Origin: a virus
Taxonomy: Duplodnaviria > Heunggongvirae > Uroviricota > Caudoviricetes
IMG/VR virus record: IMGVR_UViG_3300047476_001337
Location: 10,296-74,295 of that record
Length of the DNA stretch: 64,000 nucleotides
Strand: one strand, 5' to 3'
Shown here: in pieces, positions 1 to 64,000 of the stretch
How positions within the stretch are numbered: the stretch's first letter is position 1
Layout of the letters: each line of letters begins with the position of its first letter
Notes under the pieces: model-generated
What the model was told of the DNA's origin: nothing
Seen by the model: the letters and a program-made list of their open reading frames with translations, nothing else
Database searches by the model: none
Translations under genes and position numbers: made by a program

Positions 1-11
1 CGCCACCTGAC
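1..11 (-). tRNA. partial tRNA-like gene (only the 5' acceptor/D region is inside the window)
   Basis: Minus-sense 5' sequence AGTCAGGTGGCG is identical to the 5' ends of the two tRNA-like genes downstream; the rest lies beyond the window start. Confidence 0.3.
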
Positions 12-199
12 TATGTTTAATCTTCCTTATCTGTTAATCTATACTCTAAATAACAATACCCAATATAAAAAAATAACGTTATATAGAACCACAAATCACC
101 AACCAATGGGTCCGCCTTCTTTAAGATAGTATTCAAAGATATGATAATCATTAATCCAAAGTACACCTTAAAAACATATTTTATATAATGCCACATAAT

Positions 200-472
200 T
201 TAACCTTTTAATACAAATTCAACACTCTTATCAAATGATTTTGCCAATCCTTCTTTTAACATTCTCAAATGTTCATCTTCACCTAACATCACTCTACTTT
301 CAAAGAATGGATTAGACATAAGAACTTCAATGTTCATATTGTACACGTTACCAAACGCAGTTTGTTCGTTGTACTCCTCTTTGACTTTATACCACAACTC
401 TTTGTAAATCTCCATTCGTTGTGATTCTGTTTGGCTGTACTTCCTTAATAGGAATAAGAATAGTTTTTTCAT
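200..472 (-). CDS. hypothetical protein (90 aa)
   Basis: ORF preceded directly by the -7 box TATCTTTG (477..484, minus) abutting the ATG; same-strand dense array. Confidence 0.55.
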   Translation of the reverse strand: MKKLFLFLLRKYSQTESQRMEIYKELWYKVKEEYNEQTAFGNVYNMNIEVLMSNPFFESRVMLGEDEHLRMLKEGLAKSFDKSVEFVLKG

Positions 473-476
473 ACCA

Positions 477-484
477 CAAAGATA
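477..484 (-). promoter_or_regulatory. Bacteroidota-type -7 promoter box TATCTTTG 4 nt upstream of the ATG (leaderless arrangement)
   Basis: Minus-sense TATCTTTGTGGTATG; the same cassette recurs at at least nine other starts in the window. Confidence 0.55.
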
Positions 485-508
485 ATAATTTTATTTTAAT
501 TTACCAAA

Positions 509-694
509 TTAAAGCACATCTCCATCACCCAAATCATCAAACCCTTCTTCAACATCATTAACGGCTGATGATAATAAATCTTTAGTTGCATCAGGTTCAT
601 TACCCGTTACAATATTTACTGTGTCTTTAATTACCGCAACTGGTGTTAAAACCGTTTTAATCGTTGCGCTGAACATATTTGTTAAAAATCCCAT
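509..694 (-). CDS. hypothetical small protein (61 aa)
   Basis: ORF between two tRNA-like genes, same strand. Confidence 0.4.
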   Translation of the reverse strand: MGFLTNMFSATIKTVLTPVAVIKDTVNIVTGNEPDATKDLLSSAVNDVEEGFDDLGDGDVL

Positions 695-708
695 ATTATT
701 TTGTTTTA

Positions 709-852
709 GTAGTCAGGACAGGATTCGAACCTGTAAGATAGTTTTATAAGACTTTCCGCTGTTGCACAACTATCTAAGCCTTGTGCGTAGGTTTACCGAG
801 TGCACAATCCCCATATCTTATTTTTACAGCGTCTACCATTCCGCCACCTGAC
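709..852 (-). tRNA. tRNA-like gene, ~144 nt, with a Leu-like D-arm and a ~60-nt internal insertion
   Basis: Minus-sense acceptor AGTCAGG, TG, D-arm GCG-GAATGGTAGA-CGC (as in bacterial tRNA-Leu), T-arm ACAGGTTCGAATCCTGT, 3' acceptor CCTGACT plus discriminator A. It is about 60 nt longer than any normal tRNA and holds an internal hairpin TGTGC...GCACA. I could not fold the anticodon arm by eye. Confidence 0.45.
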
Positions 853-1002
853 TATATTTTTAGGATATATAAGATACACCAACAATTGCCATCGTCAACA
901 CAAACAAAATAATGTATGTGTCAATAAGAAAAGTAAAGGCATTGAAGTGGTTACCTCTTATCCAATAAGTTATCAAAAATAGTTTTCTCCAATTCATAAT
1001 TT

Positions 1003-1296
1003 TTATTTTTTAATATCGTTTGATTGCCATGCTCTACGTTTGTCACCACTTTTCTTAGGTGTACCATCTTTTTTTAATTCGGTACCAAAATATATACAAC
1101 TTGGATTACTTAAAGGTCCCATTCTAAAACTGTAATTGATTTTCTCAATTATTATGGTTCCAATATGGTCTGTGAACTTATCACCAATCTTATATGGATT
1201 GTTTGCATCACAATATTCTTTTATGATAAGTGTTTTCCTATGTTCAAACTCGTTTTCAAGTACCTTTAATTTATCTTCTAAATCTTGTAATTCCAT
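1003..1296 (-). CDS. hypothetical protein (97 aa)
   Basis: ORF between tRNA-like genes; N-terminal coiled-coil-like segment. Confidence 0.5.
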   Translation of the reverse strand: MELQDLEDKLKVLENEFEHRKTLIIKEYCDANNPYKIGDKFTDHIGTIIIEKINYSFRMGPLSNPSCIYFGTELKKDGTPKKSGDKRRAWQSNDIKK

Positions 1297-1344
1297 AACA
1301 CAAATTTACACATTATATTTGACAATACCTAATATTTTTTTTTG

Positions 1345-1428
1345 TAGTCAGGACAGGATTCGAACCTGTATAACCATTAACGGAATCATGACACTTAGGT
1401 AGGTTCCACCATTTTCCGCCACCTGACT
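1345..1428 (-). tRNA. tRNA-like gene, 84 nt (type-II length), with the same acceptor stem and T-arm as 709..852
   Basis: 5' AGTCAGGTGGCGGAA, T-arm ACAGGTTCGAATCCTGT, 3' CCTGACT-A, and no encoded CCA. I could not resolve the D and anticodon arms by eye, so it may be degenerate. Confidence 0.45.
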
Positions 1429-1539
1429 ATTTTATCTTTCAAATCTTTTATTATCATAATCCCTAAAGTATTGACAAGTTTTATATCCACTGTACCACCC
1501 AAAAGAGAAAGTTACTAATACTAATACATAAATCATAAT

Positions 1540-1764
1540 TTAACCTGGCCAAAAACAATCTTTTGTTTTTACATTTATTTTCCAATCTTTAATCTCACCA
1601 CTATCAATCCGTTTTTTCATTTCACTCATCATTTCCTCAACATCTTTGGTAGGGTAATCATCTTGTACTTCCACCTGTAGACCAGCTTCCTTAAGTGCTT
1701 TTACAATTACCTCTTTTGGGTAATCAATTGTCCCACCAAGACCTGCTATTTCTATTGTTGTCAT
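1540..1764 (-). CDS. hypothetical protein (74 aa)
   Basis: ORF whose start is 4 nt inside the stop of the upstream gene (1761..2021), as in an operon. Confidence 0.5.
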   Translation of the reverse strand: MTTIEIAGLGGTIDYPKEVIVKALKEAGLQVEVQDDYPTKDVEEMMSEMKKRIDSGEIKDWKINVKTKDCFWPG

Positions 1765-2021
1765 CGCTTACCTCCTTGTATTTTATCACGCATCGATTTT
1801 GCACCTACATGAAATCCTACATTCAAATATCCATCCCTTTCTGAATCTTTATGAACCATTGTATTGACATGCTCGATGTAGGCTTTATACATTTTGTTAA
1901 TCTCCTCATCACTTGGCAGTTCAATGGGTGTTAATATCTCAATCAATTCATCAATCGATAACCCTTCATCGTATTTTTCAGTAAAAAACTTTCTAATTTC
2001 TTCTTCTGTGTATAGTTTCAT
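1761..2021 (-). CDS. hypothetical protein (86 aa)
   Basis: ORF in the same-strand array. Confidence 0.5.
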   Translation of the reverse strand: MKLYTEEEIRKFFTEKYDEGLSIDELIEILTPIELPSDEEINKMYKAYIEHVNTMVHKDSERDGYLNVGFHVGAKSMRDKIQGGKR

Positions 2022-2076
2022 ACTTTGTTATCTTTTTTCATATTTTATTAGTAGTCGTACCAACTTGTTAAATAAA

Positions 2077-2313
2077 TTATAGGTAGTTGGGTGTGATTGA
2101 TATCTTGTATTTTAACGTAGTATCACTCAAATCCATAATACCGAACACAACGGAGTTATCATCAGGGTTAACCATAGTTGGTGTTATCATATAACCATCC
2201 ATTTTATCTAATGTTTGTTTTACCTCATTAAATAAATCAACAGGTATTTTAGTTTCAATTTCTGATTTTTCAAATGTTTCTGGATTGTAGTAATCCGCTT
2301 TGTAATTTTCCAT
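2077..2313 (-). CDS. hypothetical protein (78 aa)
   Basis: ORF in the same-strand array. Confidence 0.45.
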   Translation of the reverse strand: MENYKADYYNPETFEKSEIETKIPVDLFNEVKQTLDKMDGYMITPTMVNPDDNSVVFGIMDLSDTTLKYKISITPNYL

Positions 2314-2349
2314 AATTTTTTCTTTTTAATAATTTATTAAATAACTTTT

Positions 2350-2535
2350 TCATTTGTTACCACCATACAATTCGTTATAAAACCATTCAACATCGTCAAT
2401 TCCACCTCTAAAGAGATGAGAGTCATATTCCGTTAAAAATTCTTCTTGTACTTCTTTAGTCATTTGTTTTTCTTTTACAAATGCTTTTACATTTTCATCC
2501 AATCCATTTAATTCTTGTTCTTTATTGTTTTTCAT
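2350..2535 (-). CDS. hypothetical protein (61 aa)
   Basis: ORF abutting the start of the downstream 2538..3089 gene. Confidence 0.45.
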   Translation of the reverse strand: MKNNKEQELNGLDENVKAFVKEKQMTKEVQEEFLTEYDSHLFRGGIDDVEWFYNELYGGNK

Positions 2536-2537
2536 TG

Positions 2538-3089
2538 TTATTTATTTTTTACTATTTCAATTAATTTTTTAAGACTAGCAAGTTCTGATTCTTCGTAATC
2601 TACGGGCTCGTCCATTACCATTTCTAAGCTGTTTCCTGTAATAAGATTTTCGATGCAGGCAAGAAATTTTCCTCCAGCTCCAATTCTGTGAATGTCGGGG
2701 TATAATCCATACTTCTCTCTAAACCATCTAAATGCTTGTGAATATGTTGGTGCGGTAATACAGTCCGAATTAAATACACTAATTATATTGGAATTATTAC
2801 ATGCCTTAGACGACCACTTCTTATAAGTGTCAGGAGCAATTTGTAATTCTTTGTTTTCTGCATACCATGCAATACAAGGTTCGTCAAATCCAAGTTGTTT
2901 TAACGCTAAAGCAAGTTCGTAGGGTATAAACTCTTTTTGCACTGCCGTTTGTTCTTTATTGGGTTTTTGCTGTTTTGACTTAAGCAATTCAACTACTTCA
3001 ATCATGTCTTTGGGTTCTAATTCATCCATCATACTGATGATTACCTTTTTGTCGTGTATTGGTGAGTTCTTAAATTTATCGTTGCTCAT
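2538..3089 (-). CDS. hypothetical protein (183 aa)
   Basis: Long ORF with no recognisable motif. Confidence 0.6.
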   Translation of the reverse strand: MSNDKFKNSPIHDKKVIISMMDELEPKDMIEVVELLKSKQQKPNKEQTAVQKEFIPYELALALKQLGFDEPCIAWYAENKELQIAPDTYKKWSSKACNNSNIISVFNSDCITAPTYSQAFRWFREKYGLYPDIHRIGAGGKFLACIENLITGNSLEMVMDEPVDYEESELASLKKLIEIVKNK

Positions 3090-3272
3090 TTGTTACCTCC
3101 GTATAATATTTTTGAAATTATAAAAGCCAATACAACTATTACCGTATTTTCAAACCCAGAAGACCAATTAACAATACCAATAATTGCAATCCAATAAAAA
3201 AACAAGAAAAAACTTTTTATTTCTTTTTTTATAAATTCTAATATGTCTTTTTTCATTTGTTACCTCCGTAGG

Positions 3273-3509
3273 TTAGTGTAAAAAAGTTACATTTCCCGTT
3301 ATTGTTCTTGTTTCTTTTGTTTTTGGGTTTTGTAGTAATGCAGAACAATCTAAACCTATAAAAATAATTTGGTATGTCACCATTTTTGAAAATGGTAAAT
3401 ACCAAAACAAAAAACTTCTTTTTTCTTTAATTTGGATTAAATCACCAAATTTATACCATACACCTTCGTGTTCAATATGTGGTGTCATTTGTTCTTTATT
3501 GTTTTCCAT
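3273..3509 (-). CDS. hypothetical protein (79 aa). I moved the start to the ATG that follows the -7 box.
   Basis: The track ORF 3273..3581 reads through the promoter cassette (which translates as ...YLCGME...). TATCTTTG at 3514..3521 abuts the ATG at 3509. Confidence 0.5.
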   Translation of the reverse strand: MENNKEQMTPHIEHEGVWYKFGDLIQIKEKRSFLFWYLPFSKMVTYQIIFIGLDCSALLQNPKTKETRTITGNVTFLH

Positions 3510-3539
3510 ACCACAAAGATACAAAGAATATTTGAAATA

Positions 3540-3580
3540 AAAAAGGGGGTAGGGGGATTCGGGAACCGTTTCCGGCATCA
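3540..3580 (-). terminator. conserved intergenic hairpin/terminator cassette (copy 1 of 3) followed by a promoter
   Basis: Minus-sense TGATGCCGG...CCCCTACCCCCTTTTTTATTT directly after the stop of 3587..3895; near-identical flanks recur at 9422..9461 and 9980..10020 on the plus strand. Confidence 0.5.
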
Positions 3581-3586
3581 TTCAAT

Positions 3587-3895
3587 TCATGAACATTGCT
3601 TGTTATAAATCTTAACAAGTTGTTTCCCAAATAAATCAACAAGGAAATGATAAAGGCCATCGCTATGTTTCCCTAATGGTATGCCATAATCCTCAACATA
3701 TCTATAGGCGAGCAAATCACAGGCTTCAGAAACAAAATCACCAGCAGAATTAAACTCACAAGGAATCAACTCATCTTCAACAAGGCTCTTCATATCATCT
3801 TCCATTCTATCAAAGTCCAACCTCCTACGAGAGGTGGTGGATAGTTGTTCCATCAATGCGGTTCTATACTGTGATTCGGTGATAACGTATTTCAT
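3587..3895 (-). CDS. hypothetical protein carrying the N-terminal leader MKYVITESQY
   Basis: I placed the start at the ATG giving MKYVITESQ. This leader motif is shared with 12503..12865, 33141..33425 and 56326..57459. Confidence 0.5.
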   Translation of the reverse strand: MKYVITESQYRTALMEQLSTTSRRRLDFDRMEDDMKSLVEDELIPCEFNSAGDFVSEACDLLAYRYVEDYGIPLGKHSDGLYHFLVDLFGKQLVKIYNKQCS

Positions 3896-3919
3896 ACAAT
3901 CATAAATACCCCCACACAC

Positions 3920-4216
3920 TTATTTAATTTCGAGGTCAATAACTTTATTATTCATTTTTTCCCAATGTGATACAACCTTTGTTCTAATCAAATACTTTAT
4001 AATGGGAATTATCTCATTAAGCTTTTTGCAATAATCTGGTGATACCCAATAAAAATCATACGTCAGAATAAACCATTCAGATACATCACGAGTCATCCTA
4101 TTCAAATACCCTTCCACATGTTGTGAAACAAGATAATATGGATGGTCTATTAACTTTTGGGTTATGTAATCATCTATCTGAACAGCTCTTCTTTTTATAT
4201 ACGGTGGGATAATCAT
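3920..4216 (-). CDS. hypothetical protein
   Basis: Track ORF 3920..4306, trimmed to an internal Met to avoid an 89-nt overlap with 4218..4607; the start is uncertain. Confidence 0.4.
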   Translation of the reverse strand: MIIPPYIKRRAVQIDDYITQKLIDHPYYLVSQHVEGYLNRMTRDVSEWFILTYDFYWVSPDYCKKLNEIIPIIKYLIRTKVVSHWEKMNNKVIDLEIK

Positions 4217-4217
4217 A

Positions 4218-4607
4218 TTAATCACGTAATGGAGATGGAATAATTCTAAATTTCTTATATGAATGGTTAATTTCCAACCAAAGTCCAAAATACTTAACGG
4301 TATCAAAACTGTTCTTCAAACCCAAGGTCCTTTCAAGACCATGAAAAATATCGTCCTTAACCAAAAATATTTGCTGGGGAACCATTACCGCACCAACAAG
4401 CGTATTATCATCCCTCATTAAATAAATGTGGTCATTATCAATACCTGCCAAATAAAGGGTGTATTTACCAAATCTCTTGGTTATATAATGTAACGATATT
4501 TCCATTAACTTATCCAAATGAATAACCCTATCTCCACCTAACTTATGTCTTTCTATATAAACCAAAGCATCCCCCAATGTGACTGGACCATTTTTATTTT
4601 TTTTCAT
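4218..4607 (-). CDS. small-paralogue family member F (129 aa) with an internal LGGDRVIHL motif
   Basis: Shares the [KR]x[KR]MGGDxGIHL motif with five tandem ORFs downstream. Confidence 0.5.
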   Translation of the reverse strand: MKKNKNGPVTLGDALVYIERHKLGGDRVIHLDKLMEISLHYITKRFGKYTLYLAGIDNDHIYLMRDDNTLVGAVMVPQQIFLVKDDIFHGLERTLGLKNSFDTVKYFGLWLEINHSYKKFRIIPSPLRD

Positions 4608-4608
4608 A

Positions 4609-4785
4609 TTACAATTTATCGTCCTCTTTAATTATAGGGTCTTTTTTTAAGAACTCCAAATGAATCCCCTTGTCTTCCCCCATTCTAGCTCTTGATATTA
4701 CAAGTTCTAGTTTTTTCTTATATTCTTCAGTATAATCATACTGGCCAAAAGTATAATATTCAGTTTCCATTTTTTCAGTTTCCAT
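4609..4785 (-). CDS. small-paralogue family member A (59 aa; METEKMETEYY...RARMGEDKGIHLEFLKK...)
   Basis: Hand-translated; it falls below the 60-aa track cutoff. Conserved MGEDKGIHL motif; the reading frame was checked. Confidence 0.45.
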   Translation of the reverse strand: METEKMETEYYTFGQYDYTEEYKKKLELVISRARMGEDKGIHLEFLKKDPIIKEDDKL

Positions 4786-4945
4786 TTTCTATATCGATGT
4801 CCAAGTTTATTTGGGGGGTGTTTTTTAAGAATCCCAAATGAATACCTTTGTCTTCCCCCATAATAGCTCTTGACATTATAAAGGTAAGTTCTTCCAAAAA
4901 CTCGTCATCAGGTTTATAATCATTCAAAGTATATTCAGTACCCAT
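4775..4945 (-). CDS. small-paralogue family member B (57 aa; MGTEYTLNDYKPDDEF...AIMGEDKGIHLGFLKN...)
   Basis: Hand-translated; conserved motif. Its start lies 10 nt downstream of the palindrome AATTTTCCAGAAAATT. Confidence 0.45.
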   Translation of the reverse strand: MGTEYTLNDYKPDDEFLEELTFIMSRAIMGEDKGIHLGFLKNTPQINLDIDIENGN

Positions 4946-4954
4946 TTTTTCAAA

Positions 4955-4970
4955 AATTTTCCAGAAAATT
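4955..4970. promoter_or_regulatory. imperfect palindrome AATTTTC-CA-GAAAATT, copy 1, just upstream of a start codon
   Basis: The same 16-mer with a shared A-rich flank recurs at 6477..6492 upstream of the HNH endonuclease gene. Confidence 0.4.
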
Positions 4971-4975
4971 CTTTT

Positions 4976-5113
4976 TTACAATTTGACCCCTTCTTGAATT
5001 AGGGGGTCTTGTTCTGGGGAAACAACTAAATGAATCCCCTTATCTCCACCCATCTTATCTCTTAAAATTGATGTACGTATTTTTTCAATAGCTTCATCAT
5101 GTAGATTCCTCAT
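4976..5113 (-). CDS. small-paralogue family member C (45 aa; MRNLHDEAIEKIRTSILRDKMGGDKGIHLVV...)
   Basis: Hand-translated; conserved motif. Confidence 0.4.
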   Translation of the reverse strand: MRNLHDEAIEKIRTSILRDKMGGDKGIHLVVSPEQDPLIQEGVKL

Positions 5114-5331
5114 TTCGTTGAGGATTGTTTCAAAGTCCATTTCCCCCATAATAATATCTTCTTATCCTTTAACTTGTATTCCAAATGAATTCCTTCATCT
5201 CCTCCCATCTTTTTTCTTTCACGGAGATTCTCCATAGCTTCCATGATTTCTAAAATAGGATAAGATTCATGGGTGACAATATTGTATGCCCCAAACATAC
5301 CATTGTTTATTATCATATCTTTAGTTTCCAT
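5110..5331 (-). CDS. small-paralogue family member D (73 aa; ...RERKKMGGDEGIHLEYKLKDKK...)
   Basis: Track ORF; conserved motif. Confidence 0.5.
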   Translation of the reverse strand: METKDMIINNGMFGAYNIVTHESYPILEIMEAMENLRERKKMGGDEGIHLEYKLKDKKILLWGKWTLKQSSTK

Positions 5332-5500
5332 CTTCAGTATTTTTAACTATTGAATGAATACCCTTGTCTCCCCCCATCTTAAATCTAATTCGTCCAGTAT
5401 ACAGGTCATCATATATTTGAATATCTGATTCACCAAACATATTAATATCAAAGTCACCAAACATATGATAATCTACAAAAACTTGATTATTAGGTTCCAT
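5321..5500 (-). CDS. small-paralogue family member E (60 aa; MEPNNQVF...RFKMGGDKGIHSIVKN...)
   Basis: I moved the start to the ATG that follows the -7 box TACCTTTG (5504..5511). Confidence 0.5.
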   Translation of the reverse strand: MEPNNQVFVDYHMFGDFDINMFGESDIQIYDDLYTGRIRFKMGGDKGIHSIVKNTEDGN

Positions 5501-5520
5501 CTCACAAAGGTACAACAAAA

Positions 5521-5544
5521 AACCCACACTACCAAATGTGGGGG
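5521..5544. terminator. bidirectional intrinsic terminator hairpin CCCACA...TGTGGG flanked by an A-run and a T-run
   Basis: 6-bp perfect stem between the HNH gene and paralogue E. Confidence 0.5.
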
Positions 5545-5625
5545 TCTTTTTTACCGTTCAGGAATATTGACAATAATATACCCCCCATTTATAACCTATA
5601 TTCCCGTTCAGGAATATGTGGGTCT

Positions 5626-6438
5626 TTAAGAGTGGGGGGTTCTCTCAAGAAACTTACCAAATCTAACCACCAATTCATCAGGTATTTTATCCGATAGTAT
5701 TTTGTTGTTTTTAGATTGATTCTCACTTGCCCACAAAGGTTGATAATTTGTATGATGACAAAGTTCAATTACTTCATCTTCATTAACCCCCAATGAAACA
5801 GGAACAATGTGGTCCAAATGCCATGCACCATAATTATCCCAAGACATTCCATCAATAAATTGTTTTTCAATGTATTCTTTGAATTCATAAAAATTACATC
5901 CCAATATATCAATGGTTTTACTTTTCTTTCTCATGCTTACTACATCGACTCTCTTGATGTAGTTTTTAATTAATACCCTAACTCTACAGGTTAATTTGAA
6001 TAAAGGGTCATTATTACTTCGTTCTTGTTTTTGTCTATATTCATTTTTTCTATTTTCATCAGACTTCCTAAATTTACGACTGTTTTTTGTCTGACAGTTT
6101 CTACAGTAGTAATTCAACCCCATAGGTCTATTTTTAGACTTATTGAAGTTTGTTTCATTAGAGTCCAACCATAAGTTACAACGAGAACATTTTTTTTGGT
6201 TTGTTTTCAAATTGTATGTCTCATAACACTTATGACATAATGATTCATTTTTACAAGAAATATCCAACTTACCTTTTGATTGAGTAATGGTGTGACCACA
6301 GAATCTACAAGATTTTGTAAATTGATGTCTTGGATATTTTGTATTATTATCAGGATAATATCCCTCGTATTTTGTTACAATAAATGAACCACATGTTTTA
6401 CCAATATACTGTTTGATGATTTCTCCACGTTGTTTCAT
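5626..6438 (-). mobile_element. HNH homing endonuclease with multiple CxxC zinc-finger pairs (271 aa from the ATG; the track used a TTG at 6447)
   Basis: C-terminal HNH signature AWHLDHIVPVS...NYQPLWASENQSKNNK and many CxxC pairs; flanked on both sides by G/C-run hairpin-rich sequence. Confidence 0.8.
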
Positions 6439-6476
6439 TTTAACCAATATAGTAAAGGGACCTCATTTTTCCAAAA

Positions 6477-6492
6477 AATTTTCCAGAAAATT
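6477..6492. promoter_or_regulatory. imperfect palindrome AATTTTCCAGAAAATT, copy 2, upstream of the HNH gene start
   Basis: Identical 16-mer to 4955..4970. Confidence 0.4.
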
Positions 6493-6606
6493 TCATCGTT
6501 AGTATTGTACCCCCTTTTCGACCTGTCAAAGTGTCATATAGGGGGGGATACGGGAGGGGGGACCCCCACCATGGGGGGTATGCCATACTGCCCCCCGAGG
6601 GTATAG

Positions 6607-6687
6607 TGTGGATAACTTTATTCCCCCTCCCCCTATGACACCATGTCATGTGGATAACTTATGGTCCCCCTCATATGGTGTGTATAA
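6607..6687. promoter_or_regulatory. DnaA-box-like cluster I: TGTGGATAA at 6607..6615 and 6649..6657, plus a one-mismatch TGTGTATAA at 6679..6687
   Basis: Perfect matches to the bacterial DnaA-box consensus TTATCCACA/TGTGGATAA. They lie next to G7/G6/C6 homopolymer runs (6541..6600) that are atypical for this AT-rich sequence. Confidence 0.45.
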
Positions 6688-6715
6688 CTATATGACATTA
6701 ATTTGACGTGGGGGT

Positions 6716-7252
6716 TTGGTAGTGTCAAATAGATTACCTATCTTTGTATTATGGTTCAGTCATATACTAACCATGGGCGTGGGGGCTTATGTGGTCACGG
6801 GAGAGTATACTCCGACCTGCCTTATATTTTTTTATAAGGGGTTTGGAAATGTCAAAGGTATGTTGTACCTTTGTAGTGTTATGAAGTTGATTGATTCCCC
6901 CACTCATATTAAAAGACTTAACAAGGTCATGAGGAGTAAGCTCATTGACTGTGATGTTAAATCCTTTTACTATGAATCCCTTAAGGGTTACTACTCATTA
7001 CATGTTAAGAGGGGGAATAACTATACACCCCCATCATTGTATCTTAAGTTTAATGTCACTGAGTGTCTATATAAAAACCATTATTGGGATAATAAATTAT
7101 TATCCATGTATAGTGGAAATCAAAGAATCAGGAATATTAACATATCCATTAGATATCCTATTACCGTGGAAGGTTGTCATATGTTCCTTAAACACTTTGG
7201 TATTAAGCACTATGAACTTAACAAGACTATGATTGTTTGGCCCACTCGTTAA
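6716..7252 (+). CDS. doubtful plus-strand ORF (TTG start) inside the DnaA-box-flanked segment
   Basis: Only support is ORF length. A plus-strand TATCTTTG box at 6739..6746 abuts an out-of-frame ATG at 6751, giving a 28-aa ORF. Confidence 0.2.
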   Translation: MVVSNRLPIFVLWFSHILTMGVGAYVVTGEYTPTCLIFFYKGFGNVKGMLYLCSVMKLIDSPTHIKRLNKVMRSKLIDCDVKSFYYESLKGYYSLHVKRGNNYTPPSLYLKFNVTECLYKNHYWDNKLLSMYSGNQRIRNINISIRYPITVEGCHMFLKHFGIKHYELNKTMIVWPTR

Positions 7253-7640
7253 TGGTCTCATACGCCATTGTCGATAGTGTCACCCTTGTAATGTTGAAAT
7301 CCCCCTCGTTAAGATGAAAGTACTTGTGGAGTATCTCATGTAGTGGCTTAAGGTCACAGTCCACCATCATCCATACGTTCTGACTTAGGGGTTTCCTACT
7401 GAACCCTGTCTTACCCTTATGGAACCATATGATTGCCTCAGGTAATACATTCCCCCTGTTTGGGACATATCTTAGTATTATCCCATTGGATGACTCCTCT
7501 ATCTTGGGGGTAAAGTATTTCAGTACAATTAAACGTATGTTATCGTCCGTTAGTTTGGATGGTCCATATACATCACCTCCCATTAATTGAATCTCACTCA
7601 TATTGTTGATAAATATAATGTTATCCACACTTTTGTCCAT
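7227..7640 (-). CDS. hypothetical protein (137 aa)
   Basis: ORF; a DnaA-box 9-mer (7621..7629) lies inside its first codons. Confidence 0.45.
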   Translation of the reverse strand: MDKSVDNIIFINNMSEIQLMGGDVYGPSKLTDDNIRLIVLKYFTPKIEESSNGIILRYVPNRGNVLPEAIIWFHKGKTGFSRKPLSQNVWMMVDCDLKPLHEILHKYFHLNEGDFNITRVTLSTMAYETINEWAKQS

Positions 7641-7686
7641 ACTGACACCCTGTCATGTGGATAAAAAAAATTGGGATTGTGGATAA
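7621..7686. promoter_or_regulatory. DnaA-box-like cluster II: TTATCCACA at 7621..7629, TGTGGATAA at 7656..7664 and 7678..7686
   Basis: Three perfect 9-mers within 66 bp in both orientations. The 22-bp direct repeat TGACACCNTGTCATGTGGATAA occurs at 6636..6657 and 7643..7664. Confidence 0.45.
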
Positions 7687-8306
7687 CTTTGGGGGTAAAA
7701 ATTTGGAATTGTCAAAATGTCAGGTCCCTCTTTCGCATGGGGATAATGCCTTTACGGGGTTTTCATTTCCCCCACTATCTCCCACAGGGATATAATTGTA
7801 TAGTAGAATTCCCCCTGACGCTATCAGGAGAACCAATTTTATCCCCCTCACAGTAGCAAGAAGACCACTTTTTTTACTATATATAAAACCCAGAGAATAA
7901 TAGTTGTTATGAGTGCCTAGTCGGGTGGACACGTAGTGTCTTAGAATATTCCTTCAAGGAGGACGAAGTCTATTACTAAGATGACCCCTAATATAGACCA
8001 ATATATTCCTGTCCCCTTAGTTTATATGGATATTACATGATGTTAAATATATGTGGGAGAAAGTGGGAGTTATAGTTTATATCTAATTAGTCAGGTGAAA
8101 CCTGACCATTGTGATATACATAATAATAACTCCGTAATCTCCCCCACAATCTATGTCTACTCTATATGTCTCTACATATAATCTTTCATGTTCCTTAATG
8201 ATTATATCTGATTACATATAATATCAGACAACTATATAACATCTCACTGTATCCATCTCCTTTAGTGGGGGACAAACTACAAGTGGGGGTTCTTGTGGTG
8301 GGGGAA

Positions 8307-8798
8307 TTAGTTTTCCGTAATGGCCGTTACGGTAATCGGTGTTACCATAGGTTCTAAGAAATTACATAAGTCATTTACGTAATTAACATACTCAGGGTCC
8401 TTTAGACTACCATCTATAAGTTCTATCCTCTTAGGGTCTTCTAAGTACCATTGTGCAAGTTTGAGTGACTTAACTGTAGTATCATATACATCACCAAACT
8501 CATGGTCATCATTGTACCATCCTGTTTGAGTTTTATACTTAGTAAACTCTATAGAGAAGTTTAGATTTGAACCATCATTATAATGTTCAGGTATATAATG
8601 AATATACACACCATTATCCTCTAATGTCTTAAGGGAACTTAATACAAGGTTATCATATATCTCAGCCATTATCTCTCTTGTAAGATGTCCTGCAGTCTTG
8701 GTATTGTCATTTGCCCATCTTATAATAATGTCTTCTACCTTGGAGTATAATTCTTTGTACATAGTGTTAATAATAATGAATTCCCCCCACATAATCAA
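8307..8798 (-). CDS. hypothetical protein (163 aa)
   Basis: Long ORF followed downstream by a 666-bp ORF-free hairpin-rich stretch (7641..8306). Confidence 0.55.
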   Translation of the reverse strand: MIMWGEFIIINTMYKELYSKVEDIIIRWANDNTKTAGHLTREIMAEIYDNLVLSSLKTLEDNGVYIHYIPEHYNDGSNLNFSIEFTKYKTQTGWYNDDHEFGDVYDTTVKSLKLAQWYLEDPKRIELIDGSLKDPEYVNYVNDLCNFLEPMVTPITVTAITEN

Positions 8799-8987
8799 TA
8801 TAAGGTTGTGGACTTATAATGGACTATTATTAGGCTGTAGACTTATAGTGATACGATATGATACGGAAATATCCGATGGTGATACTATAAACAGAATAAA
8901 GTAAAAGTATGAACGAATGTGTGGAGTGATAACGACACACCCTGAGTGAATAGTTTTACTTTATGATGTGTAGTAATATTTACTATT

Positions 8988-9416
8988 ATGTCTAATCCTG
9001 ATTTATTTGAATATATCCCGAAATTTATACTATCTAATTATGACATGAATGTGGATGTACGAATTAAAAACGCTCCTAATAATAATAAAACTTTCATTTA
9101 TACATGGATTATTTTTACACCAAAAAAGATTAATTCTTTAACACCTCATGAGACAAACTTTTTTGCTAAGTACGATTGGATTCATCCTAAGGATGGAAAA
9201 GAAGAACTTTCTTACGATGATGCAATTTATATTAGAAAAGATGATATGCCGATTATAAAATATGTTGCAGGCGAATATTACTTAGATGAATTCTGTGAAA
9301 AGATGGCTAAAGACTTAACATTACAAACCATTGAGAAAATCAAATCAGGTGAAGAACTTCCGAAAATACCATTAGGTGATTTAGTTTACTTTAACTACGG
9401 TAAAAATAACTTTTGA
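8988..9416 (+). CDS. hypothetical protein (142 aa)
   Basis: First gene of a three-gene plus-strand island; followed by conserved terminator cassette copy 2. Confidence 0.6.
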   Translation: MSNPDLFEYIPKFILSNYDMNVDVRIKNAPNNNKTFIYTWIIFTPKKINSLTPHETNFFAKYDWIHPKDGKEELSYDDAIYIRKDDMPIIKYVAGEYYLDEFCEKMAKDLTLQTIEKIKSGEELPKIPLGDLVYFNYGKNNF

Positions 9417-9421
9417 TTAGG

Positions 9422-9461
9422 TCTCTGATGCCGGGGACTGATTATCCCCTACCCCCTTTTT
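9422..9461 (+). terminator. conserved hairpin/terminator cassette (copy 2), GCCGGGGACTGATTATCCCCTACCCCC followed by a T-run
   Basis: Lies directly after a stop codon, with a GGGG/CCCC stem and TTTTTT; copies at 9980..10020 and, in minus orientation, 3540..3580. Confidence 0.55.
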
Positions 9462-9480
9462 TATTTGAAATATTATCATT

Positions 9481-9488
9481 ACCTTTGT
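9481..9488 (+). promoter_or_regulatory. -7 promoter box TACCTTTG 4 nt upstream of the ATG at 9493
   Basis: Plus-strand TACCTTTGTGGAATGG, the same cassette architecture as the minus-strand genes. Confidence 0.5.
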
Positions 9489-9492
9489 GGAA

Positions 9493-9974
9493 TGGAATTG
9501 TCTAATTTATCATTTGAGGAACTTATTGAGTTAAGAAGTAAGATTAACGATATGATTTATTCATATGAAGATGGATATCTCTATATCTGTAATGTTCGTT
9601 CTTATGGTAGGAATTGGACTGAGAGGGTTAAAAATACTCTTGAGTTGGAAGAGTTATGTAATAAATACGATGGTCAAGATGGTATTGTGGATGTTTATTC
9701 TACCAACCCTAATTTAGATTTTATGCATAACTACGGTGCTTTGATGTATATTGAATCACAAGAAGATTATGCTAATTGGAATGGGTATAACAAATTAAAC
9801 AGTCTTATACCCCAAATTAAGGAGGAATTGGATGAATGGGATAATAGAAATAATGTTCCGTTTAATCAACGTCCATTATTTGAACCAACTTATACTCGTG
9901 GAGATTTGGCAAACTATGAACTTCAGTTGGCTGTGTATGACATGTCTTTCGTACCACCGAAACCATATCATTAA
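9493..9974 (+). CDS. hypothetical protein (160 aa). I moved the start to the ATG that follows the -7 box.
   Basis: The track ORF 9465.. begins with the translated promoter cassette (...YLCGME...). Confidence 0.6.
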
Positions 9975-9979
9975 ACATA

Positions 9980-10020
9980 TCTCTGATGCCGGGGACTGAT
10001 TAACCCCAACCCCTTTTATT
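9980..10020 (+). terminator. conserved hairpin/terminator cassette (copy 3)
   Basis: TCTCTGATGCCGGGGACTGATTAACCCCAACCCCTTTTATT directly after the stop codon. Confidence 0.55.
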
Positions 10021-10032
10021 ATATTTATTGTT

Positions 10033-10338
10033 ATGGAAGTATCTGAAAAAATGATTAAGAAAGTATTAGAACACTTGGTTTCACCTAAGTGGAATGGTAT
10101 TGTGGAATATAATATTGAACCTTCTACACACGATGATACAGGTGTTGTGTACTACATGATAGATGTTATATTTGATATTAATAAGTATTGGTCAATATAT
10201 CACGCAGGTAAATATGATTATCCAGTAGAAATGGATATAGAGATTGAAACTGATGTTAGAAACGCGATGAAGTATTTGGGTATTAACACAACATTTGTAA
10301 CAATGTATGTTAGGGATGAAGATGGAATTTGGAAATAA
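10033..10338 (+). CDS. hypothetical protein (101 aa)
   Basis: Third gene of the plus-strand island. Confidence 0.55.
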   Translation: MEVSEKMIKKVLEHLVSPKWNGIVEYNIEPSTHDDTGVVYYMIDVIFDINKYWSIYHAGKYDYPVEMDIEIETDVRNAMKYLGINTTFVTMYVRDEDGIWK

Positions 10339-10353
10339 TTAATAGAATTACCA

Positions 10354-10692
10354 TTATGGACAAACATATTGATGCATAAGACGTAATTTCTCACCGTATT
10401 TGTCTCTAGCATATTTCTCCATCATCTTATACGCTTCCCCCCACTCAGGTGAACTATTACTAACATCACTAAAGTAATCCCAATAGATTGTATCTAATGT
10501 TTTGGATATTGTTGCATCAATAAAATCATCCTCATCAATTTCACACATAGAATATTGGTGATTGACTTCATCTGCAGATACAAAGATTAACTCATCAACA
10601 TTACGTATTCTTCTTTGTGCGGCAACCAAAAGATTGGCCTCATTTAATCCCATCATCTCTTGTATTCTATTTACCTGCTCTTGTAAGTTCAT
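10354..10692 (-). CDS. hypothetical protein (112 aa)
   Basis: ORF whose stop overlaps the start of the upstream gene by 4 nt. Confidence 0.5.
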   Translation of the reverse strand: MNLQEQVNRIQEMMGLNEANLLVAAQRRIRNVDELIFVSADEVNHQYSMCEIDEDDFIDATISKTLDTIYWDYFSDVSNSSPEWGEAYKMMEKYARDKYGEKLRLMHQYVCP

Positions 10693-11420
10693 TTCTTTTT
10701 CTTCACACAGTTAGGGTATCTTTTACCGAACATTGTCTTCATACCTTTTTGAGTATAACCTGCCCAACATCTTTCAGTTAGTTCACCCTCTTTAATTTCT
10801 TTGAGTCTATTCTTTGGCATTGATTTGATGATTGAGAAGTTATACCCCCAAGTATTTCCCTCATCACCAATACTCTTTATCCTTAACGGACGGCTATTCA
10901 TTGTACCTGAGAATGTATCTTCAGGATATTCATTAATACTATCCAATTTATTTTTTACCTCATCCCAATCAACATCAACCCAATCACCATACTTCGTTAT
11001 CATTTCATCAAATGACTTAAAACCTTCGGCAAATCCACGCCAATCTCTATTACCATAAGGTTTATCGTGTTTAACAAAGATATAGGTTTCACCTGTTGAA
11101 CTTCTTTCCTCTTCTTCCGCATCTCTTTGTCTTTTCTCAAAATATTGTGTTAACTCTTCACTGTAATTGTCTGTTATATACTCTTTAATCTCATCCCAAA
11201 CTTTATAATATATTGTATCATCATATTCAAAATTGTCTGGCATAACTTTATACATCACTTGTGTGATTGCTGTCAACACACTATCTTCTATTGGTTGATT
11301 TTTTTTGAAAGCCCCCATCTTATATTGGTTTAATATCTTTTCAATATCCCCAAATTTTAACCTACGTCTTATTGATGGTGTAAGTTCCTCTCTTAATATT
11401 CTTCTAATCAGGTCTTTCAT
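10689..11420 (-). CDS. MKDLIRRILREE-leader family protein 1 (243 aa)
   Basis: Shares the N-terminal MKDLIRRILREE with the two upstream paralogues; the C-terminal part is unrelated. Confidence 0.6.
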   Translation of the reverse strand: MKDLIRRILREELTPSIRRRLKFGDIEKILNQYKMGAFKKNQPIEDSVLTAITQVMYKVMPDNFEYDDTIYYKVWDEIKEYITDNYSEELTQYFEKRQRDAEEEERSSTGETYIFVKHDKPYGNRDWRGFAEGFKSFDEMITKYGDWVDVDWDEVKNKLDSINEYPEDTFSGTMNSRPLRIKSIGDEGNTWGYNFSIIKSMPKNRLKEIKEGELTERCWAGYTQKGMKTMFGKRYPNCVKKKK

Positions 11421-11422
11421 AA

Positions 11423-11965
11423 TTAATAAAAAGTCTTTACACCCATGTATTTTGATAAATTGTATTTATCTATTATCTGTTTGAAGATTTGTTGTCTGTA
11501 TCTTTTACCTAATGTGTTTCGTTTGTTAATATGAACATAACCAAACCCTGAATCACCACTTCTCCCAACAACTTTGTAATAGTTTTGGTTATGAAGTTTT
11601 GTCGGTACTAAGTTAGCTGTGAACGAGTATAAATAGAGATTCTTGGAACCAAATCTAAATTTACCCAATTCTTTTTCAACCGAATTATACAAAAATTGCG
11701 ATTTTTTATCTTCAAACCCAAGTTCATCAACTAACGCCTTATGTAAATATAAATCCATTCCGTCCGTTGACAAGTAAGCAAGTGGAGTTGTTGTTTCTTC
11801 ACTAAACTTAATTATATCACCGTCATAAAGAATTTTTATTAAACTATCTACCCCACCCATAACTTTGGCAGCAGTTTCTAATCCTGATTTTTTTATCATG
11901 GATTTAATGGCGTCTTTTTTAGATTCAGTTTCCTCTCTTAATATTCTTCTAATCAAATCTTTCAT
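11423..11965 (-). CDS. MKDLIRRILREE-leader family protein 2 (180 aa), a tandem paralogue of 11968..12501
   Basis: Near-identical to the next gene over its whole length; a ~545-bp tandem DNA duplication is visible. Confidence 0.6.
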   Translation of the reverse strand: MKDLIRRILREETESKKDAIKSMIKKSGLETAAKVMGGVDSLIKILYDGDIIKFSEETTTPLAYLSTDGMDLYLHKALVDELGFEDKKSQFLYNSVEKELGKFRFGSKNLYLYSFTANLVPTKLHNQNYYKVVGRSGDSGFGYVHINKRNTLGKRYRQQIFKQIIDKYNLSKYMGVKTFY

Positions 11966-11967
11966 AA

Positions 11968-12501
11968 TTAATAAAAAGTCTTTACACCCATGTATTTCGA
12001 TAAATTGTATTTATCTATTATCTGTTTGAAGATTTGTTGTCTATATCTTAGACCTAATATATTTTTTTTATTAATAAAACTATAACCAAATCCTGAATCA
12101 CCACTTGTTCCAACGACTCTATAATATTTTTGGTCATGAAGTCTTGTTGGAGTTAATGTGGCGCTGAAAGCATATTTCTGACCATTCTTGGAACCATAAG
12201 CGAATTTACCTAATTCTTTTTCAATACGGCTACCCCATGGCATATCTTTTAGTCCAAGTTCATTAACTAATGCCTCGTGTAAATATAAATTCATTTTATC
12301 CAAAGACATATAAGCAAGTGGAGTATTTGTTTCTTCACTAAACTTAATCATATCCCCATCATAAAGAATTTTTATTAAACTATCTACCCCACCCATAACT
12401 TTAGCAGCAGTTTCTAATCCTGATTTCTTTATCAGGGATTTAATAGCATCTTTTTTGAATTCAGTCTCTTCTCTTAATATTCTTCTAATTAAATCTTTCA
12501 T
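11968..12501 (-). CDS. MKDLIRRILREE-leader family protein 3 (start placed at MKDLIRR)
   Basis: Paralogue of 11423..11965; start placed at the conserved leader. Confidence 0.6.
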   Translation of the reverse strand: MKDLIRRILREETEFKKDAIKSLIKKSGLETAAKVMGGVDSLIKILYDGDMIKFSEETNTPLAYMSLDKMNLYLHEALVNELGLKDMPWGSRIEKELGKFAYGSKNGQKYAFSATLTPTRLHDQKYYRVVGTSGDSGFGYSFINKKNILGLRYRQQIFKQIIDKYNLSKYMGVKTFY

Positions 12502-12502
12502 A

Positions 12503-12865
12503 TTAGCAATAATGTTCATCTTTTATATCCTGAATCAAATGACCGCCAGTAAATTTATCGGAATACCTATTGTTAAAATAATCAATTATTACCTTAGTAA
12601 TTTCTTTTTTAGACAAACCGAAAGACCTTCCATATTGTGTTAATCGTTTCCAATCACCACAACTTGCAACCCAAAGATTCCCCCACCTATTCTTATGGAA
12701 AGATAATGACTTACTATTAGGTGGGTACCACCTAACATAACCTTCACCATCATTTTCAACAACAAAGTCTTTTAACACTCTATCAAAAAAATGACTCAAG
12801 ACATTGTAATGATTGTCCTCAGTCATTAAATTAGAAAGTTGGCTCTCTGTGATAATAAATCTCAT
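12503..12865 (-). CDS. hypothetical protein with the N-terminal leader MRFIITESQL
   Basis: Shares the FI(I/V)(T/S)E(S/T)Q(L/Y) leader with three other proteins in the window. Confidence 0.55.
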   Translation of the reverse strand: MRFIITESQLSNLMTEDNHYNVLSHFFDRVLKDFVVENDGEGYVRWYPPNSKSLSFHKNRWGNLWVASCGDWKRLTQYGRSFGLSKKEITKVIIDYFNNRYSDKFTGGHLIQDIKDEHYC

Positions 12866-12881
12866 ATATCAATAAATATAA

Positions 12882-13157
12882 CTACATTGATTTGAGGATT
12901 ACTTCCAACATCTGAATCTTATCTTTATCTTCCTTTGTTTTCTTTGGTTTACTCTTGAGGTATGCAATCGCATCCATAATCTCCTTTTGTTTGTCGTTAA
13001 CTACAGGAGCAGGTTTGCTTACGGTCTTTCTTACGCCAGCAGTTTTGGCGGTGATTGCTTTTGGTCTCTCACCGTACAACACATCCATAACCATCTTAGC
13101 TTTTTTCTCATCCTTGGTGATGGCTAGTATCAATAGGTATGTAAGTATCTTATCCAT
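12882..13157 (-). CDS. hypothetical protein (92 aa). I moved the start to the ATG after the TATATTTG box.
   Basis: -7 box at 13162..13169; the track ORF begins with the promoter-derived ...YICGMD... Confidence 0.5.
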   Translation of the reverse strand: MDKILTYLLILAITKDEKKAKMVMDVLYGERPKAITAKTAGVRKTVSKPAPVVNDKQKEIMDAIAYLKSKPKKTKEDKDKIQMLEVILKSM

Positions 13158-13176
13158 ACCACAAATATAATGAAAA

Positions 13177-13198
13177 ACCCCCACGTTTCCATGAGGGT
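13177..13198 (-). terminator. intrinsic terminator of the CCCCCAC/GTGAGGG family (ACCCCCACgtttccaTGAGGGT plus a T-run)
   Basis: Hairpin directly after the stop of 13210..13749. Confidence 0.55.
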
Positions 13199-13209
13199 CT
13201 CAGACTTTA

Positions 13210-13749
13210 TTACGTATAGAGTTCTTTATCTACCAATCCACAAAGAAAGGTAGAAACCAATTCAGCTTCAGGGTTTCTCCAAGCGTGATTAAGATATACA
13301 TCAGCATTTTTATGGTAATGATAGTGGTTCTTATCCAAATGTTCTTGGGCGGCTTTTGCCGTAAAAAAAGAATTAGTGTATTCGGGAACCAACGAATATG
13401 AATGTTCTACAATATCCGAAACACGTTCCTGTAACCAATCTACAAGGTCAGATTGCCATGAATACTCAGCTCTATTGTCCCACATTTCTTTAATTTCATC
13501 TTCAACAAATTCAATTTCAAAATCATTCAAATATTCAATAAGTTGGTCATATGTTTCAATTTCAATACCATTACCTCTATCCAAAATTATATGAACATCA
13601 CCATTTAAGTCCGCATCATAAACTTTTTTCCAATCTCTAATTTGGAATATGTGTGGCATCCTCGTACCTCTTGGGTCCTGTGTTGTCATTTCTGTTGCGA
13701 GTTCAATTAACTTCACATACATTTCGTCTGATAGTTCTATTGTTTTCAT
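13210..13749 (-). CDS. hypothetical protein (179 aa)
   Basis: Long ORF followed by a terminator. Confidence 0.6.
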   Translation of the reverse strand: MKTIELSDEMYVKLIELATEMTTQDPRGTRMPHIFQIRDWKKVYDADLNGDVHIILDRGNGIEIETYDQLIEYLNDFEIEFVEDEIKEMWDNRAEYSWQSDLVDWLQERVSDIVEHSYSLVPEYTNSFFTAKAAQEHLDKNHYHYHKNADVYLNHAWRNPEAELVSTFLCGLVDKELYT

Positions 13750-13781
13750 TATGATAAAGAGTTAGGTAAAAATACTATATT

Positions 13782-14525
13782 TTATTTATATTTCCAAATA
13801 AAACCACCCGATGTTTTTTGTTTATGTCTCAAACATCCATTTATTGATTTGTAGCATAAATTTAATTCTTTCGATGCTTTTAACGCGTTAACCCATTCTT
13901 TTATAAATTTACCATCTAATGAGTATTGTAAAACAGGTTTGGATTTTACATGAGGTAATCCAGTACGGGTCAGGTATCTTTTATAATTGTTATTATCACC
14001 TTTCGCAGAATCGCTCATCTTGTTTTTAGTTTCAAGTGATTTTGATTTACCTTTTGAAGATTCGCTCATTTTCTTTTTTGTTTCATTAGTAACTTTTTTA
14101 CCAATTGCGGATTTACTCATCTTCAATTTGGTTTCCTCATTGTGTTTTTTACCGTACCAAAACGGTTTTAACACACCATTTACAACCAATTCATCGTCTT
14201 TAGATATTCTAAAAACTTTACCATTTTCATCAACATATTGCCCTAACCCTACAGTTTTGAACCCAACACCTGGAATGTGAGCGTTTTTATTTAATTTATC
14301 GGAACGATGAGTGATAATCAATTTTCGTTCATAACTAATACATTGTTCTCTATCTTGAAAATCAAATTTGATTATAGTTTTTACCAATGTTTTTTTATCA
14401 GGTTTCCAAGATTTCATAGAACCCAAATAATAAATGTCTTTATTGGGTTCAACTTTGGAGGTTCTGCTTCCGAAGTAATACTCCCCTGTTTCAGGTAATT
14501 CTAATTTATAAACATAATGATACAT
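13782..14525 (-). mobile_element. GIY-YIG homing endonuclease (Seg/I-TevI-like) with three NUMOD3 repeats and a C-terminal NUMOD1/IENR1 HTH
   Basis: N-terminal YVYKL...GEYYFGS (GIY-YIG), repeats ETKLKMSKSAIGKK / TKKKMSESSKGKS / ETKNKMSDSAKG, and a C-terminal VLQYSLDGKFIKEW...GGFIWKY. I placed the start at MYHYVYKL; the track N-terminus is hydrophobic junk. Confidence 0.8.
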
Positions 14526-14571
14526 ACACAATAAATATATCATGACATTCAAAAAAACAATTTTAAGAAAA

Positions 14572-15180
14572 TTAAAGTGAATTAGGGTAATATAATAAAG
14601 TGGGATTCTTTTTAGCAATATCAGGCACATCACCTTGTAATGACATAATCTTATTGAACTCCATTACGTCAAATCTACCTGTGATTAAATGAAAACCATT
14701 TTTGGTTGGGATAGTTGCGTATATTTTATTTCCTTCGGGTCTACATTCATTAACAAGCCTCATAATCCTTAAAAGGACTTCCTCATCTTTCATATCAACA
14801 TCAACAATCCATCTCTTCTCTTGGGTTTTGATTTGACCAACAACCGAATCAAATAAGCCTTTTTGGTTAGTTTGACCATTTTGTAGTCTTTGAGCTAATT
14901 CAACCATCATATTAAAAGATACATCTTTGTGGTTTTGTTTTTGAACATGAATGTAAGCACGAGCTTTGAACATCTCACAAAGTTGTTTAATCTCATCATA
15001 CCTACGCTCAAGATGTCCAATACTTTCAATACAATAAGTCTTAATTGTTCTTACCGATTGGTGGTTATCTCTTTCACCCTCAGGTTGGTCTTTCTTTCTC
15101 TTGAATACATAAAGCATGTAGAAGTCACCTTTATCAGTGAAGTTCAAAAGTGGTTTAATTATTTCTAAGTTATCAATCAT
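14572..15180 (-). CDS. hypothetical protein (202 aa)
   Basis: Long ORF with no recognisable motif. Confidence 0.55.
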   Translation of the reverse strand: MIDNLEIIKPLLNFTDKGDFYMLYVFKRKKDQPEGERDNHQSVRTIKTYCIESIGHLERRYDEIKQLCEMFKARAYIHVQKQNHKDVSFNMMVELAQRLQNGQTNQKGLFDSVVGQIKTQEKRWIVDVDMKDEEVLLRIMRLVNECRPEGNKIYATIPTKNGFHLITGRFDVMEFNKIMSLQGDVPDIAKKNPTLLYYPNSL

Positions 15181-15466
15181 TTTCTTTGTTAATTTCTTTT
15201 AGATGTTTCAATAATTTATCTGCCTGATAATTCATTCTGACTAATGTTTTTGTTGATTCAGGATATTCGTGACATTCCATAATTCCAAATGATTCGTTAG
15301 ATTTACGGTTACCATTATCCTCCCACCATTTGTTTAATTTATCCGTGTTACCTAAATTACAAGTCCTTTCAATTGGTGTATATTTCCCATCAATCCAATC
15401 ATATTTTGACAACGCATGGACACACTCATTGCATCCACTTTTTTCATATAAGATGTCGTTAGTCAT
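15173..15466 (-). CDS. hypothetical Cys/His-rich protein (97 aa)
   Basis: ORF with CNEC...CNLG...ECHEY cysteines; overlaps its neighbours by 8 nt. Confidence 0.5.
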   Translation of the reverse strand: MTNDILYEKSGCNECVHALSKYDWIDGKYTPIERTCNLGNTDKLNKWWEDNGNRKSNESFGIMECHEYPESTKTLVRMNYQADKLLKHLKEINKEND

Positions 15467-15920
15467 ATTCGTTTGTTTTCTTTAATACTTTCTTAATCTT
15501 GTTGTCACCAACTTTTGTTGGTAAACCTTTTAGGTATTTGATGAATTGACCTCTTGTCATTTTTGGGAATGTTGATTTTGGATATTCATCATATGAGTTA
15601 GGGTCAAAATTTGTGGTATCAATATGTTCCCAATATAATCTTTCCAATACTACATCAACAACACTATGTTCATCAGACTCACCCCAATAATCACTAGTAG
15701 AGAAATGAATTGCTGGCATATAGATAGGAAATCTATATCTCTTACCATCGTATGGATTGGGTTTTGTTTTATAACATTTTTTATTAAACCAATTATATGA
15801 TTCCCAATACAAATCTTCCAATTTGAATTCACCCTTGATGAATCCTTTTTTGTAAAGAAGCTCAACAATTTGTTTTTCCTCTTTAATCCATCGTCTTTTT
15901 ATTTTCGGTGTGCGTGCCAT
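15459..15920 (-). CDS. hypothetical protein (153 aa)
   Basis: ORF in the same-strand array. Confidence 0.55.
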   Translation of the reverse strand: MARTPKIKRRWIKEEKQIVELLYKKGFIKGEFKLEDLYWESYNWFNKKCYKTKPNPYDGKRYRFPIYMPAIHFSTSDYWGESDEHSVVDVVLERLYWEHIDTTNFDPNSYDEYPKSTFPKMTRGQFIKYLKGLPTKVGDNKIKKVLKKTNEYD

Positions 15921-15933
15921 ATTTTATAATTTA

Positions 15934-16554
15934 CTAAATGTATTTTCCAACTAACACTGTTTGACCTTGTGAGTTGGTAATTGTTTTAGGCTCCTCCCCA
16001 TCTTTCATAAAAACATCGCAATCAAATTGTCCATAATCTTCCATCTCACACTCAAAATACTTAGGACGTTTTGGTTGTTGGATATGTTGGATAATTTCAT
16101 CTGTGGTTATATCGTCTCCAACTCCTAAAGCATTAAATATTAAGGAACAACATTCTCTCAAATCTTCTTCAGTGTACTTGTAGGTTTCTTTTGCTTTGTT
16201 GTAACCTCTAGTGAATGTTCCTTGTAGCATACCTATTAAAATAGCTTTTTGTACTTTTTTGGTAACTCCTAATTCTTCAAACAAAGGTGATTCCATTTCC
16301 AAATAAAACTGTTTTTCAGATATTTTCTTAACATCCTCTTCTTGACTAAACTCAGGTAACAAAGGAACTCCTTCAAGAATCGCAGCATCTGTAAATGGTC
16401 GGTGTCCAATAATGACTCTATCACCATAATTCCACCCAACTACAGTGTGTATTATGTTTTCTTTAGTTAAAAATACTTGACCTTCTTTTCCGGGTGATGT
16501 TAGTTCGATTACAATAAGTGCACAGTCATCTGTGTAAATTATTTCGTGTTTCAT
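15934..16554 (-). CDS. hypothetical protein (206 aa)
   Basis: ORF in the same-strand array. Confidence 0.55.
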   Translation of the reverse strand: MKHEIIYTDDCALIVIELTSPGKEGQVFLTKENIIHTVVGWNYGDRVIIGHRPFTDAAILEGVPLLPEFSQEEDVKKISEKQFYLEMESPLFEELGVTKKVQKAILIGMLQGTFTRGYNKAKETYKYTEEDLRECCSLIFNALGVGDDITTDEIIQHIQQPKRPKYFECEMEDYGQFDCDVFMKDGEEPKTITNSQGQTVLVGKYI

Positions 16555-16557
16555 ATT

Positions 16558-17307
16558 TTATAGTTCTGTTGTTGGTTTAAGCCATAATCCCTTCCCAAAC
16601 ATAATTTCTAATATCTTTGGGTTAGTATATTTAATTTTTTCAAATAAGTCCAATGTTTTCAATGTATCATGTTTCATCATCTTGAATATCTCATCTCTAA
16701 TTCTTTCCTGTGATACAACTTGTTCAAGTTTGTTAACAATATCATCAACATGACATGTTTCCCATATTCTTGGTGAAATGTCAAATCCTTTGGTAATTGA
16801 GAATCTAAACGCTCTCAACAATCTCAATGGGTCATCCAACATGGTTGTCCATGCGGTTTGTGGTGTCATAAGAATTTTGTTCTCCAAAGCCCACATACCA
16901 TCAAACATATCAATAATATTACCATCTTCGTCTTTTGCCAATGCGTTTAAGGTAAAATCCCTACGAATCAAATCGTCTCTCAACGTGCCAGGAACCACCA
17001 TTGGTTGTCTTGTATCAGGAATGTATCCAACTTCTTTACGAGCCATTACAAAGTCCGCTACACCTTGATATTTGTGGTCTTTTGGAAACTTTGCTCTGAT
17101 GGTAAAACAATCAGGAGTAATCAAGAAGATTTCAAATCCTTTACTTCTTAAGTATGTCTCAAGGATTGAGAACATGGTGTCCGCATAGGTGATTTTTTCT
17201 AATAAACCTTCATCAGGAACCGCAACGTAATCAATGTCTTTGGATTTCAATCCAAGAAGTTCGTCTCTGACGCAACCACCTACTTCATAAAACTTAAATT
17301 CTTCCAT
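16558..17307 (-). CDS. cca: tRNA nucleotidyltransferase (CCA-adding enzyme, minimal head domain)
   Basis: GGCVRDELLG...DIDY, RRDFTLNA and DDPLRLLRAFRF match the polymerase-beta-type CCA enzyme head domain. Confidence 0.85.
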   Translation of the reverse strand: MEEFKFYEVGGCVRDELLGLKSKDIDYVAVPDEGLLEKITYADTMFSILETYLRSKGFEIFLITPDCFTIRAKFPKDHKYQGVADFVMARKEVGYIPDTRQPMVVPGTLRDDLIRRDFTLNALAKDEDGNIIDMFDGMWALENKILMTPQTAWTTMLDDPLRLLRAFRFSITKGFDISPRIWETCHVDDIVNKLEQVVSQERIRDEIFKMMKHDTLKTLDLFEKIKYTNPKILEIMFGKGLWLKPTTEL

Positions 17308-17308
17308 A

Positions 17309-17836
17309 TTATCTAAACCTTTCCATTCTTTTTCTTAACTTATCAGCCATCTCATAATTTTCATCTTCAATGGCCTTTTTCAAATATATTTCACACATGG
17401 TTTCGCTCAAGGTTTCAATTGGTTGTCCATCCACCATATCACTATTAGATGTTGATGATTCAACAATATCCGTTACTATCGGTCTAAAACTAGGAACTTT
17501 ACCCATATATTCTTGACAATTATTGTGTTGCGTTCTCCAATAATCACTTTTATTCGTTTTAAGACTTTTCCAATCTTCAATGAAAACTTTATCTTGAAAT
17601 TCATAAATGATATTATTTTCATTCCAACCTGATAATTTAACAGCATTTTTACCATTGTGTTTCTGAAGATATTGCTCTAAACCCAAACTTACATATGACA
17701 TATCCAAAATAATCACATCACCAACTTCCCAAGTTGATGTTAATTTTTTTCTCTTAGAACTTGAAATGGATGAACGTAACGCTCCAATTAATAATCCTGC
17801 AATCAAAAAACCGATAAAATATAAGAATGTCGTCAT
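17309..17836 (-). CDS. membrane protein with an N-terminal TM helix and a C-terminal UVR-like motif (175 aa from the ATG after the TACCTTTG box)
   Basis: -7 box at 17844..17851. The N-terminus MTTFLYFIGFLIAGLLIGAL is hydrophobic; the C-terminus reads EDENYEMADKLRKRMERF. Confidence 0.5.
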   Translation of the reverse strand: MTTFLYFIGFLIAGLLIGALRSSISSSKRKKLTSTWEVGDVIILDMSYVSLGLEQYLQKHNGKNAVKLSGWNENNIIYEFQDKVFIEDWKSLKTNKSDYWRTQHNNCQEYMGKVPSFRPIVTDIVESSTSNSDMVDGQPIETLSETMCEIYLKKAIEDENYEMADKLRKRMERFR

Positions 17837-17922
17837 AATGAAACAAAGGTAATAAAAAATCCCCATACTTTCATATGAGGATTAACATTTTTTGAATTCT
17901 ATTTTTTAGTTACAACGGAGAC

Positions 17923-18489
17923 TTAATACGACAACTGAACAAACATCTCTTTTATAGGTAATTTTTCATGAAGTGCGTTCCAAAAAGCTTTATGGTAATC
18001 ATCATATAAGTCTTTTTTTAATCCAACATAAAGTATAAATTCAGGATAAGAAACACCTCTTTGTCTAATTGATATTTCATTAAGTTCTGGCAAATTTGTT
18101 TCAGTTTCAATCCAATATTCCATTTCAACCTCGTCCCACTTATCATAAATCATTTTCTCAATCATTTTGATAAAATCATCCTTTTTATCAATTACAAAGG
18201 TTGTTAAAAGTTCATAAGAATCAACACCAATATACTTAACATTATCAGATATAATGTCTTCAGCATTAATCATAAAATCATAATATTCTTCATTATATTC
18301 ATCTGTAACATTGTTAAACTTAAATGGGTCAACGTGAATGTTTACTACGTATTTACGCCAAGATGGATATCCCCCACTTTTGTGTTGAGCAGCCGAAATA
18401 GGTTCAACATCAATTTTAATATTTCTCTTATCAAATAATAATTTTGATAATAGTTTTTCAATTTGTTTCGCCTTTTGTTTACGGTCCAT
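17923..18489 (-). CDS. hypothetical protein (188 aa)
   Basis: ORF in the same-strand array. Confidence 0.55.
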   Translation of the reverse strand: MDRKQKAKQIEKLLSKLLFDKRNIKIDVEPISAAQHKSGGYPSWRKYVVNIHVDPFKFNNVTDEYNEEYYDFMINAEDIISDNVKYIGVDSYELLTTFVIDKKDDFIKMIEKMIYDKWDEVEMEYWIETETNLPELNEISIRQRGVSYPEFILYVGLKKDLYDDYHKAFWNALHEKLPIKEMFVQLSY

Positions 18490-18501
18490 TAGTATTAAAT
18501 A

Positions 18502-18870
18502 TCACTTAAAATGATAATTGAATATCTTACAATCGGGATTTAGTTTTGTAAAATCAGGGAATACCACATCACCAATATCGTTATTGTCAATGTGTGATAT
18601 ATGTAATTCAGTAAACAATGGTGAGTATTTTTCATATGTTTTCTTTCCACCAATACACCAATCAACCTCAAAATTAAATTCCTCTCGTATATCAATCATG
18701 ACCTCACGACCTTTTAGTATTGGTAATTCAAGTGATGTATTATATCCTACAAGTAAGGAACATCCCATAGTATTTTCTTTGAAGTGTTTGAAATCTTCGG
18801 GACAATTCCATAACATTTTATTACCAATACCTATGAACCCAAGATTATTTACCGCAATTATCGCTTTCAT
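18502..18870 (-). CDS. folA: dihydrofolate reductase (short, 122 aa)
   Basis: IIAVNNLGFIGIGNKMLWNCPEDFKHFKENTMG...LLVGYNT...LP.LKGRE and CIGGKKTYEKYSPLFTELHISHID align with the FolA motifs IGMENAMPW...DLAWFKRNT...IMGR...LPGR and VIGGGRVYEQFL...LYLTHID. Confidence 0.8.
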   Translation of the reverse strand: MKAIIAVNNLGFIGIGNKMLWNCPEDFKHFKENTMGCSLLVGYNTSLELPILKGREVMIDIREEFNFEVDWCIGGKKTYEKYSPLFTELHISHIDNNDIGDVVFPDFTKLNPDCKIFNYHFK

Positions 18871-18896
18871 AATGAAAAGATACTATATTTATCAGT

Positions 18897-19193
18897 ATGT
18901 ATCAATCAGATAAAATGTTGGCAGTTAAAAAACTGTTAGATAAATTAATCAAACCAAAACATCCAAATATTATTAGATTTGATGTTCGTGCTTATGATAC
19001 TGACAAAATGGGTTCAATTCCACATATTTATGTTTACTTAAAAGACCATGATGATGAAGACGAACTTAACATAGATTGGGAAATTAAAGATGTTTTAAGA
19101 TATCTCACAATTAAAAATCACATGGTAAGATTCACACTTGGTGATGACAATGATGACACACATTCTCGATATGTAGGAAGAGATTGGCAGTAA
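18897..19193 (+). CDS. hypothetical protein (98 aa) on the plus strand
   Basis: Sits in a gap with no minus-strand ORF and is followed by a plus-strand hairpin AGAGGA...TCCTCT with a T-run (19255..19282). Confidence 0.55.
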   Translation: MYQSDKMLAVKKLLDKLIKPKHPNIIRFDVRAYDTDKMGSIPHIYVYLKDHDDEDELNIDWEIKDVLRYLTIKNHMVRFTLGDDNDDTHSRYVGRDWQ

Positions 19194-19324
19194 ATCAATT
19201 AGCCTCCCTGTAATCAGGGTGTTTTAGGACCGTTACCGTTTCGGTAACAAAAAAAAGAGGAATTCGCTACTCCTCTTTTTTTATTTTGATACGTAATGAT
19301 ACGCAAATATACGAAAGTGATACG

Positions 19325-19759
19325 TTACAAACCAGAAGTATAACACTCCTCGATTGTAAAATAGTATTGTTCTTTTGATAGATATTCCATCGTTGGGTGT
19401 GGGTCGAAACAAGGTTTCAACATTCCATCGTCATTTTTATATATAACACAATGTGGTCTATTTCTTTTTGATAAACCTCTCATAATAACATAAGGTTGAA
19501 CTGTTGGTTCATCCTTATCATGTACTTTGAAACATTTATTGTATTTCAATATTAACCACTGATTCAATACTTGGAACCAAACATTTTGTTCGATGTTCTC
19601 ATGTTTTACACCAAGATTATAAAATGTATAGATATTTGGTATCTCATCAATTGGTTCCTCTAATATTGAAGCAACACAAGCAATTAAACAATTACCATAT
19701 GTCAATCTTGTCCCATCCGAAAAGAAAAGGGAATTTTTAGTTTGTGAAATAGGTTTCAT
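19325..19759 (-). CDS. hypothetical protein (144 aa)
   Basis: ORF; a GNCLIACVASIL motif is weakly reminiscent of cysteine peptidases but I could not classify it. Confidence 0.5.
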   Translation of the reverse strand: MKPISQTKNSLFFSDGTRLTYGNCLIACVASILEEPIDEIPNIYTFYNLGVKHENIEQNVWFQVLNQWLILKYNKCFKVHDKDEPTVQPYVIMRGLSKRNRPHCVIYKNDDGMLKPCFDPHPTMEYLSKEQYYFTIEECYTSGL

Positions 19760-20760
19760 GAATCTTCTTTTGTAAAATTATAATCGAAATCAAAGTCCAC
19801 ATTGAATGAAGTTAATAATGGTTTCAACTTTTTATAAATCATGTCATTAAAATCTTCGGACCAAATCCATTCAGGAACATCATGGTAACTAGCACTTACC
19901 CAAGTGTCATCCTCTTCATTACCAATCATTAGTCTATTGATTGTTAAATGTACAGTTCCCTCATATCTAGTTGGTTCATCATCATCCATATCATTAATTA
20001 CTTTCCAAAAAGTTGTATCGTTATCATCAAAACTATACTCAATATAAACATCAACTCTTTCATTATTATCATATGGTTCTGTGAACCAAGATTCAAATGT
20101 TGAGTTGTCAGGAATATATTTTTCTATTAATGAGTTAAATATTTGAGTAGCCTTACCATCATATTCATCTTTTGACTCTTTGATAGTTTTTGGTTCTAAT
20201 GGTGGGTCCAACAAAAATCTTTGATTAACCCAATTTCTTAATTCGTTTTCAACAAAGTACTCAGGTACTGGCTCATCATTAGGTTGTTCAGAAGCTAATT
20301 GTGAAATGTATCTTGCAAACTTAACTTTATTTTCTTCATCTAACATCCTCATTAAACCATCACTAACAAAGAATATTTTACTAAATGGGTCAGATGGGTT
20401 TAACTCACCCTCTGCAATGTCAAATAGTCTTAAAATAGTTTTACCCCACCACGTTTTATAGTTGGTTGTTTCAGTTAACGCAGGTTTTAATATTTTATTT
20501 GCAGCTCTAATAGATGCACCTATAAATCCTGCAACCGCAACCTGTGGAAAAAACCAAGGTAACAAACGTAAAAACGCTTTGTAACCACCTTCACCAATAT
20601 GAAGTCTAACTCTTTTACTCATCGCAGCCTCAACAATTGCTTTGAGTTGTCCAAATGTTATTGGACCTTGAGCCTTACAAAATTTTTCAGAATCACAGAT
20701 AGATTTAATAACCCTTTCCGATGGTTCTACTTCAATTTCATTGATGTTTAATTTAGACAT
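19756..20760 (-). CDS. hypothetical protein (334 aa; start placed at MSKLNINEIE)
   Basis: The track start at 20796 would lie inside the terminator hairpin at 20789..20810, so I chose the downstream ATG. Confidence 0.55.
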   Translation of the reverse strand: MSKLNINEIEVEPSERVIKSICDSEKFCKAQGPITFGQLKAIVEAAMSKRVRLHIGEGGYKAFLRLLPWFFPQVAVAGFIGASIRAANKILKPALTETTNYKTWWGKTILRLFDIAEGELNPSDPFSKIFFVSDGLMRMLDEENKVKFARYISQLASEQPNDEPVPEYFVENELRNWVNQRFLLDPPLEPKTIKESKDEYDGKATQIFNSLIEKYIPDNSTFESWFTEPYDNNERVDVYIEYSFDDNDTTFWKVINDMDDDEPTRYEGTVHLTINRLMIGNEEDDTWVSASYHDVPEWIWSEDFNDMIYKKLKPLLTSFNVDFDFDYNFTKEDS

Positions 20761-20788
20761 TACATATAAATACCTGATAATTAAAAAA

Positions 20789-20810
20789 ACCCCCACAATT
20801 AAGTGAGGGT
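20789..20810 (-). terminator. intrinsic terminator of the CCCCCAC/GTGAGGG family
   Basis: ACCCCCACAATTAAGTGAGGGT flanked by A- and T-runs. Confidence 0.55.
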
Positions 20811-20835
20811 TTCTATTACCTTGTGATTTTTGTTT

Positions 20836-21816
20836 TTAGTCAATTACAATTGCTCTTAGTCCATTTGACCTAAGAGAATCTGTTTGTATGTAAATTAGTT
20901 TATTTTCATTCTTCTTTAGAAAATTATCTAAAGTTTCTCTATAAGTTACCATCGTATAAAGTTTATTACCAACACTTACATTATTGTCCGTTGTGTAATG
21001 AATCTCAGTTTTAGTTCTTACCACTTGATTTCCACACTGAGGACAAAACTTATAATTGTCTTTAACTTTGGTGCCACATCCACTACATTTTTTAATCAAA
21101 TCTTTTGTAGTAATATTTTTTGCACTGAATGGTAATATTTTCCATTCTTTTGTCCAACTAACATAAGTGTTAAACATTTCGTAACTTACACCAAATTCTT
21201 GGTTACTTTCACCACCCTTTTCAACTCTCCCTGTTTCAATTTTTACGTCAGAAGTGCTTGTTGTTCCTACGATATTCGAATTTCCAAGAGTTGTTGTGGT
21301 AAAAACATTTGGACTCCCATTTACTGTTCCACTATTAGTAAATAGCGGTGCGCTGTTTACATATGTATATCCGCCAAGATGACCAAAGTTAGTGAAAAGC
21401 ATTTTACTGAAAAATTCAACGGTAACCAATCCGTTATTCTCAATAGCCTTCTGATTAGTTTTACTATCTGAAACTTCATAGGTCTCAAATAAAAACTTTC
21501 GGTCTTCGTCCAAGTATCTTTCTAAAAAGATTCTCTGACCAGGTTTTAATACAACACCTGAACTTGAAATGCGTTTACCATTCAAGTTGATTTTTGCTAA
21601 AATACTATCGTTTGTGGGATTATGGAGTTCAATCTCAAACTCCGTTCTGTCGTGTAGATACACATTTTTACCGTTCTGTTTTTGTCTTTGCTTTCTAACG
21701 GTAATGAAAGCCGTTGGTTCCGCAGAACCAAAATTGTAGTTTTGTTGATACATTTTCTTTTTCCTTATTTTTGGTTTATTTGAACTCCACTTCGTTGGGT
21801 GTTTATTCCAACTCAA
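20836..21816 (-). CDS. hypothetical protein with a C-terminal zinc ribbon (CSGCG...CPQCG)
   Basis: 326-aa ORF with two CxxC pairs near the C-terminus; the true start may be the internal MYQQNY. Confidence 0.55.
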   Translation of the reverse strand: MSWNKHPTKWSSNKPKIRKKKMYQQNYNFGSAEPTAFITVRKQRQKQNGKNVYLHDRTEFEIELHNPTNDSILAKINLNGKRISSSGVVLKPGQRIFLERYLDEDRKFLFETYEVSDSKTNQKAIENNGLVTVEFFSKMLFTNFGHLGGYTYVNSAPLFTNSGTVNGSPNVFTTTTLGNSNIVGTTSTSDVKIETGRVEKGGESNQEFGVSYEMFNTYVSWTKEWKILPFSAKNITTKDLIKKCSGCGTKVKDNYKFCPQCGNQVVRTKTEIHYTTDNNVSVGNKLYTMVTYRETLDNFLKKNENKLIYIQTDSLRSNGLRAIVID

Positions 21817-21895
21817 CCGACTCTATGTTCGGGTGGACCTCAATCACAAGGTGTATCAATAATTATATTCAATAATTGTTTTGTGTAAATAAAAA

Positions 21896-21916
21896 ACCCC
21901 CACAATTAGTGAGGGT
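21896..21916 (-). terminator. intrinsic terminator ACCCCCACAATTAGTGAGGGT
   Basis: A 21-mer identical to 22866..22886, flanked by A- and T-runs, directly after the stop of 21924..22799. Confidence 0.55.
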
Positions 21917-21923
21917 TCCAAAT

Positions 21924-22799
21924 TTATTTTTTTATTTCTTTTCTGCGGGTTCCATCATCATAGATATAAATAAGAACCTCATCTTCTCTAATATGTTTCA
22001 CAGGTCTACCTAACATATCATATACACCGATTACTTTAGGTTCACGAGTAGTCATAGTTAGGTCTTCTGTCTTAAGGGTTACACATGGGTCAATTGTGAG
22101 ACGCCTTAGCATAATTGTATCATTATTGAAACACCAATTCATCCAATAGGACACTAATACATATCTACCTGGTTTAGTAAACTTGTAATTAATAAATCTT
22201 GCAGCGTCCATAGAATCAAATTTAGAATACACAATGCAATTCTGATTACGTGAGGTCCATTCCCAAATAGCACTGTCTGTTCCGTGCACCCATTGACTAT
22301 CTGAAATACTGTTAAGTTTTGCATCTCCAAAGTATAACTCCATCATATAAGTCCAACAGTAGTCAGTTTTAGGTACGGATTTCGTCATCTGACCATCTAT
22401 TGAATCTTTGCATTTAGGGTCGTATGTTGAACCCAATTGGTAAGAAAATTGACATTGAGTGAAGTAATCATAAGTCAACACATCGCTGTAAATTATAGTG
22501 TCACATCCTGTACATTTGTTTGTAAGTTTTAAGTTAAACCTATATTTACCTTTGCTTCTAAAATAAACATAGGCTTTAGTTCCTTGCTTCATTAAGTAGG
22601 GTGATTCTTTTCCGTTACTTAGGTCGATGAGATTATAATCATACTTTACGCAAGTATCCTTGAATACATCACCTTTTAGTAACCATAAATAGTAATTATT
22701 AGAACCCATCTGGTCAATTTTGATAGAACCCCATGTACATTTTGCATTTGCTGTTGCTAAGGAGACCAAAAGCATTAACAGCGATATTAGTTTTTTCAT
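21924..22799 (-). CDS. secreted protein with an N-terminal signal peptide (291 aa, Cys-rich)
   Basis: MKKLISLLMLLVSLATANA signal peptide; multiple cysteines. Confidence 0.6.
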   Translation of the reverse strand: MKKLISLLMLLVSLATANAKCTWGSIKIDQMGSNNYYLWLLKGDVFKDTCVKYDYNLIDLSNGKESPYLMKQGTKAYVYFRSKGKYRFNLKLTNKCTGCDTIIYSDVLTYDYFTQCQFSYQLGSTYDPKCKDSIDGQMTKSVPKTDYCWTYMMELYFGDAKLNSISDSQWVHGTDSAIWEWTSRNQNCIVYSKFDSMDAARFINYKFTKPGRYVLVSYWMNWCFNNDTIMLRRLTIDPCVTLKTEDLTMTTREPKVIGVYDMLGRPVKHIREDEVLIYIYDDGTRRKEIKK

Positions 22800-22865
22800 T
22801 GTATTTTACAAATATAATATAAGATTATGAAATTTTCTTGATAAGAATTTATCATTTTAACAAAA

Positions 22866-22886
22866 ACCCCCACAATTAGTGAGGGT
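22866..22886 (-). terminator. intrinsic terminator ACCCCCACAATTAGTGAGGGT (overlaps the stop codon of 22876..23076)
   Basis: Identical 21-mer to 21896..21916. Confidence 0.5.
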
Positions 22887-23076
22887 TTTCTTTTTTATAT
22901 CTTTTCCATTCTATCCAAAATCCTGTTGCAACTATCAGGTTCATTCCTAAAGACATTGATATCTCATATATGTCTTTATATACATTCATTGTGAGGTGTA
23001 TGTGACCCACAACCCAAAATGGTATTGAGAGGTTACTTGCTATCCAAACAATCAAATACGTGATGAACTTACGCAT
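22876..23076 (-). CDS. small membrane protein (66 aa, two predicted TM helices)
   Basis: Hydrophobic stretches LIVWIASNLSIPFWVVG and LIVATGFWI. Confidence 0.5.
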   Translation of the reverse strand: MRKFITYLIVWIASNLSIPFWVVGHIHLTMNVYKDIYEISMSLGMNLIVATGFWIEWKRYKKENPH

Positions 23077-23437
23077 AGTGTTTAACCAAGATGTGACCGC
23101 TTTTATAATTGGTCGCTAATGGAATATCATGTACATCACATAGTCTCAATAACATTTGGACATCAGGTTCATGTGGATGTCTGTCCAATGGGTCTCTGAA
23201 GAATATTACACCTTCAAGTTCGCCTTTGGCAACCATTGCACCTATCTCAGCATCTCCACCCATTGGTCCCGAGTTAACTGTCTGAACTTTCTCAACACCT
23301 GCGTGTTTGATTCTTTTACCTGTTGTACCTGTGGCAACAATCTCCACATCAGGTCGATTAAAGAAGTCCAATCGTTTCATAACAAAGGCAACCATGTCAG
23401 CCTTTTTTCCATCGTGAGCAATAAGGGCAAATTTCAT
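23069..23437 (-). CDS. mgsA: methylglyoxal synthase homologue (122 aa)
   Basis: FALIAHDGKK, VATGTTG, SGPMGGDAEIGAMV and IFFRDPL...PHEPDV...LLRL...IPLATN line up with E. coli MgsA (IALVAHD, ATGTTG, SGPMGGDQQVGALI, IFFWDPL..PHDPDV..LLRLA..IPVATN). Confidence 0.85.
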   Translation of the reverse strand: MKFALIAHDGKKADMVAFVMKRLDFFNRPDVEIVATGTTGKRIKHAGVEKVQTVNSGPMGGDAEIGAMVAKGELEGVIFFRDPLDRHPHEPDVQMLLRLCDVHDIPLATNYKSGHILVKHYA

Positions 23438-23440
23438 ATA

Positions 23441-23713
23441 TTAAATTTCTTCTTCAGTTGGTTCTGTTGGATTCAAAATTACCGTTTCACCTTCAGCAAT
23501 GTCTTCAGTACATGGTGCAATGTGAACTTGGTTATCTTTCCTGAACACAATAACTTTATTAATGTCTTCAAGTCCAGGTATTTTAGTTGTTTCATTTAAG
23601 TCAACAATAATTCCTTGGTCTTCATCTAATATCAATCCTAAAGCTTTAGCGAATATCATCGATGCCTTGTACCAATCTTGTTGATTTTGATTTGGGTCTG
23701 TAGTATTTTCCAT
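23441..23713 (-). CDS. hypothetical acidic protein (90 aa)
   Basis: ORF 3 nt upstream of the mgsA-like gene. Confidence 0.5.
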   Translation of the reverse strand: MENTTDPNQNQQDWYKASMIFAKALGLILDEDQGIIVDLNETTKIPGLEDINKVIVFRKDNQVHIAPCTEDIAEGETVILNPTEPTEEEI

Positions 23714-23766
23714 GATTAAAGTATATATAATTGATATATTTTATAAAGTCAAAGTTATTATTACAT

Positions 23767-24081
23767 ATGAATTTATTTGAAGAATCTATTAGAATGAAAA
23801 AATTAATGATGTTGGAACAAACATCAGATGAAACGTACATGAAAGATTTTTCTGCAGGTAATTTTGATAAACTAAAAGAGTTGTTATTAAACAACAAAGA
23901 ATTGTTAACCAAGTTACAAGAATTACTTAAAACAAAATCAGTTGAAGAAACTGAACAGGTTTTATTAAAACCAAATAAAACCATATTAATACGTGGTATG
24001 GCAGATGCCAAAACAAAGAAAGATATGGACTTTTATCAGTTTTTAGAAATATTCTTAAAGAATGTTGAATCTTTATCTTAA
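23767..24081 (+). CDS. hypothetical protein on the plus strand (start placed at MNLFEESIR)
   Basis: Sits in a gap of the minus-strand array and is convergent with the rmlC-like gene. Confidence 0.45.
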   Translation: MNLFEESIRMKKLMMLEQTSDETYMKDFSAGNFDKLKELLLNNKELLTKLQELLKTKSVEETEQVLLKPNKTILIRGMADAKTKKDMDFYQFLEIFLKNVESLS

Positions 24082-24629
24082 AACTGTAACTCTTTTTCAA
24101 TCTCAGCCAGTCGTGGAAGGACTCTGTCTTTCTCTGATATTATTAGTTCATTAATATCAACACCCCAATCTATATTCAATTCCTCATCCTTAAAGTTAAT
24201 TCCACCATCGGTTGTTGACATGTATAACTCATCACATTTATAATGGAATACAGCGTGTTCTGATAGTGTTAAGAACCCATGAGCAAATCCTTTTGGGATA
24301 AACATCATCTTTTTATTTTCTTCAGATAACTTAACACCAAACCATTGTTTATAAGTCTCAGATGATTTTCTTAAATCAACAACAACATCATAAATTTCAC
24401 CAACAATACATCTAACCAATTTAGCCTGTGGTGCCATGGTTTGAAAATGTAATCCTCTTAAAACATTTTTGGTACTGTAAGACTGATTGTCCTGTACAAA
24501 GTTTGTATATATCCCTTTTTCCCTGAAGAATCTTTGGTTATAACTTTCATAAAAATAACCTCTATCATCAGGATAAATGGTGGGTGTCAAGATTAACAAA
24601 TCTTTTATACCAGTCTCTTCAACTTTCAT
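24078..24629 (-). CDS. rmlC: dTDP-4-dehydrorhamnose 3,5-epimerase (RmlC, cupin)
   Basis: Near-colinear with E. coli RmlC: FVQDNQSYS..NVLRGLHFQ, KLVRCIVGEIYDVVVDLRK, FIPKGFAHGF..LSE, DRVLPRLAE. Confidence 0.85.
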   Translation of the reverse strand: MKVEETGIKDLLILTPTIYPDDRGYFYESYNQRFFREKGIYTNFVQDNQSYSTKNVLRGLHFQTMAPQAKLVRCIVGEIYDVVVDLRKSSETYKQWFGVKLSEENKKMMFIPKGFAHGFLTLSEHAVFHYKCDELYMSTTDGGINFKDEELNIDWGVDINELIISEKDRVLPRLAEIEKELQF

Positions 24630-24631
24630 GA

Positions 24632-25192
24632 TTAATCAGTTACATCGGTCAAATACTGACCTGATTTTAATTTAACTTTGTATGGATATGGCGATGGTTC
24701 AATTGAATCAATCTCATCCATCCAAGTGTCCCAATTTTTATCCAATAACTTGATAAAGTCATCGTTGTTTCCTCTATCTTTATATCGTTGGATATATTCA
24801 TCTTTAAGACTTCTATCAGGATAAACCAAAACAAATGGAATACCTTTTTTGATTAAACTGTCTCTAACATCTTTATGTGATGATACCAGAATCTTGTCAA
24901 CCTTAGGGTCTTCAATATTTCTTTCAATGTGTTCAATGTAGTTTGCTGGAAAGTTTTTCTTATCAAACTTAGAACTATCACTATCTAACACATTTTTTTG
25001 TGTTGTATTAAAATAAGTTGTTTTTCCAACCCCTGGGAACGCAGAATATACTTTTGTTTTCATAGTTTTATACTTTCGTAAACCATAACCAATAATTTCC
25101 TCATTGTCAATTAACGAACAAATCTCAACCTTAAATAATTTTCTTAAGATAGGGTTAAATGTTCTTTTAATCCATGTTGAGTGTGATTTCAT
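24632..25192 (-). CDS. P-loop nucleotide/nucleoside kinase
   Basis: Walker A motif AFPGVGKTT; the N-terminal 43 aa may be an extension; packed 2 nt from the ThyA homologue. Confidence 0.55.
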   Translation of the reverse strand: MKSHSTWIKRTFNPILRKLFKVEICSLIDNEEIIGYGLRKYKTMKTKVYSAFPGVGKTTYFNTTQKNVLDSDSSKFDKKNFPANYIEHIERNIEDPKVDKILVSSHKDVRDSLIKKGIPFVLVYPDRSLKDEYIQRYKDRGNNDDFIKLLDKNWDTWMDEIDSIEPSPYPYKVKLKSGQYLTDVTD

Positions 25193-25194
25193 TA

Positions 25195-26253
25195 TTAGTT
25201 ACTTAAAGGTGCTTTAATTGCTGGGTGTGATTGATAATCTATAAGGTAAAAATCATCAGGAACAAAGTCTGTTAAATTTTTATCATACTCACCTTCTCTA
25301 TAGTCCATACCTAATTTAGGTAACTCAAACGGCTCTCTATCAATCTGTTCTTTAGCTTGTTCAATATGATTCAGATATAAATGAACATCACCTAAGTTAC
25401 CAATTAATTCATCAGGTACCATATTAACTTCTTTAGCAATGATTTTAAGTAATAGACCATAAGAAGCAATGTTGAACGGTAAACCTAAGAATGTATCTAC
25501 TGAACGTTGATTCCACATTAAAGAGATTGCTCGTTTAGGGATATGTTCGTAGTAATTATCTATCGTATAATGAACTTCATCATACTTATCATCAGGATAC
25601 ATCATAGGTCTCATTGCAATAATAAAGTTTTTCTTTTCTGATTCCGATAATAAATTGTATCTTTCATCACTACTCAACTCTCTTGTATAAACTTGAAATC
25701 CATAATGACAAGGTGGAAGAACCATTTGGTCTAATTCACCTACATTCCAAGCATTAACCATTAAACGTCTTGAATCTGGATTTGTTTTAAGGTCGTTGAT
25801 TAGGTTTGCGATTTGGTCAATGCCCCAAGTATGGTTTGGATTTGCTGACCAGTCTCTCCATTGCTTACCATAAATTGGACCTAACTCACCCCACGTATTG
25901 GCAAACTCATCATTGGTCTTAATTTTATAAATAAACCAATCCATAGTTCCAACCTCTTCAGTGTCTTGATGTTTTACATAATTCTTGTAAGCATCACCAT
26001 TCCAAATATGACAACCATTCTCAACAAGGAACCTAATGTTTGTATCACCACGAAGGAACCATAATAACTCGGTCACCATAGTTTTCCAAGCCATTTTCTT
26101 GGTTGTGAGTAATGGAAATCCATCACTCATTTTATGACGAATAGTATAACCAAATATTGATTTGGTTCCTGTTCCTGTTCTATCTTTCTTTTCAACTCCA
26201 AAATCAATGATATCTTGAAGTAATTGTTGGTATTGTTTATCTAATTTATTCAT
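25195..26253 (-). CDS. thyA: thymidylate synthase (ThyA) homologue with insertions (352 aa), possibly a dUMP hydroxymethylase
   Basis: DRTGTGTKSIFG, LLWFLRGDTN, GPIYGKQWR, DSRR...NAWN, catalytic LPPCH, LGLPFNIASY (Asn retained, so a uracil substrate). It is ~90 aa longer than canonical ThyA. Confidence 0.8.
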   Translation of the reverse strand: MNKLDKQYQQLLQDIIDFGVEKKDRTGTGTKSIFGYTIRHKMSDGFPLLTTKKMAWKTMVTELLWFLRGDTNIRFLVENGCHIWNGDAYKNYVKHQDTEEVGTMDWFIYKIKTNDEFANTWGELGPIYGKQWRDWSANPNHTWGIDQIANLINDLKTNPDSRRLMVNAWNVGELDQMVLPPCHYGFQVYTRELSSDERYNLLSESEKKNFIIAMRPMMYPDDKYDEVHYTIDNYYEHIPKRAISLMWNQRSVDTFLGLPFNIASYGLLLKIIAKEVNMVPDELIGNLGDVHLYLNHIEQAKEQIDREPFELPKLGMDYREGEYDKNLTDFVPDDFYLIDYQSHPAIKAPLSN

Positions 26254-26257
26254 TATT

Positions 26258-26497
26258 TTAATCTTGTTTTGTTCCTAACGCCCATACTGAATTTGGAAAT
26301 AATTCTTTTCGTAATTTTAATATAATGTCTCTATGTTCTTGGAATTCATCACCAACAACTGACTTGTGTCCATTCAATACCGCTTTGGTGATTTCATAAT
26401 CTAATTTAGAAATTATTGCCGATTTCTCAGTATTACTTAAATTATCATATTGTTTAGTCAAATCACTCATGTCCAAATGTTTGAATTTTTGCATCAA
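26258..26497 (-). CDS. hypothetical protein (79 aa)
   Basis: ORF overlapping the end of the HAD phosphatase gene by 35 nt; the start is uncertain. Confidence 0.45.
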   Translation of the reverse strand: MMQKFKHLDMSDLTKQYDNLSNTEKSAIISKLDYEITKAVLNGHKSVVGDEFQEHRDIILKLRKELFPNSVWALGTKQD

Positions 26498-26831
26498 CTT
26501 CTTTTAATTCAGTCCAAGTACCCATGTATGTTACTGCTCTAACTTTTCTGTTATCAATCCATACATACTCTTGACCATCTTTAATTCTTGGTTTATCCAT
26601 AACCAATCCATGGTATTTGAATCCTTTATCTTTCAACCATTGTTCGGTAACTTCTCTATCCTTTCCTTCTCTAGCAGTAAAGAATGTTATTACATTACCT
26701 TCATCATACCATTTATTAATGATAACCAATGCTGGTTCGAAATGATTTGCCGTTGGGTACAAGTGACTTTCTTCATTTTTTATGTCGTCACAGATTGTTC
26801 CATCAATGTCAATTAGAAATACTTTGTTCAT
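26463..26831 (-). CDS. HAD-superfamily phosphatase (small, capless)
   Basis: Motif I LIDIDGT, motif II FFTAR, motif IV VWIDNR. Confidence 0.65.
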   Translation of the reverse strand: MNKVFLIDIDGTICDDIKNEESHLYPTANHFEPALVIINKWYDEGNVITFFTAREGKDREVTEQWLKDKGFKYHGLVMDKPRIKDGQEYVWIDNRKVRAVTYMGTWTELKEVDAKIQTFGHE

Positions 26832-27021
26832 GTAATTCGGTCTCCTCTTCGTGTTGTCTTTTTAATTCAATATATGCCAATTCAGCACATTCAATATTAT
26901 TTAAGTCAGGATGTCTTTTTCGACATTCTTCTACTTTACCATGCATTTCACCGTACTTACCAATTTCATGGGCTAAATGGTAGAGTTCTTCAATCCATTC
27001 TTCGTTTGTCATATATACCAA
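26809..27021 (-). CDS. hypothetical protein (70 aa)
   Basis: ORF in the same-strand array. Confidence 0.45.
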   Translation of the reverse strand: MVYMTNEEWIEELYHLAHEIGKYGEMHGKVEECRKRHPDLNNIECAELAYIELKRQHEEETELHEQSISN

Positions 27022-27566
27022 TTATCTTTTTTGTCTTTTCTTATAAACCACATGATTATTGGTCCTGGTATTAAAGATAAGAAAAAAATAACAATATTGT
27101 CAATTATTCGTTTCATATTATGATTTTTTTTTGAAATTACTTATCGCAATACCGAATAACCCACCCGATATAAAACAAGAAAGGATTGATAACAATCCTG
27201 TCATGTTAAATGATACAATAAGACATGTGATAGTGAAAAGTAAAAAGGTAAAATTATTCATGAACTCAATAAAGTTCAATTTTTTTTTACCATTTCTTTA
27301 ATCTCTGATAAAACACCAAGAAGTATAAAACCCAAAAATAAAGTTAAGAATGGGTGTTCTGACATTACATCAAATGCTTCTCTCATATTATGGTTGTTTA
27401 ATTTGTTGAGCCTCTTTAATTTTGATGGCTTCTTGAATCATGTTGTCGGTACTATTACCATACTGACAAGAACAGGTTGGTTTACCAGCCGCTCTTAATA
27501 TTTGTCTAGCTTCTTCTAAGTTCATAATATAATAAATACGTTTTTAAGTTATAATTGTAAAGAAAA

Positions 27567-27587
27567 ACCCCCGATTTCTCGAGGGTT
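27567..27587 (-). terminator. intrinsic terminator CCCCCGAtttcTCGAGGG
   Basis: Hairpin flanked by A- and T-runs, directly after the stop of 27593..28384. Confidence 0.5.
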
Positions 27588-27592
27588 TATTT

Positions 27593-28384
27593 TTATTTCT
27601 TTTTGTAATTATATTTATGACATTCCATCCACTTCTTATACCTTGTTTTACCAAGTATATCCAACACTTTGTTTAGATACTCTTTCTCACAATCTTTTAT
27701 TTTACCAGATGTTGTTGTTCTATCTGAGTTTGTTTTAATTTTTTCTTTTACCTTACCATTTAATAAATTCAATCCGTTTGCATATGATTTTTCAAGTGCT
27801 GCAATATCATTTTTATATTTTGTTTCAAGTTCGGTTAAAGATTTTTTCTTTTGGTCAGCGGTTATTAAGCCTTTATCGTACTTATCATTCACATAAGCAA
27901 CTTTCATTTGAAAGTCTCTATATAAACTATCACGAGTTGCTAAATACTTTTTATACATTGTAGCCTTTTCAGTTTTAGCCCAACTTTCGATTTCTCTATG
28001 TAACTTATAAAGTATTTCTTTGTTAGTTTTTTCACATTCTAATTTTGCCAAATGAGCCTTATTTAACAATTCTTTTTCAGCTTTAGTTACTTCAATACCT
28101 TTTACACAAGAATCCACATCACCTTTACCTCTTGAAACAATCATAGTGAATGGGTCGTAATCTAAAAATAATGGGTAATCCATTATTGTTACATCAGTTG
28201 ATTCTGTAACATCAGATAACATAGGATTGTCAAAAATGACTGTTCCCATAGAATCTACTACAGCGTTTGGTTCTTCATCTACCAAAAGATTAACTGTTGG
28301 GTTTGGACTTGGTATAGGTTCTTTTTCACAACCCATAAAACCAATCATACCAACTAAAACGAGTGATAATATTATTTTTTTCAT
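27593..28384 (-). CDS. putative lipoprotein (263 aa) downstream of the giant adhesin gene
   Basis: MKKIILSLVLVGMIGFMGC is a signal peptide followed by a Cys (lipobox-like); the rest is coiled-coil/Lys-rich. Confidence 0.55.
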   Translation of the reverse strand: MKKIILSLVLVGMIGFMGCEKEPIPSPNPTVNLLVDEEPNAVVDSMGTVIFDNPMLSDVTESTDVTIMDYPLFLDYDPFTMIVSRGKGDVDSCVKGIEVTKAEKELLNKAHLAKLECEKTNKEILYKLHREIESWAKTEKATMYKKYLATRDSLYRDFQMKVAYVNDKYDKGLITADQKKKSLTELETKYKNDIAALEKSYANGLNLLNGKVKEKIKTNSDRTTTSGKIKDCEKEYLNKVLDILGKTRYKKWMECHKYNYKKK

Positions 28385-28498
28385 GTTTTTTATTTATAAA
28401 TAGTTTTTATTTTTTTCAAAATTTTTGGAACATTGAATGTTCTTTTACCCATTCAATACTTTTTTTAATCAGTGTTAAAAGTTTTTTTATCTTCATTT

Positions 28499-31400
28499 TT
28501 ATCGTAATAGTGTAAAGGTTCCATTATATTGGAATACTTTATCCTCCATTGATGTTACAAATATTTTATAAACATACACACCGTCAGGAGCCTGTTTACC
28601 TAAATAATTACCATCCCAACCTCTATTAAGGTCAGTTGTTTCATACATCTTTTCACCCCAACGATTATAAACACCCATATAATATGTTTTGTTGTTTATA
28701 ACTTGTGGTCTGAATGTATTGTTTTCATTTGGTCCTGCATCATCAGGTGTAAAAGCATCTGGTACAAATATAATAATATCAGGACCAATTACAACTCTTT
28801 GTAAAGAAGAATCTTTACAACCTTTATCTGTGGTAACAACTAATTTAATCCAATAAGTGCCCGTGTCTTTTCCAAATATAATGTTTGAGTTCTTAAGCGT
28901 ATCACTACCAATCTTAAATGTTTTACCCCAACCCCAATTGTATTTCATATTGGTAATGAATGGGTTTTGACTAACACTTGATGTATTAATAGTTTTGAAC
29001 TTAGGTAACGCCACAGTTGTTTTGTATAACGGGTCAGTAGTGAACACAACACTTGGTTTTGGATAAACTTCAAATGTTTTTGTGATAGATGTTCCACATA
29101 TCTTTTCAGGAAAGAATGTATTGTTAATCGCAGTTAATGATGTTCTGTAATAACCAAAATTGTTAAACGTTTTTGACCAACTAAGATTATTTCTTAAAAA
29201 GAAGGTATCATTTACCACCCACGAATAATCAATTGATTTTATTCCACGTTTCTCAATTGGTGTGAATGTTGAAAAATGTGGTTGACATCCATTTGTTGTG
29301 ATGAAGTCAGGTTCAGGATAAGGTGTAATTAAAACCTTGATACTATCAATTACTTTAGAACAAAGTGGAGCGTTCCAAGATTTGAATTTAACTGTAAAGT
29401 ACCCATTAGCAGTATCTTTGTCTGATGGTATGTATTGTTTTTTACCAAAACCTTTAGTTCCACCAATCACTTGACCACCAGGAGGTGTTAATGTATCATA
29501 AAGACCAGTATTAACCACCCATCTAAATTTAACTGCAGGGTCAATATTTGCCGTATCTAACTTGAGAGTCCAAGTATCTTTACCACAACTTACAAATGGT
29601 GGAACAAATTTAATCTCAGGTTGATTCATTACTGTAAGTTTTAATATCTCAGTATCTTTACAACCATATTGACTTTCCCCAACCATCATAAGTTTGTAAG
29701 GATTATTAAAACCTCCAATATATCCTCTTGCCTTCGGTGTTGGTGTAAAAAATCCTGCATCAGGGTAAATTATTTTTGTCACACCAAAACTACCAGCAGT
29801 TATTACATTTTTCAAATCATATGGCCAAGGGTAGGTAGAACAAAAACCCATATCCATAACCTTCAAGTCAGGTTTATAACTAATAACAACGTCAAAGCTA
29901 TCCACTTTTGAACAAGTAATTGATTGGTCAGGAGATGTAATATTACTTACAAACTTAATGTTATAAGTCCCCACACCTATGCTAGTTTTGAATATACCTG
30001 TTGATATGTCTGTTGATACTTTAGGGTCATTTCTATCCCCATTTCTATCCTGAATAAAGATGGTACCTTTGGTAGGTTTAACCCCATCTACCAAAATGTA
30101 ATCAAATAAATTGATATTCACACCTGAGTTTTCACAATAAAGAGGTACGGTTGTCAATTCAACTCTTGGTTCCGTAATAACGTTGACATCCACTGTATCT
30201 GTACTTTGACAACCTGTAATCAAATCTTTAACGGTAAGTTTGAAAGTATACAAACCTTTGTAAAAATCCTGTGAAGGTGCACCAAAGTTAAACTTAATAT
30301 TTGGAATTGAGTTTGTAGAAACATTATATAGTAATTTAGATGTGTCGACGCCATTAGGTGCTCTAACAACTTCCCATAACATGTACACACCATTTTTTGT
30401 TGCGGGTCTTACTCTCAAGTTATCCATCATCAAAAATCCAATGTCTTGACACACCGTAGCCTTTCTTAATTGAATAATTGGTGTACCATATATGGTTTGT
30501 GTTGTCGAATCTATATTAGAACAACCATTTGTGTCGTTGAACTTAACATATATTTTTGTGGTGTAGTTGTTTCCACCTTGTAATTTATTATTGTCTACTG
30601 ATATTGTGTTGAATAAGAACCTTCCATTATTAAGATAAGTAACAATATTACCAGTCTTATTTTTAGTTCCACTCCAAATATCATAAGTTCCAAAATTGTG
30701 AGGTTTAACAATAAATGGTTCCATCCAAATACTACCATAAGAATAACATTGAGGTTTCAATGGTTTTGGGTCCCAACCAATTTTTGGTAATGGTTTGACT
30801 CTCACGAACATTGTGTCCATATCTTCACAAGTGTGTCCGTTTTGTGTAATAACAGTCTTCAATGTAAACATATAAGCTGATTTTGTAATATCAGATTTTA
30901 ACTTATAGGTTGACAAATTACCCAATCCACCCCAAGTATATGTTGGAGTCAATATAAATGGATTGTGAGACGCTTTTAACGTAAACGTGTCCTTATCACA
31001 GATTGCTTGGTTTGGTCCCGCATTTGACACCACAGTATCATTTACGACTAATATTGCAGTATCATATTTAACACACCTAAATCTTTTATCTGTAATTTTA
31101 ACCCAGTATGAACCCTTAAGGTTTGTTGTTAAGTATCGTGTTGTATCACCTGTGTTCCACAAATATTTAACAGTATCATTATTTTGACCATCAAATGTAT
31201 TTGTTTCATAAGTACAAATCACTTTATCTGAACCCAAACTAACTACAGGTAATGGTTTAACATATGTTAATGTAGTATCACGAAACTTACAACCATCACC
31301 ATCAGTTACTTCTAATCTTAGAGTTGAGTCAGACTTAAAGTTTTTGATTGTAGTGTAATCAGTTGTATCGCCGTTATTCCATTTATACTTTAACGTTGGT

Positions 31401-33034
31401 TTACCAGCAATTACTTTAGCCTTTAATGTGAATGTTGTACCATAACAAGCAAAACTATCAGCATCAGCAAGTATAACCTTTGGTGGTTGTTTCAGATAAA
31501 CAGTATCACTATAGATAGTAACACAAGATTGTGAACTTGTTAACTTATGAACTATAATATACTTCCCTTCATAGTAATAATTCATTGTATCAGTCTTCTT
31601 TGAAGAATAAAACAATTCCTTCGCTAAAGTATCTCTTACACTCCATGAATAACTTGATGCAGCATATATTTCATAAGCTTCCATGGCAAATCTACCACAT
31701 TTAAGTTGGGTATATCTACGTTTAGATTTTGGTTTTGGATTAACTTTAATTTTGAATGAGCGAATCGATGTTGCTGGTGGTTCACAATGTTGGTCACTTA
31801 CAGTTACTGTAAATGAATATGAAACATCAGACGCCGAACCAATTGGTGGTGTCCACTCAAACCAAGCGTATGATTTTCTTTTTTCAGGCCAATCATTCTT
31901 ACTTGCTAATGTAAACTTCGCACCAGGTATACCAGCATTCCATTTCATTGTTGTTGTATCAGGTGTTGTTTGATATGGCGTAAAAGTTTCGTCATCTGAT
32001 TCAACCTTGAATTTCAAAGTTTCACCCTCACAAACTTGGTATGTAAATTTTGGACCTAATGTTGGTGCTTTATTATAACCACAATCATCCCTAACCCATA
32101 TCTGCATGTCACGTCTTGTTCTACCAATAACTCTCCACACACCTGAGGTGTCTTTTCTCCATTCTGTTTGTTCAACACAAATAACCGCAGATTCATCACA
32201 TTTAGTAGGTGTAACAATAACATCACCATTTGTTGTATCAAAATAAAAACCTCTTGGTGGATTAGTCTTTGGGTTTGGAACACAATTAATTGTTGTTGGT
32301 GGGACACAGTATGGTGTCATTGGAACTTTGGATGTAAATGGTGAAGAATATGATACAGAACTATTTGGTATTCCTTGAAGACCATTTACTAATTTATAAG
32401 AAATTGAATCGTAATCAATCGTATCGGTAGCTCCGTTATTATAATACCAAGGCTGATTACAACATAAAAAGGCAATTGGTGGGTTTGATAATTGTGGCGA
32501 ACTATTACATTTATTCTTCATTTTTTGAAGGTTACAAATGTTTACCATGGCAGTAGCATAAAAATTTTGTGATGCTTGTCCTGTTGTTATGGCACCATTT
32601 CTACAACATTCATTTACATAAAATGTAACCTCACAACATGTTGATTTATTAACAAAGTTATTTAATGGTGATACGTTAAAATCAACTGTTGCTTCGAATG
32701 TATGTTCCTCAACACCTTTATTTGCAAACGCACTATTTGCTGTACCACATGGATTACTTGTAGTAGAACATCGTGTTGTAACATCTTTTATCGAAACTCT
32801 CGTTAACCCTGATAAAGTATAACTACCACAACCGTTACCACCATTTAGTCCAGCATATGCACCAAAACTTGGTGTTCCCATAGATACACCTCGACAATCT
32901 CGGTATACCTTTGCAATAATTTTATACTTACCATTTCCCAAACATTGGTAGGAAACATCGGCACCCATCATGTGAGTCGCCTGAACGCTCAGAAAACTGA
33001 ACAAAAACGCAAATAAAAATAGCAGTCTTTTCAT
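28499..33034 (-). CDS. giant (~1511 aa) secreted SprB/adhesin-like protein with a T9SS type-B C-terminal sorting domain (CHU_C / gliding-motility-associated CTD)
   Basis: Signal peptide MKRLLFLFAFLFSFLSVQA; start placed after the TATCTTTG box (33040..33047). The C-terminal ~90 aa (FTPDDAGPNENNTF...VYNRWGEKMY...WDGNY...GVYVYKIF...GTFTLLR) match the FTPNGDG..ND.F...IYNRWG....WDG....GVYYY signature of the type-B T9SS CTD. The body is rich in Thr/Asn/Gly/Cys/Trp repeats (beta-rich). Confidence 0.8.
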   Translation of the reverse strand: MKRLLFLFAFLFSFLSVQATHMMGADVSYQCLGNGKYKIIAKVYRDCRGVSMGTPSFGAYAGLNGGNGCGSYTLSGLTRVSIKDVTTRCSTTSNPCGTANSAFANKGVEEHTFEATVDFNVSPLNNFVNKSTCCEVTFYVNECCRNGAITTGQASQNFYATAMVNICNLQKMKNKCNSSPQLSNPPIAFLCCNQPWYYNNGATDTIDYDSISYKLVNGLQGIPNSSVSYSSPFTSKVPMTPYCVPPTTINCVPNPKTNPPRGFYFDTTNGDVIVTPTKCDESAVICVEQTEWRKDTSGVWRVIGRTRRDMQIWVRDDCGYNKAPTLGPKFTYQVCEGETLKFKVESDDETFTPYQTTPDTTTMKWNAGIPGAKFTLASKNDWPEKRKSYAWFEWTPPIGSASDVSYSFTVTVSDQHCEPPATSIRSFKIKVNPKPKSKRRYTQLKCGRFAMEAYEIYAASSYSWSVRDTLAKELFYSSKKTDTMNYYYEGKYIIVHKLTSSQSCVTIYSDTVYLKQPPKVILADADSFACYGTTFTLKAKVIAGKPTLKYKWNNGDTTDYTTIKNFKSDSTLRLEVTDGDGCKFRDTTLTYVKPLPVVSLGSDKVICTYETNTFDGQNNDTVKYLWNTGDTTRYLTTNLKGSYWVKITDKRFRCVKYDTAILVVNDTVVSNAGPNQAICDKDTFTLKASHNPFILTPTYTWGGLGNLSTYKLKSDITKSAYMFTLKTVITQNGHTCEDMDTMFVRVKPLPKIGWDPKPLKPQCYSYGSIWMEPFIVKPHNFGTYDIWSGTKNKTGNIVTYLNNGRFLFNTISVDNNKLQGGNNYTTKIYVKFNDTNGCSNIDSTTQTIYGTPIIQLRKATVCQDIGFLMMDNLRVRPATKNGVYMLWEVVRAPNGVDTSKLLYNVSTNSIPNIKFNFGAPSQDFYKGLYTFKLTVKDLITGCQSTDTVDVNVITEPRVELTTVPLYCENSGVNINLFDYILVDGVKPTKGTIFIQDRNGDRNDPKVSTDISTGIFKTSIGVGTYNIKFVSNITSPDQSITCSKVDSFDVVISYKPDLKVMDMGFCSTYPWPYDLKNVITAGSFGVTKIIYPDAGFFTPTPKARGYIGGFNNPYKLMMVGESQYGCKDTEILKLTVMNQPEIKFVPPFVSCGKDTWTLKLDTANIDPAVKFRWVVNTGLYDTLTPPGGQVIGGTKGFGKKQYIPSDKDTANGYFTVKFKSWNAPLCSKVIDSIKVLITPYPEPDFITTNGCQPHFSTFTPIEKRGIKSIDYSWVVNDTFFLRNNLSWSKTFNNFGYYRTSLTAINNTFFPEKICGTSITKTFEVYPKPSVVFTTDPLYKTTVALPKFKTINTSSVSQNPFITNMKYNWGWGKTFKIGSDTLKNSNIIFGKDTGTYWIKLVVTTDKGCKDSSLQRVVIGPDIIIFVPDAFTPDDAGPNENNTFRPQVINNKTYYMGVYNRWGEKMYETTDLNRGWDGNYLGKQAPDGVYVYKIFVTSMEDKVFQYNGTFTLLR

Positions 33035-33039
33035 ATCTT

Positions 33040-33047
33040 CAAAGATA
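33040..33047 (-). promoter_or_regulatory. -7 promoter box TATCTTTG just upstream of the adhesin ATG
   Basis: Minus-sense TATCTTTGAAGATATGAAAAGA. Confidence 0.5.
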
Positions 33048-33093
33048 GACAAAATTTTTGACAAAATTGCATTATGACTGTAAAAAAATAAAA

Positions 33094-33115
33094 ACCCCCA
33101 ATTCTCATTGAGGGT
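33094..33115 (-). terminator. intrinsic terminator ACCCCCAATTCTCATTGAGGGT
   Basis: Hairpin flanked by A- and T-runs after the stop of 33141..33425. Confidence 0.5.
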
Positions 33116-33140
33116 TAATTATTACTAATGTAGTAGTTTC

Positions 33141-33425
33141 TTAGTAAGGTATCTCTTCACTATTCCCGTGTTCTAATTTGTCATACATATAGGATTTGAA
33201 TGCTGATACCATTGATTGTTCTGCTTGGGCAATCTTGGTATTCATCCAATCTTCCAACTCTTCACCTTCAGGCATCGCTTCCCACATTTTATAAGCGGTA
33301 ACTGCTATGGTAAACAATTGTTGTTTTGCCATATAGTTTCCATCAGAACCTTCATTTGTTTCTGATTTCATATCTTCAACTATCTTCTTAAGTTGTGATT
33401 CACTAACTATAAAGTTTTTTCCCAT
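33141..33425 (-). CDS. hypothetical protein with the N-terminal leader MGKNFIVSESQL
   Basis: Member of the ITESQL-leader group. Confidence 0.5.
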   Translation of the reverse strand: MGKNFIVSESQLKKIVEDMKSETNEGSDGNYMAKQQLFTIAVTAYKMWEAMPEGEELEDWMNTKIAQAEQSMVSAFKSYMYDKLEHGNSEEIPY

Positions 33426-33497
33426 ATCTTATAAATATACTTAAAGTAAAAAAGGTCAGACGAATCTGACCTTTTATTGGGATTGACCGAATTTCGG

Positions 33498-33809
33498 TCA
33501 ATCAACTCCACCAACCTGTTTTTTAGGAGAAGGTGCTCCCGTAAAGATATTCAAAATATCTTCCACTTTTTCAATCGTGCAATAACCCATAACATCTGCA
33601 CCACCACAGAACAGTTTTGTTACGAAATTACCACCATTATTTTCTAGTATGGCAATTTCAAATGTAGTTTCAAAATCACCATAAAGACCTTTTGTTCCAC
33701 CAACAATTGATACAACATATTTACCAAATTCAAAGATACTTTGATATCCCCCAAGTTCTTTTGGTTGTTTCTTATCAAGTACGTCTTGTATTGTTAATCG
33801 TTTAACCAT
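33498..33809 (-). CDS. hypothetical protein (103 aa)
   Basis: ORF in the same-strand array. Confidence 0.5.
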   Translation of the reverse strand: MVKRLTIQDVLDKKQPKELGGYQSIFEFGKYVVSIVGGTKGLYGDFETTFEIAILENNGGNFVTKLFCGGADVMGYCTIEKVEDILNIFTGAPSPKKQVGGVD

Positions 33810-34089
33810 TTCTTAATTCTCCCAATTTTTTCCTTAAATAAGTAAGGTGTGAGTAATCCATATCAGTCTTAATTGGTTTTGAAACTAAATTGTCAATAAG
33901 ACTTTCAATAATTTCAATTTCAGATACATTTTCTTTTTCCTTTGTAGTCTTTTCAGGTTCAACTTCTTTTTTGTCATTAGATAAGGTTTGAATTGCTTTA
34001 ACAGCAACCGCACCTAACAAAAGTCCACCAACAAATGGCCAAAATCCACCACGTTTACGTTCCGTAACAATAATTCTTTCGTTTCCCAT
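33802..34089 (-). CDS. membrane protein (95 aa, one TM helix)
   Basis: Hydrophobic segment GGFWPFVGGLLLGAVAVKAI. Confidence 0.5.
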   Translation of the reverse strand: MGNERIIVTERKRGGFWPFVGGLLLGAVAVKAIQTLSNDKKEVEPEKTTKEKENVSEIEIIESLIDNLVSKPIKTDMDYSHLTYLRKKLGELRNG

Positions 34090-34090
34090 A

Positions 34091-34378
34091 TTATTTTGTA
34101 ACTAACGCTTCGATTTTAGACTTAACCAACTCAGTCATAGATACTTCAGATACGTTGGTCATGATAACTGAATCCTTTAAGATACGAAAAGGGATGTGAC
34201 TCAAGAAGTCTTCACCATTGAAGAAGTCAAAATCAGACTTGTGAGCCATACAACCATCCACCAAACGAAGGAATAGTTTGAATTGGTCACCACTTGAAAA
34301 TGTCTCGTTCAACAAAGTACCCATTGACTCGTGTACAATCTTGATGTTAAATCCCTTATTCATAATACAAAGATACAA
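34091..34378 (-). CDS. hypothetical protein (95 aa)
   Basis: ORF in the same-strand array. Confidence 0.5.
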   Translation of the reverse strand: MYLCIMNKGFNIKIVHESMGTLLNETFSSGDQFKLFLRLVDGCMAHKSDFDFFNGEDFLSHIPFRILKDSVIMTNVSEVSMTELVKSKIEALVTK

Positions 34379-34400
34379 TTAGTTTTTGAATTACCAAACT

Positions 34401-35426
34401 TTATTTTTCAGATAACAAAAATTTGTTTGAGATTGCTTTGAAAGAGATTGTGTTATCCAATGAACGAACAACAACACCTTCACGTTCGGTAAGCTTATTC
34501 AAACGAGATTTGTCTTCAGCCAGTTTCAACATACCTTCAACAGTATCAGGTAATAAGAATGCCACATCCAAGATTGGAACGGATAACAATTCTAACTCAT
34601 CCAATAAGATTAAGAAGTCATTGATGTTCATTCTTGTTTGTGTATCAATATCAAACCCATTGAAGAAGTGAACTGTCTGACCTTTGATTTTATATGGGTT
34701 ACCTTGGATACCTTCACCAATCAACTCACCTTGTAGACAGATGTTTCCTTTATCTTTCAATTTGTTTTCCAAGTCAAGTTCACGGGCAACTTTCCAAAAA
34801 GTATTTCCTTCAGTTTCCAATAACTCAAGGTTACGAGAACATACACCGAACACACCATCATTCATGTAGAATGTTGCAGATGAACCATCCAACTTTTCAG
34901 TCATGTAGAACTGATGTTTAGATGTTAACTTATATTCTTCATACTCCTTAACCAAGTTCTGAATTCTTTCCTCATCAGTCTTACGTAAGAAAGATGGGAA
35001 CCCACCTTTTACTTTACCAGATAGTTCAGCAGGAATTGGTGGTTCGTATTTCACAATACCCAACATTTCGGTAACATCCATACCTTCAGGTAAATCATGT
35101 CCTGTTGCAAATTGTACAATTGGAACAACACTAATTGGAAGAATAAGTCCTTGGGAGACTTGTCCACGAAGTTTAATTGTCTTCAAACGGAAACCTTCTT
35201 GGTCATCCATTTTTTTGTAAGATGATTTACGTAAAAACTCAAACTCTTCCCTGATAGGTAAGAATGAATCAATTTCACAGTAAACTACTTTGTCACCAAT
35301 CTTATGCCCAACATTTTTGGCAACAACAACATTCCATCCGCCAACAGATGCCAATTCAATCATGTCCGCACCTTCAATAGGTCGAATGTCTGTAATTTCT
35401 CTAATAGTCGCTAACTTTCTTTCCAT
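34401..35426 (-). CDS. RNA ligase-like nucleotidyltransferase with an N-terminal OB-like domain (Rnl5/DraRnl-like architecture)
   Basis: Adenylyltransferase motif I EKLDGSS (KxDG); the N-terminal ~110 aa (IEGADMIELASVGGWNVVV...GDKVVYCEIDS) look like an OB fold. I could not distinguish an RNA from a DNA ligase by eye. Confidence 0.55.
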   Translation of the reverse strand: MERKLATIREITDIRPIEGADMIELASVGGWNVVVAKNVGHKIGDKVVYCEIDSFLPIREEFEFLRKSSYKKMDDQEGFRLKTIKLRGQVSQGLILPISVVPIVQFATGHDLPEGMDVTEMLGIVKYEPPIPAELSGKVKGGFPSFLRKTDEERIQNLVKEYEEYKLTSKHQFYMTEKLDGSSATFYMNDGVFGVCSRNLELLETEGNTFWKVARELDLENKLKDKGNICLQGELIGEGIQGNPYKIKGQTVHFFNGFDIDTQTRMNINDFLILLDELELLSVPILDVAFLLPDTVEGMLKLAEDKSRLNKLTEREGVVVRSLDNTISFKAISNKFLLSEK

Positions 35427-35429
35427 ATT

Positions 35430-35612
35430 TTAATCCTTTCCGTAATTTAATCCGATTACAAACCCTGCCATCCAATAATGTTTATCATTGGCATCACCAT
35501 CATTATCCATTTGTTCCCAAACCAATTCAGCAAGTTCACGTCTTTCTTGTAATTTGGTTTTTCTTTCTTGTATAGCATCAGGGGTCATATCGACCAATGG
35601 TTCGTTTTTCAT
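35430..35612 (-). CDS. hypothetical small protein (60 aa)
   Basis: ORF with a hydrophobic C-terminus. Confidence 0.4.
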   Translation of the reverse strand: MKNEPLVDMTPDAIQERKTKLQERRELAELVWEQMDNDGDANDKHYWMAGFVIGLNYGKD

Positions 35613-35660
35613 AAAGCAAAGGTACGAAAAATATTTCTTATTGACAAGGTATTTATTGTT

Positions 35661-36158
35661 ATGACCGAAATTACACCAAAAGAAAAAATGTTGGTTAGTG
35701 TATTAGTAAGATTATACAGTAAGGAACAACTTGAGGAAGAATTAAAAGACTTATTAGAGTCTTTCGATGGAAATTCTAAATTAGTTCGTGGTGCGGCAAA
35801 ATTAATCGGTATCGATTCTTATTTGGTAAGTAGACTTGGAATTCAATATGTCAACTATGCAATTGAAAATTACGAAAAGATTCAAAATAAAGAATTTCCT
35901 GAATATATTGACAGAGTCAAAACAGCGTATTTCTACGGAGAAGAGGTTGAAGATGTTAGAACATATAGTATAAAAAGAGCCAAGGTTAATGTCTTATCAA
36001 AATACTTTGAAGATGTTGAAGACTATCTATATCACAATTTTTATGAGTTTGACCCTGATACTATAGATGTACACTACGGTGATGGTGATTTTATTTCTTT
36101 TAAGCCAGACAAAGATTCAAATGAAATTGTTGATACAAAAGATAATGTTATAAATTAA
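35661..36158 (+). CDS. hypothetical protein on the plus strand (165 aa; start placed at MTEITPKEK)
   Basis: Followed by a bidirectional terminator at 36160..36181. Confidence 0.55.
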   Translation: MTEITPKEKMLVSVLVRLYSKEQLEEELKDLLESFDGNSKLVRGAAKLIGIDSYLVSRLGIQYVNYAIENYEKIQNKEFPEYIDRVKTAYFYGEEVEDVRTYSIKRAKVNVLSKYFEDVEDYLYHNFYEFDPDTIDVHYGDGDFISFKPDKDSNEIVDTKDNVIN

Positions 36159-36159
36159 A

Positions 36160-36181
36160 AACCCCCAACTTTCGCTGAGGG
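36160..36181. terminator. bidirectional terminator ACCCCCAACTTTCGCTGAGGGT between convergent genes
   Basis: Hairpin flanked by A- and T-runs. Confidence 0.55.
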
Positions 36182-36205
36182 TTTCATTATAAAAGTATTT
36201 TAAGT

Positions 36206-37960
36206 TTATTTGTTTACCACAACCTGATATACTATTTGGTTGTTTCCACCTTGTATGTGGAAGAAATACAATCCACTATTCAAATCAGACAAGTTTACAT
36301 TTACAAAGTTATTACCTGAGATAACATTCATTGTTGTTACCTTTCTTACCATTCTACCATTCAAATCTGTAATATACACATCAGCATTAAATCCTTTTGT
36401 CGATGTAAACTCAACGGTATATTCACCATTTGTTGGGTTAGGGTAAGAATTAACTGAAGTGATTTTACCTACTGATTTAACATGTAACACACCATATTGA
36501 CCTAAAACACCATATTCAAAGTTTGATGGGTAGTTTGTTGTTGGTCTAAAATCAGGTTGATTAAAGTCGTTTGTATTGACCAATATGCCTGGGTTGAAAG
36601 TGTTGGTATCAATAAAATTGTTGTTGATTGAATTACGAACCCAACTATCCAATAGATTTACATTACCACCTGAACTTACCTCAACCAAACCTGTATTAGT
36701 TGGTCCAACAGGTGCTGATGCTTTTACACCATAAATGTAATTGTTTCTGAACAAGTTGTTTTTATCTGAAATTATATTTGATTTAACACCTGAATTAATC
36801 AATACAGAATCACCATCAAACATTACGAAGTTTCTGTAACCCATAAAGATTGAGTTGATGATACTCAAACGAGAGTTTCTACGAATTCTTACTCCACGTC
36901 TAAATGCTCCCTTTTGTGTTGTAGTTAATTGAGACCATGTCATACCAGCAGGTACTGGACCAACACAAGTCATATTTGAGAATACTGCGGATGTCAATGG
37001 TAATCTACCTGAACCTGATGCGTCATTGTCCGATTCAAATGTTTCAGAAGTTGATGCCCCTGATGGTGCATTCCAAGACATATCATATAGTTGTGAATCC
37101 TTAAATGCAATACCAAATTGAACCGCGCCTCTGTATCCAAAGTCTGTATCAAAATCGTCATCAGTAGTTTTGAATGAGATTAGATGTTTACAGTTAACAG
37201 TACCACCAAACCATTCATACGAATCATCACCTGAGTATGAAACTTGAACATGGTCAACTGTAGTATTTCTTCCAACCGAAGCAAATGTTAATCCATTAAT
37301 TTCTTTGTTGGGTTCAAACGCCAAACCACAAAATTCAATCCTTGTATATCTGATTAGACCACTATTATCATCATCGTTGATTCCACCATGCTTTGCTAGT
37401 GTTGAGTTTGTTGAAATGTTATTAAATCCTTCAACTTGAATGTCAGTACCTTGGTTATTTCTTGCCTTACCACAGATAACGATTCCACCCCAATCACCTC
37501 TACCTTTATATCCAATATCCTTTGCCGATGTAAACACAACAGGACTATTTGAAGTTCCTTCACATGAAATATAACCACCTCTTTCAACTATAATTGTTGC
37601 ATATTGTTTTGGTGTCATACTCAAATTCGCAATACCTCTGATTATAGTTCCAGCAGGGATAATCAATTTACCACCGTCTCTAACAACAACAATACTTCTT
37701 AATACGTAAGTACGTTTTGCAACCAAAGTTACAGTTCCAGTAATTTCAACAATACCTGTTGGACTATTGAAAGCCGTAGTGTCCCATCCATAATCCGCAG
37801 CCCAATAAATGCTTTTAGGGTTCCAATGTGTCCATCCACTGGTCCAATCTTTTGATTTGTCAGCCGATAAGGCTCCAACGTAATCAACTTTCTCAAAGAA
37901 TTGAGCATGTCCTGTAATACACAACAAGACCGATAATAATGTAAAAATTATTTTTTTCAT
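36206..37960 (-). CDS. secreted beta-helix-like protein (584 aa) with a T9SS type-A C-terminal sorting domain (Por_Secre_tail)
   Basis: Signal peptide MKKIIFTLLSVLLCITGHAQ. The C-terminal ~80 aa (SYPNPTNGEYTVEF...ADVYITDLNGRMVRKV...LSDLNSGLYFFHIQGGNNQIVYQVVVNK) match the type-A T9SS CTD. Gly/Asn/Asp/Thr-rich repeats in the middle suggest a parallel beta-helix, which would fit a depolymerase or lyase. Confidence 0.8.
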   Translation of the reverse strand: MKKIIFTLLSVLLCITGHAQFFEKVDYVGALSADKSKDWTSGWTHWNPKSIYWAADYGWDTTAFNSPTGIVEITGTVTLVAKRTYVLRSIVVVRDGGKLIIPAGTIIRGIANLSMTPKQYATIIVERGGYISCEGTSNSPVVFTSAKDIGYKGRGDWGGIVICGKARNNQGTDIQVEGFNNISTNSTLAKHGGINDDDNSGLIRYTRIEFCGLAFEPNKEINGLTFASVGRNTTVDHVQVSYSGDDSYEWFGGTVNCKHLISFKTTDDDFDTDFGYRGAVQFGIAFKDSQLYDMSWNAPSGASTSETFESDNDASGSGRLPLTSAVFSNMTCVGPVPAGMTWSQLTTTQKGAFRRGVRIRRNSRLSIINSIFMGYRNFVMFDGDSVLINSGVKSNIISDKNNLFRNNYIYGVKASAPVGPTNTGLVEVSSGGNVNLLDSWVRNSINNNFIDTNTFNPGILVNTNDFNQPDFRPTTNYPSNFEYGVLGQYGVLHVKSVGKITSVNSYPNPTNGEYTVEFTSTKGFNADVYITDLNGRMVRKVTTMNVISGNNFVNVNLSDLNSGLYFFHIQGGNNQIVYQVVVNK

Positions 37961-38036
37961 ATTTTTTATTTTGTTCCCAATAAGTAGTAAATTTTATTCA
38001 GATGGTTGTTAATTCAATATTAATAATATGTTAAGG

Positions 38037-38494
38037 TTAAAACCAACTTGGTGTATCTCTCATTTTCCAATTGGCAAATCCACTTTTGGCACCACGATAG
38101 TAGTTCCTGTAAGATTCAACAACACTCTTAACTTTATATTCTTCAGGCATTGCCTTTGCCGGTTCAGTAAATCCTTTGTCAGGAATATTAGGTCTATTAC
38201 TAATACACCACAAAATAACTTGTTCTGATTTGTGACGTTTACCATAACGGTATGTGTATTCATTACACAACTCCAAACCCAACTCACAAAGGTATAGATA
38301 GTTAGACAAACTCTCACGAGTCCAAATAGCACATGGGTGATTTTTGTGTGATAACTTATAAGGAATGTCAGGATTAGGGTCAGGTAATACATGATGAACC
38401 CCACACAATAGTTGCGCTGTCTCCAATATCATTTTTACTACATGTTTGTCAACATGATACTGAGCACATTTTTTAACATCATTATCCAATATGA
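38037..38494 (-). CDS. hypothetical protein (152 aa; start MNIFILDNDVKK after the TATCTTTG box)
   Basis: -7 box at 38499..38506. The conserved-looking AQYHVDKHVVKMILETAQLL segment is unclassified. Confidence 0.55.
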
Positions 38495-38530
38495 AAATAT
38501 TCATACTACAAAGATAATAAAAAAATTGAA

Positions 38531-38804
38531 TTATACTAACTGTACATGAAATTGATGTACAAACAAACCATTTTGGTCCCATGTATATGTCGCTATTACG
38601 TTTGTACTAAAAATCATTTTACACATGTGTGACACCTTATAATAAAGACCATCACCATCTTCATCAACAAAGTCAAGAACTAATTCGATTGAATAAATAT
38701 TACCCTTAAGGTCCCTTTGCTCACTAATATTAGACCCAATCCTTCCTGCAAATTCAGGGTACTTCCTATTCCATGAGTTGAAAAATATATCTATGTTATT
38801 CATA
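38531..38804 (-). CDS. hypothetical protein (91 aa; trimmed)
   Basis: The track ORF 38531..38992 reads through a perfect terminator hairpin (38811..38828), so I placed the start at the Met directly downstream of it. Confidence 0.4.
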
Positions 38805-38810
38805 ATAAAA

Positions 38811-38828
38811 CCCCCACCGAAGTGGGGG
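38811..38828 (-). terminator. intrinsic terminator CCCCCACcgaaGTGGGGG (perfect 7-bp stem)
   Basis: Hairpin flanked by A- and T-runs. Confidence 0.5.
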
Positions 38829-39015
38829 TTGTGTGAGTGTCCGTGTGGCATTGAAAAGTTAAAAAGAGTTTTAAGGGTGTGTGTGTTGAACCATGTTGAC
38901 AAGTTGAATTCTGAGTCTTTTGAGTACGTATCAGTATCAATTATCGTTATCTTTTTTGTCGGAAAGTAGATATTATCTACCATTCTCAACACCCACTGAC
39001 GACAAACACAAGGTT

Positions 39016-39450
39016 TTATATCTGAGTGGTTGCGTTGTGCGTATCCAACTCAGTCTGAAGATTATCAATCAACGTTTCGTATTTTTCTACTAAAGCATCT
39101 CTTTCAACCTCAGTAATTACAGTTGTCATTTGACGAGTCGTACTATCACCATAACGACTAGTTACAATAGTACCTTGACTACAATTCAAAGTTTTCAAGT
39201 ATTTCACTAAAGATTTATACTCAGACATACGGAAAATCTTATCGTATACCTCAGAGTTTGCCATGTGCATTTTTGTTTTAAGGTTAACCAAATCGTCAAC
39301 CATTTGTAAGGCTTGTTCCAAACTTTCTTTTGGGTCATAAGAACGAACAGCTCCCTCATCCATTGAGTTGTTTCTATTTGTTCTATCCATCAAATCAGTT
39401 ACTTTCTTCGCCAATTTGTTTTTCTCTTTAAGTGCTTGTTTAATGTTCAT
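39016..39450 (-). CDS. hypothetical coiled-coil protein (144 aa)
   Basis: ORF rich in Lys/Glu/Leu heptad-like sequence. Confidence 0.5.
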   Translation of the reverse strand: MNIKQALKEKNKLAKKVTDLMDRTNRNNSMDEGAVRSYDPKESLEQALQMVDDLVNLKTKMHMANSEVYDKIFRMSEYKSLVKYLKTLNCSQGTIVTSRYGDSTTRQMTTVITEVERDALVEKYETLIDNLQTELDTHNATTQI

Positions 39451-39463
39451 ATGTTAAATTATA

Positions 39464-40069
39464 TTATATATTTTTTGTATTGTCAACTACCTCAGGGTAA
39501 TTTAATTCTATGCAGGACTTATCAAGCATTGCCTTCGCAATTTCGTAATAATGCAGATTAAATCCGTCAATATTACGTGGTGATGGTAATACATGAACAA
39601 AGTGATTTCTCTGATTATATAACATGTCAGAGTCATCATCAATGATAATGTAGTTATCAACTCCTGATTCATCCATTCTTTTTTGTTGTTCATCTTCAGA
39701 CCAGTTAATGTGTGTAAAACCCATCTCTTCAAGATAGAATTTAATTTCCATTCCTCTTGGAATACGAATTCCATTGGCTCTCATACTTGGAGTAATTCCA
39801 ATTATCTCACCACTCATTTTCTCCATCTCCCAAACTTTTTTCATGAATTCAATACCACTTTGTCTCCAAGTTGAACTAATCACAATCTTAGCTCCTGTCT
39901 CATCAATCAACTTATTAAGGAGTTCTTTACTGCGAACACAGAATCTTTGGTAGTGGTCTTTACGACCATCTTCCCAAACCCATTCCTGATACTGGCACTC
40001 ACCATTACGGTAAGCACTTTCACAGTTTAGAACCCCATCAATATCTAAAAAAATAATTTTCATTACCAA
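39464..40069 (-). CDS. HAD-superfamily phosphatase, PNK 3'-phosphatase-like
   Basis: Motif I IIFLDIDGVLN, motif II VISSTW, and IIIDDDSD correspond to the T4 Pnk phosphatase motifs DVDGTL...SGR...DDR. Confidence 0.6.
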   Translation of the reverse strand: MVMKIIFLDIDGVLNCESAYRNGECQYQEWVWEDGRKDHYQRFCVRSKELLNKLIDETGAKIVISSTWRQSGIEFMKKVWEMEKMSGEIIGITPSMRANGIRIPRGMEIKFYLEEMGFTHINWSEDEQQKRMDESGVDNYIIIDDDSDMLYNQRNHFVHVLPSPRNIDGFNLHYYEIAKAMLDKSCIELNYPEVVDNTKNI

Positions 40070-40308
40070 CTATCAATATCTGTGAAATCTTTTTCTATTT
40101 TAGCAATATGACTATAAACTCTTATCCCTGTACCAATACCATTTGGTGTGAACGTAAAGTCAAATAAACCATATTCACCATAAATCTTTTTGATGGCATC
40201 TTGCCACTCTTTGATTTCGGTTTCTTCTTTTTCATTTAATTCAAATTTTGTAATCATATTAATCCTCTCTACATTTATAATACCAAACACTATCACTATA
40301 CTCCACAA
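40063..40308 (-). CDS. hypothetical protein (81 aa)
   Basis: ORF in the same-strand array. Confidence 0.45.
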   Translation of the reverse strand: MWSIVIVFGIINVERINMITKFELNEKEETEIKEWQDAIKKIYGEYGLFDFTFTPNGIGTGIRVYSHIAKIEKDFTDIDSW

Positions 40309-40645
40309 TGAAGAATAGATAACCTGGTGAATCAGATACGGGCATTACCAACAGATTACAAAGTTTACCTTCACTATCAGTACATCGGTAGCTGGTTCCA
40401 TTATCAGTCTTCTTGAGAAGACTTACCAAATGATACTCCTGAGTTGTTTGAGAAAAAACCGTTGCAGTTGTCTGTGTTATTTTAATCAGAACATTTACAG
40501 GTTTAGTTTCACCCCAAGAAATTTCAGCACCTTGTTCATATCTGAATCCAAGTGTGACAGTACTAGCTCTTAAAAATAAGTTGGATTGAGCATAAGAGCT
40601 AATACTAACCAACGCAAATAACAATATACTTAATAATTTTTTCAT
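40259..40645 (-). CDS. secreted protein with a signal peptide (128 aa)
   Basis: MKKLLSILLFALVSISSYAQ signal peptide. Confidence 0.5.
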   Translation of the reverse strand: MKKLLSILLFALVSISSYAQSNLFLRASTVTLGFRYEQGAEISWGETKPVNVLIKITQTTATVFSQTTQEYHLVSLLKKTDNGTSYRCTDSEGKLCNLLVMPVSDSPGYLFFIVEYSDSVWYYKCRED

Positions 40646-41049
40646 AGTTTTATTTCAAATCTATCCTTCATAACTTGTAACTTATCTTCAGGTACTCCGT
40701 GTTCGTTAACACCACCATGTCTGTTTTCCACGATGATACTGAATACACGGTAACCATATTGTTTTGCCAATTCATAATAAGCACCCATCTCCCACTCTTG
40801 AGTGAATGTATTCGATACAACAATGTCTGAGTTATCCAAACCACCAGTAACATGGTTGTTAATCATTGCCAGTTCAACCTCAGATTGACACCACTCGTGA
40901 GCCCTTCTTAACTTGGTTGGGTCAAATTTGTATTCACCATCAACCATAAAAAATCTATCAGTCTCAAAGTGAGAATCACCAAATTGTTTTGCCAAGGTGG
41001 ACTTACCTGCACCAGGAATTCCACGTAATAGATATAAATTCTTATTCAT
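40642..41049 (-). CDS. P-loop polynucleotide-kinase-like kinase (135 aa from MNKNLYLL)
   Basis: LLRGIPGAGKSTLAKQF and VVSNTFT resemble the T4 Pnk kinase motifs LTIGCPGSGKST and IISDTNL; I placed the start at the Met preceding the Walker A. Confidence 0.65.
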   Translation of the reverse strand: MNKNLYLLRGIPGAGKSTLAKQFGDSHFETDRFFMVDGEYKFDPTKLRRAHEWCQSEVELAMINNHVTGGLDNSDIVVSNTFTQEWEMGAYYELAKQYGYRVFSIIVENRHGGVNEHGVPEDKLQVMKDRFEIKL

Positions 41050-41311
41050 TGTCTTCTTCTTTTTCAGGGTTAAATTCTTCAAATATAGTATTTTCGTCCA
41101 TCTCTTTCCACCCACCTTCACCTTCTTTATAAGTGAATGCTAATGTTACGATACAACTTCTTAAACCGTCCATTTCTTTTTGAATGTAATCAGGGTCAAT
41201 AACAATTTGTGGGTCCCAACTAGCATCGGTAATTCTGCTATTTAGTTTTTCTGTGAGGGAATTGTAGTTCCTTAACAACTGTCTCCTCAATCCGTCCATT
41301 GAAACTTCCAT
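41042..41311 (-). CDS. hypothetical acidic protein (89 aa)
   Basis: ORF in the same-strand array. Confidence 0.45.
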   Translation of the reverse strand: MEVSMDGLRRQLLRNYNSLTEKLNSRITDASWDPQIVIDPDYIQKEMDGLRSCIVTLAFTYKEGEGGWKEMDENTIFEEFNPEKEEDNE

Positions 41312-41478
41312 TATTCTTTCTCCTCATTTTCAATAGGGTCAGTCAAACCAGCCTTAATACAATCATGCATACCTTCTTCAAGGTCTTTGATTCTTTTTGC
41401 CATTGGTCTGTACCACTCAATATAGGTCAAAATCATACCAATCCAAGCACCGATTACGATATATAATAATTCCATTAT

Positions 41479-42129
41479 TTAGTCAATTCTTTTTTCATGG
41501 TGGTCTTTAGGAAGAGTCAATTTCGCAATTGGTCTGTTCTTCAATAAAGAAATGATTTCTTCAACATTCATTGGATATAGGTTGTTACCATCACATCCAA
41601 CGTCCATAGCACGTCCATCAGCAATTCTTAAATGAGGTGGTAAGTGAACGTGACCGTGTAAGTGCATTACATTTGCGTTCATACCATCCCAAGAACAGAT
41701 TGGGTAATGCATACATACAAAAGTATATTTACGTACTTCTTTTCCATTAGGAATACGTAAATCAAGATGGATATAATCACTACAACTAGTAAACATGTCT
41801 TGAATATCACCTTTATTTCTACGAATGTGGTGGTCGTGGTTTCCGTGAACCAAGTGAATGTTCTTACAGATGATTCTGTTTCTGAACTCTTGAATGTTTT
41901 CAAATCCACCAAAACTGAAATCACCTAAGTGAATCAAAATATCATTCTCACCAACGGTCTCATTGATTCTATTAACCAATGTGTCATTCATATGTTCAAG
42001 TGATTTGAAATCTCTTGTAACGGAATCAGCATCAGTCCACTTTGTGGTTGCTCTACAAATATTACTGTGCCCGTAGTGAGTATCACTTGTGAAATATAAA
42101 CGTTGTCCTTTTTCTAATACGATTTTCAT
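41479..42129 (-). CDS. calcineurin-like metallophosphoesterase
   Basis: Motifs SDTHYGH, HLGDF, GNHD, HGHVH. Confidence 0.8.
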   Translation of the reverse strand: MKIVLEKGQRLYFTSDTHYGHSNICRATTKWTDADSVTRDFKSLEHMNDTLVNRINETVGENDILIHLGDFSFGGFENIQEFRNRIICKNIHLVHGNHDHHIRRNKGDIQDMFTSCSDYIHLDLRIPNGKEVRKYTFVCMHYPICSWDGMNANVMHLHGHVHLPPHLRIADGRAMDVGCDGNNLYPMNVEEIISLLKNRPIAKLTLPKDHHEKRID

Positions 42130-42131
42130 AA

Positions 42132-42225
42132 CTTATTTATGTTGTAGGTAAAATGAAAATACAATAACTATAATGAAATAACCGAACCAAAAAAACATCG
42201 GTATCATTTTTTTCTGTATTTTCAT
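42132..42225 (-). CDS. small hydrophobic peptide (30 aa, MKIQKKMIPMFFWFGYFIIVIVFSFYLQHK)
   Basis: Hand-translated; preceded by a -7 box TATCTTTG (42229..42236) and a terminator. Confidence 0.35.
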
Positions 42226-42246
42226 ACCACAAAGATAAACAAAAAA

Positions 42247-42268
42247 CCCGAGACTTCAAAATCTCGGG
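42247..42268 (-). terminator. intrinsic terminator CCCGAGActtcaaaaTCTCGGG after the nadV stop
   Basis: Perfect 7-bp stem flanked by A- and T-runs; a sister hairpin lies at 46839..46860. Confidence 0.6.
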
Positions 42269-42275
42269 TCATTTT

Positions 42276-43805
42276 TTATTTCAATAGAGACCTAATCTGT
42301 GTCAGTGTCGTTTCATTATGAAACTCTCCGTTGAAGTATATTGTTCTTAGTTCTCCAGAATTTTCCGTTTTCCAATCACAATGGTCAATCAACTCATAGG
42401 TACCATCGTTTTCGTTTTCAAAAACCGCCAACAAACCAGTTGCGGATTTTTTAGTTCCATCATCAGTAATTGGGTCTTTGAAGATTTCTCTACCAACAAT
42501 TTTAGTGTTTAATCCTTGGTCAATCATATCACCGTATACAGGTTCTTGAAGTTCTACATAAGTTGCTTTCATTGCGAAACCAAATGTGTCACGGGTATTG
42601 TATTGGTATGTGAATGAACCGATACCTAATACTACGTTTGTAGATGCGAAACCTTTAGCTTCTAAACGTCTACAAATCTCATCCGCCCTTTCAATAGTGA
42701 TTGAGTCACCATAGATTGCTCCTATGTGTGGGTCAAGAACTTTGTAACCTTGTTCGTTAATTGTTCCACCAAATACATCCCATAGTAATTCGATTACACC
42801 TTTTTCTCTTACTTTATATGACTTATGGTAATCTTCACCTGTACTACTATCATAAGCTTTCAAGGTACCACAAAGAATATCTACTGGGTCACCTGAATCA
42901 GGACGAATAACCAATTTACCATCACGAGCCAAAATCTCGTCTTTCAATGTAACCACGTGCTCGGTACATACTTTCCATAAGTCCCAAGTGTCCGATACAA
43001 CTGAAAGAATACCTTTAGGATATGTATTCAACAATCTACGGAATGTTTCAACTTCATCTTCTTTGGTTCCCGCACACATTACAGAGTGTTCTGTTGCCGG
43101 TACTGAACCACAAACAAACTCAGTTTCACCATAGTATTTACGTGCTCCATAGATAGTTGGTAATGAATCTGAACCGAAGAATGAAGTTAAGTGACCAAGA
43201 CCTGAACTGATGGTTGCTTCCGCCGAATCCATACCTCTCATTGAGAAGTCGTGTCCTTGCCAATCAATGAACCAAGCATTTTCTTTATCGGTTTTTTCCA
43301 TCCACTTAGTCAATACCTTACGATATTGGTTAGCAATGGTTGCTGATGTCATTGGTTTCCACATTAAGTTAGACAAAAGGGTTTCCAAATAGTTGGTCAA
43401 CCAATAGAAATCAGGATGTGTATTGTAGATAGTCAACACAGGTACCTTAATTGGAACTTTCTTACCTTCAGTAATACTTTTTACAATGATTGGTAGGTAA
43501 CCCAAGTCATGTAATTTTTCAATGTGTGTTACATCATAATCAGTTCCCAAGTACATGGACAACTCACGTTTAACTTCACCACAAACCACGTCTTTTGGTT
43601 GATAGAAAAACCCTTCTTGGAACATTTCATGGATTTGTTTCATAACCATTTGACTTCCAAAGACAACAACTTGGTCACACCCTTTTGGTGCGTACTTGTT
43701 ACTTCTTGGTGTGAAGTTGGAATACACTAAGGTAGTTCCTTCAGGGTATTGTTGGTGATGGCCAGTCTTGTAGCCATCTGTCAATAAAAATGGATTTATT
43801 TTCAT
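42276..43805 (-). CDS. nadV: nicotinamide phosphoribosyltransferase (NadV/NAMPT)
   Basis: MKINPFLLTDGYKTGHHQQYP..., 509 aa, typical NAMPT length and N-terminal signature. Confidence 0.85.
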   Translation of the reverse strand: MKINPFLLTDGYKTGHHQQYPEGTTLVYSNFTPRSNKYAPKGCDQVVVFGSQMVMKQIHEMFQEGFFYQPKDVVCGEVKRELSMYLGTDYDVTHIEKLHDLGYLPIIVKSITEGKKVPIKVPVLTIYNTHPDFYWLTNYLETLLSNLMWKPMTSATIANQYRKVLTKWMEKTDKENAWFIDWQGHDFSMRGMDSAEATISSGLGHLTSFFGSDSLPTIYGARKYYGETEFVCGSVPATEHSVMCAGTKEDEVETFRRLLNTYPKGILSVVSDTWDLWKVCTEHVVTLKDEILARDGKLVIRPDSGDPVDILCGTLKAYDSSTGEDYHKSYKVREKGVIELLWDVFGGTINEQGYKVLDPHIGAIYGDSITIERADEICRRLEAKGFASTNVVLGIGSFTYQYNTRDTFGFAMKATYVELQEPVYGDMIDQGLNTKIVGREIFKDPITDDGTKKSATGLLAVFENENDGTYELIDHCDWKTENSGELRTIYFNGEFHNETTLTQIRSLLK

Positions 43806-43834
43806 ATATTGTTTTTATTTATTTTTTTCTTTTT

Positions 43835-44155
43835 TTACCAAGAATATCTTACGTATTCTATTTTATAGATATCCCACACTCGATATACTGCCTCAACAAA
43901 TTCACGAACCCACTCTCCGTTTTTCTCTATCAAATATTCAAGTTTAATTTCTAACCTTTCACCTAAATCATTACTAACAATTGTGTCATTTCTAACCTCA
44001 TCAAAATATTCAAGCCATATATGCCACAAGTCTTTATAATCACCTCCAATTAGTTTATGATAATCCCTGAAGTATTTTTTATCGATACCCATTTCTTTAC
44101 AGATTTCTGTTTGGATATCATCCCACTCATAGTAAGCAATTACATTCTCTTTCAT
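43835..44155 (-). CDS. hypothetical protein (106 aa)
   Basis: ORF between nadV and the membrane protein. Confidence 0.5.
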   Translation of the reverse strand: MKENVIAYYEWDDIQTEICKEMGIDKKYFRDYHKLIGGDYKDLWHIWLEYFDEVRNDTIVSNDLGERLEIKLEYLIEKNGEWVREFVEAVYRVWDIYKIEYVRYSW

Positions 44156-44159
44156 TTTT

Positions 44160-44579
44160 TTATTTTGTTAAAAAATAATAGGTTCCAAATAATTGAATAT
44201 AGTGTAACACTTGGTCAAATCCAATAACAGTAAATGCTCCAAGATTTGGAATTGGTGAACCGTATTCATTGTTAGCAAATTTACGACTTACAATTTTACT
44301 GGTCAAATAATCTGTCGCTGTGTGGAAAACAAAAGTTATTACAGGAAATAATATCATCCATTCAGACCATCCAAGGTCTTCAATCGTAGGTCCTCCAAAA
44401 TGATTTCCCCATATTGAAATTCCTGACATTACTAATAACCAAATAAGGGAATATGTTGCCGTGTGTTTTACAAGAGCCTTAAAACTCTTACTTTTGTTTA
44501 CCGCCCATTCTTCCGCTTGGAAGATAAAATCCGCAACCCAATGGATGAAGATAATTGATAAAATTACTGTTAGTATCAT
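44160..44579 (-). CDS. DUF3307-like polytopic membrane protein (HxxxDFxxQ motif)
   Basis: HWVADFIFQAEEWAVNKSKS followed by several TM segments and further His residues. Confidence 0.5.
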   Translation of the reverse strand: MILTVILSIIFIHWVADFIFQAEEWAVNKSKSFKALVKHTATYSLIWLLVMSGISIWGNHFGGPTIEDLGWSEWMILFPVITFVFHTATDYLTSKIVSRKFANNEYGSPIPNLGAFTVIGFDQVLHYIQLFGTYYFLTK

Positions 44580-44580
44580 A

Positions 44581-45054
44581 TTATTTTATTTTATTTTTAA
44601 CAAGATTTAACGCCTGTCCTAATAAATTAAGACCCAACCAATACGAAGGGTCTTCAATACCTTCAGCATTTTCTTCAAGACCTATTCCCCAAATGTTATC
44701 AAGTGGAGATGCCTCAACAAAGATTCTATCTCCTGTACTTAACATTGATGCCATTAAGTCTGAGTTTTGGGTAAACTTTGCCAAGTTTCCCTCATATACA
44801 ATTGCCAAACAATTTTTTTCCCAAACGGATTTGTCAAAGTTCTTAATCATTCGACCATACTTCTTTTGTTCTCTTGGGTTCGACTCTTTCATAATCAACT
44901 CAGCAATTTCAATGTCTTCAAATAACAATGCCTTTTGATGCATCATATATTGTTCACATGAATTGTATTCGACCTTGTCGATTACCATTGGTGCTTTGTG
45001 CCATTGGGAATAAATTCCATTCCAAAAGAACACGTAGTTATCTGTTATTTTCAT
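44581..45054 (-). CDS. NADAR-domain protein (YbiA-like)
   Basis: YVFFWNGIYSQW...EQYMMHQKALLF...FDKSVWE...AKFTQNSDL...LLSTGD...VEASPLDNIWGIGL...NLLGQAL matches the NADAR consensus throughout. Confidence 0.8.
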   Translation of the reverse strand: MKITDNYVFFWNGIYSQWHKAPMVIDKVEYNSCEQYMMHQKALLFEDIEIAELIMKESNPREQKKYGRMIKNFDKSVWEKNCLAIVYEGNLAKFTQNSDLMASMLSTGDRIFVEASPLDNIWGIGLEENAEGIEDPSYWLGLNLLGQALNLVKNKIK

Positions 45055-45055
45055 A

Positions 45056-46003
45056 TTAAAATACGTTAAGTTGTTTTACTAATTTGTGGATTGATTTGTG
45101 TTTTGAAAAGGTATTTACGATAATCCCGTCTTGGATATCTTTAACACTATTTGTTGTATAGATGCCTGAGATATAATCCGCCAATCCTTCAAAACCATAA
45201 CTAAAAATTCCGTGTGTTACAACAAGGTAAATCTCACCAATAAATTTTTTATCCGATTTAATTGCTTTAGCAACTTCAATAAAAGTTCTTCCACCATCAC
45301 AAATATCATCAATGATGAAGATGTCTTTATCACAATAATCAGTGATATTCAAAGGAACATTGGTTCTTTCAATCTGACCCGTTATAGGGTTTCTATATTT
45401 TGTCGCCACAATAACATCAGACTTATACCCAATGTGTTGAGCCACACCATAAATCTTTTTCAATGCACCTGCGTCAGGTGAAACAAGTAATATATTATCA
45501 ACATTCTCTTGTTTCCATGTTTTATGACCTTTTGAAATAAAATAATCTCTGAAAGTAAAGTTGAGTAATTCTCCAGTACCTATCTTACTGAAGTTGTTGA
45601 TACAAGCCTCAAGTACATCACTATGTGGGTCCATAATTTCAACCTCTTCATAACCTTGTAGATTTATGATAGGTGCAATAACATCCTTAATGTAGTTGAT
45701 ACTACCTTTCATGAATTTACGGTCACTTCTTCCACCTAAACAATAAGGAATATAAAGACGAATTCGTTTGATACCAATATTCTTTAATGCTTGTGTAGCA
45801 CAAAGAATAATCTCCAAATCTTCAAAACTATTCAATCTTGATTTAATTGTTATACCATGTTCTTGAGAATACTCTCTCAATGACTCAAAGGTATTGTCTT
45901 CATCTTCAATCAAATTGAATGAATGTTGACCATCGGGGAAATGACTAATCTCATATTTGAATGAGAACATGTCGTTTGGGTTAACTAAATTTATAAAGTC
46001 CAT
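45056..46003 (-). CDS. prs: ribose-phosphate pyrophosphokinase (PRPP synthetase)
   Basis: RIRLYIPYCLGGRSDRK resembles the Prs signature IPYFGYARQDR; the PRPP-binding loop DIFIIDDICDGGRTFIEVAKAI resembles VLVDDMIDTGGT. Confidence 0.8.
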   Translation of the reverse strand: MDFINLVNPNDMFSFKYEISHFPDGQHSFNLIEDEDNTFESLREYSQEHGITIKSRLNSFEDLEIILCATQALKNIGIKRIRLYIPYCLGGRSDRKFMKGSINYIKDVIAPIINLQGYEEVEIMDPHSDVLEACINNFSKIGTGELLNFTFRDYFISKGHKTWKQENVDNILLVSPDAGALKKIYGVAQHIGYKSDVIVATKYRNPITGQIERTNVPLNITDYCDKDIFIIDDICDGGRTFIEVAKAIKSDKKFIGEIYLVVTHGIFSYGFEGLADYISGIYTTNSVKDIQDGIIVNTFSKHKSIHKLVKQLNVF

Positions 46004-46006
46004 ATC

Positions 46007-46570
46007 TTAATTTTCAAATAAGTCTAATAAGTAATCAAACATTGTCGAGTATTCATGACTGTTGTTAAATCCATAACCTAACTTAGTCATAAAATTATCG
46101 TTTTCTTTTCTATACATCTCAAACATACGACTTTTGGTCATCTTTGAGTATTGGACATTGGCAATTCGGTCACACAATTTAACAAACACAGCACCTTTAG
46201 TATTTCTGATACCCTCGTAGTATTTGTCGTTGGCTCGTTCTGACCTGTTCTTACCTTTTTCGTTTGTAACTGCGTAGATGATATCAGCAGCTTCTTGACC
46301 CAAATGATTTTTAACATCATTGTATGAAACACGACAATCCTCAATAAGGTCGTGACCCCACGTCGCTCTTAAACAAGCGGTTCTTAAACTAGTATGACTA
46401 ACGTCAACTTGATTATAATCCTTTCCTGTAAAGTAATCTTTGGTATCATCCAAAAGATGTTTGAAATCTTGGGCTACCTGATTAACCATACGTAAGTGAA
46501 ATTCGTAAGGTAAGTACGTATCATAAAAATGATTGGTACTTCTGTGACATTCTATACACCATTTATCCAT
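46007..46570 (-). CDS. HD-domain phosphohydrolase
   Basis: H...GHDLIED motif with a downstream Asp; 187 aa. Confidence 0.55.
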   Translation of the reverse strand: MDKWCIECHRSTNHFYDTYLPYEFHLRMVNQVAQDFKHLLDDTKDYFTGKDYNQVDVSHTSLRTACLRATWGHDLIEDCRVSYNDVKNHLGQEAADIIYAVTNEKGKNRSERANDKYYEGIRNTKGAVFVKLCDRIANVQYSKMTKSRMFEMYRKENDNFMTKLGYGFNNSHEYSTMFDYLLDLFEN

Positions 46571-46593
46571 AATACAAATATAGTTATTTTTTT

Positions 46594-46818
46594 TTAATAA
46601 AACGAATATGAATTCAAACTAAAATTCTTAATTGACATCAAAAAAGCATATTCTTCATTCAATTCTTTTCTACGTTTTTTCTTAAGTTTCCTTGGAAGTT
46701 TTGGAGTGTCTTCATGGTACTCTCGTTTCAATTCAGCAATTTGTTCATCACATTTGTTTCTACCATCTTCCAAGGTATTTACAATATTAATTGTGTAGGG
46801 CAAATAAACACTTATCAT
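46594..46818 (-). CDS. hypothetical basic protein (74 aa)
   Basis: Start directly after the TATCTTTG box (46823..46830). Confidence 0.45.
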   Translation of the reverse strand: MISVYLPYTINIVNTLEDGRNKCDEQIAELKREYHEDTPKLPRKLKKKRRKELNEEYAFLMSIKNFSLNSYSFY

Positions 46819-46838
46819 ATCACAAAGATAATAAAAAA

Positions 46839-46860
46839 CCCGAGACTTTTATATCTCGGG
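46839..46860 (-). terminator. intrinsic terminator CCCGAGActtttataTCTCGGG
   Basis: Perfect 7-bp stem flanked by A- and T-runs, after the stop of 46872..47738. Confidence 0.6.
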
Positions 46861-46871
46861 TTGATTTTTTT

Positions 46872-47738
46872 TTACTTATTTAATCCAAACATTAGGTTTT
46901 GATTACTTCCAAGAACTGTACTTGGAACATCACCTCTCCATTTCTCAATCCACATTTGTTGTAGCAAAAGTGGTGTTAAGGTTTGTTGTCGTAATTTATT
47001 CGACTCGGCCTCAGCTCTTGCGTTTGTTAGTAATGCTTGTGCGTTACCTTCAGCTGTTGCAATTTTGATTCTTGCCTGTGCTTCTGCCGTCTTCACTTGA
47101 TTTTCCGCCATCAATGCTGATTGTACCGCATTGTTCTTAGCCTCAATTGCTTTCTTAAATGTTTCAGGGTAAACCAAGTTAGATGTAAATTGTTGGAGAA
47201 TAAAACCTTCAGGTGCCAATTGTTTTTCTAAAACCTGACGAACTTTAATCTCAAATTCTTGTCTGTTAGATATAAGTGCGTCTGCCGTATAACTGTTAGC
47301 CACGACACGGAATGCATCAAAGATAGATGTTTTCAAGAATCCTTCTTCAATACGGTCCAACTCAACACGATACTTAGCGAATATATATGGGACTTTCTCA
47401 CGTTTAACAGCGTAGTTTACCATTGGAGAACAGTGAAACTCTGAACCGTCTTTTGAGTTTACAACAAACGATTCGTCACTTGTTAGTTTACCATCTTCAA
47501 TAATAGCTTTGTATTCTTTATGTTGTACATATGTTGGAAACTCAACAATTTTGGTTGAAATTGGGTTATACAACACCCATCCTGTAACCTCAGTTACATC
47601 ATCAACACCTTTACCATCACCATAAAGGTTTACTTTAACACCTACGTGTCCTGCGTCAATTCTTTCACATCCTGTGAAAGAGAAAATCATAAGTACCAAT
47701 ACTGATACACCGATTAAAAGTTTAGTTAGATTGCTCAT
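46872..47738 (-). CDS. SPFH/Band-7 (stomatin/prohibitin-like) domain lipoprotein
   Basis: N-terminus LLIGVSVLVLMIFSFTGC (signal peptide plus Cys); a central SPFH-like region with a C-terminal Ala/Gln-rich coiled coil (AEAQARIKIATAEGNAQALL). Confidence 0.6.
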   Translation of the reverse strand: MSNLTKLLIGVSVLVLMIFSFTGCERIDAGHVGVKVNLYGDGKGVDDVTEVTGWVLYNPISTKIVEFPTYVQHKEYKAIIEDGKLTSDESFVVNSKDGSEFHCSPMVNYAVKREKVPYIFAKYRVELDRIEEGFLKTSIFDAFRVVANSYTADALISNRQEFEIKVRQVLEKQLAPEGFILQQFTSNLVYPETFKKAIEAKNNAVQSALMAENQVKTAEAQARIKIATAEGNAQALLTNARAEAESNKLRQQTLTPLLLQQMWIEKWRGDVPSTVLGSNQNLMFGLNK

Positions 47739-47979
47739 TGTTATTTTTTGTTTTTGTTTGTTTTACGTAGTTAATAATTGCCATACCTCCAAGATAAATT
47801 GATATGGTTTGAATGAAAAATAATACAAAAGTTAGTATGATACCCATATTAAATGAGATTGTACTAGCAATGTTAGCCATACTCAACGTATATGTAATAA
47901 GTTGGTTTGAAAAAAATAGGACAAGACAAGTGATAATCATTTGTAGTCCAAAGTCTAATTTATAAAATTTGTTAAACAT
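47722..47979 (-). CDS. small polytopic membrane protein (85 aa)
   Basis: Very hydrophobic; overlaps the start of the SPFH gene, so it is a possible membrane partner. Confidence 0.5.
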   Translation of the reverse strand: MFNKFYKLDFGLQMIITCLVLFFSNQLITYTLSMANIASTISFNMGIILTFVLFFIQTISIYLGGMAIINYVKQTKTKNNNEQSN

Positions 47980-47994
47980 GATTCAAATATACTA

Positions 47995-48372
47995 TTATTT
48001 TTTTAACCAATCAACAAAGTTCTCAAATGGTTCAATAAAAATTCTACCAATCCATCCATCAAGTGAGTAACGATAATCAACATCTTTTTGAAACTCACTA
48101 ATAATTGGTCCCAATGTTTTAATAAAATCATTCATGAATATTTCATCGCTAACCCATTTACCACCAAAAGTTATATTTCTAATGTAACTATTGGCAATAC
48201 TACTAACAGTATACCTTGAAAAATCACTTATATCGTGTGAGTGGTAATTACCATTAAATTTAACGGTTAATTCTTGATACGATTTAGTTGTAAATTTATC
48301 TTTAACCCAATAAATCTCAAACGTCAGACCTTTTTTATCTGTAACTGAGTAATATGTTTTTGACTTACTCAT
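47995..48372 (-). CDS. hypothetical protein (125 aa)
   Basis: ORF in the same-strand array. Confidence 0.5.
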   Translation of the reverse strand: MSKSKTYYSVTDKKGLTFEIYWVKDKFTTKSYQELTVKFNGNYHSHDISDFSRYTVSSIANSYIRNITFGGKWVSDEIFMNDFIKTLGPIISEFQKDVDYRYSLDGWIGRIFIEPFENFVDWLKK

Positions 48373-48626
48373 AAATATTTTGACACCAACTCCTTAATGG
48401 TCTCCTCCTCTTTAAGGGTAATCCTTTGCCTCAATTTAGATAATTTAGCAATGTTATTTAACCACTCAATCTCAAGAAGGTTTCGTTGTTTTTCATGAGG
48501 TGATGATATTTGTAAAACCCATCCTTTTTCAACTAATTCATCAATTAATTCTTGTACTTCACGTGTTGAACATTCATACACATACTCGTGTGGTTCAATG
48601 TCAATTTCTGCGGTAAATTCTGGCAT
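48369..48626 (-). CDS. hypothetical protein (85 aa)
   Basis: ORF with a 4-nt overlap to its neighbour. Confidence 0.5.
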   Translation of the reverse strand: MPEFTAEIDIEPHEYVYECSTREVQELIDELVEKGWVLQISSPHEKQRNLLEIEWLNNIAKLSKLRQRITLKEEETIKELVSKYL

Positions 48627-48630
48627 AACT

Positions 48631-48864
48631 TTATATTTTAATTTCTATTATTTTTCCTTGTTTAACTCTTTCTTCAATTTCAATTTCATCAACACATTGA
48701 GCGTAGGCGGATTTCAATGACCGCCCACCCCAATCTTTATTTGTTATTGAACTAGTAATCCAATTGTCATCATTCCACAATGATGTCCATCCGTGTAACT
48801 TAACAACCTCAATCATTTCTTCTTTTGTTACAACTTTTTCCATTCCGGTTTTATTATGTTCCAT
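48631..48864 (-). CDS. hypothetical protein (77 aa)
   Basis: ORF whose start overlaps the end of the ligase gene. Confidence 0.45.
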   Translation of the reverse strand: MEHNKTGMEKVVTKEEMIEVVKLHGWTSLWNDDNWITSSITNKDWGGRSLKSAYAQCVDEIEIEERVKQGKIIEIKI

Positions 48865-49868
48865 ATCAATTTATCATAAGGTTTTCCATCCCACATGGCA
48901 AACATCACCGCTCTATAAGGTGGATGTCCATGTTCCAATACATGTTGAGCGAACTCTTTCTTAGTTGGTTCAACTTCTCTATCACCATACTTTCCGTAAC
49001 GGAAATAGTCATGAGCCTTTCCACAATGTTCAGACACTTGGTAATAACCATATTTCAATCTCTCAGCATATTCCTTTACCTTAGCATAGAACTCATCAGG
49101 TACATCCTTCAAGAACTCATTGATGTCACCACCATTAGCCAAGAACTCCCATACACCAGTGGTTGAAACATTTGTCATTATCTTATGAAGACGCAAATAT
49201 TCCTCACCCTTGATTTTCATTCGGTTTCCATTAGAGAAACGAACAACAAACCCTTCAGCGTTCTGTTCAACTTTATCCTTCAATTCGGAATAATCCCGAA
49301 TTCCATCGTATTTTTTGACAACATCAAACCCTTCAAACAATTCATTGTATGGAAGTTCTTCACCAGTATCAGTGTTGATTATACCAAGCAATACCAAACG
49401 CTCCTCACCGTTGTAGTCAACCACGATTCTATTCTCAGGATAGATTATCTCAAACAAATAAGTGTACCCTTCAACGATAATGTCTTGGTAGTTGTACTTC
49501 ATAGCAAAGTCGGTCATCCACTTTGATTGGTCTGAAGTAAATGAACCACGAGTGGCACATATCATCGCACCATTGTACTTGAACATGATTCCCAAAGAAC
49601 CATCCATCTTTTCAAAGACCTCAAAGTCAGATGTTGGTACGTGTTTGTTCTCCTCTATGTTGAAGAACTTTTTGAATGGTCGGGCAATTACATTACCTCT
49701 GTTATCAGTAACCAATCCACGACATGACAATGTAACATCGTCCCACAAGTCACCGTACTGAACGTTCGGTGTGTAGTTCCATATGGATAATGGCAAACTA
49801 CGGTGTGTCTGTTTGAACAACAAACCCCTTTTTGTGTAGTCATCTAATATGGCCATTGGGAATTTCAT
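48828..49868 (-). CDS. RNA ligase, T4 Rnl1-like (tRNA repair ligase)
   Basis: SCRGLVTDNRGNVIARPFKKFFNIEEN...FEVFEKMDGSLGIMF aligns with T4 Rnl1 [31 protein letters not shown]...YILTKEDGSLVSTY (motif I KxDGS); 346 aa. Confidence 0.7.
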   Translation of the reverse strand: MKFPMAILDDYTKRGLLFKQTHRSLPLSIWNYTPNVQYGDLWDDVTLSCRGLVTDNRGNVIARPFKKFFNIEENKHVPTSDFEVFEKMDGSLGIMFKYNGAMICATRGSFTSDQSKWMTDFAMKYNYQDIIVEGYTYLFEIIYPENRIVVDYNGEERLVLLGIINTDTGEELPYNELFEGFDVVKKYDGIRDYSELKDKVEQNAEGFVVRFSNGNRMKIKGEEYLRLHKIMTNVSTTGVWEFLANGGDINEFLKDVPDEFYAKVKEYAERLKYGYYQVSEHCGKAHDYFRYGKYGDREVEPTKKEFAQHVLEHGHPPYRAVMFAMWDGKPYDKLIWNIIKPEWKKL

Positions 49869-49894
49869 GGTACAAATATAGTATTAATTTTTGA

Positions 49895-50509
49895 TTATTC
49901 CCACTCTTTTTTTTGTTTTGCTATCTTAATGATTTGTTTGTCCAAGTATTTGTTCACCTCGACCTTCAACTTATCATACCAATCTTCCTTACCTTCAGTT
50001 GAAATAACCAAATCATGGTTCAGGTTCTTAATCTGAAGTTGCCCCTTACCCAAAGCTCCGATACCCAACATGGACATATCAAGTTCCCAAAGGAACAATA
50101 CTTTTACGTTCTTAATCAAAATAGTTTGTCCTTCTATCTTATAGTCAACAAAGACATACAATAACTCTTCGTTGGGTGTACGATACAACTTCTTAATCTT
50201 ACTGATGGATGTCAAGTTGGGCATTGAGAACTCAGAGTCAACATTGTGACTCTTGGGGTCCAACATATATCTAACACCATTAGAGAATACGGAAACATCT
50301 TCCATGGATTTCTTACCTGTAGACAACTTAACCTCACTAATTAATGGGTTGGTATCAGTAGTAATAATCTCAATGACTTTACTCTCAACCAAATCACCAA
50401 TGGTTCTCTGTTGTCCACCATCAACCAACTCAAAATCCTGTAAGTTCTGAGTAATCAAATCGGTAAAATAATTCTTAATGTTCTGGTGTATTTCTTTCAT
50501 ACGGTGCAA
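49895..50509 (-). CDS. hypothetical protein (204 aa)
   Basis: Long ORF with no recognisable motif. Confidence 0.55.
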   Translation of the reverse strand: MHRMKEIHQNIKNYFTDLITQNLQDFELVDGGQQRTIGDLVESKVIEIITTDTNPLISEVKLSTGKKSMEDVSVFSNGVRYMLDPKSHNVDSEFSMPNLTSISKIKKLYRTPNEELLYVFVDYKIEGQTILIKNVKVLFLWELDMSMLGIGALGKGQLQIKNLNHDLVISTEGKEDWYDKLKVEVNKYLDKQIIKIAKQKKEWE

Positions 50510-50517
50510 AGATAGTA

Positions 50518-50862
50518 TTAATCCTGTAAAAATTTTACAGAAGTCCCCAATGTTTTTGAAATTCTATCAATCGCAGCATTAAAACCACCAATGTCTTTAT
50601 TGGTTAACACATAAATGTCACCAAGTTCTTTATACAAACCCCTTAATTTAACTGAGTTTGGCATGTCATCATAATTGGTGTAAACTGTAGCTCCAAACAT
50701 TTTAGTCAACTCGGTTCCTGTCGGTAATTTATTACCATACACACCATCTAAAATATCTTTAACAAGATTGTAATAGTTCATTGTGTAAGACTTGTTATCG
50801 TAGTGTTTTCCATTATAAATAAAACCTACTTTATCTTCAAATAAATGCTTATAAGTTTTCAT
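50518..50862 (-). CDS. hypothetical protein (114 aa)
   Basis: First ORF downstream of the 1.1-kb ORF-free region. Confidence 0.5.
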   Translation of the reverse strand: MKTYKHLFEDKVGFIYNGKHYDNKSYTMNYYNLVKDILDGVYGNKLPTGTELTKMFGATVYTNYDDMPNSVKLRGLYKELGDIYVLTNKDIGGFNAAIDRISKTLGTSVKFLQD

Positions 50863-50904
50863 GGTTAAAACATAATAAAAGTTAATTTATGAATCAATGC
50901 TTTT

Positions 50905-51951
50905 GCGATAAAATTATTATAAAAAAAGAAACCCCGAACAATTTCTCATTCGGGGTCGGACATAGGATACTATCCTATGTGGGGTTGGCTAAAACATTGA
51001 GACTACATGTTTCGTTGACCTGTCTTTTGTAGAGATTATACCGACCAAGGTTTCCTCTCGTGTCCACTCGTGTTGCCACAAGTATCAAGTCATCACCGAT
51101 TGTTTACGACAATCACACGTTTCGATTAAACCTACTCAACTATTACTTGCCTCTATAGAATCTTGCGGACTCTCTAAACCCGTGCCCAGGTACTAGGACT
51201 TTCTTAGTCAAAACTGAAGGACTTGGGGTCCTGTCAATTTCCTCGTTGGTATTTCTACCCAAGGAATTAGGTGACTTTCAGTTTAATCGCTCAGAGACTT
51301 CTCCTTTTTATCTTGATTCTTCTATCAACGAGAATTCAACATTGTGAGTCTATGAAGGTTGAGCTCTGAGGTGGCTAGCTTCTCTTTTGGAAAAGGAAAT
51401 ACCACTCAACCTTCTGTAATCCGCCAAGACTACGATTTATCTTGATGTCGTTAGATTGCTCTTTGGACACCTATGATAAACTGGTACCTAGCCCTACGTC
51501 AGATTGGCGTCTGAGTCGAACCATCACCTTTACCTATTCCTATTGATGTCTCCATCTCAACCCTGACACTCACGTAGTCAGAATAGATACTTTCTCTCAG
51601 CTGTCGCCCATGAGAATTTATCTGTAGGTAATTTGTTTAGTTGTGAGCCACTTTCGTGACACCGAAGTATTAAGCCGTTGAAACCTTTCCTCCCTATAGT
51701 CCCGTTACCGGGGTTATCTTAATCGACGCTAAACCGCCGAAGATACAAACCAATTTAATTTTGGGGGTAAATTGGTGTTTTCAAAGAACGTTTTGAGTGA
51801 AGGGAACCACGGTTTTAAGGAATATCTCCAACCTTTTTCTCAATTGTTTTACAAAGTTACGAAGACTTTTCCGAAGAGTCAAGTAATATTGTAATTTTTT
51901 TATTTGGTAAGTAATAAATATGTTATTGTTTACCAAAGTTATAAAAACATA
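50905..51951 (-). ncRNA. candidate large (~1 kb) structured non-coding RNA
   Basis: The 1126-bp interval 50863..51988 has no ORF of 60 aa or more in any frame and is visibly GC-richer than its surroundings. Its minus-sense 3' end carries two strong hairpins (CATAGGATA..TATCCTATG at 50961..50979 and CCCCGAA..TTCGGGG at 50932..50955) followed by TTTCTTTTTTT. Two minus-sense TAACTTTG -7 boxes sit near its 5' end (51944..51951 and 51852..51859). I could not assign a family by eye. Confidence 0.4.
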
Positions 51952-51988
51952 GTAATTTTTTTTCTTCTGTCAATACCTTTAGAAAAAA

Positions 51989-53224
51989 TTATTTCTCTTT
52001 TGGTATCCAAGGTTGTAAATTGTCTGACTTAGATATAATATCAGATGCCGGTAAGAACATTACATCTCTTTGATATTGACCAGGAGCCAAGTTCTTTGAA
52101 TCAACTTCCAATGCCTTTGTTCCCGTAACATAAATCCATCTATCTTGTTTTGAATTAACAGGTGTTCTACCTGACACACCATATATAATGGCATTTCCAT
52201 CAGGAGCAATTCTATAAAACTTAAATGGTTTAACTTGGTAGTTAATTGTCTGACCATTTTTCATGTTTACAACAATATCAACACCTGACTTATCAAGTTC
52301 ACCACCAGTCTCAGCAACAACCGTGATGTTTTCAATATCATCACCATATTGTTTTTCCAAATATGCTTTGGCTTTAATCTCATTATCATCACCCGTTACT
52401 CTACTTCTTGACAATAAGTCCATGATGATTTGGTTTTCAGAACTATCAGAGTTTAACAAAACATCCTCAAATCTATCTTCCAACCCACGTTCAATCATTT
52501 CAACGGCTTGTTCTTTGGTAGCATCTTTTGGTACGTTAAACAAATTCATTAAGTAAGTAGCAACTCCGTAGTGTGTGTTCAAGTAAGAAAGTGGGTGACC
52601 CTTTTCTGTTCCCTTGAAGAAGTAGTGACCTCTTACATTTTCAATCCCACGTTTATCCAACAAGTCCAAATGATTGTTCAATACTCTTTCAATCATTCTT
52701 CTATATAAACCTTGTTCAGGATTTGACTTGGATAGTTTTTCATTTGGTTTAACCAATTCATTTGTTTTCTTCACATTCCAAGTCTCAACAAGGATTGCCG
52801 ATTTTAGGGAATTGATTAAAGTTATGTTAGACATTTCGTATATAGTTTCTTTTTTCTCAGGGAATTCTTCTTGGTATTGTTTCATTAACATACCTGAATA
52901 TATGTTACAACCATCTTCATTACGTCCCCCAATATCAGGACCTTTCTCCCAACCTAAGAAGTCATGTTGAGCAGCATGTATCCACTCATGTGATAAGGTT
53001 CTTAATACATCAATCAACATTCTACCTTTAGATAAAACTCTAATAACACCGGACTCAATCGTATAAGAACCTGTTGTCATATCACCCTCTTTATCACCAA
53101 CAAATATAATTTTGTCGATGTTGTCGACAGGCATTTTATCCATCAAAAACTTAATGAAGTGATTAATCACCTCACGTTTTTTACTATCTAAATCTGAATT
53201 TTTGTATGTAACCTTAATTGACAC
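51989..53224 (-). CDS. hypothetical protein with an HExxH (zincin-like) motif (411 aa)
   Basis: RTLSHEWIHAAQHD contains HEWIH; there are no other recognisable domains. Confidence 0.55.
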   Translation of the reverse strand: MSIKVTYKNSDLDSKKREVINHFIKFLMDKMPVDNIDKIIFVGDKEGDMTTGSYTIESGVIRVLSKGRMLIDVLRTLSHEWIHAAQHDFLGWEKGPDIGGRNEDGCNIYSGMLMKQYQEEFPEKKETIYEMSNITLINSLKSAILVETWNVKKTNELVKPNEKLSKSNPEQGLYRRMIERVLNNHLDLLDKRGIENVRGHYFFKGTEKGHPLSYLNTHYGVATYLMNLFNVPKDATKEQAVEMIERGLEDRFEDVLLNSDSSENQIIMDLLSRSRVTGDDNEIKAKAYLEKQYGDDIENITVVAETGGELDKSGVDIVVNMKNGQTINYQVKPFKFYRIAPDGNAIIYGVSGRTPVNSKQDRWIYVTGTKALEVDSKNLAPGQYQRDVMFLPASDIISKSDNLQPWIPKEK

Positions 53225-53237
53225 AACAATAAATATC

Positions 53238-53648
53238 TTACTTCATGAAGTTTGTCACGAAGTCACGCAATGTTTCATTCATTGGTTCAGGTAATTCATC
53301 AATACCAAAGTATCCACACTCGGTATGTTCCTCACCATCAATGGCGTTTTCTAAGTCAGGATGAATCTCATCTTTGACATCGGTACCGAATACATACATC
53401 ATACCTTTTTGTTTTGTACCTTCACGGTTCATTCTATTTATCACCCCCAAGAAATAAATGGGTGTGTTTAATTCATGTGCGGTTTCTTCATAGAACTCTC
53501 TATGAGCAGCATGTGGAATCCCTTCACCCTTCTCAACACGTCCACCTGGTAAACTCCATTCACCAGGAAAGTTACTCATGTCAGCATTTCTTTTACAGAA
53601 TAAACACTTATCATCTTTACGAACAATTACCCCTGCGTATTTTTTCAT
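53238..53648 (-). CDS. Nudix hydrolase
   Basis: The Nudix box GGRVEKGEGIPHAAHREFYEETAH matches GX5EX7REUXEEXGU. Confidence 0.8.
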   Translation of the reverse strand: MKKYAGVIVRKDDKCLFCKRNADMSNFPGEWSLPGGRVEKGEGIPHAAHREFYEETAHELNTPIYFLGVINRMNREGTKQKGMMYVFGTDVKDEIHPDLENAIDGEEHTECGYFGIDELPEPMNETLRDFVTNFMK

Positions 53649-53668
53649 ATCTTATATTTATCTTAATA

Positions 53669-54010
53669 ATGGTTATTTCAATTAATAATAATAAATTTAA
53701 CTGCAAAGTTGTATCCTCCCCATCACAAATTCGTGAAGGAATGATGGGAAAAACATTTCAAGGATTTGATGGAATGTTTTTTATCATGCCTGAAGACGGT
53801 GAACAAAGTTTTTGGATGAAAAATTGTATCATCCCATTGGATATCATCTTTATTTCAAAAAATATTATTAATGATATTTCACCAAACTGCCCACCATGTG
53901 ATACAGATGATTGTCCCTCGTACAAAGGTAATGGTGGTTTTGTATTAGAAGTGCCTGCGGGAACATGCAGGAACCAAAACATCAAAATCGGCGACAAGGT
54001 TGATTATTAA
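53669..54010 (+). CDS. DUF192 (COG1430)-family protein, first gene of the plus-strand cassette
   Basis: SQIREGMMGK...GMFFIMPE...FWMKNCIIPLDIIFISKN...GFVLEVPAG...IKIGDKV matches the DUF192 consensus (R.GLM.R...GMLF.F....FWMKNT.IPLDI.F......VLE...G......GD.V). The start is placed at the first in-frame ATG and could instead be 53741. Confidence 0.55.
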   Translation: MVISINNNKFNCKVVSSPSQIREGMMGKTFQGFDGMFFIMPEDGEQSFWMKNCIIPLDIIFISKNIINDISPNCPPCDTDDCPSYKGNGGFVLEVPAGTCRNQNIKIGDKVDY

Positions 54011-54034
54011 GGATTTCTTCCATACATTTGTGGT

Positions 54035-54385
54035 ATGGAAAACAAAATCAAAATTTATTGGAACAAAGTATCTGAGAGCGTTAAGAAGTTTTTCTCACAT
54101 GTTTTTTGGGTTGCCTTGGTAGTTACAGGACTTGGCATAGGTTTTGGAGTAGGGTTCTACTACAAACAAATAAAAACAGTTGAGATGCCATCAAAAATGG
54201 TTGTCATTGAAAAACAAGACATCATTTTGGCTGTCGATGAAAACCAAAGACTTATGGTTATAGATAAAAGTACTGGTAACTATACCATCTACGATAACGA
54301 AATCGGTAAGACAATCTTCACCCTATATGCTCGTAACATTTGGGGTCAACACAATCCAAATCAAACACCAACACCTGTAAAATGA
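54035..54385 (+). CDS. membrane protein (116 aa, one TM helix), holin/spanin-like by position
   Basis: TM segment VFWVALVVTGLGIGFGVGFYY; its stop overlaps the start of the transglycosylase gene (ATGA). Confidence 0.55.
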   Translation: MENKIKIYWNKVSESVKKFFSHVFWVALVVTGLGIGFGVGFYYKQIKTVEMPSKMVVIEKQDIILAVDENQRLMVIDKSTGNYTIYDNEIGKTIFTLYARNIWGQHNPNQTPTPVK

Positions 54386-54942
54386 GAAATATAAATTTCA
54401 AGACCGCTATCTTCTTATGGTTCCTCGTAATCTTCGGAGGTATCGGTCTTGCAATTTATGGTGTGAATCGAATCGAAGAACAAGCCGAGGAACAATACTT
54501 GGAACAGATGGGTGGTGAACCTAATGCACCTGCTTGTCTTAAAATGTACAACAGTATTGAAAAGTACTCAAAAAAATATAAAGTCCCAAGGTATGTTGCT
54601 TACAATGTTGCATACAGGGAAACTCGTTATCAAGGACCGTTTCATTGGTCTTATAGTCCTAATCACATATCTTCAGCTAGCGCTATGGGTCCAATGCAAA
54701 TCATCACAAGATGGGCTCACAGTTATGCTGGTAGACATGTTACAGCAAATGAATTATTAACCAATATTGATTTGAATGTTATGGTTAGTATGAAAATGTT
54801 AAGAGCCCGATACAACATGTATCATAGTTGGGCATTAGCTTGTGGTGGATACAATACTGGTTCACCAATCATTAATGATTACGCACACTACTGTGCAACT
54901 AACAAAGATTACAAACGTAATTGGATTAGGTATTCTCGTTAA
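54382..54942 (+). CDS. lytic transglycosylase (SLT-domain) with an N-terminal TM anchor; putative endolysin
   Basis: TM segment AIFLWFLVIFGGIGLAIYG; YRETRYQG...SSASAMGPMQI resembles the SLT motifs ES...S.AGA.GLMQ. I placed the start at the ATG overlapping the upstream stop (the track start 54340 lies inside the previous gene). Confidence 0.65.
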   Translation: MRNINFKTAIFLWFLVIFGGIGLAIYGVNRIEEQAEEQYLEQMGGEPNAPACLKMYNSIEKYSKKYKVPRYVAYNVAYRETRYQGPFHWSYSPNHISSASAMGPMQIITRWAHSYAGRHVTANELLTNIDLNVMVSMKMLRARYNMYHSWALACGGYNTGSPIINDYAHYCATNKDYKRNWIRYSR

Positions 54943-56326
54943 TCTTCTCTTGTAACTTAGTAACAAATTCGTTTTGAAGTCTCTTAAGAGCTTGAACGTA
55001 TGGTGCATCCTCTTCACTACCAAATCTTGGAGCTGTCTTAGGTGGTCTTCTACTTCTTGCCAAGTAATTGATACCTGATATGTTTGTTATACATTTGTGT
55101 CCACCTGAATTTGCCTGAATTAAATCCCAAGCGTTTACACCAAACTTATCTAAGAACTGAAATTCTTCCTCAGTCAATTCTCTTGCTGGTTTGTTCATTA
55201 ATGATTCTAACGTATTCAAAAACTCTCTACCTTGTTCTGAACCACTGAACTTATCACCGTAAATTGCTTTGAAGTCTTTGAATGTAAATCCAACTGACTC
55301 AGGACCCGCCTTACCCTCAGATATCCATTTAACAGTAGATAAAGGAATTACTGTAGACTTCATCTTGTCTTCGTGTTTACTTAATACTTCTTGAGCAATA
55401 TCACCCAAGTTAACACCTTTAAGTTCTCTTTCTTTCTTAAAAGGATTACAAGACGCTTGTAACAGACCCAATGGCCATGCAATAACTAAGAAGTCAGCTT
55501 CAGGGTTATTTTTGAATGGAGTGTATCTATCGTATGAACCAGGGTTCATCATGGAACCTCCACCGTATTGAACTATAATATTGCCAACCAATTTTACATT
55601 AGGACTTGATTTCATTGTGTCCATATATTGTTTGGCATTTTTTTGTAATTGTTCAGGACCAGGTAATCTTCTTGAACCCATCTCATTCTTAATTTGATTT
55701 AAGATTGAATACAATGATGGTTCAGAATTCATAACCAAGTTCTCTAAAAATTGTGGTTTGTTTTTGAATGCTAATAATAATTTATTTAACACCAAACCCA
55801 TCGCAAACTTATTCTTTCTTAAGTCAGCATCTTTATCCATTTTGAACAAATAGTTAACCACTTGTTCAGGTGTGATATCATATTTGGCATAATCCGCAGA
55901 ATCTACTGTAGATATTAATCTTAAGTCTGTCTCAGGAAAAATCTCTTTTGGTGAAACTATTTGTGATATTGTTTCAACATTAGAACGTGATGGTCTGAAA
56001 GATGTTGCCCCTGTTTCCTCAGCACCTGCTTGTCTATCATGGTGGTCTGTGTGAATCACAAACATTGGTTTACCATGAGCAAAGTCAACAAGTACCGGCA
56101 TTGTATCACCATTAGCATCAAGTTTCTTAACTGTAAATTCTTTATCACCATATTGGATAATTTCAGAATCAACCACTTTGATACCGTTATCCTCCAAATA
56201 TTTTTTCATGGCAATTGCCGTTGCAACACCATCCAAATCTTGGTGAAAATAAATTTTAGCTTTTGGATATCTTTTAGCCAAAGCTTTGATATCACGTAAT
56301 CCAGATTCTTTTAATAGTTTTTTCAT
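54926..56326 (-). CDS. DHH-DHHA1 family phosphoesterase (NrnA/RecJ-like)
   Basis: Motifs HQDLDG, VDFAH and HTDHHD (DHH), plus a C-terminal NSGGHKCITNISG (GGGH motif of DHHA1). Confidence 0.75.
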   Translation of the reverse strand: MKKLLKESGLRDIKALAKRYPKAKIYFHQDLDGVATAIAMKKYLEDNGIKVVDSEIIQYGDKEFTVKKLDANGDTMPVLVDFAHGKPMFVIHTDHHDRQAGAEETGATSFRPSRSNVETISQIVSPKEIFPETDLRLISTVDSADYAKYDITPEQVVNYLFKMDKDADLRKNKFAMGLVLNKLLLAFKNKPQFLENLVMNSEPSLYSILNQIKNEMGSRRLPGPEQLQKNAKQYMDTMKSSPNVKLVGNIIVQYGGGSMMNPGSYDRYTPFKNNPEADFLVIAWPLGLLQASCNPFKKERELKGVNLGDIAQEVLSKHEDKMKSTVIPLSTVKWISEGKAGPESVGFTFKDFKAIYGDKFSGSEQGREFLNTLESLMNKPARELTEEEFQFLDKFGVNAWDLIQANSGGHKCITNISGINYLARSRRPPKTAPRFGSEEDAPYVQALKRLQNEFVTKLQEKINENT

Positions 56327-57459
56327 TATAATGTTGCCGAACCTGTTAAAGGTCCAAATACTAATTTATTAATTATATCTTTAGTCCAGTCAGTTTCAGT
56401 TTCCTGTGTTCCGCTGTCCATAGTATCATTACTCATTGTTTCACCACCCATTGTATCATCAGGAACATTGGCAAAATCCTCATTCCAATTTTGTTGTGCC
56501 TCACCTGTTTGAGAATATTGATTCATTTTCTCATCGAACGCAGCACCCATTTTTTGTTTTAACTCTTCAGGTCCAACGAAATTTGCAACACCTAACCAAT
56601 CCAAAAATCCCGCCCAAAATTTAGTTCTTGTCATTAAACTTCTTGTCGCTCTATTACCAAATAATCTTGGTACACCACCAGCTTTATAATTTTTAAGTCC
56701 TTTCAAACCTTTTGCCGCGCCACCACCGAAACTTCTAAATAAGTTAGCATCTTGTTTCACAGCAGTTTGCATTTGTTTTAACACATTTATAGTTTCTTTT
56801 TGGGTTAATGGTTTTTTAACAGCCCTTCTCGCAATTGCTGAAGCTTTTTGAGTTCCTGAACCAACTTTTTCAAATAAAGTGACCCAATCTTTTAATGTAT
56901 TTCTTAAACCACTTGATAATTTACCACCAGGTATTTTATCAATAATTTGTTTTAATTTTGGTGCCCATCTTCTAACCATACCCATCAACTTACCCATCAT
57001 ACTATCACTCTTAGCAGCATCGGCAATTATTTTACTTGCTTCAGCCGTTTTACCTGCTTTAGCCAACCTAAGAGCTGAGTTTGTACTTTTTACTAATTTA
57101 CTACCTTTACCCGCCATCATTATCGGTTTTGCGGCAATGTCACCAACATAAGGTATTGCCGATATCATAGACAACATACCAAAAAACGTATCACCCTGAT
57201 ACAAATAAGACAATCCATTTGCAATATCTACAAGTCCTGTTGGGTCAAAAATACCAACCACATCACCTAATGTGTTGTACCAAGCTTCACTTAAAACACC
57301 ATTTGAATTAGGATATAAATCATTATAAATCTCATTAAATATTGTTTTGGCTTCGTCTGACATTGAATTATATTTCCCTTGGAACTCATTGTTTCTTTGT
57401 TCCATTAGATTTGTGTCAACAATTTTTTGTAATTGTGTTTCGGTAATAATTGCTTCCAT
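56326..57459 (-). CDS. hypothetical protein (377 aa) with the N-terminal leader MEAIITETQL
   Basis: Member of the ITESQL-leader group; the remainder is Ala/Lys/Gly-rich. Confidence 0.55.
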   Translation of the reverse strand: MEAIITETQLQKIVDTNLMEQRNNEFQGKYNSMSDEAKTIFNEIYNDLYPNSNGVLSEAWYNTLGDVVGIFDPTGLVDIANGLSYLYQGDTFFGMLSMISAIPYVGDIAAKPIMMAGKGSKLVKSTNSALRLAKAGKTAEASKIIADAAKSDSMMGKLMGMVRRWAPKLKQIIDKIPGGKLSSGLRNTLKDWVTLFEKVGSGTQKASAIARRAVKKPLTQKETINVLKQMQTAVKQDANLFRSFGGGAAKGLKGLKNYKAGGVPRLFGNRATRSLMTRTKFWAGFLDWLGVANFVGPEELKQKMGAAFDEKMNQYSQTGEAQQNWNEDFANVPDDTMGGETMSNDTMDSGTQETETDWTKDIINKLVFGPLTGSATL

Positions 57460-57497
57460 AATGTTTTACTATAAATACCAAGTAATATAAAAAAGAA

Positions 57498-57519
57498 ACC
57501 CCCACTATGAAGTGAGGGT
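57498..57519. terminator. bidirectional terminator ACCCCCACTATGAAGTGAGGGT overlapping the MTase stop codon
   Basis: CCCCCAC/GTGAGGG family hairpin flanked by A- and T-runs. Confidence 0.5.
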
Positions 57520-58386
57520 CTCAGTTTTTTCAAAATCAATTACTTGTTGTCGTCTACTATCAACGAATACGTTGACTCGTTTCTTGGCAACCTCAGCATA
57601 ATTCGGACTGAGTTCTATTCCAATCCATCTGCGGTCCAAGGTTTCTGCTGCAACCAAACTAGTTCCACTGCCAGCGAATGGGTCCAACACAACATCATTC
57701 TTATATGTAAGAATCTTAATCGCTTTGGTTGGGATATCCATTGAGAATGTCGCTTTGGTCATACTCTTTGTATCTGCAAAGTATTTCCATTGACCAAATA
57801 CCAAGTCAATAAACTCACGTTTATTTTCTTCAGTATACATTGTTTTATTCCTGAATGAACCTTCATTCTTTTCATCAGGAACTTGTTCAACCCAAGATTC
57901 CCATTCAGGTTTCCCCTTAACAGTTTTAATGTGTTTCTTCTTGTAAGCCAATACAACACATTCTTTTGGATTATAGATGTATGGTGCTGATGGTGACATC
58001 CAAGAACCCCAAGCAGTTGTTCTACTTCTGTGTGGTGATTCTTCTTCAAGGTCAACAATCCCAAAGAACTTATATCCAATCTTCTTCATGATTTGCCATA
58101 TCTCACTCACAATAAATACACGACCACCTTTTGCCTGACGATTAACTTCATAAGGAATGTTAATGGCAATACGTCCGTCATCTTTAAGAACTCTAAACGC
58201 TTCTGTCATCCACTCTTCAGTAAACTTCAAATATTCCTCAACCAACATATCATCATCGTGTACATCATAATCGATACCCACACCATATGGAGGACTGGTT
58301 ACTATCAGGTCAACACAACCTTCTTCCATGGTTTTCATCACTTCACGACAATCACCGTTTACTATTTTTCCTATAAAATTTTCCAT
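57505..58386 (-). CDS. DNA methyltransferase, beta class (N6-adenine or N4-cytosine)
   Basis: Motif IV VTSPPYGV near the N-terminus and motif I DPFAGSGTS near the C-terminus, the beta-class order; there is no adjacent restriction gene. Confidence 0.8.
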   Translation of the reverse strand: MENFIGKIVNGDCREVMKTMEEGCVDLIVTSPPYGVGIDYDVHDDDMLVEEYLKFTEEWMTEAFRVLKDDGRIAINIPYEVNRQAKGGRVFIVSEIWQIMKKIGYKFFGIVDLEEESPHRSRTTAWGSWMSPSAPYIYNPKECVVLAYKKKHIKTVKGKPEWESWVEQVPDEKNEGSFRNKTMYTEENKREFIDLVFGQWKYFADTKSMTKATFSMDIPTKAIKILTYKNDVVLDPFAGSGTSLVAAETLDRRWIGIELSPNYAEVAKKRVNVFVDSRRQQVIDFEKTETLTS

Positions 58387-58943
58387 TAAAAATCTGCGTT
58401 TGTTATTCTTAAATCATAATCACTAAACCCTGTAAAGTCCACCTCATCAGCTTTAATTCTTCTATCCATACTATCACCAGGCATATTCCTGTTTGCTAGT
58501 CTTGTCATTCTTGTTGACATCTCAATATCCGTATAAATGATAAATGAGGTAAGTCTATCTTCAGGTTTAATATGTGAAACACCTGCAGGTGTCATAATGA
58601 ATAAGTCATCACTGTAGAACTGTTCTACAGTTGTACCATACAACCAACCATTGAAATAAACATATTCATAAAACATATTTGATTCAACCATTTTAGTTGC
58701 CTCTTCATCGGTTAAAAAGAAATAATCTTTACCATCAACTTCACCTTCTCTTGGTGGTCTTGTGGTATAACTCACAGCATATTTGAATCCACGTGACTCA
58801 TATTTCTTTCTCAGGTAATCTTTACCTGATGCCGCCTTTCCAACAAGGATAATCCTTTTATGGTTTCTCATTAGTGTCAACATCTTTTTTGTGTGTTTTT
58901 TGATATACTTCCTTGAAACAGTCAGCACATAATTGTCCTGCAC
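58386..58943 (-). CDS. guanylate-kinase-like nucleoside monophosphate kinase
   Basis: P-loop GKAASGKDYL and YTTRPPREGEVDGKDYFF resemble the Gmk signature TTRPPRPGEVDGVDYHF. Confidence 0.6.
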   Translation of the reverse strand: MQDNYVLTVSRKYIKKHTKKMLTLMRNHKRIILVGKAASGKDYLRKKYESRGFKYAVSYTTRPPREGEVDGKDYFFLTDEEATKMVESNMFYEYVYFNGWLYGTTVEQFYSDDLFIMTPAGVSHIKPEDRLTSFIIYTDIEMSTRMTRLANRNMPGDSMDRRIKADEVDFTGFSDYDLRITNADF

Positions 58944-59076
58944 CTTCTATATAAGTTTTACGTGAATCAACATGGTCATTGATTGAATAACCAGTATTCA
59001 ATCCACAACTTACACATTTTTCAATATTACTGTCGCCCATTTGAATTAATAAATTTGATTTCTTCAGTTGGTACAT
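58858..59076 (-). CDS. small zinc-ribbon protein (72 aa)
   Basis: CVSCG...CADC cysteine pairs; overlaps both neighbours, so it is uncertain. Confidence 0.35.
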   Translation of the reverse strand: MYQLKKSNLLIQMGDSNIEKCVSCGLNTGYSINDHVDSRKTYIEGAGQLCADCFKEVYQKTHKKDVDTNEKP

Positions 59077-60235
59077 TTGCCCTTGACTCCATCATCTCAG
59101 ATGTTAATTCATAATCATCATCATTAACGAATGATTCTAATAACTCTTCATTAGAGATTGCTCCGTACTTTTCAGCTTCAACATTAACACCTTCAGTCAT
59201 GTAATTTTTCATATTCATAAGTTTTTCTGCGAACTTCAAACTATCCAAAATTACTTTAACAATTCTGTATGGGTCAGCGTTTGAACCTGGTCTTCTATCT
59301 TCCAAATATCCAGTCCAATTAGTTGCAGTAGACAAAGGAACTCTAATTGATGCACCACGGTCAGCAATACCCCAAGAAAATTTATCAATCGATTGTGTCT
59401 CGTGTTTACCTGTTAATCTAAATTCATTTTCTGAACCATAATTTTGAATATGAACATCATGTCTTGATTCAAATGCGTTGAATATAGATTTGAAATATTC
59501 CTCACCACCTTCACTTCTCATTCTTTCATTAGAGAAGTTACAGTGCATTCCTGACCCGTTCCAATCACCAATCCTTAATGGTTTTGGCTTCAAATCAACA
59601 ATCAAGTCATAATACTCAGCAGTTTTGTACAACAAATAACGAGACATCCATAAGTCGTCAGATGCTTTAATTGCACCTTTAGAAAATAATTGGTACTCCC
59701 ATTGTCCTAATAAAACTTCAGCATTTATACCTGTAATATCTAACCCAGCATTTAGACATAGTTGTAAGTGCATATCCACAAATTCTCTTTGTGCAACATT
59801 CTTAGTACCTATACCACAATAATATTCACCTTGTGGTGGTGGAAATCCGTCTTTGGGGAAACCCGCAATCTTACCATCTTTGGTTCTTAAAACGTATTCT
59901 TGTTCAAATCCAAACCAAACTGAATCATCTTCCAAACCTATTTCGGCCCTTAAATTTGATACATGTTCATTTCCCGTATTTGGGTCCATTACTTCACACA
60001 AAACATAAGTAGTTGGGTATTGGGTAATGTCGAATGAACGATAAAGTCTAACAGGTCTCAGAATACAATCTGAAAAATTACCTTCAGCCTGTTTAGTTGA
60101 TGAACCATCAAAAGACCATAATGGTAAATCTTCTAATTGAAATTCCATTGGTAGGTCAAGAATTTTAATCTTACTCCTTAAGTTTGGTTCAGGTGTATAA
60201 CCATCTAACCAAATATATTCTAACTTTGTTTTCAT
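59027..60235 (-). CDS. glutamine synthetase family protein (short, 402 aa)
   Basis: YIWLDG (beta-grasp N-domain), GSGMHCNFS (like GS GSGMHCHMS), RGASIRVP (like RSASIRIP), and NADPYRIV. Confidence 0.6.
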   Translation of the reverse strand: MKTKLEYIWLDGYTPEPNLRSKIKILDLPMEFQLEDLPLWSFDGSSTKQAEGNFSDCILRPVRLYRSFDITQYPTTYVLCEVMDPNTGNEHVSNLRAEIGLEDDSVWFGFEQEYVLRTKDGKIAGFPKDGFPPPQGEYYCGIGTKNVAQREFVDMHLQLCLNAGLDITGINAEVLLGQWEYQLFSKGAIKASDDLWMSRYLLYKTAEYYDLIVDLKPKPLRIGDWNGSGMHCNFSNERMRSEGGEEYFKSIFNAFESRHDVHIQNYGSENEFRLTGKHETQSIDKFSWGIADRGASIRVPLSTATNWTGYLEDRRPGSNADPYRIVKVILDSLKFAEKLMNMKNYMTEGVNVEAEKYGAISNEELLESFVNDDDYELTSEMMESRANVPTEEIKFINSNGRQ

Positions 60236-60236
60236 G

Positions 60237-60419
60237 TTATTTATTTACATAATATCCAGGTGCTAATGAGGATTCTTCTAACACACCTTCGTTAATTAAT
60301 TCATCTAAAATCTTTTTGGTATCTTTTTCAGATAACTTTAGAATGTATTTTGAAATGTAAGTAATGTGAACTGGTTGTCTTAATTTTGAGTTAAGAAGTT
60401 TTTTACTCTTGTCATCCAT
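60237..60419 (-). CDS. hypothetical small protein (60 aa)
   Basis: ORF 2 nt downstream of the GS-like gene. Confidence 0.4.
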   Translation of the reverse strand: MDDKSKKLLNSKLRQPVHITYISKYILKLSEKDTKKILDELINEGVLEESSLAPGYYVNK

Positions 60420-60482
60420 GATTTTTGTTTATTATCTTTTTTAAGATTCCAAAATTTCTTTCTAACCAGTTCCCCTAATTTA

Positions 60483-60719
60483 TTATCGTTTGGATTTTCG
60501 AGAACTTCCTTTTCCGTAAGACACACTTTTTTGTCCATCATCTTTAGATTTACTTGTCTGTTTATCCGGCTTCTCTTCAGTTACTACTGACTTATCTTTT
60601 TTCCATTCAGACTTGGGAACGTAACCCCAACCTAAGAAAGTTTGTACTACTAATTTGTGAGCGGCTTTGTCGTGTAATCTTTTGATTTCACCTGTCTTTG
60701 AATTTCTGAGTGTTTTCAT
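60483..60719 (-). CDS. hypothetical basic protein (78 aa)
   Basis: ORF with a Lys/Ser-rich tail. Confidence 0.45.
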   Translation of the reverse strand: MKTLRNSKTGEIKRLHDKAAHKLVVQTFLGWGYVPKSEWKKDKSVVTEEKPDKQTSKSKDDGQKSVSYGKGSSRKSKR

Positions 60720-60737
60720 GTTCTAAAATATATGTGA

Positions 60738-60950
60738 TTAATTTTGTTCAATCAAGTGGGTATTATTATTCAATAATATTTCTTTTATTTCCTCATCGGA
60801 ATGTCCCTCCATAGACAATTTATAGGCTTGTCTTGAATCCTCATCTGTAAATATACAGGCATCAACGTTAAAATATTTGTGTAAAGGAAAGTTGTTCTCA
60901 ATATGTTTGAGAATTAATTCTTTGGAAAAGTACCGTTTTGTAAAACCCAT
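60738..60950 (-). CDS. hypothetical protein (70 aa)
   Basis: ORF in the same-strand array. Confidence 0.45.
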   Translation of the reverse strand: MGFTKRYFSKELILKHIENNFPLHKYFNVDACIFTDEDSRQAYKLSMEGHSDEEIKEILLNNNTHLIEQN

Positions 60951-61288
60951 TGTCCTTCAGTATTAAGAGATACACTACAAATATATAAAAAATTACACTC
61001 ATGTGGAGCAATCATTGATAAATAATTTTTAGAATTTTCATTTTGATATACGTGATAAGTTTCACCAATTAATGGTTCAAATCTAAGTTCAAGTCCAAAT
61101 ATGAATTCATTTAACTGATACAACTCAGATAATTCATCAATTTGTTTTTTTAACTCTTCAAATTTTTTATCAACAAAGTTGTTGAACTTTGTTACTTGTT
61201 TTTGTTTGAAGTGACTAGTATCTTCAACTTTGATTACTGGTGACCCTATACTTCCTGCATATGGTAACAAATTGAACTTAGTACTCAT
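60914..61288 (-). CDS. hypothetical protein (124 aa)
   Basis: ORF in the same-strand array. Confidence 0.5.
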   Translation of the reverse strand: MSTKFNLLPYAGSIGSPVIKVEDTSHFKQKQVTKFNNFVDKKFEELKKQIDELSELYQLNEFIFGLELRFEPLIGETYHVYQNENSKNYLSMIAPHECNFLYICSVSLNTEGQWVLQNGTFPKN

Positions 61289-62016
61289 TTGATTGTTTGA
61301 GTGAAATAACTTTGGACCTTCCTCTTGAATAGTGGGAGTAATGTTTGTTCTAATGGTAAGTTTTGTGTTGAGAAAGCTTCAAATATTGGGTAGGTAATAT
61401 CTTTTGTTTCAGAGTTTTCTTCTATTACCTTACTAAATTTTTTATCATTACCTTTATAAATTAAGTTGAATGATATTTTTGTATCGTGTTTTTTCTTTGA
61501 TAGTTTTTCAAATTTACATTCCCAAACATAAACTTCTTTATTAAATAAATCTTGATATACTGTGTATGATTTATTTAGTGATAAATTTTTCTTGTTCTTT
61601 CTTAATTTGATTGATGTAGATTCAAATGATAAATCCCAAATCCCACGACATATTGCAAAATATTGGAGTAACTTATCTTGAGCACTTATTAAGATATCTT
61701 TTAATTCTATAAGTTGTTGGTCGGTAAACTTTCTTCTTGATTTTTTTGATTTCAATTCATATAACATGACTTCATCATCACAAGAGGTAAACTCTTTATT
61801 GATGAATACATATTTTGAACTCTTTAGGTAATTTCCAATCGATGCTAAGTGTAATGAAATTTCTGTAAAATATGGATATATCTCACCACGAGATAAAGCT
61901 TCTTCCACCTTAAGTAAAAAAGAATTAAGAACATATTCTTTATGTTCAAAATCGATTGGGTCTTTTAAGTACCAATCGGGTGATAATACAAAATTCATGG
62001 GTTTTTTATTTTCCAT
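61285..62016 (-). CDS. hypothetical protein (243 aa)
   Basis: ORF with a 4-nt overlap to its neighbour. Confidence 0.55.
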   Translation of the reverse strand: MENKKPMNFVLSPDWYLKDPIDFEHKEYVLNSFLLKVEEALSRGEIYPYFTEISLHLASIGNYLKSSKYVFINKEFTSCDDEVMLYELKSKKSRRKFTDQQLIELKDILISAQDKLLQYFAICRGIWDLSFESTSIKLRKNKKNLSLNKSYTVYQDLFNKEVYVWECKFEKLSKKKHDTKISFNLIYKGNDKKFSKVIEENSETKDITYPIFEAFSTQNLPLEQTLLPLFKRKVQSYFTQTIK

Positions 62017-62054
62017 AAACTAATAATAAATAATGTTTACGGAATTATGAATAC

Positions 62055-63854
62055 TTAAATGCTCAAGTCTCCGTTCTCAAATAAATAATAACCTTCACCG
62101 TTGTAATACACTTCTTCCTGACTACCATCCCAACTATTAAGTGTATGTCCATAACCATCCGTATCCACAACATCTTGAATTAACGAATTTTCATCTATGA
62201 ACTCTTTAGCCCATTCATCAAATTCTCTACTTCCACCACCAAAAAATGAATCATAAAAATTTTTAGGGTCATCTCTATAATCAGATACTCTATCATCCAC
62301 AACAGATTCTAACTTATCATCATCATAATCACCATCTGGGTCAGATTCAATTTCTTCTATTTCATCATTTTTTTCTTGAATTTCGTTTTCTATTCTTTCA
62401 TATTCAGAATCATAATCCTCATCTTCATCATCTAAATTATTTAACTCGTCATTCAATTGTGATATTTCTTGTTTTAATTCAGTAATTCTCGCTTCTTGAC
62501 CACGACTTAAATTTCTATCACTATCTTCTAAATAAGCTTCAGGATTATTATAAACATCTTCCTCAAAAAATTCTCTTAAATAATCTCTAAATTTATCATC
62601 ATCAAAATGACCCATAACAAATGAAGGATTAAATCCTTCTATTCCAACATCATCAAGTAAATTTCTAACAGATTCAATAGCGCTTCTTTCAGTTTTAGCT
62701 GAGTCCCCCACATACCATTCTTTATCAAAATCACTTGTTGTTAACACATATAAATCATAATGTTGATATCCTAATGGGATTATATCATACACATCTTTTC
62801 TATTTTTTAACTCTTGAATTTCTTCCTCTAATGATTCAATATCGCTAACTAAATCAGTAATTTCATTAGCATTTTCAATATTAGCATAGGTTTCTTGTAA
62901 TTGTTCCAACTCAACTTTAGCTTCTTCTAAACGTTGAGTCGATTCTGGTGTTTTTGGTGTTATTTCACCTTCATTAACAAGGTGTGTATATAATGCCCAT
63001 GCACAAGAACCTAAATCGCCACTATCTAAAATTTCAGGGTTCCACTCGTCATCTTCACGTCTAACGTTAGCCGTTTCAAGTTTTTCATTAATTTGAGCTT
63101 GTCTTCTTTCCCTTTCTATTCTTGCTTTTTCAAGACGTACTTTTTCTTTATCCTTATACAATTCAATTTGTTCAGCATATTTTGAATTCATATAAGAAGT
63201 AATGGCTTGGTTTATTTTCTCAAATTCTTTGGTATCTAAAATCCAACCTTTGGTAAATTTTTGGTCAGGAGCATCAAAGAAAGAAACATCACCTTCAAAT
63301 TTTTTCAACATAGCAACTTTATAAAATTTGTCAGAAGTTGGTTTTGTCTTATCAATAAAATAAAATAACTTACCATCATCCATATAATTCTTAAAGTGTG
63401 TATTATCGGCACTTGACGCTGTACACCATTTTGTACCAGCACCATAATAACATGAGGCTTGTGTTGTTAAAGGAGCAACCACCGTAAACTTATTATCTTC
63501 ATAAACCAAATCAGCACCTTCAATAGTTTGAACCTCACGTCTTATTCTATTCTCATACTTTTGAATTGCAGTATTTAATTCCGCAAATGTTTTATACTGA
63601 TTAATATCTTTAACTTCTAAATTTGAACCTATTGCAACAAATTTCTTTAATACAGGTTTAACCGTATCTTGTAAAATACCATCACTTACAGTATTAGGTA
63701 ATACTCTTCCTAAGAAAGTTAAAAACTTGGAACCACCTGGTACTTCATTTGCAATATTGATAATTGCATCCAACTTTTCAGGTGAAAACTTTTCACCGTA
63801 GGTTACTTTGAAATCATCTTCTCTTCCTTCAAAAATTAAATCAACAAACTTCAT
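62055..63854 (-). CDS. hypothetical highly acidic protein (599 aa) with a central coiled coil
   Basis: Long ORF; the C-terminal third is Asp/Glu-rich (EDEDYDSEYERIENEIQEKNDEIEEIESD). Confidence 0.6.
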   Translation of the reverse strand: MKFVDLIFEGREDDFKVTYGEKFSPEKLDAIINIANEVPGGSKFLTFLGRVLPNTVSDGILQDTVKPVLKKFVAIGSNLEVKDINQYKTFAELNTAIQKYENRIRREVQTIEGADLVYEDNKFTVVAPLTTQASCYYGAGTKWCTASSADNTHFKNYMDDGKLFYFIDKTKPTSDKFYKVAMLKKFEGDVSFFDAPDQKFTKGWILDTKEFEKINQAITSYMNSKYAEQIELYKDKEKVRLEKARIERERRQAQINEKLETANVRREDDEWNPEILDSGDLGSCAWALYTHLVNEGEITPKTPESTQRLEEAKVELEQLQETYANIENANEITDLVSDIESLEEEIQELKNRKDVYDIIPLGYQHYDLYVLTTSDFDKEWYVGDSAKTERSAIESVRNLLDDVGIEGFNPSFVMGHFDDDKFRDYLREFFEEDVYNNPEAYLEDSDRNLSRGQEARITELKQEISQLNDELNNLDDEDEDYDSEYERIENEIQEKNDEIEEIESDPDGDYDDDKLESVVDDRVSDYRDDPKNFYDSFFGGGSREFDEWAKEFIDENSLIQDVVDTDGYGHTLNSWDGSQEEVYYNGEGYYLFENGDLSI

Positions 63855-64000
63855 TGTTTATAAATATTGATAAACCCATTATAGTACTTAAATTGAATAT
63901 AAGAATATTTATCTACATAAACAAACTTAAATAAGATATCATGGGATGCGGAATATATAAACTAACTAACACAAAGAATATGAAAACATATATTGGTAGT

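Follow-up and report, generated by a model that had tools for sequence, protein, structure and literature searches.

Known phage auxiliary metabolic genes (AMGs) for phosphate or central carbon metabolism include pstS, phoH, talC and CP12 of cyanophages. To our knowledge, no member of this set makes a toxic electrophile. The toxicity of methylglyoxal, the product of methylglyoxal synthase (MgsA), is established biochemistry. MgsA works as a homohexamer that phosphate inhibits allosterically. The biochemical reference for MgsA is the Escherichia coli enzyme (structures 1b93, 1egh and 1ik4), in which, from the Saadat and Harrison structures, we take the catalytic base to be Asp71 and His98, acting with His19 and Asp101, and in which the phosphoryl group is bound by Lys23, Thr45, Thr47, Thr48, Ser65 and Gly66. 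In this enzyme, a salt bridge between Arg150 and Asp20 passes the phosphate signal between subunits, and P92, R107 and V111 are residues of one proposed allosteric signal path (PMC4133812). The short, tail-less MGS of Thermus shows a lower phosphate cooperativity, with a Hill coefficient of 1.5 versus 3.4, and the bacterial methylglyoxal bypass is considered important under phosphate shortage, with triose phosphates accumulating (PMC4133812). Among viruses, mgsA appears in the AMG tables of at least three virome papers, which file it under propanoate or methane metabolism (PMC8066274, PMC12397222, bioRxiv 10.1101/2024.01.25.577265). The mgsA gene described here lies in a 64-kb stretch of an IMG/VR virus record, the whole of which was analysed and is referred to as the window.

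The gene occupies 23069..23437 on the minus strand (369 bp, 122 aa), with an ATG start that matches the start of bacterial Bacteroidota MgsA proteins (MKIALIAHD...) and a TAA stop at 23071-23069. A sequence-only reading of the window had identified the ORF as a methylglyoxal synthase from six motifs, all of which are present in the translation: AHD at residues 7-9, ATGTTG at 35-40, GPMGGD at 57-62, IFFRDPL at 78-84, PHEPDV at 88-93 and IPLATN at 105-110. The identification is borne out by profile searches and by comparison with solved structures. The Pfam MGS-like domain (PF02142), the model named in that reading as the one to search with, matches with an E-value of 8.8e-16 (58.3 bits, cutoff 24.1), and the NCBIfam equivalog for methylglyoxal synthase, NF003559, scores 151.1 bits over residues 2-120 against a cutoff of 84. 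TIGR00160 falls marginally under its cutoff (144.9 versus 146.9 bits), a shortfall that probably reflects the short N- and C-termini of the protein. Residues 1-119 align with eleven distinct solved MgsA sequences at E-values of 1e-22 to 1e-35, those of 8u2v, 2x8w, 1wo8 and 6f2c at about 1e-33 to 1e-35. On this similarity, the ORF is predicted to be a full-length, bona fide MgsA (EC 4.2.3.3). An antisense ORF of 147 aa (23156..23599, plus strand) overlaps mgsA and is long for a GC content of 33%; nothing supports it, and it probably reflects no more than the codon composition of mgsA.

The closest described enzymes are of the short form, represented by Thermus sp. GH5 and T. thermophilus (2x8w, 1wo8), Bacillus subtilis (6f2c) and 8u2v, with which the window MgsA aligns over its full length. 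It shares with them the length class of 120-135 aa, the catalytic Asp and His and the phosphate-binding Thr, Ser, Gly and Lys residues, and neither they nor the window enzyme possess the Arg150 helix. Unlike these bacterial enzymes, the window MgsA is phage-encoded, belongs to a separate clade and carries two signature residues, E64 and Y111. The match to the E. coli enzyme (E-value 8e-24) provides counterparts for 12 active-site residues as well as for P92, R107 and V111, but the window protein lacks the 11-residue N-terminal extension and about 21 C-terminal residues, including Arg150. The E. coli numbering was fixed by the range of the 1b93 match (query 3-118, chain 14-127) and the residue alignment. 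H8, D9 and K12 correspond to His19, Asp20 and Lys23; T36, T38 and T39 to Thr45, Thr47 and Thr48; S56, G57 and D62 to Ser65, Gly66 and Asp71; and D82, H89 and D92 to Asp91, His98 and Asp101. All 12 of these catalytic and phosphate-binding residues are intact in the window MgsA, so that the conservation of the catalytic Asp and His, raised in the sequence-only reading as a point to be checked, proved to be without substitutions. In 63 non-redundant viral coding sequences, 11 of the 12 are invariant, among them D62, H89, H8 and D92; of the phosphoryl-binding residues K12, T36, T38, T39, S56 and G57, only T38 varies, being replaced by N in one copy. In a large part of the viral clade (loci L102-L113, L129-L168), the segment reading PHEPDVQML in the window and most bacteria reads PHDVDISML, with the catalytic His and Asp kept but their surrounding residues changed.

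These data bear on the suggestion that the protein has an MGS-like fold with a non-catalytic or different role, such as regulatory binding or the use of another phosphate ester as substrate. The MGS-like domain does occur as a non-MgsA module in other enzymes, PF02142 being a domain family, and the TIGR00160 score lies 2 bits under its cutoff. Nevertheless, the similarity is full-length and at the equivalog level (NF003559), identity reaches about 50% with several solved MgsA structures and 58-73% with bacterial MgsA among the matches listed, and every catalytic or substrate-binding residue is kept, which makes such a role very improbable.

With regard to regulation, P83, R98 and V102, the counterparts of E. 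coli P92, R107 and V111, are invariant in the 63 viral coding sequences, and in the alignment to the E. coli enzyme the window MgsA lacks the Arg150-bearing C-terminal helix, which makes phosphate inhibition sharper in E. coli. By analogy with the short Thermus enzyme, phosphate may inhibit the window MgsA less strictly. The tail is likewise missing from the MgsA proteins of Bacteroidota bacteria, which are just as short (120-126 aa), and its absence is therefore a lineage trait and no phage-specific adaptation.

The window has a GC content of 33% and no tRNA genes. A simple ORF tiling of the 64 kb assigns 89% of it to coding sequence and places 92 of the 104 ORFs on the minus strand. At E-values up to 1e-8, 42 PHROG families match 74 window ORFs, and the PHROG and Pfam matches include two T4-type RNA ligases, one of which matches 2399 phage records, endonuclease VII, a homing endonuclease, thymidylate synthase (ThyA), DHFR, NAMPT, PRPP synthetase, a NUDIX protein, a tRNA nucleotidyltransferase, DNA methyltransferases and guanylate kinase. 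Phage-family genes lie on both sides of mgsA across the 64 kb, and likewise in IMG/VR contigs, one of which (L089) has 19 proteins in common with the window. No virion structural genes were identified within the 64 kb, and for this reason the window looks like the early or auxiliary part of some large genome. Judged from its sequence, the window is phage DNA. At the DNA level, its sole match among phage records is to a short piece of the ThyA gene in Flavobacterium phage immuto, which was rejected as a close relative, since only ThyA (55%) and a phosphoesterase (66%) are common to both (first 50 kb compared).

The host very probably belongs to the Bacteroidota, because two ORFs carry C-terminal tails of the type IX secretion system (T9SS): a 1521-aa ORF (28499..33064, minus strand) with a CHU_C sorting domain and a PKD domain, and a 584-aa ORF (36206..37960, minus strand) with a Por_Secre_tail domain. 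The two tails would also imply that the phage exports proteins via the T9SS of its host. A third tail, on ORF 21924..22799, was ruled out, the tails sitting on the two ORFs just named. The Bacteroidota promoter pattern TTTG-N17-21-TAnnTTTG occurs 14 times in the window versus 4.3 expected, a count reached by none of 100 shuffles; examples are found at 477..508 (-), 5505..5536 (-), 6715..6746 (+), 34368..34398 (-) and 42230..42260 (-), and several copies lie directly upstream of ORF starts. In addition, the nearest bacterial MgsA sequences, among the matches listed, come from Flavobacteriales and Bacteroidia.

Several other features of the window deserve mention in their own right. A set of genes for NAD salvage comprises NAMPT (42276..43805, minus strand; phrog_448, E-value 5.6e-193), a ribose-phosphate pyrophosphokinase, a NUDIX protein and a NADAR domain protein. 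An RNA repair kit consists of RNA ligases of phrog_968 and phrog_562, a tRNA nucleotidyltransferase and a HAD_SAK_2 protein, with ORFs at 34401..35426, 48828..49868 and 16558..17307 (all minus strand), the tRNA nucleotidyltransferase being placed at 16558..17307 by similarity to the PolyA_pol genes of contigs L005-L008. The 402-aa ORF 59027..60235 (minus strand) matches both glutamine synthetase domains, the catalytic one only in part (profile positions 20-155 of 344), and is predicted to be a GS-like protein that is either divergent or truncated. Among small early-type genes lies one for a NUMOD1/NUMOD3 homing endonuclease (13782..14630, minus strand), which has a homologue near mgsA in L005 and L006.

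Within the window, mgsA is flanked by ORFs for which neither Pfam nor PHROG gave a family match. Upstream lies a 90-aa ORF without assigned function (23441..23713, minus strand), which is probably co-transcribed with mgsA because its stop is only 3 nt before the mgsA ATG; a gene of 90-92 aa is called at the same position in sibling contigs L170-L176. Farther upstream are an RmlC-type epimerase (24078..24629, minus strand), a phrog_4182 protein (24632..25192, minus strand) with a GVGKT motif resembling a Walker A site, and the thymidylate synthase homologue (25195..26253, minus strand), whose 352 aa over a 266-position model indicate an insertion and whose siblings measure 391-402 aa. Downstream, a 66-aa ORF that looks hydrophobic by eye (22876..23076, minus strand) overlaps the end of mgsA with its ATG by 8 nt. 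It adjoins mgsA in L089, L169, L171, L172 and L175, is separated from it by a downstream distance of about 1.1 kb in L153, occupies other places in L001, L003 and L004, and is not called beside mgsA in L173 and L174; it was rejected as a fixed partner of mgsA, since it is adjacent in close relatives only and the linkage is loose. The last gene of the series is a 291-aa ORF without assigned function (21924..22799, minus strand), followed by a terminator-like GC-rich hairpin with a T run (21893..21919, minus strand; 11-pair stem, 5 GC pairs). This hairpin likely ends the mgsA transcription unit, with weak support, three terminator-like sites being found in the region versus 1.6 expected. A sigma-70 promoter scan returned 25 sites versus 24.3 expected, and no exact copy of the Bacteroidota-type motif was found directly upstream of mgsA or the 90-aa ORF. 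In siblings whose MgsA is the same or 91% identical, a gene of 276-277 aa that encodes the core of a class II aminoacyl-tRNA synthetase (PF00152) stands next to or near mgsA (L169 1241..2074, L171 3930..4763, L175 1720..2553, L001 8245..9075); it is absent from the window, and the site is therefore one of mosaic insertion.

Neighbours of mgsA were also clustered across 57 dereplicated viral loci (1460 ORFs), and a conserved partner gene or operon partner was rejected, as the commonest neighbour family is found in only 13 of the 57 loci. The most common families (7-13 loci each) are ThyA, an AAA ATPase, an unannotated 720-aa protein and ribonucleotide reductase, and viral mgsA copies are flanked by clamp loader, DNA polymerase, helicase, ligase, ribonucleotide reductase and ThyA genes. 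Hence, mgsA is a free-standing auxiliary gene, usually in the replication and nucleotide-metabolism part of these phage genomes. There being no consistent neighbour, its context says little about its role.

Relatives of the window MgsA are encoded in at least 191 IMG/VR viral contigs, the best 80 of which show 71-97% identity, many of them on contigs of 110-310 kb. The exact protein is indexed in 85 blocks of a public collection, under the JGI name 'methylglyoxal synthase', and it belongs to a 90%-identity cluster of 305 members, seen on contigs of up to 321 kb. The sequence-only reading knew of no described phage copy of MgsA. In view of these contigs, their JGI name and the AMG tables cited above, this is overstated as regards the mere presence of the gene; it does hold for its characterization, as no study of a phage MgsA enzyme was found in the literature searched and PHROGs has no family for MgsA. 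A phage record collection yielded 22 matching records, all unannotated and all below 50% identity. Some of these records are human faecal contigs labelled 'Bacteriophage sp.', and the others are entries of several contigs each under the names 'Listeria phage LM' and 'Enterococcus phage'; a part of them may represent host DNA that was present in the phage preparations. No earlier account appears to describe how large, coherent and selectively constrained the phage-associated MgsA clade is.

Among bacterial assemblies with one genome per species, the best MgsA matches, among those listed, are 56-75% identical, the highest being on short or doubtfully binned MAG contigs; both scans of public collections were seeded with peptide patterns of the query, which biases the sampling toward its relatives, and closer bacterial homologues could be missed. 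Neighbour joining placed all 60 viral and metagenomic proteins in one clade with 8 MAG sequences, and this phage-containing clade received a bootstrap value of 99/100 in a 48-sequence subset; the viral sequences alone are not monophyletic. Two positions set the clade apart, neither of them a known functional residue: E64, which is Q in other bacterial MgsA, and Y111, where those proteins mostly have P. One of the MAG sequences, L015, is on a 648-kb Flavobacteriales contig, and its locus is bacterial, because a sigma factor, a TonB receptor and an ArsC-like gene stand beside mgsA. L010 and L014 also look bacterial, as judged from ORF size and from having no viral protein in common. Two further MAG contigs of 62-65% GC, binned as proteobacteria (L011 and L012), encode MgsA proteins that are 73% identical and lie inside the same clade; they could reflect a cross-phylum transfer, a different phage group or mis-binning. 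In the simplest history compatible with these relationships, the lineage would have been taken from hosts of the Flavobacteriales/Bacteroidia type, followed by a long residence in, and exchange among, phages.

The viral mgsA genes are under strong purifying selection, with a median pairwise dN/dS of 0.13 and a maximum of 0.28 (Nei-Gojobori, 424 pairs, dS 0.05-1.5). Between the window gene and its closest relatives, dN/dS is 0.02-0.03, dS exceeding 1 with synonymous sites near saturation. The gene has the highest GC content of the 62 window genes (41.5% versus 33%), an excess located mainly at first codon positions because the protein is rich in Gly, Ala, Asp and Val; its GC3 of 0.33 is near the window mean of 0.275, and codon usage is therefore largely adapted to the phage. 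A recent acquisition was rejected, given the dS above 1 among viral copies and the GC3 close to the window mean, and acquisition by phages looks old.

The same observations allow an assessment of whether mgsA is phage-encoded at all, or whether the window is bacterial DNA or a chimeric assembly in which mgsA is a host gene or a decaying passenger. Its place as the GC-richest gene, the lack of an identified virion structural gene in the window and the few MAG sequences in the same clade, L015 with its clearly bacterial context included, would fit this explanation. Against it stand the phage-like gene layout and content over all 64 kb, the concentration of the GC excess at first codon positions with a GC3 near the mean, and the presence of mgsA in phage-like surroundings in dozens of independent contigs of up to 310 kb, and strong purifying selection speaks against a decaying passenger; we consider a non-phage origin of the locus highly unlikely. 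Our main reading, to which we assign a probability of roughly 80%, is that mgsA encodes a catalytically competent MgsA acting as an AMG in a large uncultured Bacteroidota phage, and that it belongs to an old, bacterial-derived lineage kept in many large aquatic phages.

As predicted by homology, MgsA would convert host dihydroxyacetone phosphate (DHAP) to methylglyoxal and inorganic phosphate during infection. This bypass would free phosphate locked in triose phosphates and let carbon pass the phosphate-requiring GAPDH step. A large phage DNA genome (150-300 kb, in many copies) would be a strong phosphate sink, and the supply of energy and precursors could be kept running while the phage draws cellular phosphate into DNA. 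We tentatively prefer phosphate release and GAPDH bypass as the benefit to the phage, at somewhat less than even odds, because of the established role of the bacterial methylglyoxal bypass. By our own reasoning, the DHAP pool is small compared with the phosphate need of a phage burst, so that the benefit would have to come from flux and not from the pool. No phosphate-stress families were present among the Pfam matches for the 74 window ORFs. The toxicity of methylglyoxal to DNA and proteins, those of the phage included, counts against the main reading.

This toxicity, which is also described in PMC13445646, could instead be the point of the gene, a burst of methylglyoxal arresting host growth or macromolecular synthesis, or poisoning co-infecting competitors and neighbouring cells. 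An intact and conserved enzyme is what this explanation calls for, and no detoxifying partner was found in the window or near viral copies: the Pfam matches for the 74 window ORFs include no glyoxalase, DJ-1 or other methylglyoxal-detoxifying family, and a GloA-like gene was found neither in the window nor in 168 related loci, a weak test. However, the DNA and proteins of the phage would be damaged too, mgsA resides among replication and nucleotide-metabolism genes and not among recognisable host-takeover genes, and with only E64 and Y111 distinguishing the phage clade there is no sign of re-tuning toward runaway activity. A role of methylglyoxal as a toxin is thus unlikely, and it is more doubtful still that widespread large aquatic Bacteroidota phages deliberately make the compound as an agent of host takeover or competitor exclusion and not as a mere by-product. 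Equally doubtful is a rerouting of carbon and energy from DHAP via methylglyoxal and D-lactate to pyruvate, as an overflow valve that would relieve sugar-phosphate stress independently of phosphate supply. The bypass is known as an energy-spilling route (PMC4133812, PMC12096831), and the window holds numerous further metabolic genes, namely NAMPT, PRPP synthetase, the glutamine synthetase-like ORF and guanylate kinase; on the other hand, the route depends on host glyoxalases, and no sequence feature separates it from phosphate release. Indeed, sequence alone cannot separate phosphate release, toxicity and rerouting from one another.

MgsA opens a side branch of glycolysis that trades ATP yield and toxicity for free phosphate. 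Many large phages have long retained the gene, with strong purifying selection acting on it, which implies that the branch point is of consequence in infection. If the relief of phosphate or flux is true, it would be a new mechanism among phage strategies for phosphorus shortage in lakes and seas; if toxicity is true, it would be an unusual chemical form of host control, with a chemical weapon as the product of an auxiliary gene. Given a small enzyme that is simple to assay and is available in over 60 natural variants, experiments can address the question directly. In addition, AMG pipelines at present file mgsA under methane or propanoate metabolism, which the finding corrects.

The enzyme itself is ordinary, and its presence in phages is already on record in databases and three AMG tables. 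Chromosomal Bacteroidota MgsA proteins have the same length and start as the window MgsA; those of the Flavobacteriales MAGs L015 and L013 and the Bacteroidia MAGs L010 and L014 are 67-70% identical to it and nested in the phage-containing clade, and other bacterial Bacteroidota enzymes (Algoriphagus, Saprospiraceae, Odoribacter) show 57-65% identity. The chromosomal loci have bacterial neighbours and no other protein in common with the window or the viral loci. The closest parallel in kind is with the cyanophage AMGs: like these, mgsA encodes a host-derived metabolic enzyme under selection, beside nucleotide-metabolism genes in a large, lytic-type phage genome. Unlike the cyanophage genes, it has so far figured only in automated AMG tables.

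Follow-up and report, generated by a model that had tools for sequence, protein, structure and literature searches.

Why should a phage genome encode two proteins that carry the export address of a Bacteroidota type IX secretion system (T9SS)? Both open reading frames, of 1511 and 584 amino acids (aa), are present on the minus strand where they had been predicted, within a window of 64,000 nucleotides that represents the whole stretch of DNA analysed here (Table 1). The window is recognisable as phage DNA by its densely packed genes, its single coding strand and the presence of NAD-salvage and RNA-repair genes; it is syntenic with IMG/VR contigs of 233 and 295 kb, and has at least three other genes in common with each of ~40 viral loci. 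The source is a large or ‘jumbo’ phage of freshwater-type Bacteroidota, with a genome of ~295 kb. Both genes lie outside any virion module in the window, next to genes for an RNA ligase, a HAD protein and NAD salvage (nucleotide metabolism and RNA repair), and theirs are the only T9SS sorting domains among the 111 ORFs scanned.

Table 1. Features of the locus, in window coordinates
Feature	Position	Strand	Basis
Candidate third exported protein (291 aa) with a signal peptide, 10 Cys and a short CTD-like tail (VYDMLGRPV...IYIYDDG)	21924..22799	-	
Terminator-like hairpin directly after lipoprotein gene	27565..27588	-	
Putative 263-aa Lys-rich helical lipoprotein, just downstream of the 1511-aa gene	27593..28384	-	signal peptide and Cys19
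Predicted T9SS type B cargo, 1511 aa: signal peptide aa 1–19, Cys-rich head ~20–400, repeats ~400–1420, CTD 1424–1511	28499..33034	-	HMM, cysteine spacing, GhpA match
Type B sorting domain (CHU_C / TIGR04131) of 1511-aa protein	28502..28765	-	HMM and GhpA alignment
Terminator-like hairpin upstream of 1511-aa gene	33093..33116	-	
Terminator-like hairpin, 12-bp stem and T run, ~20 nt past stop of 584-aa gene	36158..36185	-	
Predicted T9SS type A cargo, 584 aa: signal peptide aa 1–19/20, right-handed parallel β-helix aa ~57–480, CTD aa 506–583	36206..37960	-	HMM and fold
Type A sorting domain (Por_Secre_tail) of 584-aa protein	36212..36445	-	aa 506–583, HMM, solved-CTD matches

Working from the C-termini backwards, we see that the 584-aa protein matches NCBIfam TIGR04183 over its last residues at 44.6 bits (E 1e-11; curated cut-off 23 bits), and Pfam Por_Secre_tail (PF18962) at the extreme C-terminus at 49.5 bits (cut-off 27 bits). 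The tail is predicted to fold as an Ig-like β-sandwich, resembling the substrate C-terminal domains (CTDs) bound in the SprA translocon; the family profile matches two solved structures of T9SS substrate CTDs, 8glk_D and 8glj_D, with a Foldseek TM-score of 0.73 (to target) between the tail and 8glk_D, and the fold also matches substrate CTD 8gl6_D. The 1511-aa protein scores 39.0 bits against TIGR04131 (E 6.4e-10), a modest match given the curated cut-off of 35 bits, and 39.3 bits against Pfam CHU_C (PF13585; cut-off 27), whilst its isolated C-terminal fragment is recognised as a type B sorting domain at 42.4 bits. This domain aligns with residues 5814–5885 of GhpA (PDB 9flp; bioRxiv 10.1101/2024.01.29.577165), from which Aureispira sp. 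CCB-QB1 builds its grappling hooks, and the motifs NRWGE...GWDG...GTxTLLR are kept in homologues. With the TIGR04131 and TIGR04183 matches both above their curated cut-offs, the original prediction of a type B domain on the larger protein and a type A domain on the smaller one stands.

At their N-termini both proteins carry an apparent signal peptide, as had been predicted, judged by the simple criteria of n-region, hydrophobicity, charge and cleavage site: an MKR/MKK n-region is followed by a charge-free hydrophobic core with Kyte-Doolittle values of ~2.7–3.06. By these heuristics the 584-aa protein begins with MKKIIFTLLSVLLCITGHA immediately before Q (cleavage GHA/Q; uncharged core, 3.06), the ending ...AQF being kept across the family, and the 1511-aa protein with MKRLLFLFAFLFSFLSVQA immediately before T (cleavage VQA/T; 2.83), likewise kept in homologues. 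Although the larger frame is open up to a TTG at 33064 (1521 aa), homologues begin at the MKR/MKK methionine, so that the ATG at 33034, which gives 1511 aa, is the correct start. Signal peptides and CTDs of both proteins are retained in phage and bacterial homologues alike; by this address, a conserved Sec signal peptide plus a T9SS CTD, the two read as T9SS cargo, and we consider their export through Sec and T9SS likely.

Between its two ends the 1511-aa protein contains about 10–11 Ig/PKD-like repeats, which cysteine spacing suggests to be disulfide-bonded. Of its 41 cysteines, 37 are invariant over 21 phage and bacterial homologues, implying that the protein folds outside the cytoplasm. Its family profile matches GhpA (9flp_A) with an E-value of 1.5e-105 in 19 stretches, covering query residues 457–763 and 1047–1334 as well as the CTD; residues 1 to ~390 are unaligned to GhpA, and the head has no known match. 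GhpA-type repeats are disulfide-bonded, T9SS-exported modules (bioRxiv 10.1101/2024.01.29.577165), and the likeness lies in this stem of cysteine-containing Ig-like repeats ending in a T9SS CTD. The two differ in size (5898 aa and 52 repeats for GhpA), in the Cys-rich N-terminal head of ~400 aa, which is unalignable with the GhpA hook, and in the genes downstream: ghpB (PorP) and ghpC (PorE) for GhpA, an unrelated small lipoprotein gene for the phage. A further hallmark of the GhpA family is its assembly into a hollow, heptameric fibre at the outer membrane.

The larger protein had been described as ‘SprB-like’. SprB of Flavobacterium johnsoniae is a large, repetitive, T9SS-exported surface protein of ~6500 aa with a type B CTD and an adjacent sprF gene; of these features, the phage protein shares the large size, the repetitive build and the type B CTD, and probably the display at the surface through the T9SS. 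Unlike SprB, however, it has no SprB-repeat match in Pfam (its only Pfam domains being PKD-type and CHU_C), is about a quarter of the length and lacks an adjoining sprF-like gene; membership of the SprB family is thereby ruled out, the repeats and tail matching GhpA instead, and there is no indication of movement along gliding tracks. Type B cargo usually depends, reportedly from work on F. johnsoniae by Kulkarni and colleagues, on a cognate outer-membrane partner of the PorP/SprF kind; the gene for such a partner commonly adjoins that of the cargo. GhpA, with GhpB/GhpC, is likewise a type B cargo with such a partner (bioRxiv 10.1101/2024.01.29.577165). No PorP_SprF match was found in any window ORF of at least 243 aa, and no partner of this kind lies beside the relatives among the called genes of L068, L069 and L152. 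This weighs against export of the larger protein, but the partner may be supplied by the host or by another part of the ~295 kb genome.

The body of the 584-aa protein is a right-handed, three-faced parallel β-helix of the pectin-lyase-fold superfamily, so that the predicted β-helix is borne out at the level of the fold. Its best structural neighbours are phage tailspikes, yet the relationship is distant: identity to any solved β-helix, including those of CBA120 TSP2 (6w4q), Pel9A (1ru4) and the PL6 alginate lyases, is ~10%, with Foldseek TM-scores of ~0.2, and no family-specific catalytic motif of the pectin-lyase-fold enzymes was identified. Invariant acidic ladders (GDWGG, DDxxEWFGG, DDDFDTDFGY and ESDND) go with this fold; they are compatible with Ca2+-assisted binding or cleavage of a glycan.

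Given such neighbours, might both proteins be virion components—tail spikes, fibres or head decorations—with the ‘CTD’ put to new use there as a binding domain of the Ig-like kind? Ig-like repeats are a common feature of virions, in a related phage (L069) the gene for the larger protein has Gp23-like, Mtd_N and lectin-type genes close by, and T9SS-domain ORFs have been found near head genes in gut phages (de Jonge et al. 2019, PMC6949934). Set against this, all copies have cleavable-type signal peptides, the invariant cysteines imply extracytoplasmic folding, the full-length homologues in bacteria are encoded on chromosomes, in a pair with a gene for a TonB-dependent receptor (TBDR; see below), the neighbours in the window are metabolic and RNA-repair genes, and neither cargo protein matches a PHROG virion family; we regard a place on the particle as very improbable. 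For the 584-aa protein in particular, a tailspike or virion depolymerase was rejected on its architecture as well as on its non-structural neighbours and the lack of a PHROG match: the mature chain starts almost at once with the β-helix, has no N-terminal particle-binding domain, and possesses a signal peptide and T9SS CTD where tailspikes have a virion-attachment domain.

The closest cellular homologues of both proteins all belong to Bacteroidota, which fits the host phylum that had been proposed. Those of the larger protein are full-length, 42–47% identical, and found on contigs of 179–814 kb; those of the β-helix protein are 56% identical overall and 65–72% over the body. Both sets are full-length genes in ordinary chromosomal contexts. 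The existence of such close bacterial homologues, together with the want of either gene in some close relatives (the β-helix gene is missing in L152/L153 and the larger gene, at this locus, in L005), could signal a mis-assembly that joined bacterial DNA to a phage contig, or recent captures that the phage leaves unused. This we hold to be extremely improbable: the same arrangement recurs in independent assemblies and samples (L001–L004, L006/L007 and L152/L153), with an identical cargo protein recovered from four independent assemblies; phage genes bound the region on both sides; the GC and GC3 of the cargo genes are those of the remaining phage sequence; and the ORFs are intact, keep their functional residues, have terminators of their own and are 62–91% identical among phage copies. 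Both genes are, instead, dispensable ones, present or absent among close relatives, and their sequences mark them as host-derived and repeatedly exchanged with hosts. Viral copies form at least four clades nested among the bacterial copies, indicating repeated acquisition, which in turn suggests an advantage for the phage.

What that advantage might be is approached through the neighbour of the β-helix gene. Of 79 bacterial loci, 63 have a TBDR gene directly upstream; in viral loci it lies immediately downstream, with the whole pair present in 22 of 63. In one of these phages (L050) the two genes are 6 bp apart, with homologues of window genes on either side, and the TBDR, which bears a signal peptide, ends in ...YKF. 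The phage TBDR is nearest to TIGR01782 (TonB-Xanth-Caul), yet falls under the cut-off of that model. No TBDR or TBDR remnant was found in the window, so that in this phage any coupling must rely on a transporter of the host. The conserved TBDR partner suggests that the β-helix protein acts at the cell surface in a role coupled to uptake. The arrangement recalls TBDR-centred carbohydrate loci (Xanthomonas/Caulobacter-type, and the SusC/D-type PULs), in which a transporter gene is tightly linked to one for a surface or secreted glycan-handling protein. It differs from SusC/D PULs in being a minimal two-gene cassette whose partner would be a T9SS-exported β-helix protein rather than a SusD lipoprotein, and from known TBDR loci in that phages carry it, either whole or as the partner half.

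This pairing bears on the original prediction that the protein might be secreted to degrade polysaccharide, as a depolymerase working ‘from the inside out’. A released enzyme of this kind would strip the capsule or EPS of the infected cell and its neighbours, easing escape of progeny and the next adsorption; the invariant acidic clusters are in its favour, and many type A cargo proteins are either released or attached to the surface. The fold is, however, generic and shared with non-enzymes such as NosD and autotransporter passengers, identity to known enzymes is low, no CAZy-type family in Pfam or NCBIfam matches, and the homologues in bacteria, encoded on the chromosome, have an importer as their partner, a setting that fits foraging rather than removal of the cell’s own capsule. 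We therefore think such an enzyme improbable; the TBDR pairing points to capture or processing at the surface tied to uptake.

The same link could be read in another way. TBDRs are classic phage receptors, and the T5 lipoprotein Llp blocks FhuA; the exported proteins might similarly cover receptors, the β-helix protein a TBDR and the larger protein the gliding/T9SS surface fibres, thereby excluding superinfection. On this account the infected cell would be protected and progeny spared adsorption to debris. The tie between the β-helix family and TBDRs is in keeping with it, as are the presence in the window phage of the partner protein without a transporter, a phage lipoprotein gene probably co-transcribed with the larger gene, the phage resistance of flavobacterial T9SS and gliding mutants, and the faster evolution of the cargo genes relative to their neighbours (62–77% identity to the copies on the 233 and 295 kb contigs, against 93% for the intervening RNA ligase). 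Yet an intact transporter gene in 22 viral loci makes little sense for receptor masking, and the catalytic-looking acidic residues and 37 cysteines are invariant between phage and bacteria, as one would predict for proteins that retain their native function. We judge this account rather unlikely.

The explanation that we prefer, with a probability of roughly 0.55, is that these are host-derived accessory genes whose products would be exported to the host surface by the host’s own T9SS. Made in the infected cell, they would cross the inner membrane through Sec and reach the surface through the T9SS, so that, by their sequence features, the infected cell probably displays both a phage-made fibre and a phage-made β-helix protein. 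The roles that we would assign to each are put forward tentatively. The 584-aa protein would work at the outer surface alongside a TBDR, the host’s own for the window phage and a phage-encoded one in sister phages; it probably acts on a polymer outside the cell, by binding or cleavage, with an acidic glycan the likeliest candidate, and the product would pass to the transporter. The phage might in this way boost nutrient capture over a long infection, a benefit that we infer solely from gene linkage. The 1511-aa protein would be a fibre anchored in the outer membrane, with a GhpA-type stalk of ~10–11 Ig-like repeats and a Cys-rich distal head, giving the infected cell a new adhesive structure.

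Phage proteins with T9SS sorting domains are not in themselves new, contrary to what the original prediction implied. Bellas et al. 2020 (PMC7468147) describe predicted T9SS cargos, stated to be type A, in ‘Cryophage’, and de Jonge et al. 2019 (PMC6949934) report T9SS sorting-domain ORFs, of a type not stated, on gut phage contigs; both place them in the variable part of the genome and propose that phage hijack host secretion. The present locus resembles these in being a Bacteroidota phage contig that encodes T9SS CTD proteins. It differs in its cargo, which consists of a Beta_helix_4 protein and a GhpA-type fibre of Ig repeats; theirs comprises endoglucanase, GH39, PA14 and BACON proteins. 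As neither paper reports type B (CHU_C) cargo or a TBDR link (PMC7468147, PMC6949934), the type B phage fibre and the transporter link appear to be previously unreported. A broader suggestion, to which we give somewhat less than even odds, is that the jumbo phages infecting freshwater Bacteroidota remodel the outside of their host cells as a matter of routine, via the T9SS of the host, with a captured uptake module, a GhpA-type fibre bearing a type B sorting signal and further secreted proteins; the two-gene outer-membrane module, a T9SS-exported β-helix protein and its own TBDR, would have been captured repeatedly and be carried whole in some phages. If this is true, the fibre would be the first type B cargo of the T9SS to come from a virus, and no virus before would have provided its host with an outer-membrane importer as well as a substrate for a secretion system.

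Two further proteins may belong to this set. The putative lipoprotein that had been predicted downstream of the larger gene is confirmed in its signal peptide, MKKIILSLVLVGMIGFMG, which ends at an invariant cysteine (Cys19, in 11 of 11 aligned family members, with a C-K-K-E/D consensus from there); positions -3 and -2 of the lipobox (F and M) are non-canonical. The family is small, with 22 representative clusters among 1.84 billion proteins. No terminator lies between the two genes, which are probably co-transcribed, and we infer that the hairpin at 33093..33116 marks the start of a separate transcription unit comprising them; the lipoprotein may anchor or modulate the fibre. In its small size, its signal peptide and its invariant lipobox cysteine it is akin to Llp of T5 and Cor of phi80/N15, phage lipoproteins that alter the surface of the host, but it has no sequence relationship to them and differs in its length, its Lys-rich helical character and its probable co-transcription with a T9SS fibre gene. 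The 291-aa protein is a possible third exported protein by its sequence features: the window copy has no sorting-domain HMM match, whilst relatives fill the slot downstream of the larger gene in other phages, that of L069 carrying a type A CTD (TIGR04183, 25.5 bits).

Both predicted cargo genes are open reading frames on the minus strand (Table), and each ends in the T9SS (type IX secretion system) sorting domain (CTD) that the original prediction assigned to it: type B on the 1511-aa protein (TIGR04131, amino acids 1424–1511; 39.0 bits, E 6.4e-10, NCBIfam cut-off 35) and type A on the 584-aa protein (TIGR04183, aa 506–583; 44.6 bits, E 1e-11, NCBIfam cut-off 23). Pfam concurs (CHU_C at 39.3 bits and Por_Secre_tail at 49.5 bits, respectively; cut-off 27 for both), and each CTD type is found once among all 111 non-overlapping ORFs scanned in the window, no third ORF carrying either. 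The larger frame stays open as far as a TTG at 33064; since its homologues begin at an MK(R/K) methionine, we take the 1511-aa product, initiated from the ATG at 33034, to be the right reading. Both proteins also have the anticipated signal peptides, called here by a simple heuristic plus conservation across homologues: the Sec-like N-termini combine a basic n-region, a hydrophobic core without charge (Kyte–Doolittle about 2.8–3.1) and a predicted cleavage region with small residues (VQA/T and GHA/Q), features kept in all aligned homologues of both. The lipoprotein expected downstream of the larger gene is likewise present, its predicted signal peptide ending at Cys19, a residue invariant within a small family (only 22 representative clusters in 1.84 billion proteins).

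Strong terminator hairpins punctuate the region (Table), with none found between the 1511-aa and lipoprotein genes; from this placement we infer that the 584-aa gene is either monocistronic or operon-final, and that the larger gene and the lipoprotein gene form one unit. A nearly identical stem, AACCCTC…GGGGGTT, recurs in the three strongest hairpins, and suggests a repeated terminator element delimiting cassettes of accessory genes. Exact copies of the palindromic 11-mer CAAAAATTTTG occur just twice in the window, ahead of the 1511-aa and lipoprotein genes; it could be a Bacteroidota-type ‘-7’-like promoter element, or a coincidence. As a general promoter motif it was rejected, its one-mismatch frequency across the window being that of chance (12 vs 11.6); a window scan for sigma-70-type promoters showed no enrichment (51 vs 56.8), a result that is uninformative for Bacteroidota.

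The phage origin of the window is well supported. It is 92% coding, with 95 of its 111 ORFs sharing one strand and no tRNA genes, and its content is of the large-lytic-phage kind: thymidylate synthase, NAMPT and PRPP synthetase, NADAR, a DNA methylase, a NUMOD homing endonuclease and SLT, alongside a T4 Rnl1-type and a second RNA ligase, HAD_SAK_2/AAA_33 RNA-repair partners and a CCA/poly(A)-polymerase-type enzyme. The window lacks a virion hallmark gene, and its identification as phage is based on gene content, synteny and IMG/VR membership; a search of IMG/VR for the capsid gene of this lineage, using the Gp23-like protein of a related contig (L069), gave no confirmed match, and megablast of 26–40 kb against 50,697 phage records returned nothing, indicating no close cultured relative. 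Synteny extends to IMG/VR contigs of 233 kb (L007) and 295 kb (L006), with identities of 93% for the RNA ligase, 77% for the beta-helix protein and 62% for the 1511-aa protein, and some 40 further viral loci also have at least three other window genes. Among related contigs, L071 has gp32, UvsX-like, DnaB and RNR genes, and L069 has genes for Gp23-like, ClpP, Mtd_N and endolysin proteins. Four independent metagenome contigs carry an identical 584-aa protein among unchanged neighbours, and in GC and GC3 neither cargo gene stands out from the remainder of the window; an assembly artefact is unlikely, and ‘artefact or dead cargo’ ranks fourth and last among the rival explanations.

The beta-helix fold proposed for the 584-aa protein is supported by structure prediction, in which a model from 93 diverse homologues (pLDDT 88.7, pTM 0.81) has a predicted signal helix, a long beta-solenoid (approximately aa 57–480) and a C-terminal beta-sandwich. 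A first AF2 model, from a shallow 20-sequence alignment of close homologues (pLDDT 57), was discarded, Foldseek having matched its CTD alone. In both sequence and fold the CTD resembles 8glk_D, 8glj_D and 8gl6_D, CTDs solved within the SprA translocon. The protein belongs to the uncharacterised Beta_helix_4 family, very common in Bacteroidota, which counts over 7,900 proteins and over 566 genomic matches, the latter nearly all in Bacteroidota MAGs; a PHROGs search assigned no family to the exported proteins, nor to the phage transporter described below. Two Saprospiraceae MAG proteins (P0073 and P0109; 960 aa and a 726-aa partial) have a tandem-duplicated body. Acidic motifs (GDWGG, DDxxEWFGG, DDDFDTDFGY and ESDND) are invariant, or nearly so, in phage and bacterial members alike and would fit glycan binding or cleavage with the help of Ca2+; that the protein is a released depolymerase aiding escape is the second-ranked rival.

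The decisive clue to the function of the 584-aa protein is the linkage of its gene to that of a TonB-dependent receptor (TBDR). A TBDR gene (~950 aa) lies immediately upstream of the beta-helix gene, on the same strand, at 63 of 79 bacterial loci, most of the remainder ending at a contig edge. Of 63 viral loci, 22 have a TBDR homologue immediately downstream of the beta-helix gene, the opposite order to that in bacteria; 13 of these 22 have at least three genes in common with the window, and TBDR-carrying phage contigs have up to 11. In L050 the two genes are separated by 6 bp, with homologues of window genes on either side; the 853-aa receptor has a signal peptide, a terminal …YKF and a full-length match to TIGR01782 (TonB-Xanth-Caul) at 220 bits, under the model cut-off of 310. 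Neither a TBDR nor a TBDR remnant was found in the window itself. Receptor masking / superinfection exclusion is the first-ranked rival, but sister phages carrying an intact transporter argue against pure masking.

In a rough neighbour-joining tree the viral beta-helix copies form at least four clades nested among the bacterial ones, from which it follows that the gene has moved between hosts and phages several times. The window's own clade (window, L005, L007 and L072) sits within a bacterial group with 65–72% identity in the body and a TBDR partner. Both cargo genes are optional: the beta-helix gene is missing from two otherwise syntenic loci whose 1511-aa homologue is 85% identical (L152/L153), and the larger gene is absent at this locus in L005. 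A TBDR/beta-helix pair (35% identity over query aa 1–573) also occurs in a record titled as a gammaproteobacterium (Glaciecola amylolytica CP034120.1, 2566246–2583823), and so may exist outside T9SS-bearing phyla.

The description ‘SprB-like’ fits the 1511-aa protein only loosely, as a name for any repetitive surface protein with a type B tag; Pfam finds no SprB repeats, only weak PKD-type repeats and CHU_C. Of 41 cysteines, 19 lie in a 400-residue head; from about aa 417 they are paired 25–29 residues apart with a period of 75–100 residues, a spacing that points to some 10–11 disulfide-bonded Ig-like modules, and 37 are invariant in 21 phage and bacterial homologues. Homologues are full length (1460–1580 aa), the phage copies being 55–91% identical and those on bacterial chromosomes (contigs of 179–814 kb) 42–47%. 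Whilst a PDB search with the single sequence found no match, the family profile matches GhpA, the grappling-hook protein of Aureispira sp. CCB-QB1 (PDB 9flp), at E 1.5e-105 in 19 stretches spanning the Ig-like repeats and CTD (query 1429–1501, GhpA 5814–5885) and excluding the head. A short fibre of the GhpA type, bearing another head, is thus the best description of the protein.

Type B cargo normally requires a PorP/SprF-type partner, as known from work on Flavobacterium johnsoniae. The GhpA case agrees, homologues of PorP and PorE being encoded downstream of this Sec/T9SS substrate, whose 52 disulfide-bonded Ig-like repeats build a heptameric, outer-membrane-anchored fibre (bioRxiv 10.1101/2024.01.29.577165). 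Scaling from 240 nm for 52 repeats, we estimate that a fibre of the 1511-aa protein would be roughly 45–50 nm long. No PorP/SprF gene was found in the window or beside relatives of the larger gene, including a bacterial homologue set among CPSase, FTHFS, PfkB and glycosyltransferase genes (L068); if exported, the protein must use the host's partner or one encoded elsewhere in the phage genome. A formate–tetrahydrofolate ligase gene adjoins this homologue (L068, 7523–14623) and also beta-helix genes in a dozen MAG loci (L070, L073, L077–L080, L087, L089, L092 and L093 among them); perhaps these MAGs belong to the host lineage, or perhaps both cargo genes occupy a common surface-protein neighbourhood.

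The best-supported reading of the architecture, fold, conservation, linkage and phage context of the two proteins is that both are host-derived accessory proteins, which would pass through Sec and subsequently the host T9SS. At the cell surface the beta-helix protein would work with a TonB-dependent transporter (the host's in this phage, phage-encoded in its sisters), capturing or cutting extracellular polymer for uptake, and the 1511-aa protein would build a fibre at the outer membrane whose Cys-rich head would serve in adhesion. That both are instead virion components ranks third among the rivals, and the signal peptides, invariant cysteines and chromosomal, TBDR-linked homologues speak against it.

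Further exported-looking proteins are encoded in the window (Table). The 291-aa ORF has a short tail (VYDMLGRPV…IYIYDDGTRRK) like a truncated type A CTD, and its relatives fill the slot downstream of the larger gene in L152/L153 and L069, the last with a recognisable Por_Secre_tail domain; this ORF may encode a further T9SS cargo, the third, whose signal would be minimal. A phage beta-helix copy (P0084) ends in the same short tail. Together with the cargos, the predicted N-termini of the 128-aa and SPFH/Band_7 proteins show a small set of phage-encoded proteins apparently directed to the envelope. Phages of this group seem commonly to encode several T9SS-tagged proteins each, the extra cargos of L069 and L071 lying near Lectin_C/LamG proteins and a PG_binding+GH19 endolysin.

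Table. Features of the window (own coordinates) and of related loci (L-numbers, genomic loci with homologues of window proteins); a slash marks predicted cleavage
Feature	Position	Strand	Remark
1511-aa protein	28499-33034	-	type B CTD
584-aa beta-helix protein	36206-37960	-	type A CTD
Lipoprotein, 263 aa	27593-28384	-	
Terminator hairpin + T run, strong	36185-36158	-	directly after 584-aa gene
Terminator hairpin + T run, strong	33116-33093	-	upstream of 1511-aa gene
Terminator hairpin + T run, strong	27588-27565	-	directly after lipoprotein gene
Palindromic 11-mer	33050-33060	-	16 nt upstream of 1511-aa start codon
Palindromic 11-mer	28417-28427	-	33 nt upstream of lipoprotein start codon
291-aa ORF	21924-22799	-	clear signal peptide (…ATANA/KC), 10 cysteines
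128-aa ORF	40259-40645	-	typical Bacteroidota signal peptide (…SSYAQ/S)
SPFH/Band_7 protein	46872-47738	-	N-terminus ends in lipobox-like FTGC
RNA-repair/NAD-salvage genes	34401-35426, 39464-40069, 40642-41121, 42276-46003, 48828-49868		NADAR elsewhere in window
RmlC-type dTDP-4-dehydrorhamnose 3,5-epimerase	24078-24629	-	adjoins thyA (25195-26253)
Region with phage TBDR, apparently intact	L050:10001-14130		directly after beta-helix/CTD gene
Phage TBDR, further loci	L043, L045-L053, L060, L031-L033 and 9 further IMG/VR loci		
Extra type A cargos in related phages	L069:14693-23208, L071:12214-14103		282-aa protein; 629-630-aa Cohesin+Por_Secre_tail proteins
Distant homologues of both window proteins, incl. 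type B CTD	LR745206.1 (634 kb) 15118-16605, 80368-81087; LR756502.1 (642 kb) 518590-519387		

T9SS cargo is usually seen as purely bacterial, serving gliding, virulence or polymer degradation. Sorting-domain proteins have been reported on gut phage contigs (de Jonge et al. 2019, PMC6949934), and a ‘Cryophage’ with three type A cargos led to the proposal that this phage hijacks host secretion (Bellas et al. 2020, PMC7468147); given these reports and the huge-phage homologues (Table), the general idea of phage T9SS cargo is not new. The records of those two published huge-phage genomes carry no annotation, and a Tenacibaculum phage paper mentions the T9SS for the host only. In the searchable literature, which holds few subscription journals and where absence is weak evidence, we found nothing relevant on viral type B (CHU_C) cargo or phage-borne TonB-dependent transporters, and neither a viral GhpA-type fibre nor a Beta_helix_4–TBDR pairing.

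The interest of the finding lies in its being widespread, recurrently acquired and directly testable, since CTD-reporter fusions and T9SS mutants already exist in F. johnsoniae. If phages do load their own cargo onto the T9SS, then at any one moment viruses would determine both surface and secretome in a sizeable share of the Bacteroidota cells in the environment, with effects on polymer turnover, particle adhesion and phage–phage competition. The TBDR link is a first functional lead for the Beta_helix_4 family; a GhpA-type fibre with a quarter of GhpA's length could help define the minimal fibre-forming unit, and phage type B cargo with no adjacent PorP/SprF partner is a natural test case for the strictness of partner specificity.

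RNA-repair-type genes (two RNA ligases, HAD_SAK_2 and an AAA_33 kinase-like gene) and an NAD-salvage set (NAMPT and PRPP synthetase) flank the cargo genes; both are typical counter-defence/metabolic genes of jumbo phages. The RmlC-type epimerase gene stands beside that of thymidylate synthase, an arrangement kept in L152, and has a possible role in modifying a surface sugar or DNA sugar.

What the first reader, a model, noticed from the sequence alone, without database searches (positions are those of the whole stretch)
50863..51988. ORF-free 1.1-kb GC-richer interval with its own -7 boxes and a tandem-hairpin terminator: candidate large structured ncRNA
Intergenic spacers elsewhere in the window are mostly only a few nt. 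This 1126-bp stretch has no ORF of 60 aa or more on either strand and is visibly GC-richer than its flanks. Its minus-sense 3' end has two stable hairpins followed by a T-run. Its 5' part carries two copies of the TAACTTTG -7 box on the gene strand. That is the arrangement expected for a ~1-kb transcribed non-coding RNA. Large ncRNAs such as GOLLD, ROOL and OLE-like RNAs are known to reside in phages and prophages.
Basis: seen in the sequence. Interest (0 to 1): 0.75.

Follow-up and report, generated by a model that had tools for sequence, protein, structure and literature searches.

The report
GOLLD RNA gene in a phage
The 1.1-kb gene-free stretch encodes a full-length GOLLD RNA, a known giant phage non-coding RNA that assembles into hollow RNA cages in vitro and whose biological job is still unknown.

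Summary
Window 50863-51988 is the longest ORF-free and the GC-richest stretch of the window. On the minus strand it matches Rfam GOLLD (RF02032) over the whole model: 51414..50994, 298 bits against a threshold of 150, E 3e-84.

The Rfam model covers only the 3' half. The 5' half (51743..51415) is a structured domain that sits directly upstream of the GOLLD 3' domain in at least 69 IMG/VR viral contigs. On 13 diverse sequences, 97% of cells pair and 45 of 88 pairs show compensatory changes (0 of 500 shuffles reach this).

The gene has its own Bacteroidota-type promoter (TTGAC-N18-TAACTTTG; -7 box at 51859..51852), a conserved leader, and a hairpin plus T-run terminator ending near 50921. The predicted RNA is about 928 nt.

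It differs from the solved env-38 GOLLD in three ways. The second half of the 5' domain is shorter and unrelated in sequence. There is an extra conserved 5' leader. No tRNA gene occurs anywhere in the 64 kb.

Verdict: a new member of a known family, in a 5'-domain subtype with no solved structure that I could identify. Cage assembly is inferred, not shown. Interest is moderate to low.

The parts
51878..51882 (-). Upstream promoter element TTGAC (Bacteroidota -33-like), 18 nt upstream of the -7 box
   Evidence: TTGAC/TTTGAC lies at the same spacing from TAnnTTTG in all 51 unique type-B GOLLD loci; coordinates.
51852..51859 (-). Conserved -7 box TAACTTTG; the start site is predicted a few nt downstream, about 51848-51845 (inferred)
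   Evidence: Exact match. Conserved in position in all relatives. The TAnnTTTG/-33 TTTG Bacteroidota promoter consensus is from my own knowledge.
51934..51941 (-). Distal TAACTTTG copy; doubtful as a promoter
   Evidence: Exact match, but shared only with L028 in alignment A1.
51744..51848 (-). 5' leader, absent from the solved env-38 construct. It holds a lineage-specific hairpin, the GUUCUUUGAAA motif and a hairpin with a C-rich apex.
   Evidence: The same layout is visible upstream of the env-38-type GOLLDs in IMG/VR.
51779..51789 (-). Near-invariant leader motif GUUCUUUGAAA; role unknown
   Evidence: Present in nearly all of the 51 type-B loci (a few carry GUUCUUAC) and in most env-38-type loci, at a variable distance from the -7 box.
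51745..51778 (-). Leader hairpin with apical ACCCCC (51768..51763)
   Evidence: MFE fold. A variable hairpin carrying a C-rich apex, AACCCC(C/U)UUU in most and CCUUUCC in one subgroup, lies at this place in the type-B loci.
51415..51743 (-). GOLLD 5' domain, 'type B' (not covered by the Rfam model)
   Evidence: nhmmer: lies directly upstream of a GOLLD 3' domain in 69 loci. RNAalifold: 84-112 pairs. Controls: 97.4% of cells paired, 45/88 pairs compensatory, 0/500 shuffles, slid controls 16 or fewer. Only the first half (51743..51535) aligns weakly with the env-38-type profile, E 1e-6.
51701..51712 (-). Hairpin CCCG-GUAA-CGGG with a GNRA tetraloop
   Evidence: 3 of 4 stem pairs covary. The loop is G-N-R-A in all 13 representatives. 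It aligns with the env-38 GAAA hairpin whose A34/A35 make bridge B1.
51505..51509 (-). Apical loop CGCCA, 5' arm of a covarying loop-loop (kissing) pairing
   Evidence: Pairs with 51426..51422. 4 of 5 pairs show compensatory changes and 95% of cells pair.
51422..51426 (-). Loop UGGCG of the last 5'-domain hairpin, 3' arm of the kissing pairing
   Evidence: It lies 8-12 nt before the 3' domain, as does env-38 409-415 of intermolecular bridge B4; the analogy is an inference.
51569..51573 (-). 5'-domain loop GUGAG, paired with the start of the linker
   Evidence: Covaries with 51348..51344: GUGGA/UCCAC, GUGAG/CUCAC, GAGGG/CCUC, AUGGA/UCCAU.
50994..51414 (-). GOLLD 3' domain (Rfam RF02032, model 1-416)
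   Evidence: 298 bits against a gathering score of 150, E 3e-84 and 5.8e-86. Helices and pseudoknots covary in the type-B alignment.
51297..51353 (-). Variable A-rich linker (J13/15 equivalent); holds no tRNA; its 5' end (51348..51344) pairs with the 5'-domain loop
   Evidence: Unaligned insert region in the Rfam alignment. ARAGORN finds no tRNA. Weak fold. Pairing.
51385..51389 (-). CAAAA loop of the first 3'-domain hairpin
   Evidence: Conserved in the Rfam consensus. Equivalent to env-38 A447/A448, the donors of A-minor bridge B6.
51280..51289 (-). 5' arm of the Rfam-annotated pseudoknot (CGAUUAAACU)
   Evidence: Pairs with 51132..51123. Compensatory A-U to G-C change in L010. Covaries in the type-B set.
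51123..51132 (-). 3' arm of the pseudoknot (GGUUUAAUCG)
51163..51187 (-). Two adjacent hairpin loops that each contain GC: GGGCAC at 51187..51182 and CGCAA at 51167..51163
   Evidence: Stems covary. They occupy the places of env-38 L21a/L21b, whose GC dinucleotides make the self-kissing bridges B8/B9. My residue-level mapping is only approximate.
50960..50980 (-). 3'-tail hairpin ACAUAGGAUAGUAUCCUAUGU, downstream of the Rfam match
   Evidence: Conserved in the closest relatives only.
50921..50957 (-). Intrinsic terminator: a 12-bp hairpin followed by UUUCUUUUUUU
   Evidence: Terminator scan and fold. Most of the 13 related GOLLD 3' tails inspected end in a hairpin plus T-run about 40-70 nt after the 3' domain; L010's printed tail was cut before any T-run.

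Best explanation
The interval is a complete, independently transcribed GOLLD RNA gene on the minus strand of a large phage that most likely infects Bacteroidota.

Transcription would start a few nt after the conserved TTGAC-N18-TAACTTTG promoter (about 51848) and stop at the hairpin plus T-run (about 50921), giving an RNA of about 928 nt. The RNA has four parts:
- a leader, 51848..51744;
- a 5' domain of a widespread 'type B' kind, 51743..51415;
- the universally conserved GOLLD 3' domain, 51414..50994, with its variable linker at 51353..51297;
- a 3' tail with the terminator.

By homology with the two GOLLD RNAs solved by cryo-EM (env-38, a 14-mer; S. agalactiae, a 12-mer), it most likely self-assembles during lytic infection, without protein, into a hollow dihedral homo-oligomeric cage. 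In that model the 3' domains form the ring and the equatorial contacts, the 5' domains form the caps that fix the copy number, and the linker points inwards.

Shown here: family membership, boundaries, conserved structure, and conserved promoter and terminator. Inferred: transcription start, timing of expression, oligomerisation and copy number. The biological role is unknown for the whole family. I favour a role that does not depend on linked tRNA genes, such as sequestering or encapsulating a host or phage macromolecule, because this lineage carries no tRNA nearby.
For: - Family: full-length Rfam GOLLD match, 298 bits against 150, E 3e-84.
- 5' domain adjacency: it lies next to a GOLLD 3' domain in 69 IMG/VR loci, 51 of them unique.
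- 5' domain structure: 97.4% of cells paired, 45/88 pairs compensatory, 0/500 shuffles, slid controls 16 or fewer. Independent counts agree.
- One RNA, not two: a covarying pairing links a 5'-domain loop to the linker of the 3' domain, and the scan finds no convincing terminator between the halves (its one internal hit, 51232..51218, lies inside a covarying GOLLD helix).
- Transcription unit: promoter elements and leader are conserved in all 51 unique relatives; most of the 13 tails inspected end in a terminator.
- Contacts used in the solved cages are present in kind: the CAAAA loop, a GNRA loop at the B1 place, GC-containing L21a/b-like loops, and a covarying B4-like kissing pair.
- Cage formation by GOLLD comes from the literature: PMC12286853 and PMC12990946.
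- Phage and host context: RnlA-like and second RNA ligases, thymidylate synthase, NAMPT and DNA methyltransferase PHROG matches. Relatives lie on IMG/VR contigs of up to 295 kb. A T9SS sorting domain and TAnnTTTG enrichment point to Bacteroidota.
Against: - There are no expression data, so the start site and the single-transcript model are inferred.
- The second half of the 5' domain (51534..51415, about 120 nt) does not align with the env-38-type profile, where that part is about 200 nt. The cap contacts B2-B5 of env-38 therefore cannot be mapped, and the copy number cannot be predicted.
- My copy of the env-38 sequence lost about 16 nt in the PDF text. Residue-level mapping of the 3'-domain bridges is approximate.
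- The frequent tRNA association of GOLLD is absent here.
- Covariation cannot tell intramolecular from intermolecular pairing.
Confidence: 0.9

Rival explanations
1. Only the 3' 420 nt is GOLLD. The upstream 430 nt would be a separate element: an unrelated sRNA, a long 5' UTR, or the 3' UTR of the upstream gene.
For: The Rfam model stops at 51414. The env-38 5' domain does not detect this region as a single sequence.
Against: The region always lies directly upstream of a GOLLD 3' domain, in 69 loci. A 5'-domain loop covaries with the linker inside the 3' half. Its first half is remotely homologous to the env-38-type 5' domain. The terminator scan has only one hit inside the RNA (51232..51218), and that lies within a covarying GOLLD helix. 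The promoter lies upstream of the whole unit in all relatives.
Confidence: 0.03
2. The interval is a decayed, frame-shifted protein-coding gene.
For: None beyond the absence of an ORF.
Against: The interval matches an RNA covariance model at E 3e-84. Substitutions are compensatory within helices. Length variation among relatives falls in discrete hairpins. No translated search was run, so this rival is excluded only indirectly.
Confidence: 0.01
3. The interval is a GOLLD RNA, but its role is tied to tRNAs. It would store, shield or help process phage tRNAs, as proposed for GOLLDs that sit in tRNA arrays or carry a tRNA in the linker.
For: About 40 of 69 other IMG/VR GOLLD loci have same-strand tRNAs, often tRNA-Met within 500 nt. 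Cultured GOLLD phages (CcrBL9, Ccr34, Bajun) carry it beside tRNAs. The literature proposes this role. Two RNA ligases of tRNA-repair type are encoded in the window.
Against: There is no tRNA in the 64-kb window, none in the flanks held for the six closest relatives (L010, L011, L016, L025, L028, L066), and none in the linker. The unit has its own promoter and terminator. tRNA genes could still lie elsewhere in a genome of 200 kb or more.
Confidence: 0.12
4. The interval acts at the DNA level, as an origin, a packaging site or a recombination hotspot, and the RNA match is incidental.
For: It is a large non-coding, GC-shifted interval.
Against: Conservation follows RNA base-pairing, not DNA sequence. 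There are no repeats or iterons. A far better origin candidate, a cluster of DnaA boxes, lies at 6.6-8.3 kb.
Confidence: 0.01

Closest known systems
GOLLD RNA env-38 (Rfam RF02032; cryo-EM 14-mer nanocage, PDB 9MEE; Kretsch et al. 2025, PMC12286853)
   Same: The whole 3' domain matches (298-bit Rfam match): the CAAAA loop, the pseudoknots and the two GC-bearing L21-like loops. The two-domain layout with a variable linker is shared. The first half of the 5' domain is remotely homologous, including a GNRA hairpin at the place of the B1 donor. A kissing pair involves the loop just before the 3' domain, as in bridge B4.
   Different: The second half of the 5' domain is about 120 nt instead of about 200 nt and has no detectable sequence similarity. 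A conserved leader of about 100 nt lies upstream of P1 and is not in the solved construct. The gene has its own promoter rather than lying downstream of tRNA-Met, and no tRNA is nearby.
Streptococcus agalactiae GOLLD (700 nt; full length 12-mer, PDB 9L0R; 3' domain alone mainly 10-mer; reviewed in PMC12990946)
   Same: It is a GOLLD with a reduced 5' domain. The review says it lacks P9 and P11a-c and part of P7 and P10. Its size resembles the P1-to-end length here, about 750 nt.
   Different: According to the review it lacks P21b, whereas the window has both L21-like hairpins. It comes from a Firmicutes chromosome or prophage rather than a Bacteroidota-type phage.
GOLLD genes of cultured jumbo phages (Caulobacter phages CcrBL9 and Ccr34, Brevundimonas phage Bajun)
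   Same: GOLLD is carried by large virulent phages of 207-322 kb. The window's relatives lie on IMG/VR contigs of up to 295 kb.
   Different: Those copies are embedded among tRNA and tmRNA genes; in Ccr34 a tRNA-Gly lies within the GOLLD coordinates. Their hosts are Alphaproteobacteria. blastn finds no similarity to any INPHARED phage.
ROOL RNA (Rfam RF03087; 6- and 8-mer nanocages)
   Same: It is a large phage or prophage ncRNA of unknown function that forms RNA-only cages.
   Different: It has an unrelated sequence and fold, and no Rfam match occurs here.

Membership tests
GOLLD RNA (Rfam RF02032) | Scores above the curated gathering threshold of the family covariance model, over its full length | tested here: met
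   298 bits against 150, model positions 1-416 of 416, E 3e-84, not truncated.
GOLLD RNA (Rfam RF02032) | 3'-domain helices and pseudoknots supported by compensatory changes | tested here: met
   The covariation scan of 51 relatives recovers the nested helices, the annotated pseudoknot (51289-80/51132-23) and two further long-range helices (pair types).
GOLLD RNA (Rfam RF02032) | A large structured 5' domain directly upstream, giving a total length of about 700-850 nt or more | tested here: met
   The 5' domain at 51743..51415 has 88 pairs, 45 of them compensatory. P1 to the end of the 3' domain is about 750 nt, and the predicted transcript is 928 nt.
GOLLD RNA (Rfam RF02032) | A variable, poorly structured linker after the first 3'-domain hairpin | tested here: met
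   51353..51297 is A-rich, falls in the insert region of the Rfam alignment, folds weakly at -6.3 kcal/mol, and holds no tRNA.
GOLLD RNA (Rfam RF02032) | Encoded by a phage or prophage | tested here: met
   Phage-type gene content. Homologous loci lie on IMG/VR viral contigs.
GOLLD RNA (Rfam RF02032) | Neighbourhood of tRNA genes (frequent, not obligatory) | tested here: not met
   No tRNA in 64 kb, and none in the flanks held for the closest relatives, against about 40 of 69 other GOLLD loci.
GOLLD RNA (Rfam RF02032) | Protein-free assembly into a dihedral homo-oligomeric nanocage | not testable with these tools
   Known for env-38 (14-mer) and Sag (12-mer). Here only the sequence elements that make some of the contacts could be checked.
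GOLLD RNA (Rfam RF02032) | Expression that rises during phage lytic growth | not testable with these tools
   Reported for a Lactobacillus prophage GOLLD, cited in PMC12286853. No transcript data exist for this genome.
GOLLD, env-38-type 5' domain (P1-P13 as in PDB 9MEE) | Full-length similarity to the env-38 5' domain (nt 1-420) | tested here: not met
   The env-38 5' domain matches 63 other IMG/VR GOLLDs end to end, but not the window or its clade. A 54-sequence profile aligns only positions 4-215, E 1e-6.
   No hit at gathering threshold in the window. In 50800-52050 at E up to 1 the only other hit is a sub-threshold Ocean-VII match, 16.6 bits against 53.5.

The most novel reading that the evidence does not exclude
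The window's GOLLD would represent a distinct architectural subclass ('type B') that is widespread in phages with Bacteroidota-type promoters. Its features are a shortened, non-homologous second half of the cap-forming 5' domain and a conserved transcribed leader (GUUCUUUGAAA plus a hairpin with a C-rich apex) that is missing from the env-38 construct solved so far. It also has its own promoter and terminator and no tRNA linkage. If the 5' domain sets the copy number, as in Sag against env-38, this subclass would build a cage of different stoichiometry or geometry. The leader could then be a functional part, such as an assembly switch, a processing site or a cargo tether, that the published env-38 structure does not show.
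Probability: 0.3. Interest if true: 0.55.

Novelty: new member of a known kind. Interest (0 to 1): 0.33.

Why it matters
GOLLD is among the largest bacterial or phage ncRNAs. It was recently shown to form protein-free nanocages larger than a ribosome, yet its function is unknown.

This copy adds little that is new in kind. It does give a clean case for experiments:
- it is a self-contained promoter-RNA-terminator unit;
- no tRNA genes are nearby;
- it belongs to a phage lineage with many natural variants (51 or more unique sequences at about 60-80% identity), which already reveal covarying loop-loop contacts;
- its 5' domain differs from the env-38 structure; I could not compare it with Sag.

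It argues against a function that strictly requires linked tRNAs. It also points to a conserved leader that structural work has so far left out. For genome annotation, it explains the only large 'empty' interval of the window.

Tried and rejected
- blastn of the interval against 50,697 INPHARED phages found no match, so no cultured relative was available at the DNA level.
- The search for related loci with the upstream 411-aa protein found nothing. That gene is unique to this genome.
- My first IMG/VR pattern was both too loose and too narrow: only 5 of 28 loci held GOLLD.
- A scan of 185,579 species genomes for the type-B 5' signature gave 0 hits. This gave no host assignment through prophages. 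I did not use the second genome scan, because I could not design a GOLLD-wide pattern specific enough for 596 Gb.
- Weinberg et al. 2009, the original GOLLD description, is not held. What was already known about 5'-domain variants rests on later papers.
- Mapping env-38 bridge residues through a MAFFT alignment was only partly reliable. The PDF copy of env-38 lacks about 16 nt and the alignment is poor in places. I therefore claim only loop-level equivalences.
- RNAalifold pairings that involve the promoter box (51855-51/51636-32) or the far 5' flank were discarded as artefacts of aligning DNA-level conserved motifs.
- Some short 'covarying' runs in the all-against-all scan conflict with each other, for example those that use UUUC at 51399-96, and were discarded.
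- No covarying partner was found for the invariant leader motif.
- Neighbouring proteins (DHH-like, NUDIX, methyltransferase) gave only generic or sub-threshold family matches and no PDB relatives. Their synteny with GOLLD also holds in related phages carrying the other 5' type. I therefore read it as lineage synteny, not as a functional clue.
- The first z-score script timed out.
Full report
**1. The observation**

The interval 50863-51988 has no ORF of 60 aa or more on either strand; the longest is 51 aa. It is the longest such stretch in the window, 1126 nt against 518 nt for the next. GC is 0.41-0.43 across it, against 0.29-0.35 in the flanks and 0.333 overall. The GC maximum for any 928-nt stretch of the window lies inside it.

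All flanking genes are on the minus strand. On that strand the interval ends with a hairpin (50980..50960), then a 12-bp G+C-rich hairpin (50957..50930) and UUUCUUUUUUU (50931..50921). Two exact TAACTTTG boxes lie at 51859..51852 and 51941..51934.

**2. Identity**

cmscan of the whole window against Rfam 15 gives one hit at gathering threshold. It is GOLLD (RF02032), minus strand, 51414..50994, 298 bits against a threshold of 150, E 3e-84, covering model positions 1-416 of 416. A permissive scan of the interval repeats it and adds only a sub-threshold chance match. ROOL, OLE, HEARO, raiA and the introns do not match. ARAGORN finds no tRNA or tmRNA anywhere in the 64 kb.

**3. The other half**

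The Rfam model covers only the 3' half of GOLLD, the part conserved across the family (PMC12286853). I collected relatives from IMG/VR with two 3'-domain patterns and found about 75 GOLLD 3' domains with Rfam and nhmmer.

Five loci (L010, L011, L016, L025, L028) are close relatives of the window. Where sequence is held, four of them align over the whole unit from promoter to terminator, about 1 kb, at 81% mean column identity.

The 5' domain of the solved env-38 RNA (sequence from the paper's supplement) matches 63 of the other IMG/VR GOLLDs end to end. It does not match the window, its clade or L066. A 54-sequence profile of that 'env-38 type' aligns only its positions 4-215 with window 51743..51535, at E 1e-6.

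So the first half of the 5' domain is remotely homologous. The second half is not detectably similar: 51534..51415, about 120 nt here against about 200 nt in env-38.

This variant is not rare. Most of the 116 new loci carry this 5' domain, and wherever the held sequence extends far enough a GOLLD 3' domain follows directly. This gave 69 full-length copies, 51 of them unique, at 59-65% identity to the window in the 5' domain, or 79-82% for the closest four. I call this variant 'type B'.

**4. Structure of the 5' domain**

RNAalifold gave consistent results on three sequence sets:

| Set | Predicted pairs | Pairs with compensatory change |
|---|---|---|
| 6 sequences | 96 | 31 |
| 51 sequences | 112 | not totalled (paired fraction 0.9-1.0 per helix) |
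| 13 representatives below 90% identity | 84 | 41 |

On the 13-sequence alignment I named a structure and counted pairs with the control tool:
- 97.4% of cells form standard pairs;
- 45 of 88 pairs change on both sides;
- the covariation score is 0.439;
- 0 of 500 column shuffles reach any of these values;
- sliding the partners by 1-3 columns drops pairing to 31-44% and compensatory pairs to 8-16.

My own counts on 51 sequences agree: 97.7% paired, and 47 compensatory pairs against 11-19 when slid.

An all-against-all covariation scan of the full-length alignment recovers the nested helices of both domains, the Rfam pseudoknot (51289-80/51132-23) and further long-range helices (51370-64/51296-90; 51275-70/51097-92). 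It also finds two notable contacts.

(i) The apical loop at 51509..51505 pairs with the loop of the last 5'-domain hairpin at 51426..51422. The observed combinations are CGCCA/UGGCG, CUGUC/GACAG, CUGCC/GGCAG and CUGCA/UGCAG. Four of five pairs are compensatory.

(ii) The 5'-domain loop at 51573..51569 pairs with the first nucleotides of the linker at 51348..51344. The observed combinations are GUGAG/CUCAC, GUGGA/UCCAC, GAGGG/CCUC and AUGGA/UCCAU.

Contact (ii) ties the two halves into one RNA. Contact (i) sits where env-38 has intermolecular bridge B4, in which residues 409-415, just before the 3' domain, kiss a loop of a neighbouring chain. That equivalence is an inference, because covariation cannot separate intramolecular from intermolecular pairing.

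**5. Transcription unit**

All 51 unique type-B loci show the same order of elements:
- TTTGAC or TTGAC, then 18-20 nt, then TAnnTTTG;
- an optional small hairpin;
- the near-invariant motif (AC)GUUCUUUGAAA;
- a variable hairpin with a C-rich apex, AACCCC(C/U)UUU in most loci;
- P1 (GGCGGUUUAGCGUCG).

In the window these are TTGAC at 51882..51878, TAACTTTG at 51859..51852, GUUCUUUGAAA at 51789..51779, and the hairpin at 51778..51745 with ACCCCC at 51768..51763.

The -33 TTTG / -7 TAnnTTTG pair is the Bacteroidota housekeeping promoter consensus (my own knowledge). The start site, about 51848-51845, is inferred from it. The distal TAACTTTG is shared with L028 only. Most of the 13 related 3' tails I inspected end in a hairpin plus T-run 40-70 nt after the 3' domain.

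The predicted RNA, 51848..50921, is 928 nt.

The same promoter and leader layout, including GUUCUUUGAAA, is visible upstream of most env-38-type GOLLDs in IMG/VR. The solved env-38 construct starts at P1 and lacks it. I found no partner for this motif, so it remains unexplained.

**6. Context**

The window encodes:
- an RnlA-like RNA ligase (48828-49868) and a second RNA ligase (34401-35426);
- thymidylate synthase;
- NAMPT and PRPP synthetase;
- a NUDIX hydrolase (53238-53648);
- a DNA methyltransferase;
- a protein with a T9SS C-terminal sorting domain.

Relatives lie on IMG/VR contigs of 66-295 kb. The only INPHARED records with the neighbouring DHH-like protein are uncultured huge phages. 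TAnnTTTG is enriched window-wide, 158 copies against 100 +/- 10 expected. The genome is thus most likely a large, uncultured phage of a Bacteroidota host; this is inferred.

The order DHH-like protein, NUDIX, GOLLD recurs in 22-24 of the first 74 GOLLD loci, including env-38-type ones. I read this as lineage synteny. In the window a 411-aa ORF with no detectable relatives is inserted between NUDIX and the GOLLD promoter.

About 40 of 69 other GOLLD loci have same-strand tRNAs, often within 500 nt. Neither the window nor the held flanks of its closest relatives (L010, L011, L016, L025, L028, L066) carry one. The type-B signature is absent from 185,579 species-representative genomes, which fits virulent phages rather than prophages.

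**7. How it probably works**

Two GOLLD RNAs have been solved. Env-38 (833 nt) forms a D7 14-mer cage 380 A across. In it the 3' domains form the ring and the equatorial contacts, the 5' domains form the caps, and the linker points inwards. The S. agalactiae RNA (700 nt) forms a 12-mer, and its isolated 3' domain forms mainly 10-mers, so the 5' domain sets the copy number (PMC12990946).

The window's RNA keeps the 3' domain almost to the letter of the family consensus. This includes the CAAAA loop (the donor of bridge B6) and two GC-containing loops at the L21a/L21b places (bridges B8 and B9). It also keeps a GNRA loop at the place of the B1 donor and a covarying B4-like kissing pair.

I therefore consider self-assembly into a dihedral cage likely, at roughly 0.6. 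The copy number is open, because the cap-forming half of the 5' domain differs. The cargo and the biological role are unknown for the whole family. The lack of tRNA genes here argues against a role that needs linked tRNAs.

**8. Rivals**

- A separate 5' element is contradicted by the invariable adjacency, by the inter-domain covariation, and by the lack of a convincing internal terminator: the scan's one internal hit lies inside a covarying GOLLD helix.
- A decayed gene is contradicted by the covariance-model match and the compensatory substitution pattern. No translated search was run.
- A DNA-level element is contradicted by the same pattern.

**9. Verdict**

It is a new member of a known family (GOLLD), of a common 5'-domain subtype whose structure I could not match to env-38 and could not test against Sag. 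Interest is moderate to low for the finding as such. The conserved leader, the distinct cap domain and the tRNA-free, self-contained layout are the points a specialist might follow up.

Noticed in passing
window 6607-6687 and 7604-7746, with 7933-8306: All five perfect DnaA boxes (TTATCCACA) of the window lie in two spacers 1 kb apart, together with 1-mismatch copies. Next to them is a 374-nt ORF-free stretch that folds far better than shuffled sequence (z about -5 and -8). It has a 25-nt inverted repeat (7771-7795/8043-8067) and C5/G5-rich motifs. This may be a replication origin or a DnaA-dependent control region.
   Followed up: partly
window 51989-53224 (minus strand): A 411-aa ORF sits between the NUDIX gene and the GOLLD promoter. 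In the four close relatives held (L010, L011, L016, L028) NUDIX directly abuts GOLLD. The ORF has no homologue in any of the 74 GOLLD loci searched or in IMG/VR, and no Pfam, PHROG, NCBIfam or PDB match. It looks like a lineage-specific insertion.
   Followed up: partly
related loci, e.g. L114, L119, L122, L051, L089; window 51779-51789: The leader motif (AC)GUUCUUUGAAA, followed by a variable hairpin, also precedes P1 in most env-38-type GOLLDs of IMG/VR, at a variable distance from a TAnnTTTG promoter. It is absent from the env-38 cryo-EM construct. No pairing partner was found.
   Followed up: partly
window 42276-43805, 45056-46003, 53238-53648; 48828-49868, 34401-35426: An NAD-salvage-like set (NAMPT, PRPP synthetase, NUDIX hydrolase) and two different RNA ligases (RnlA-like phrog_562, and phrog_968) are encoded, yet no tRNA gene occurs in the 64 kb.
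   Followed up: no
window 36206-37960 (minus strand): A 584-aa phage protein ends in a type IX secretion C-terminal sorting domain (Por_Secre_tail, E 5e-13). This is unusual cargo for a phage and a clue to a Bacteroidota host. L028 has a 77% identical homologue.
   Followed up: no
window 4608-5109: This ORF-free 502-nt stretch appears to consist of three diverged tandem copies of about 165-200 nt. Each contains ...AAATGAAT(C/A)CC(C/T)TT(G/A)TCT(T/C)C(C/A)CCCAT..., so it may be a small array of paralogous mini-genes on the minus strand. This was seen only in the sequence printed.
   Followed up: no
This GOLLD subtype seems confined to non-integrated phages.
   Followed up: yes
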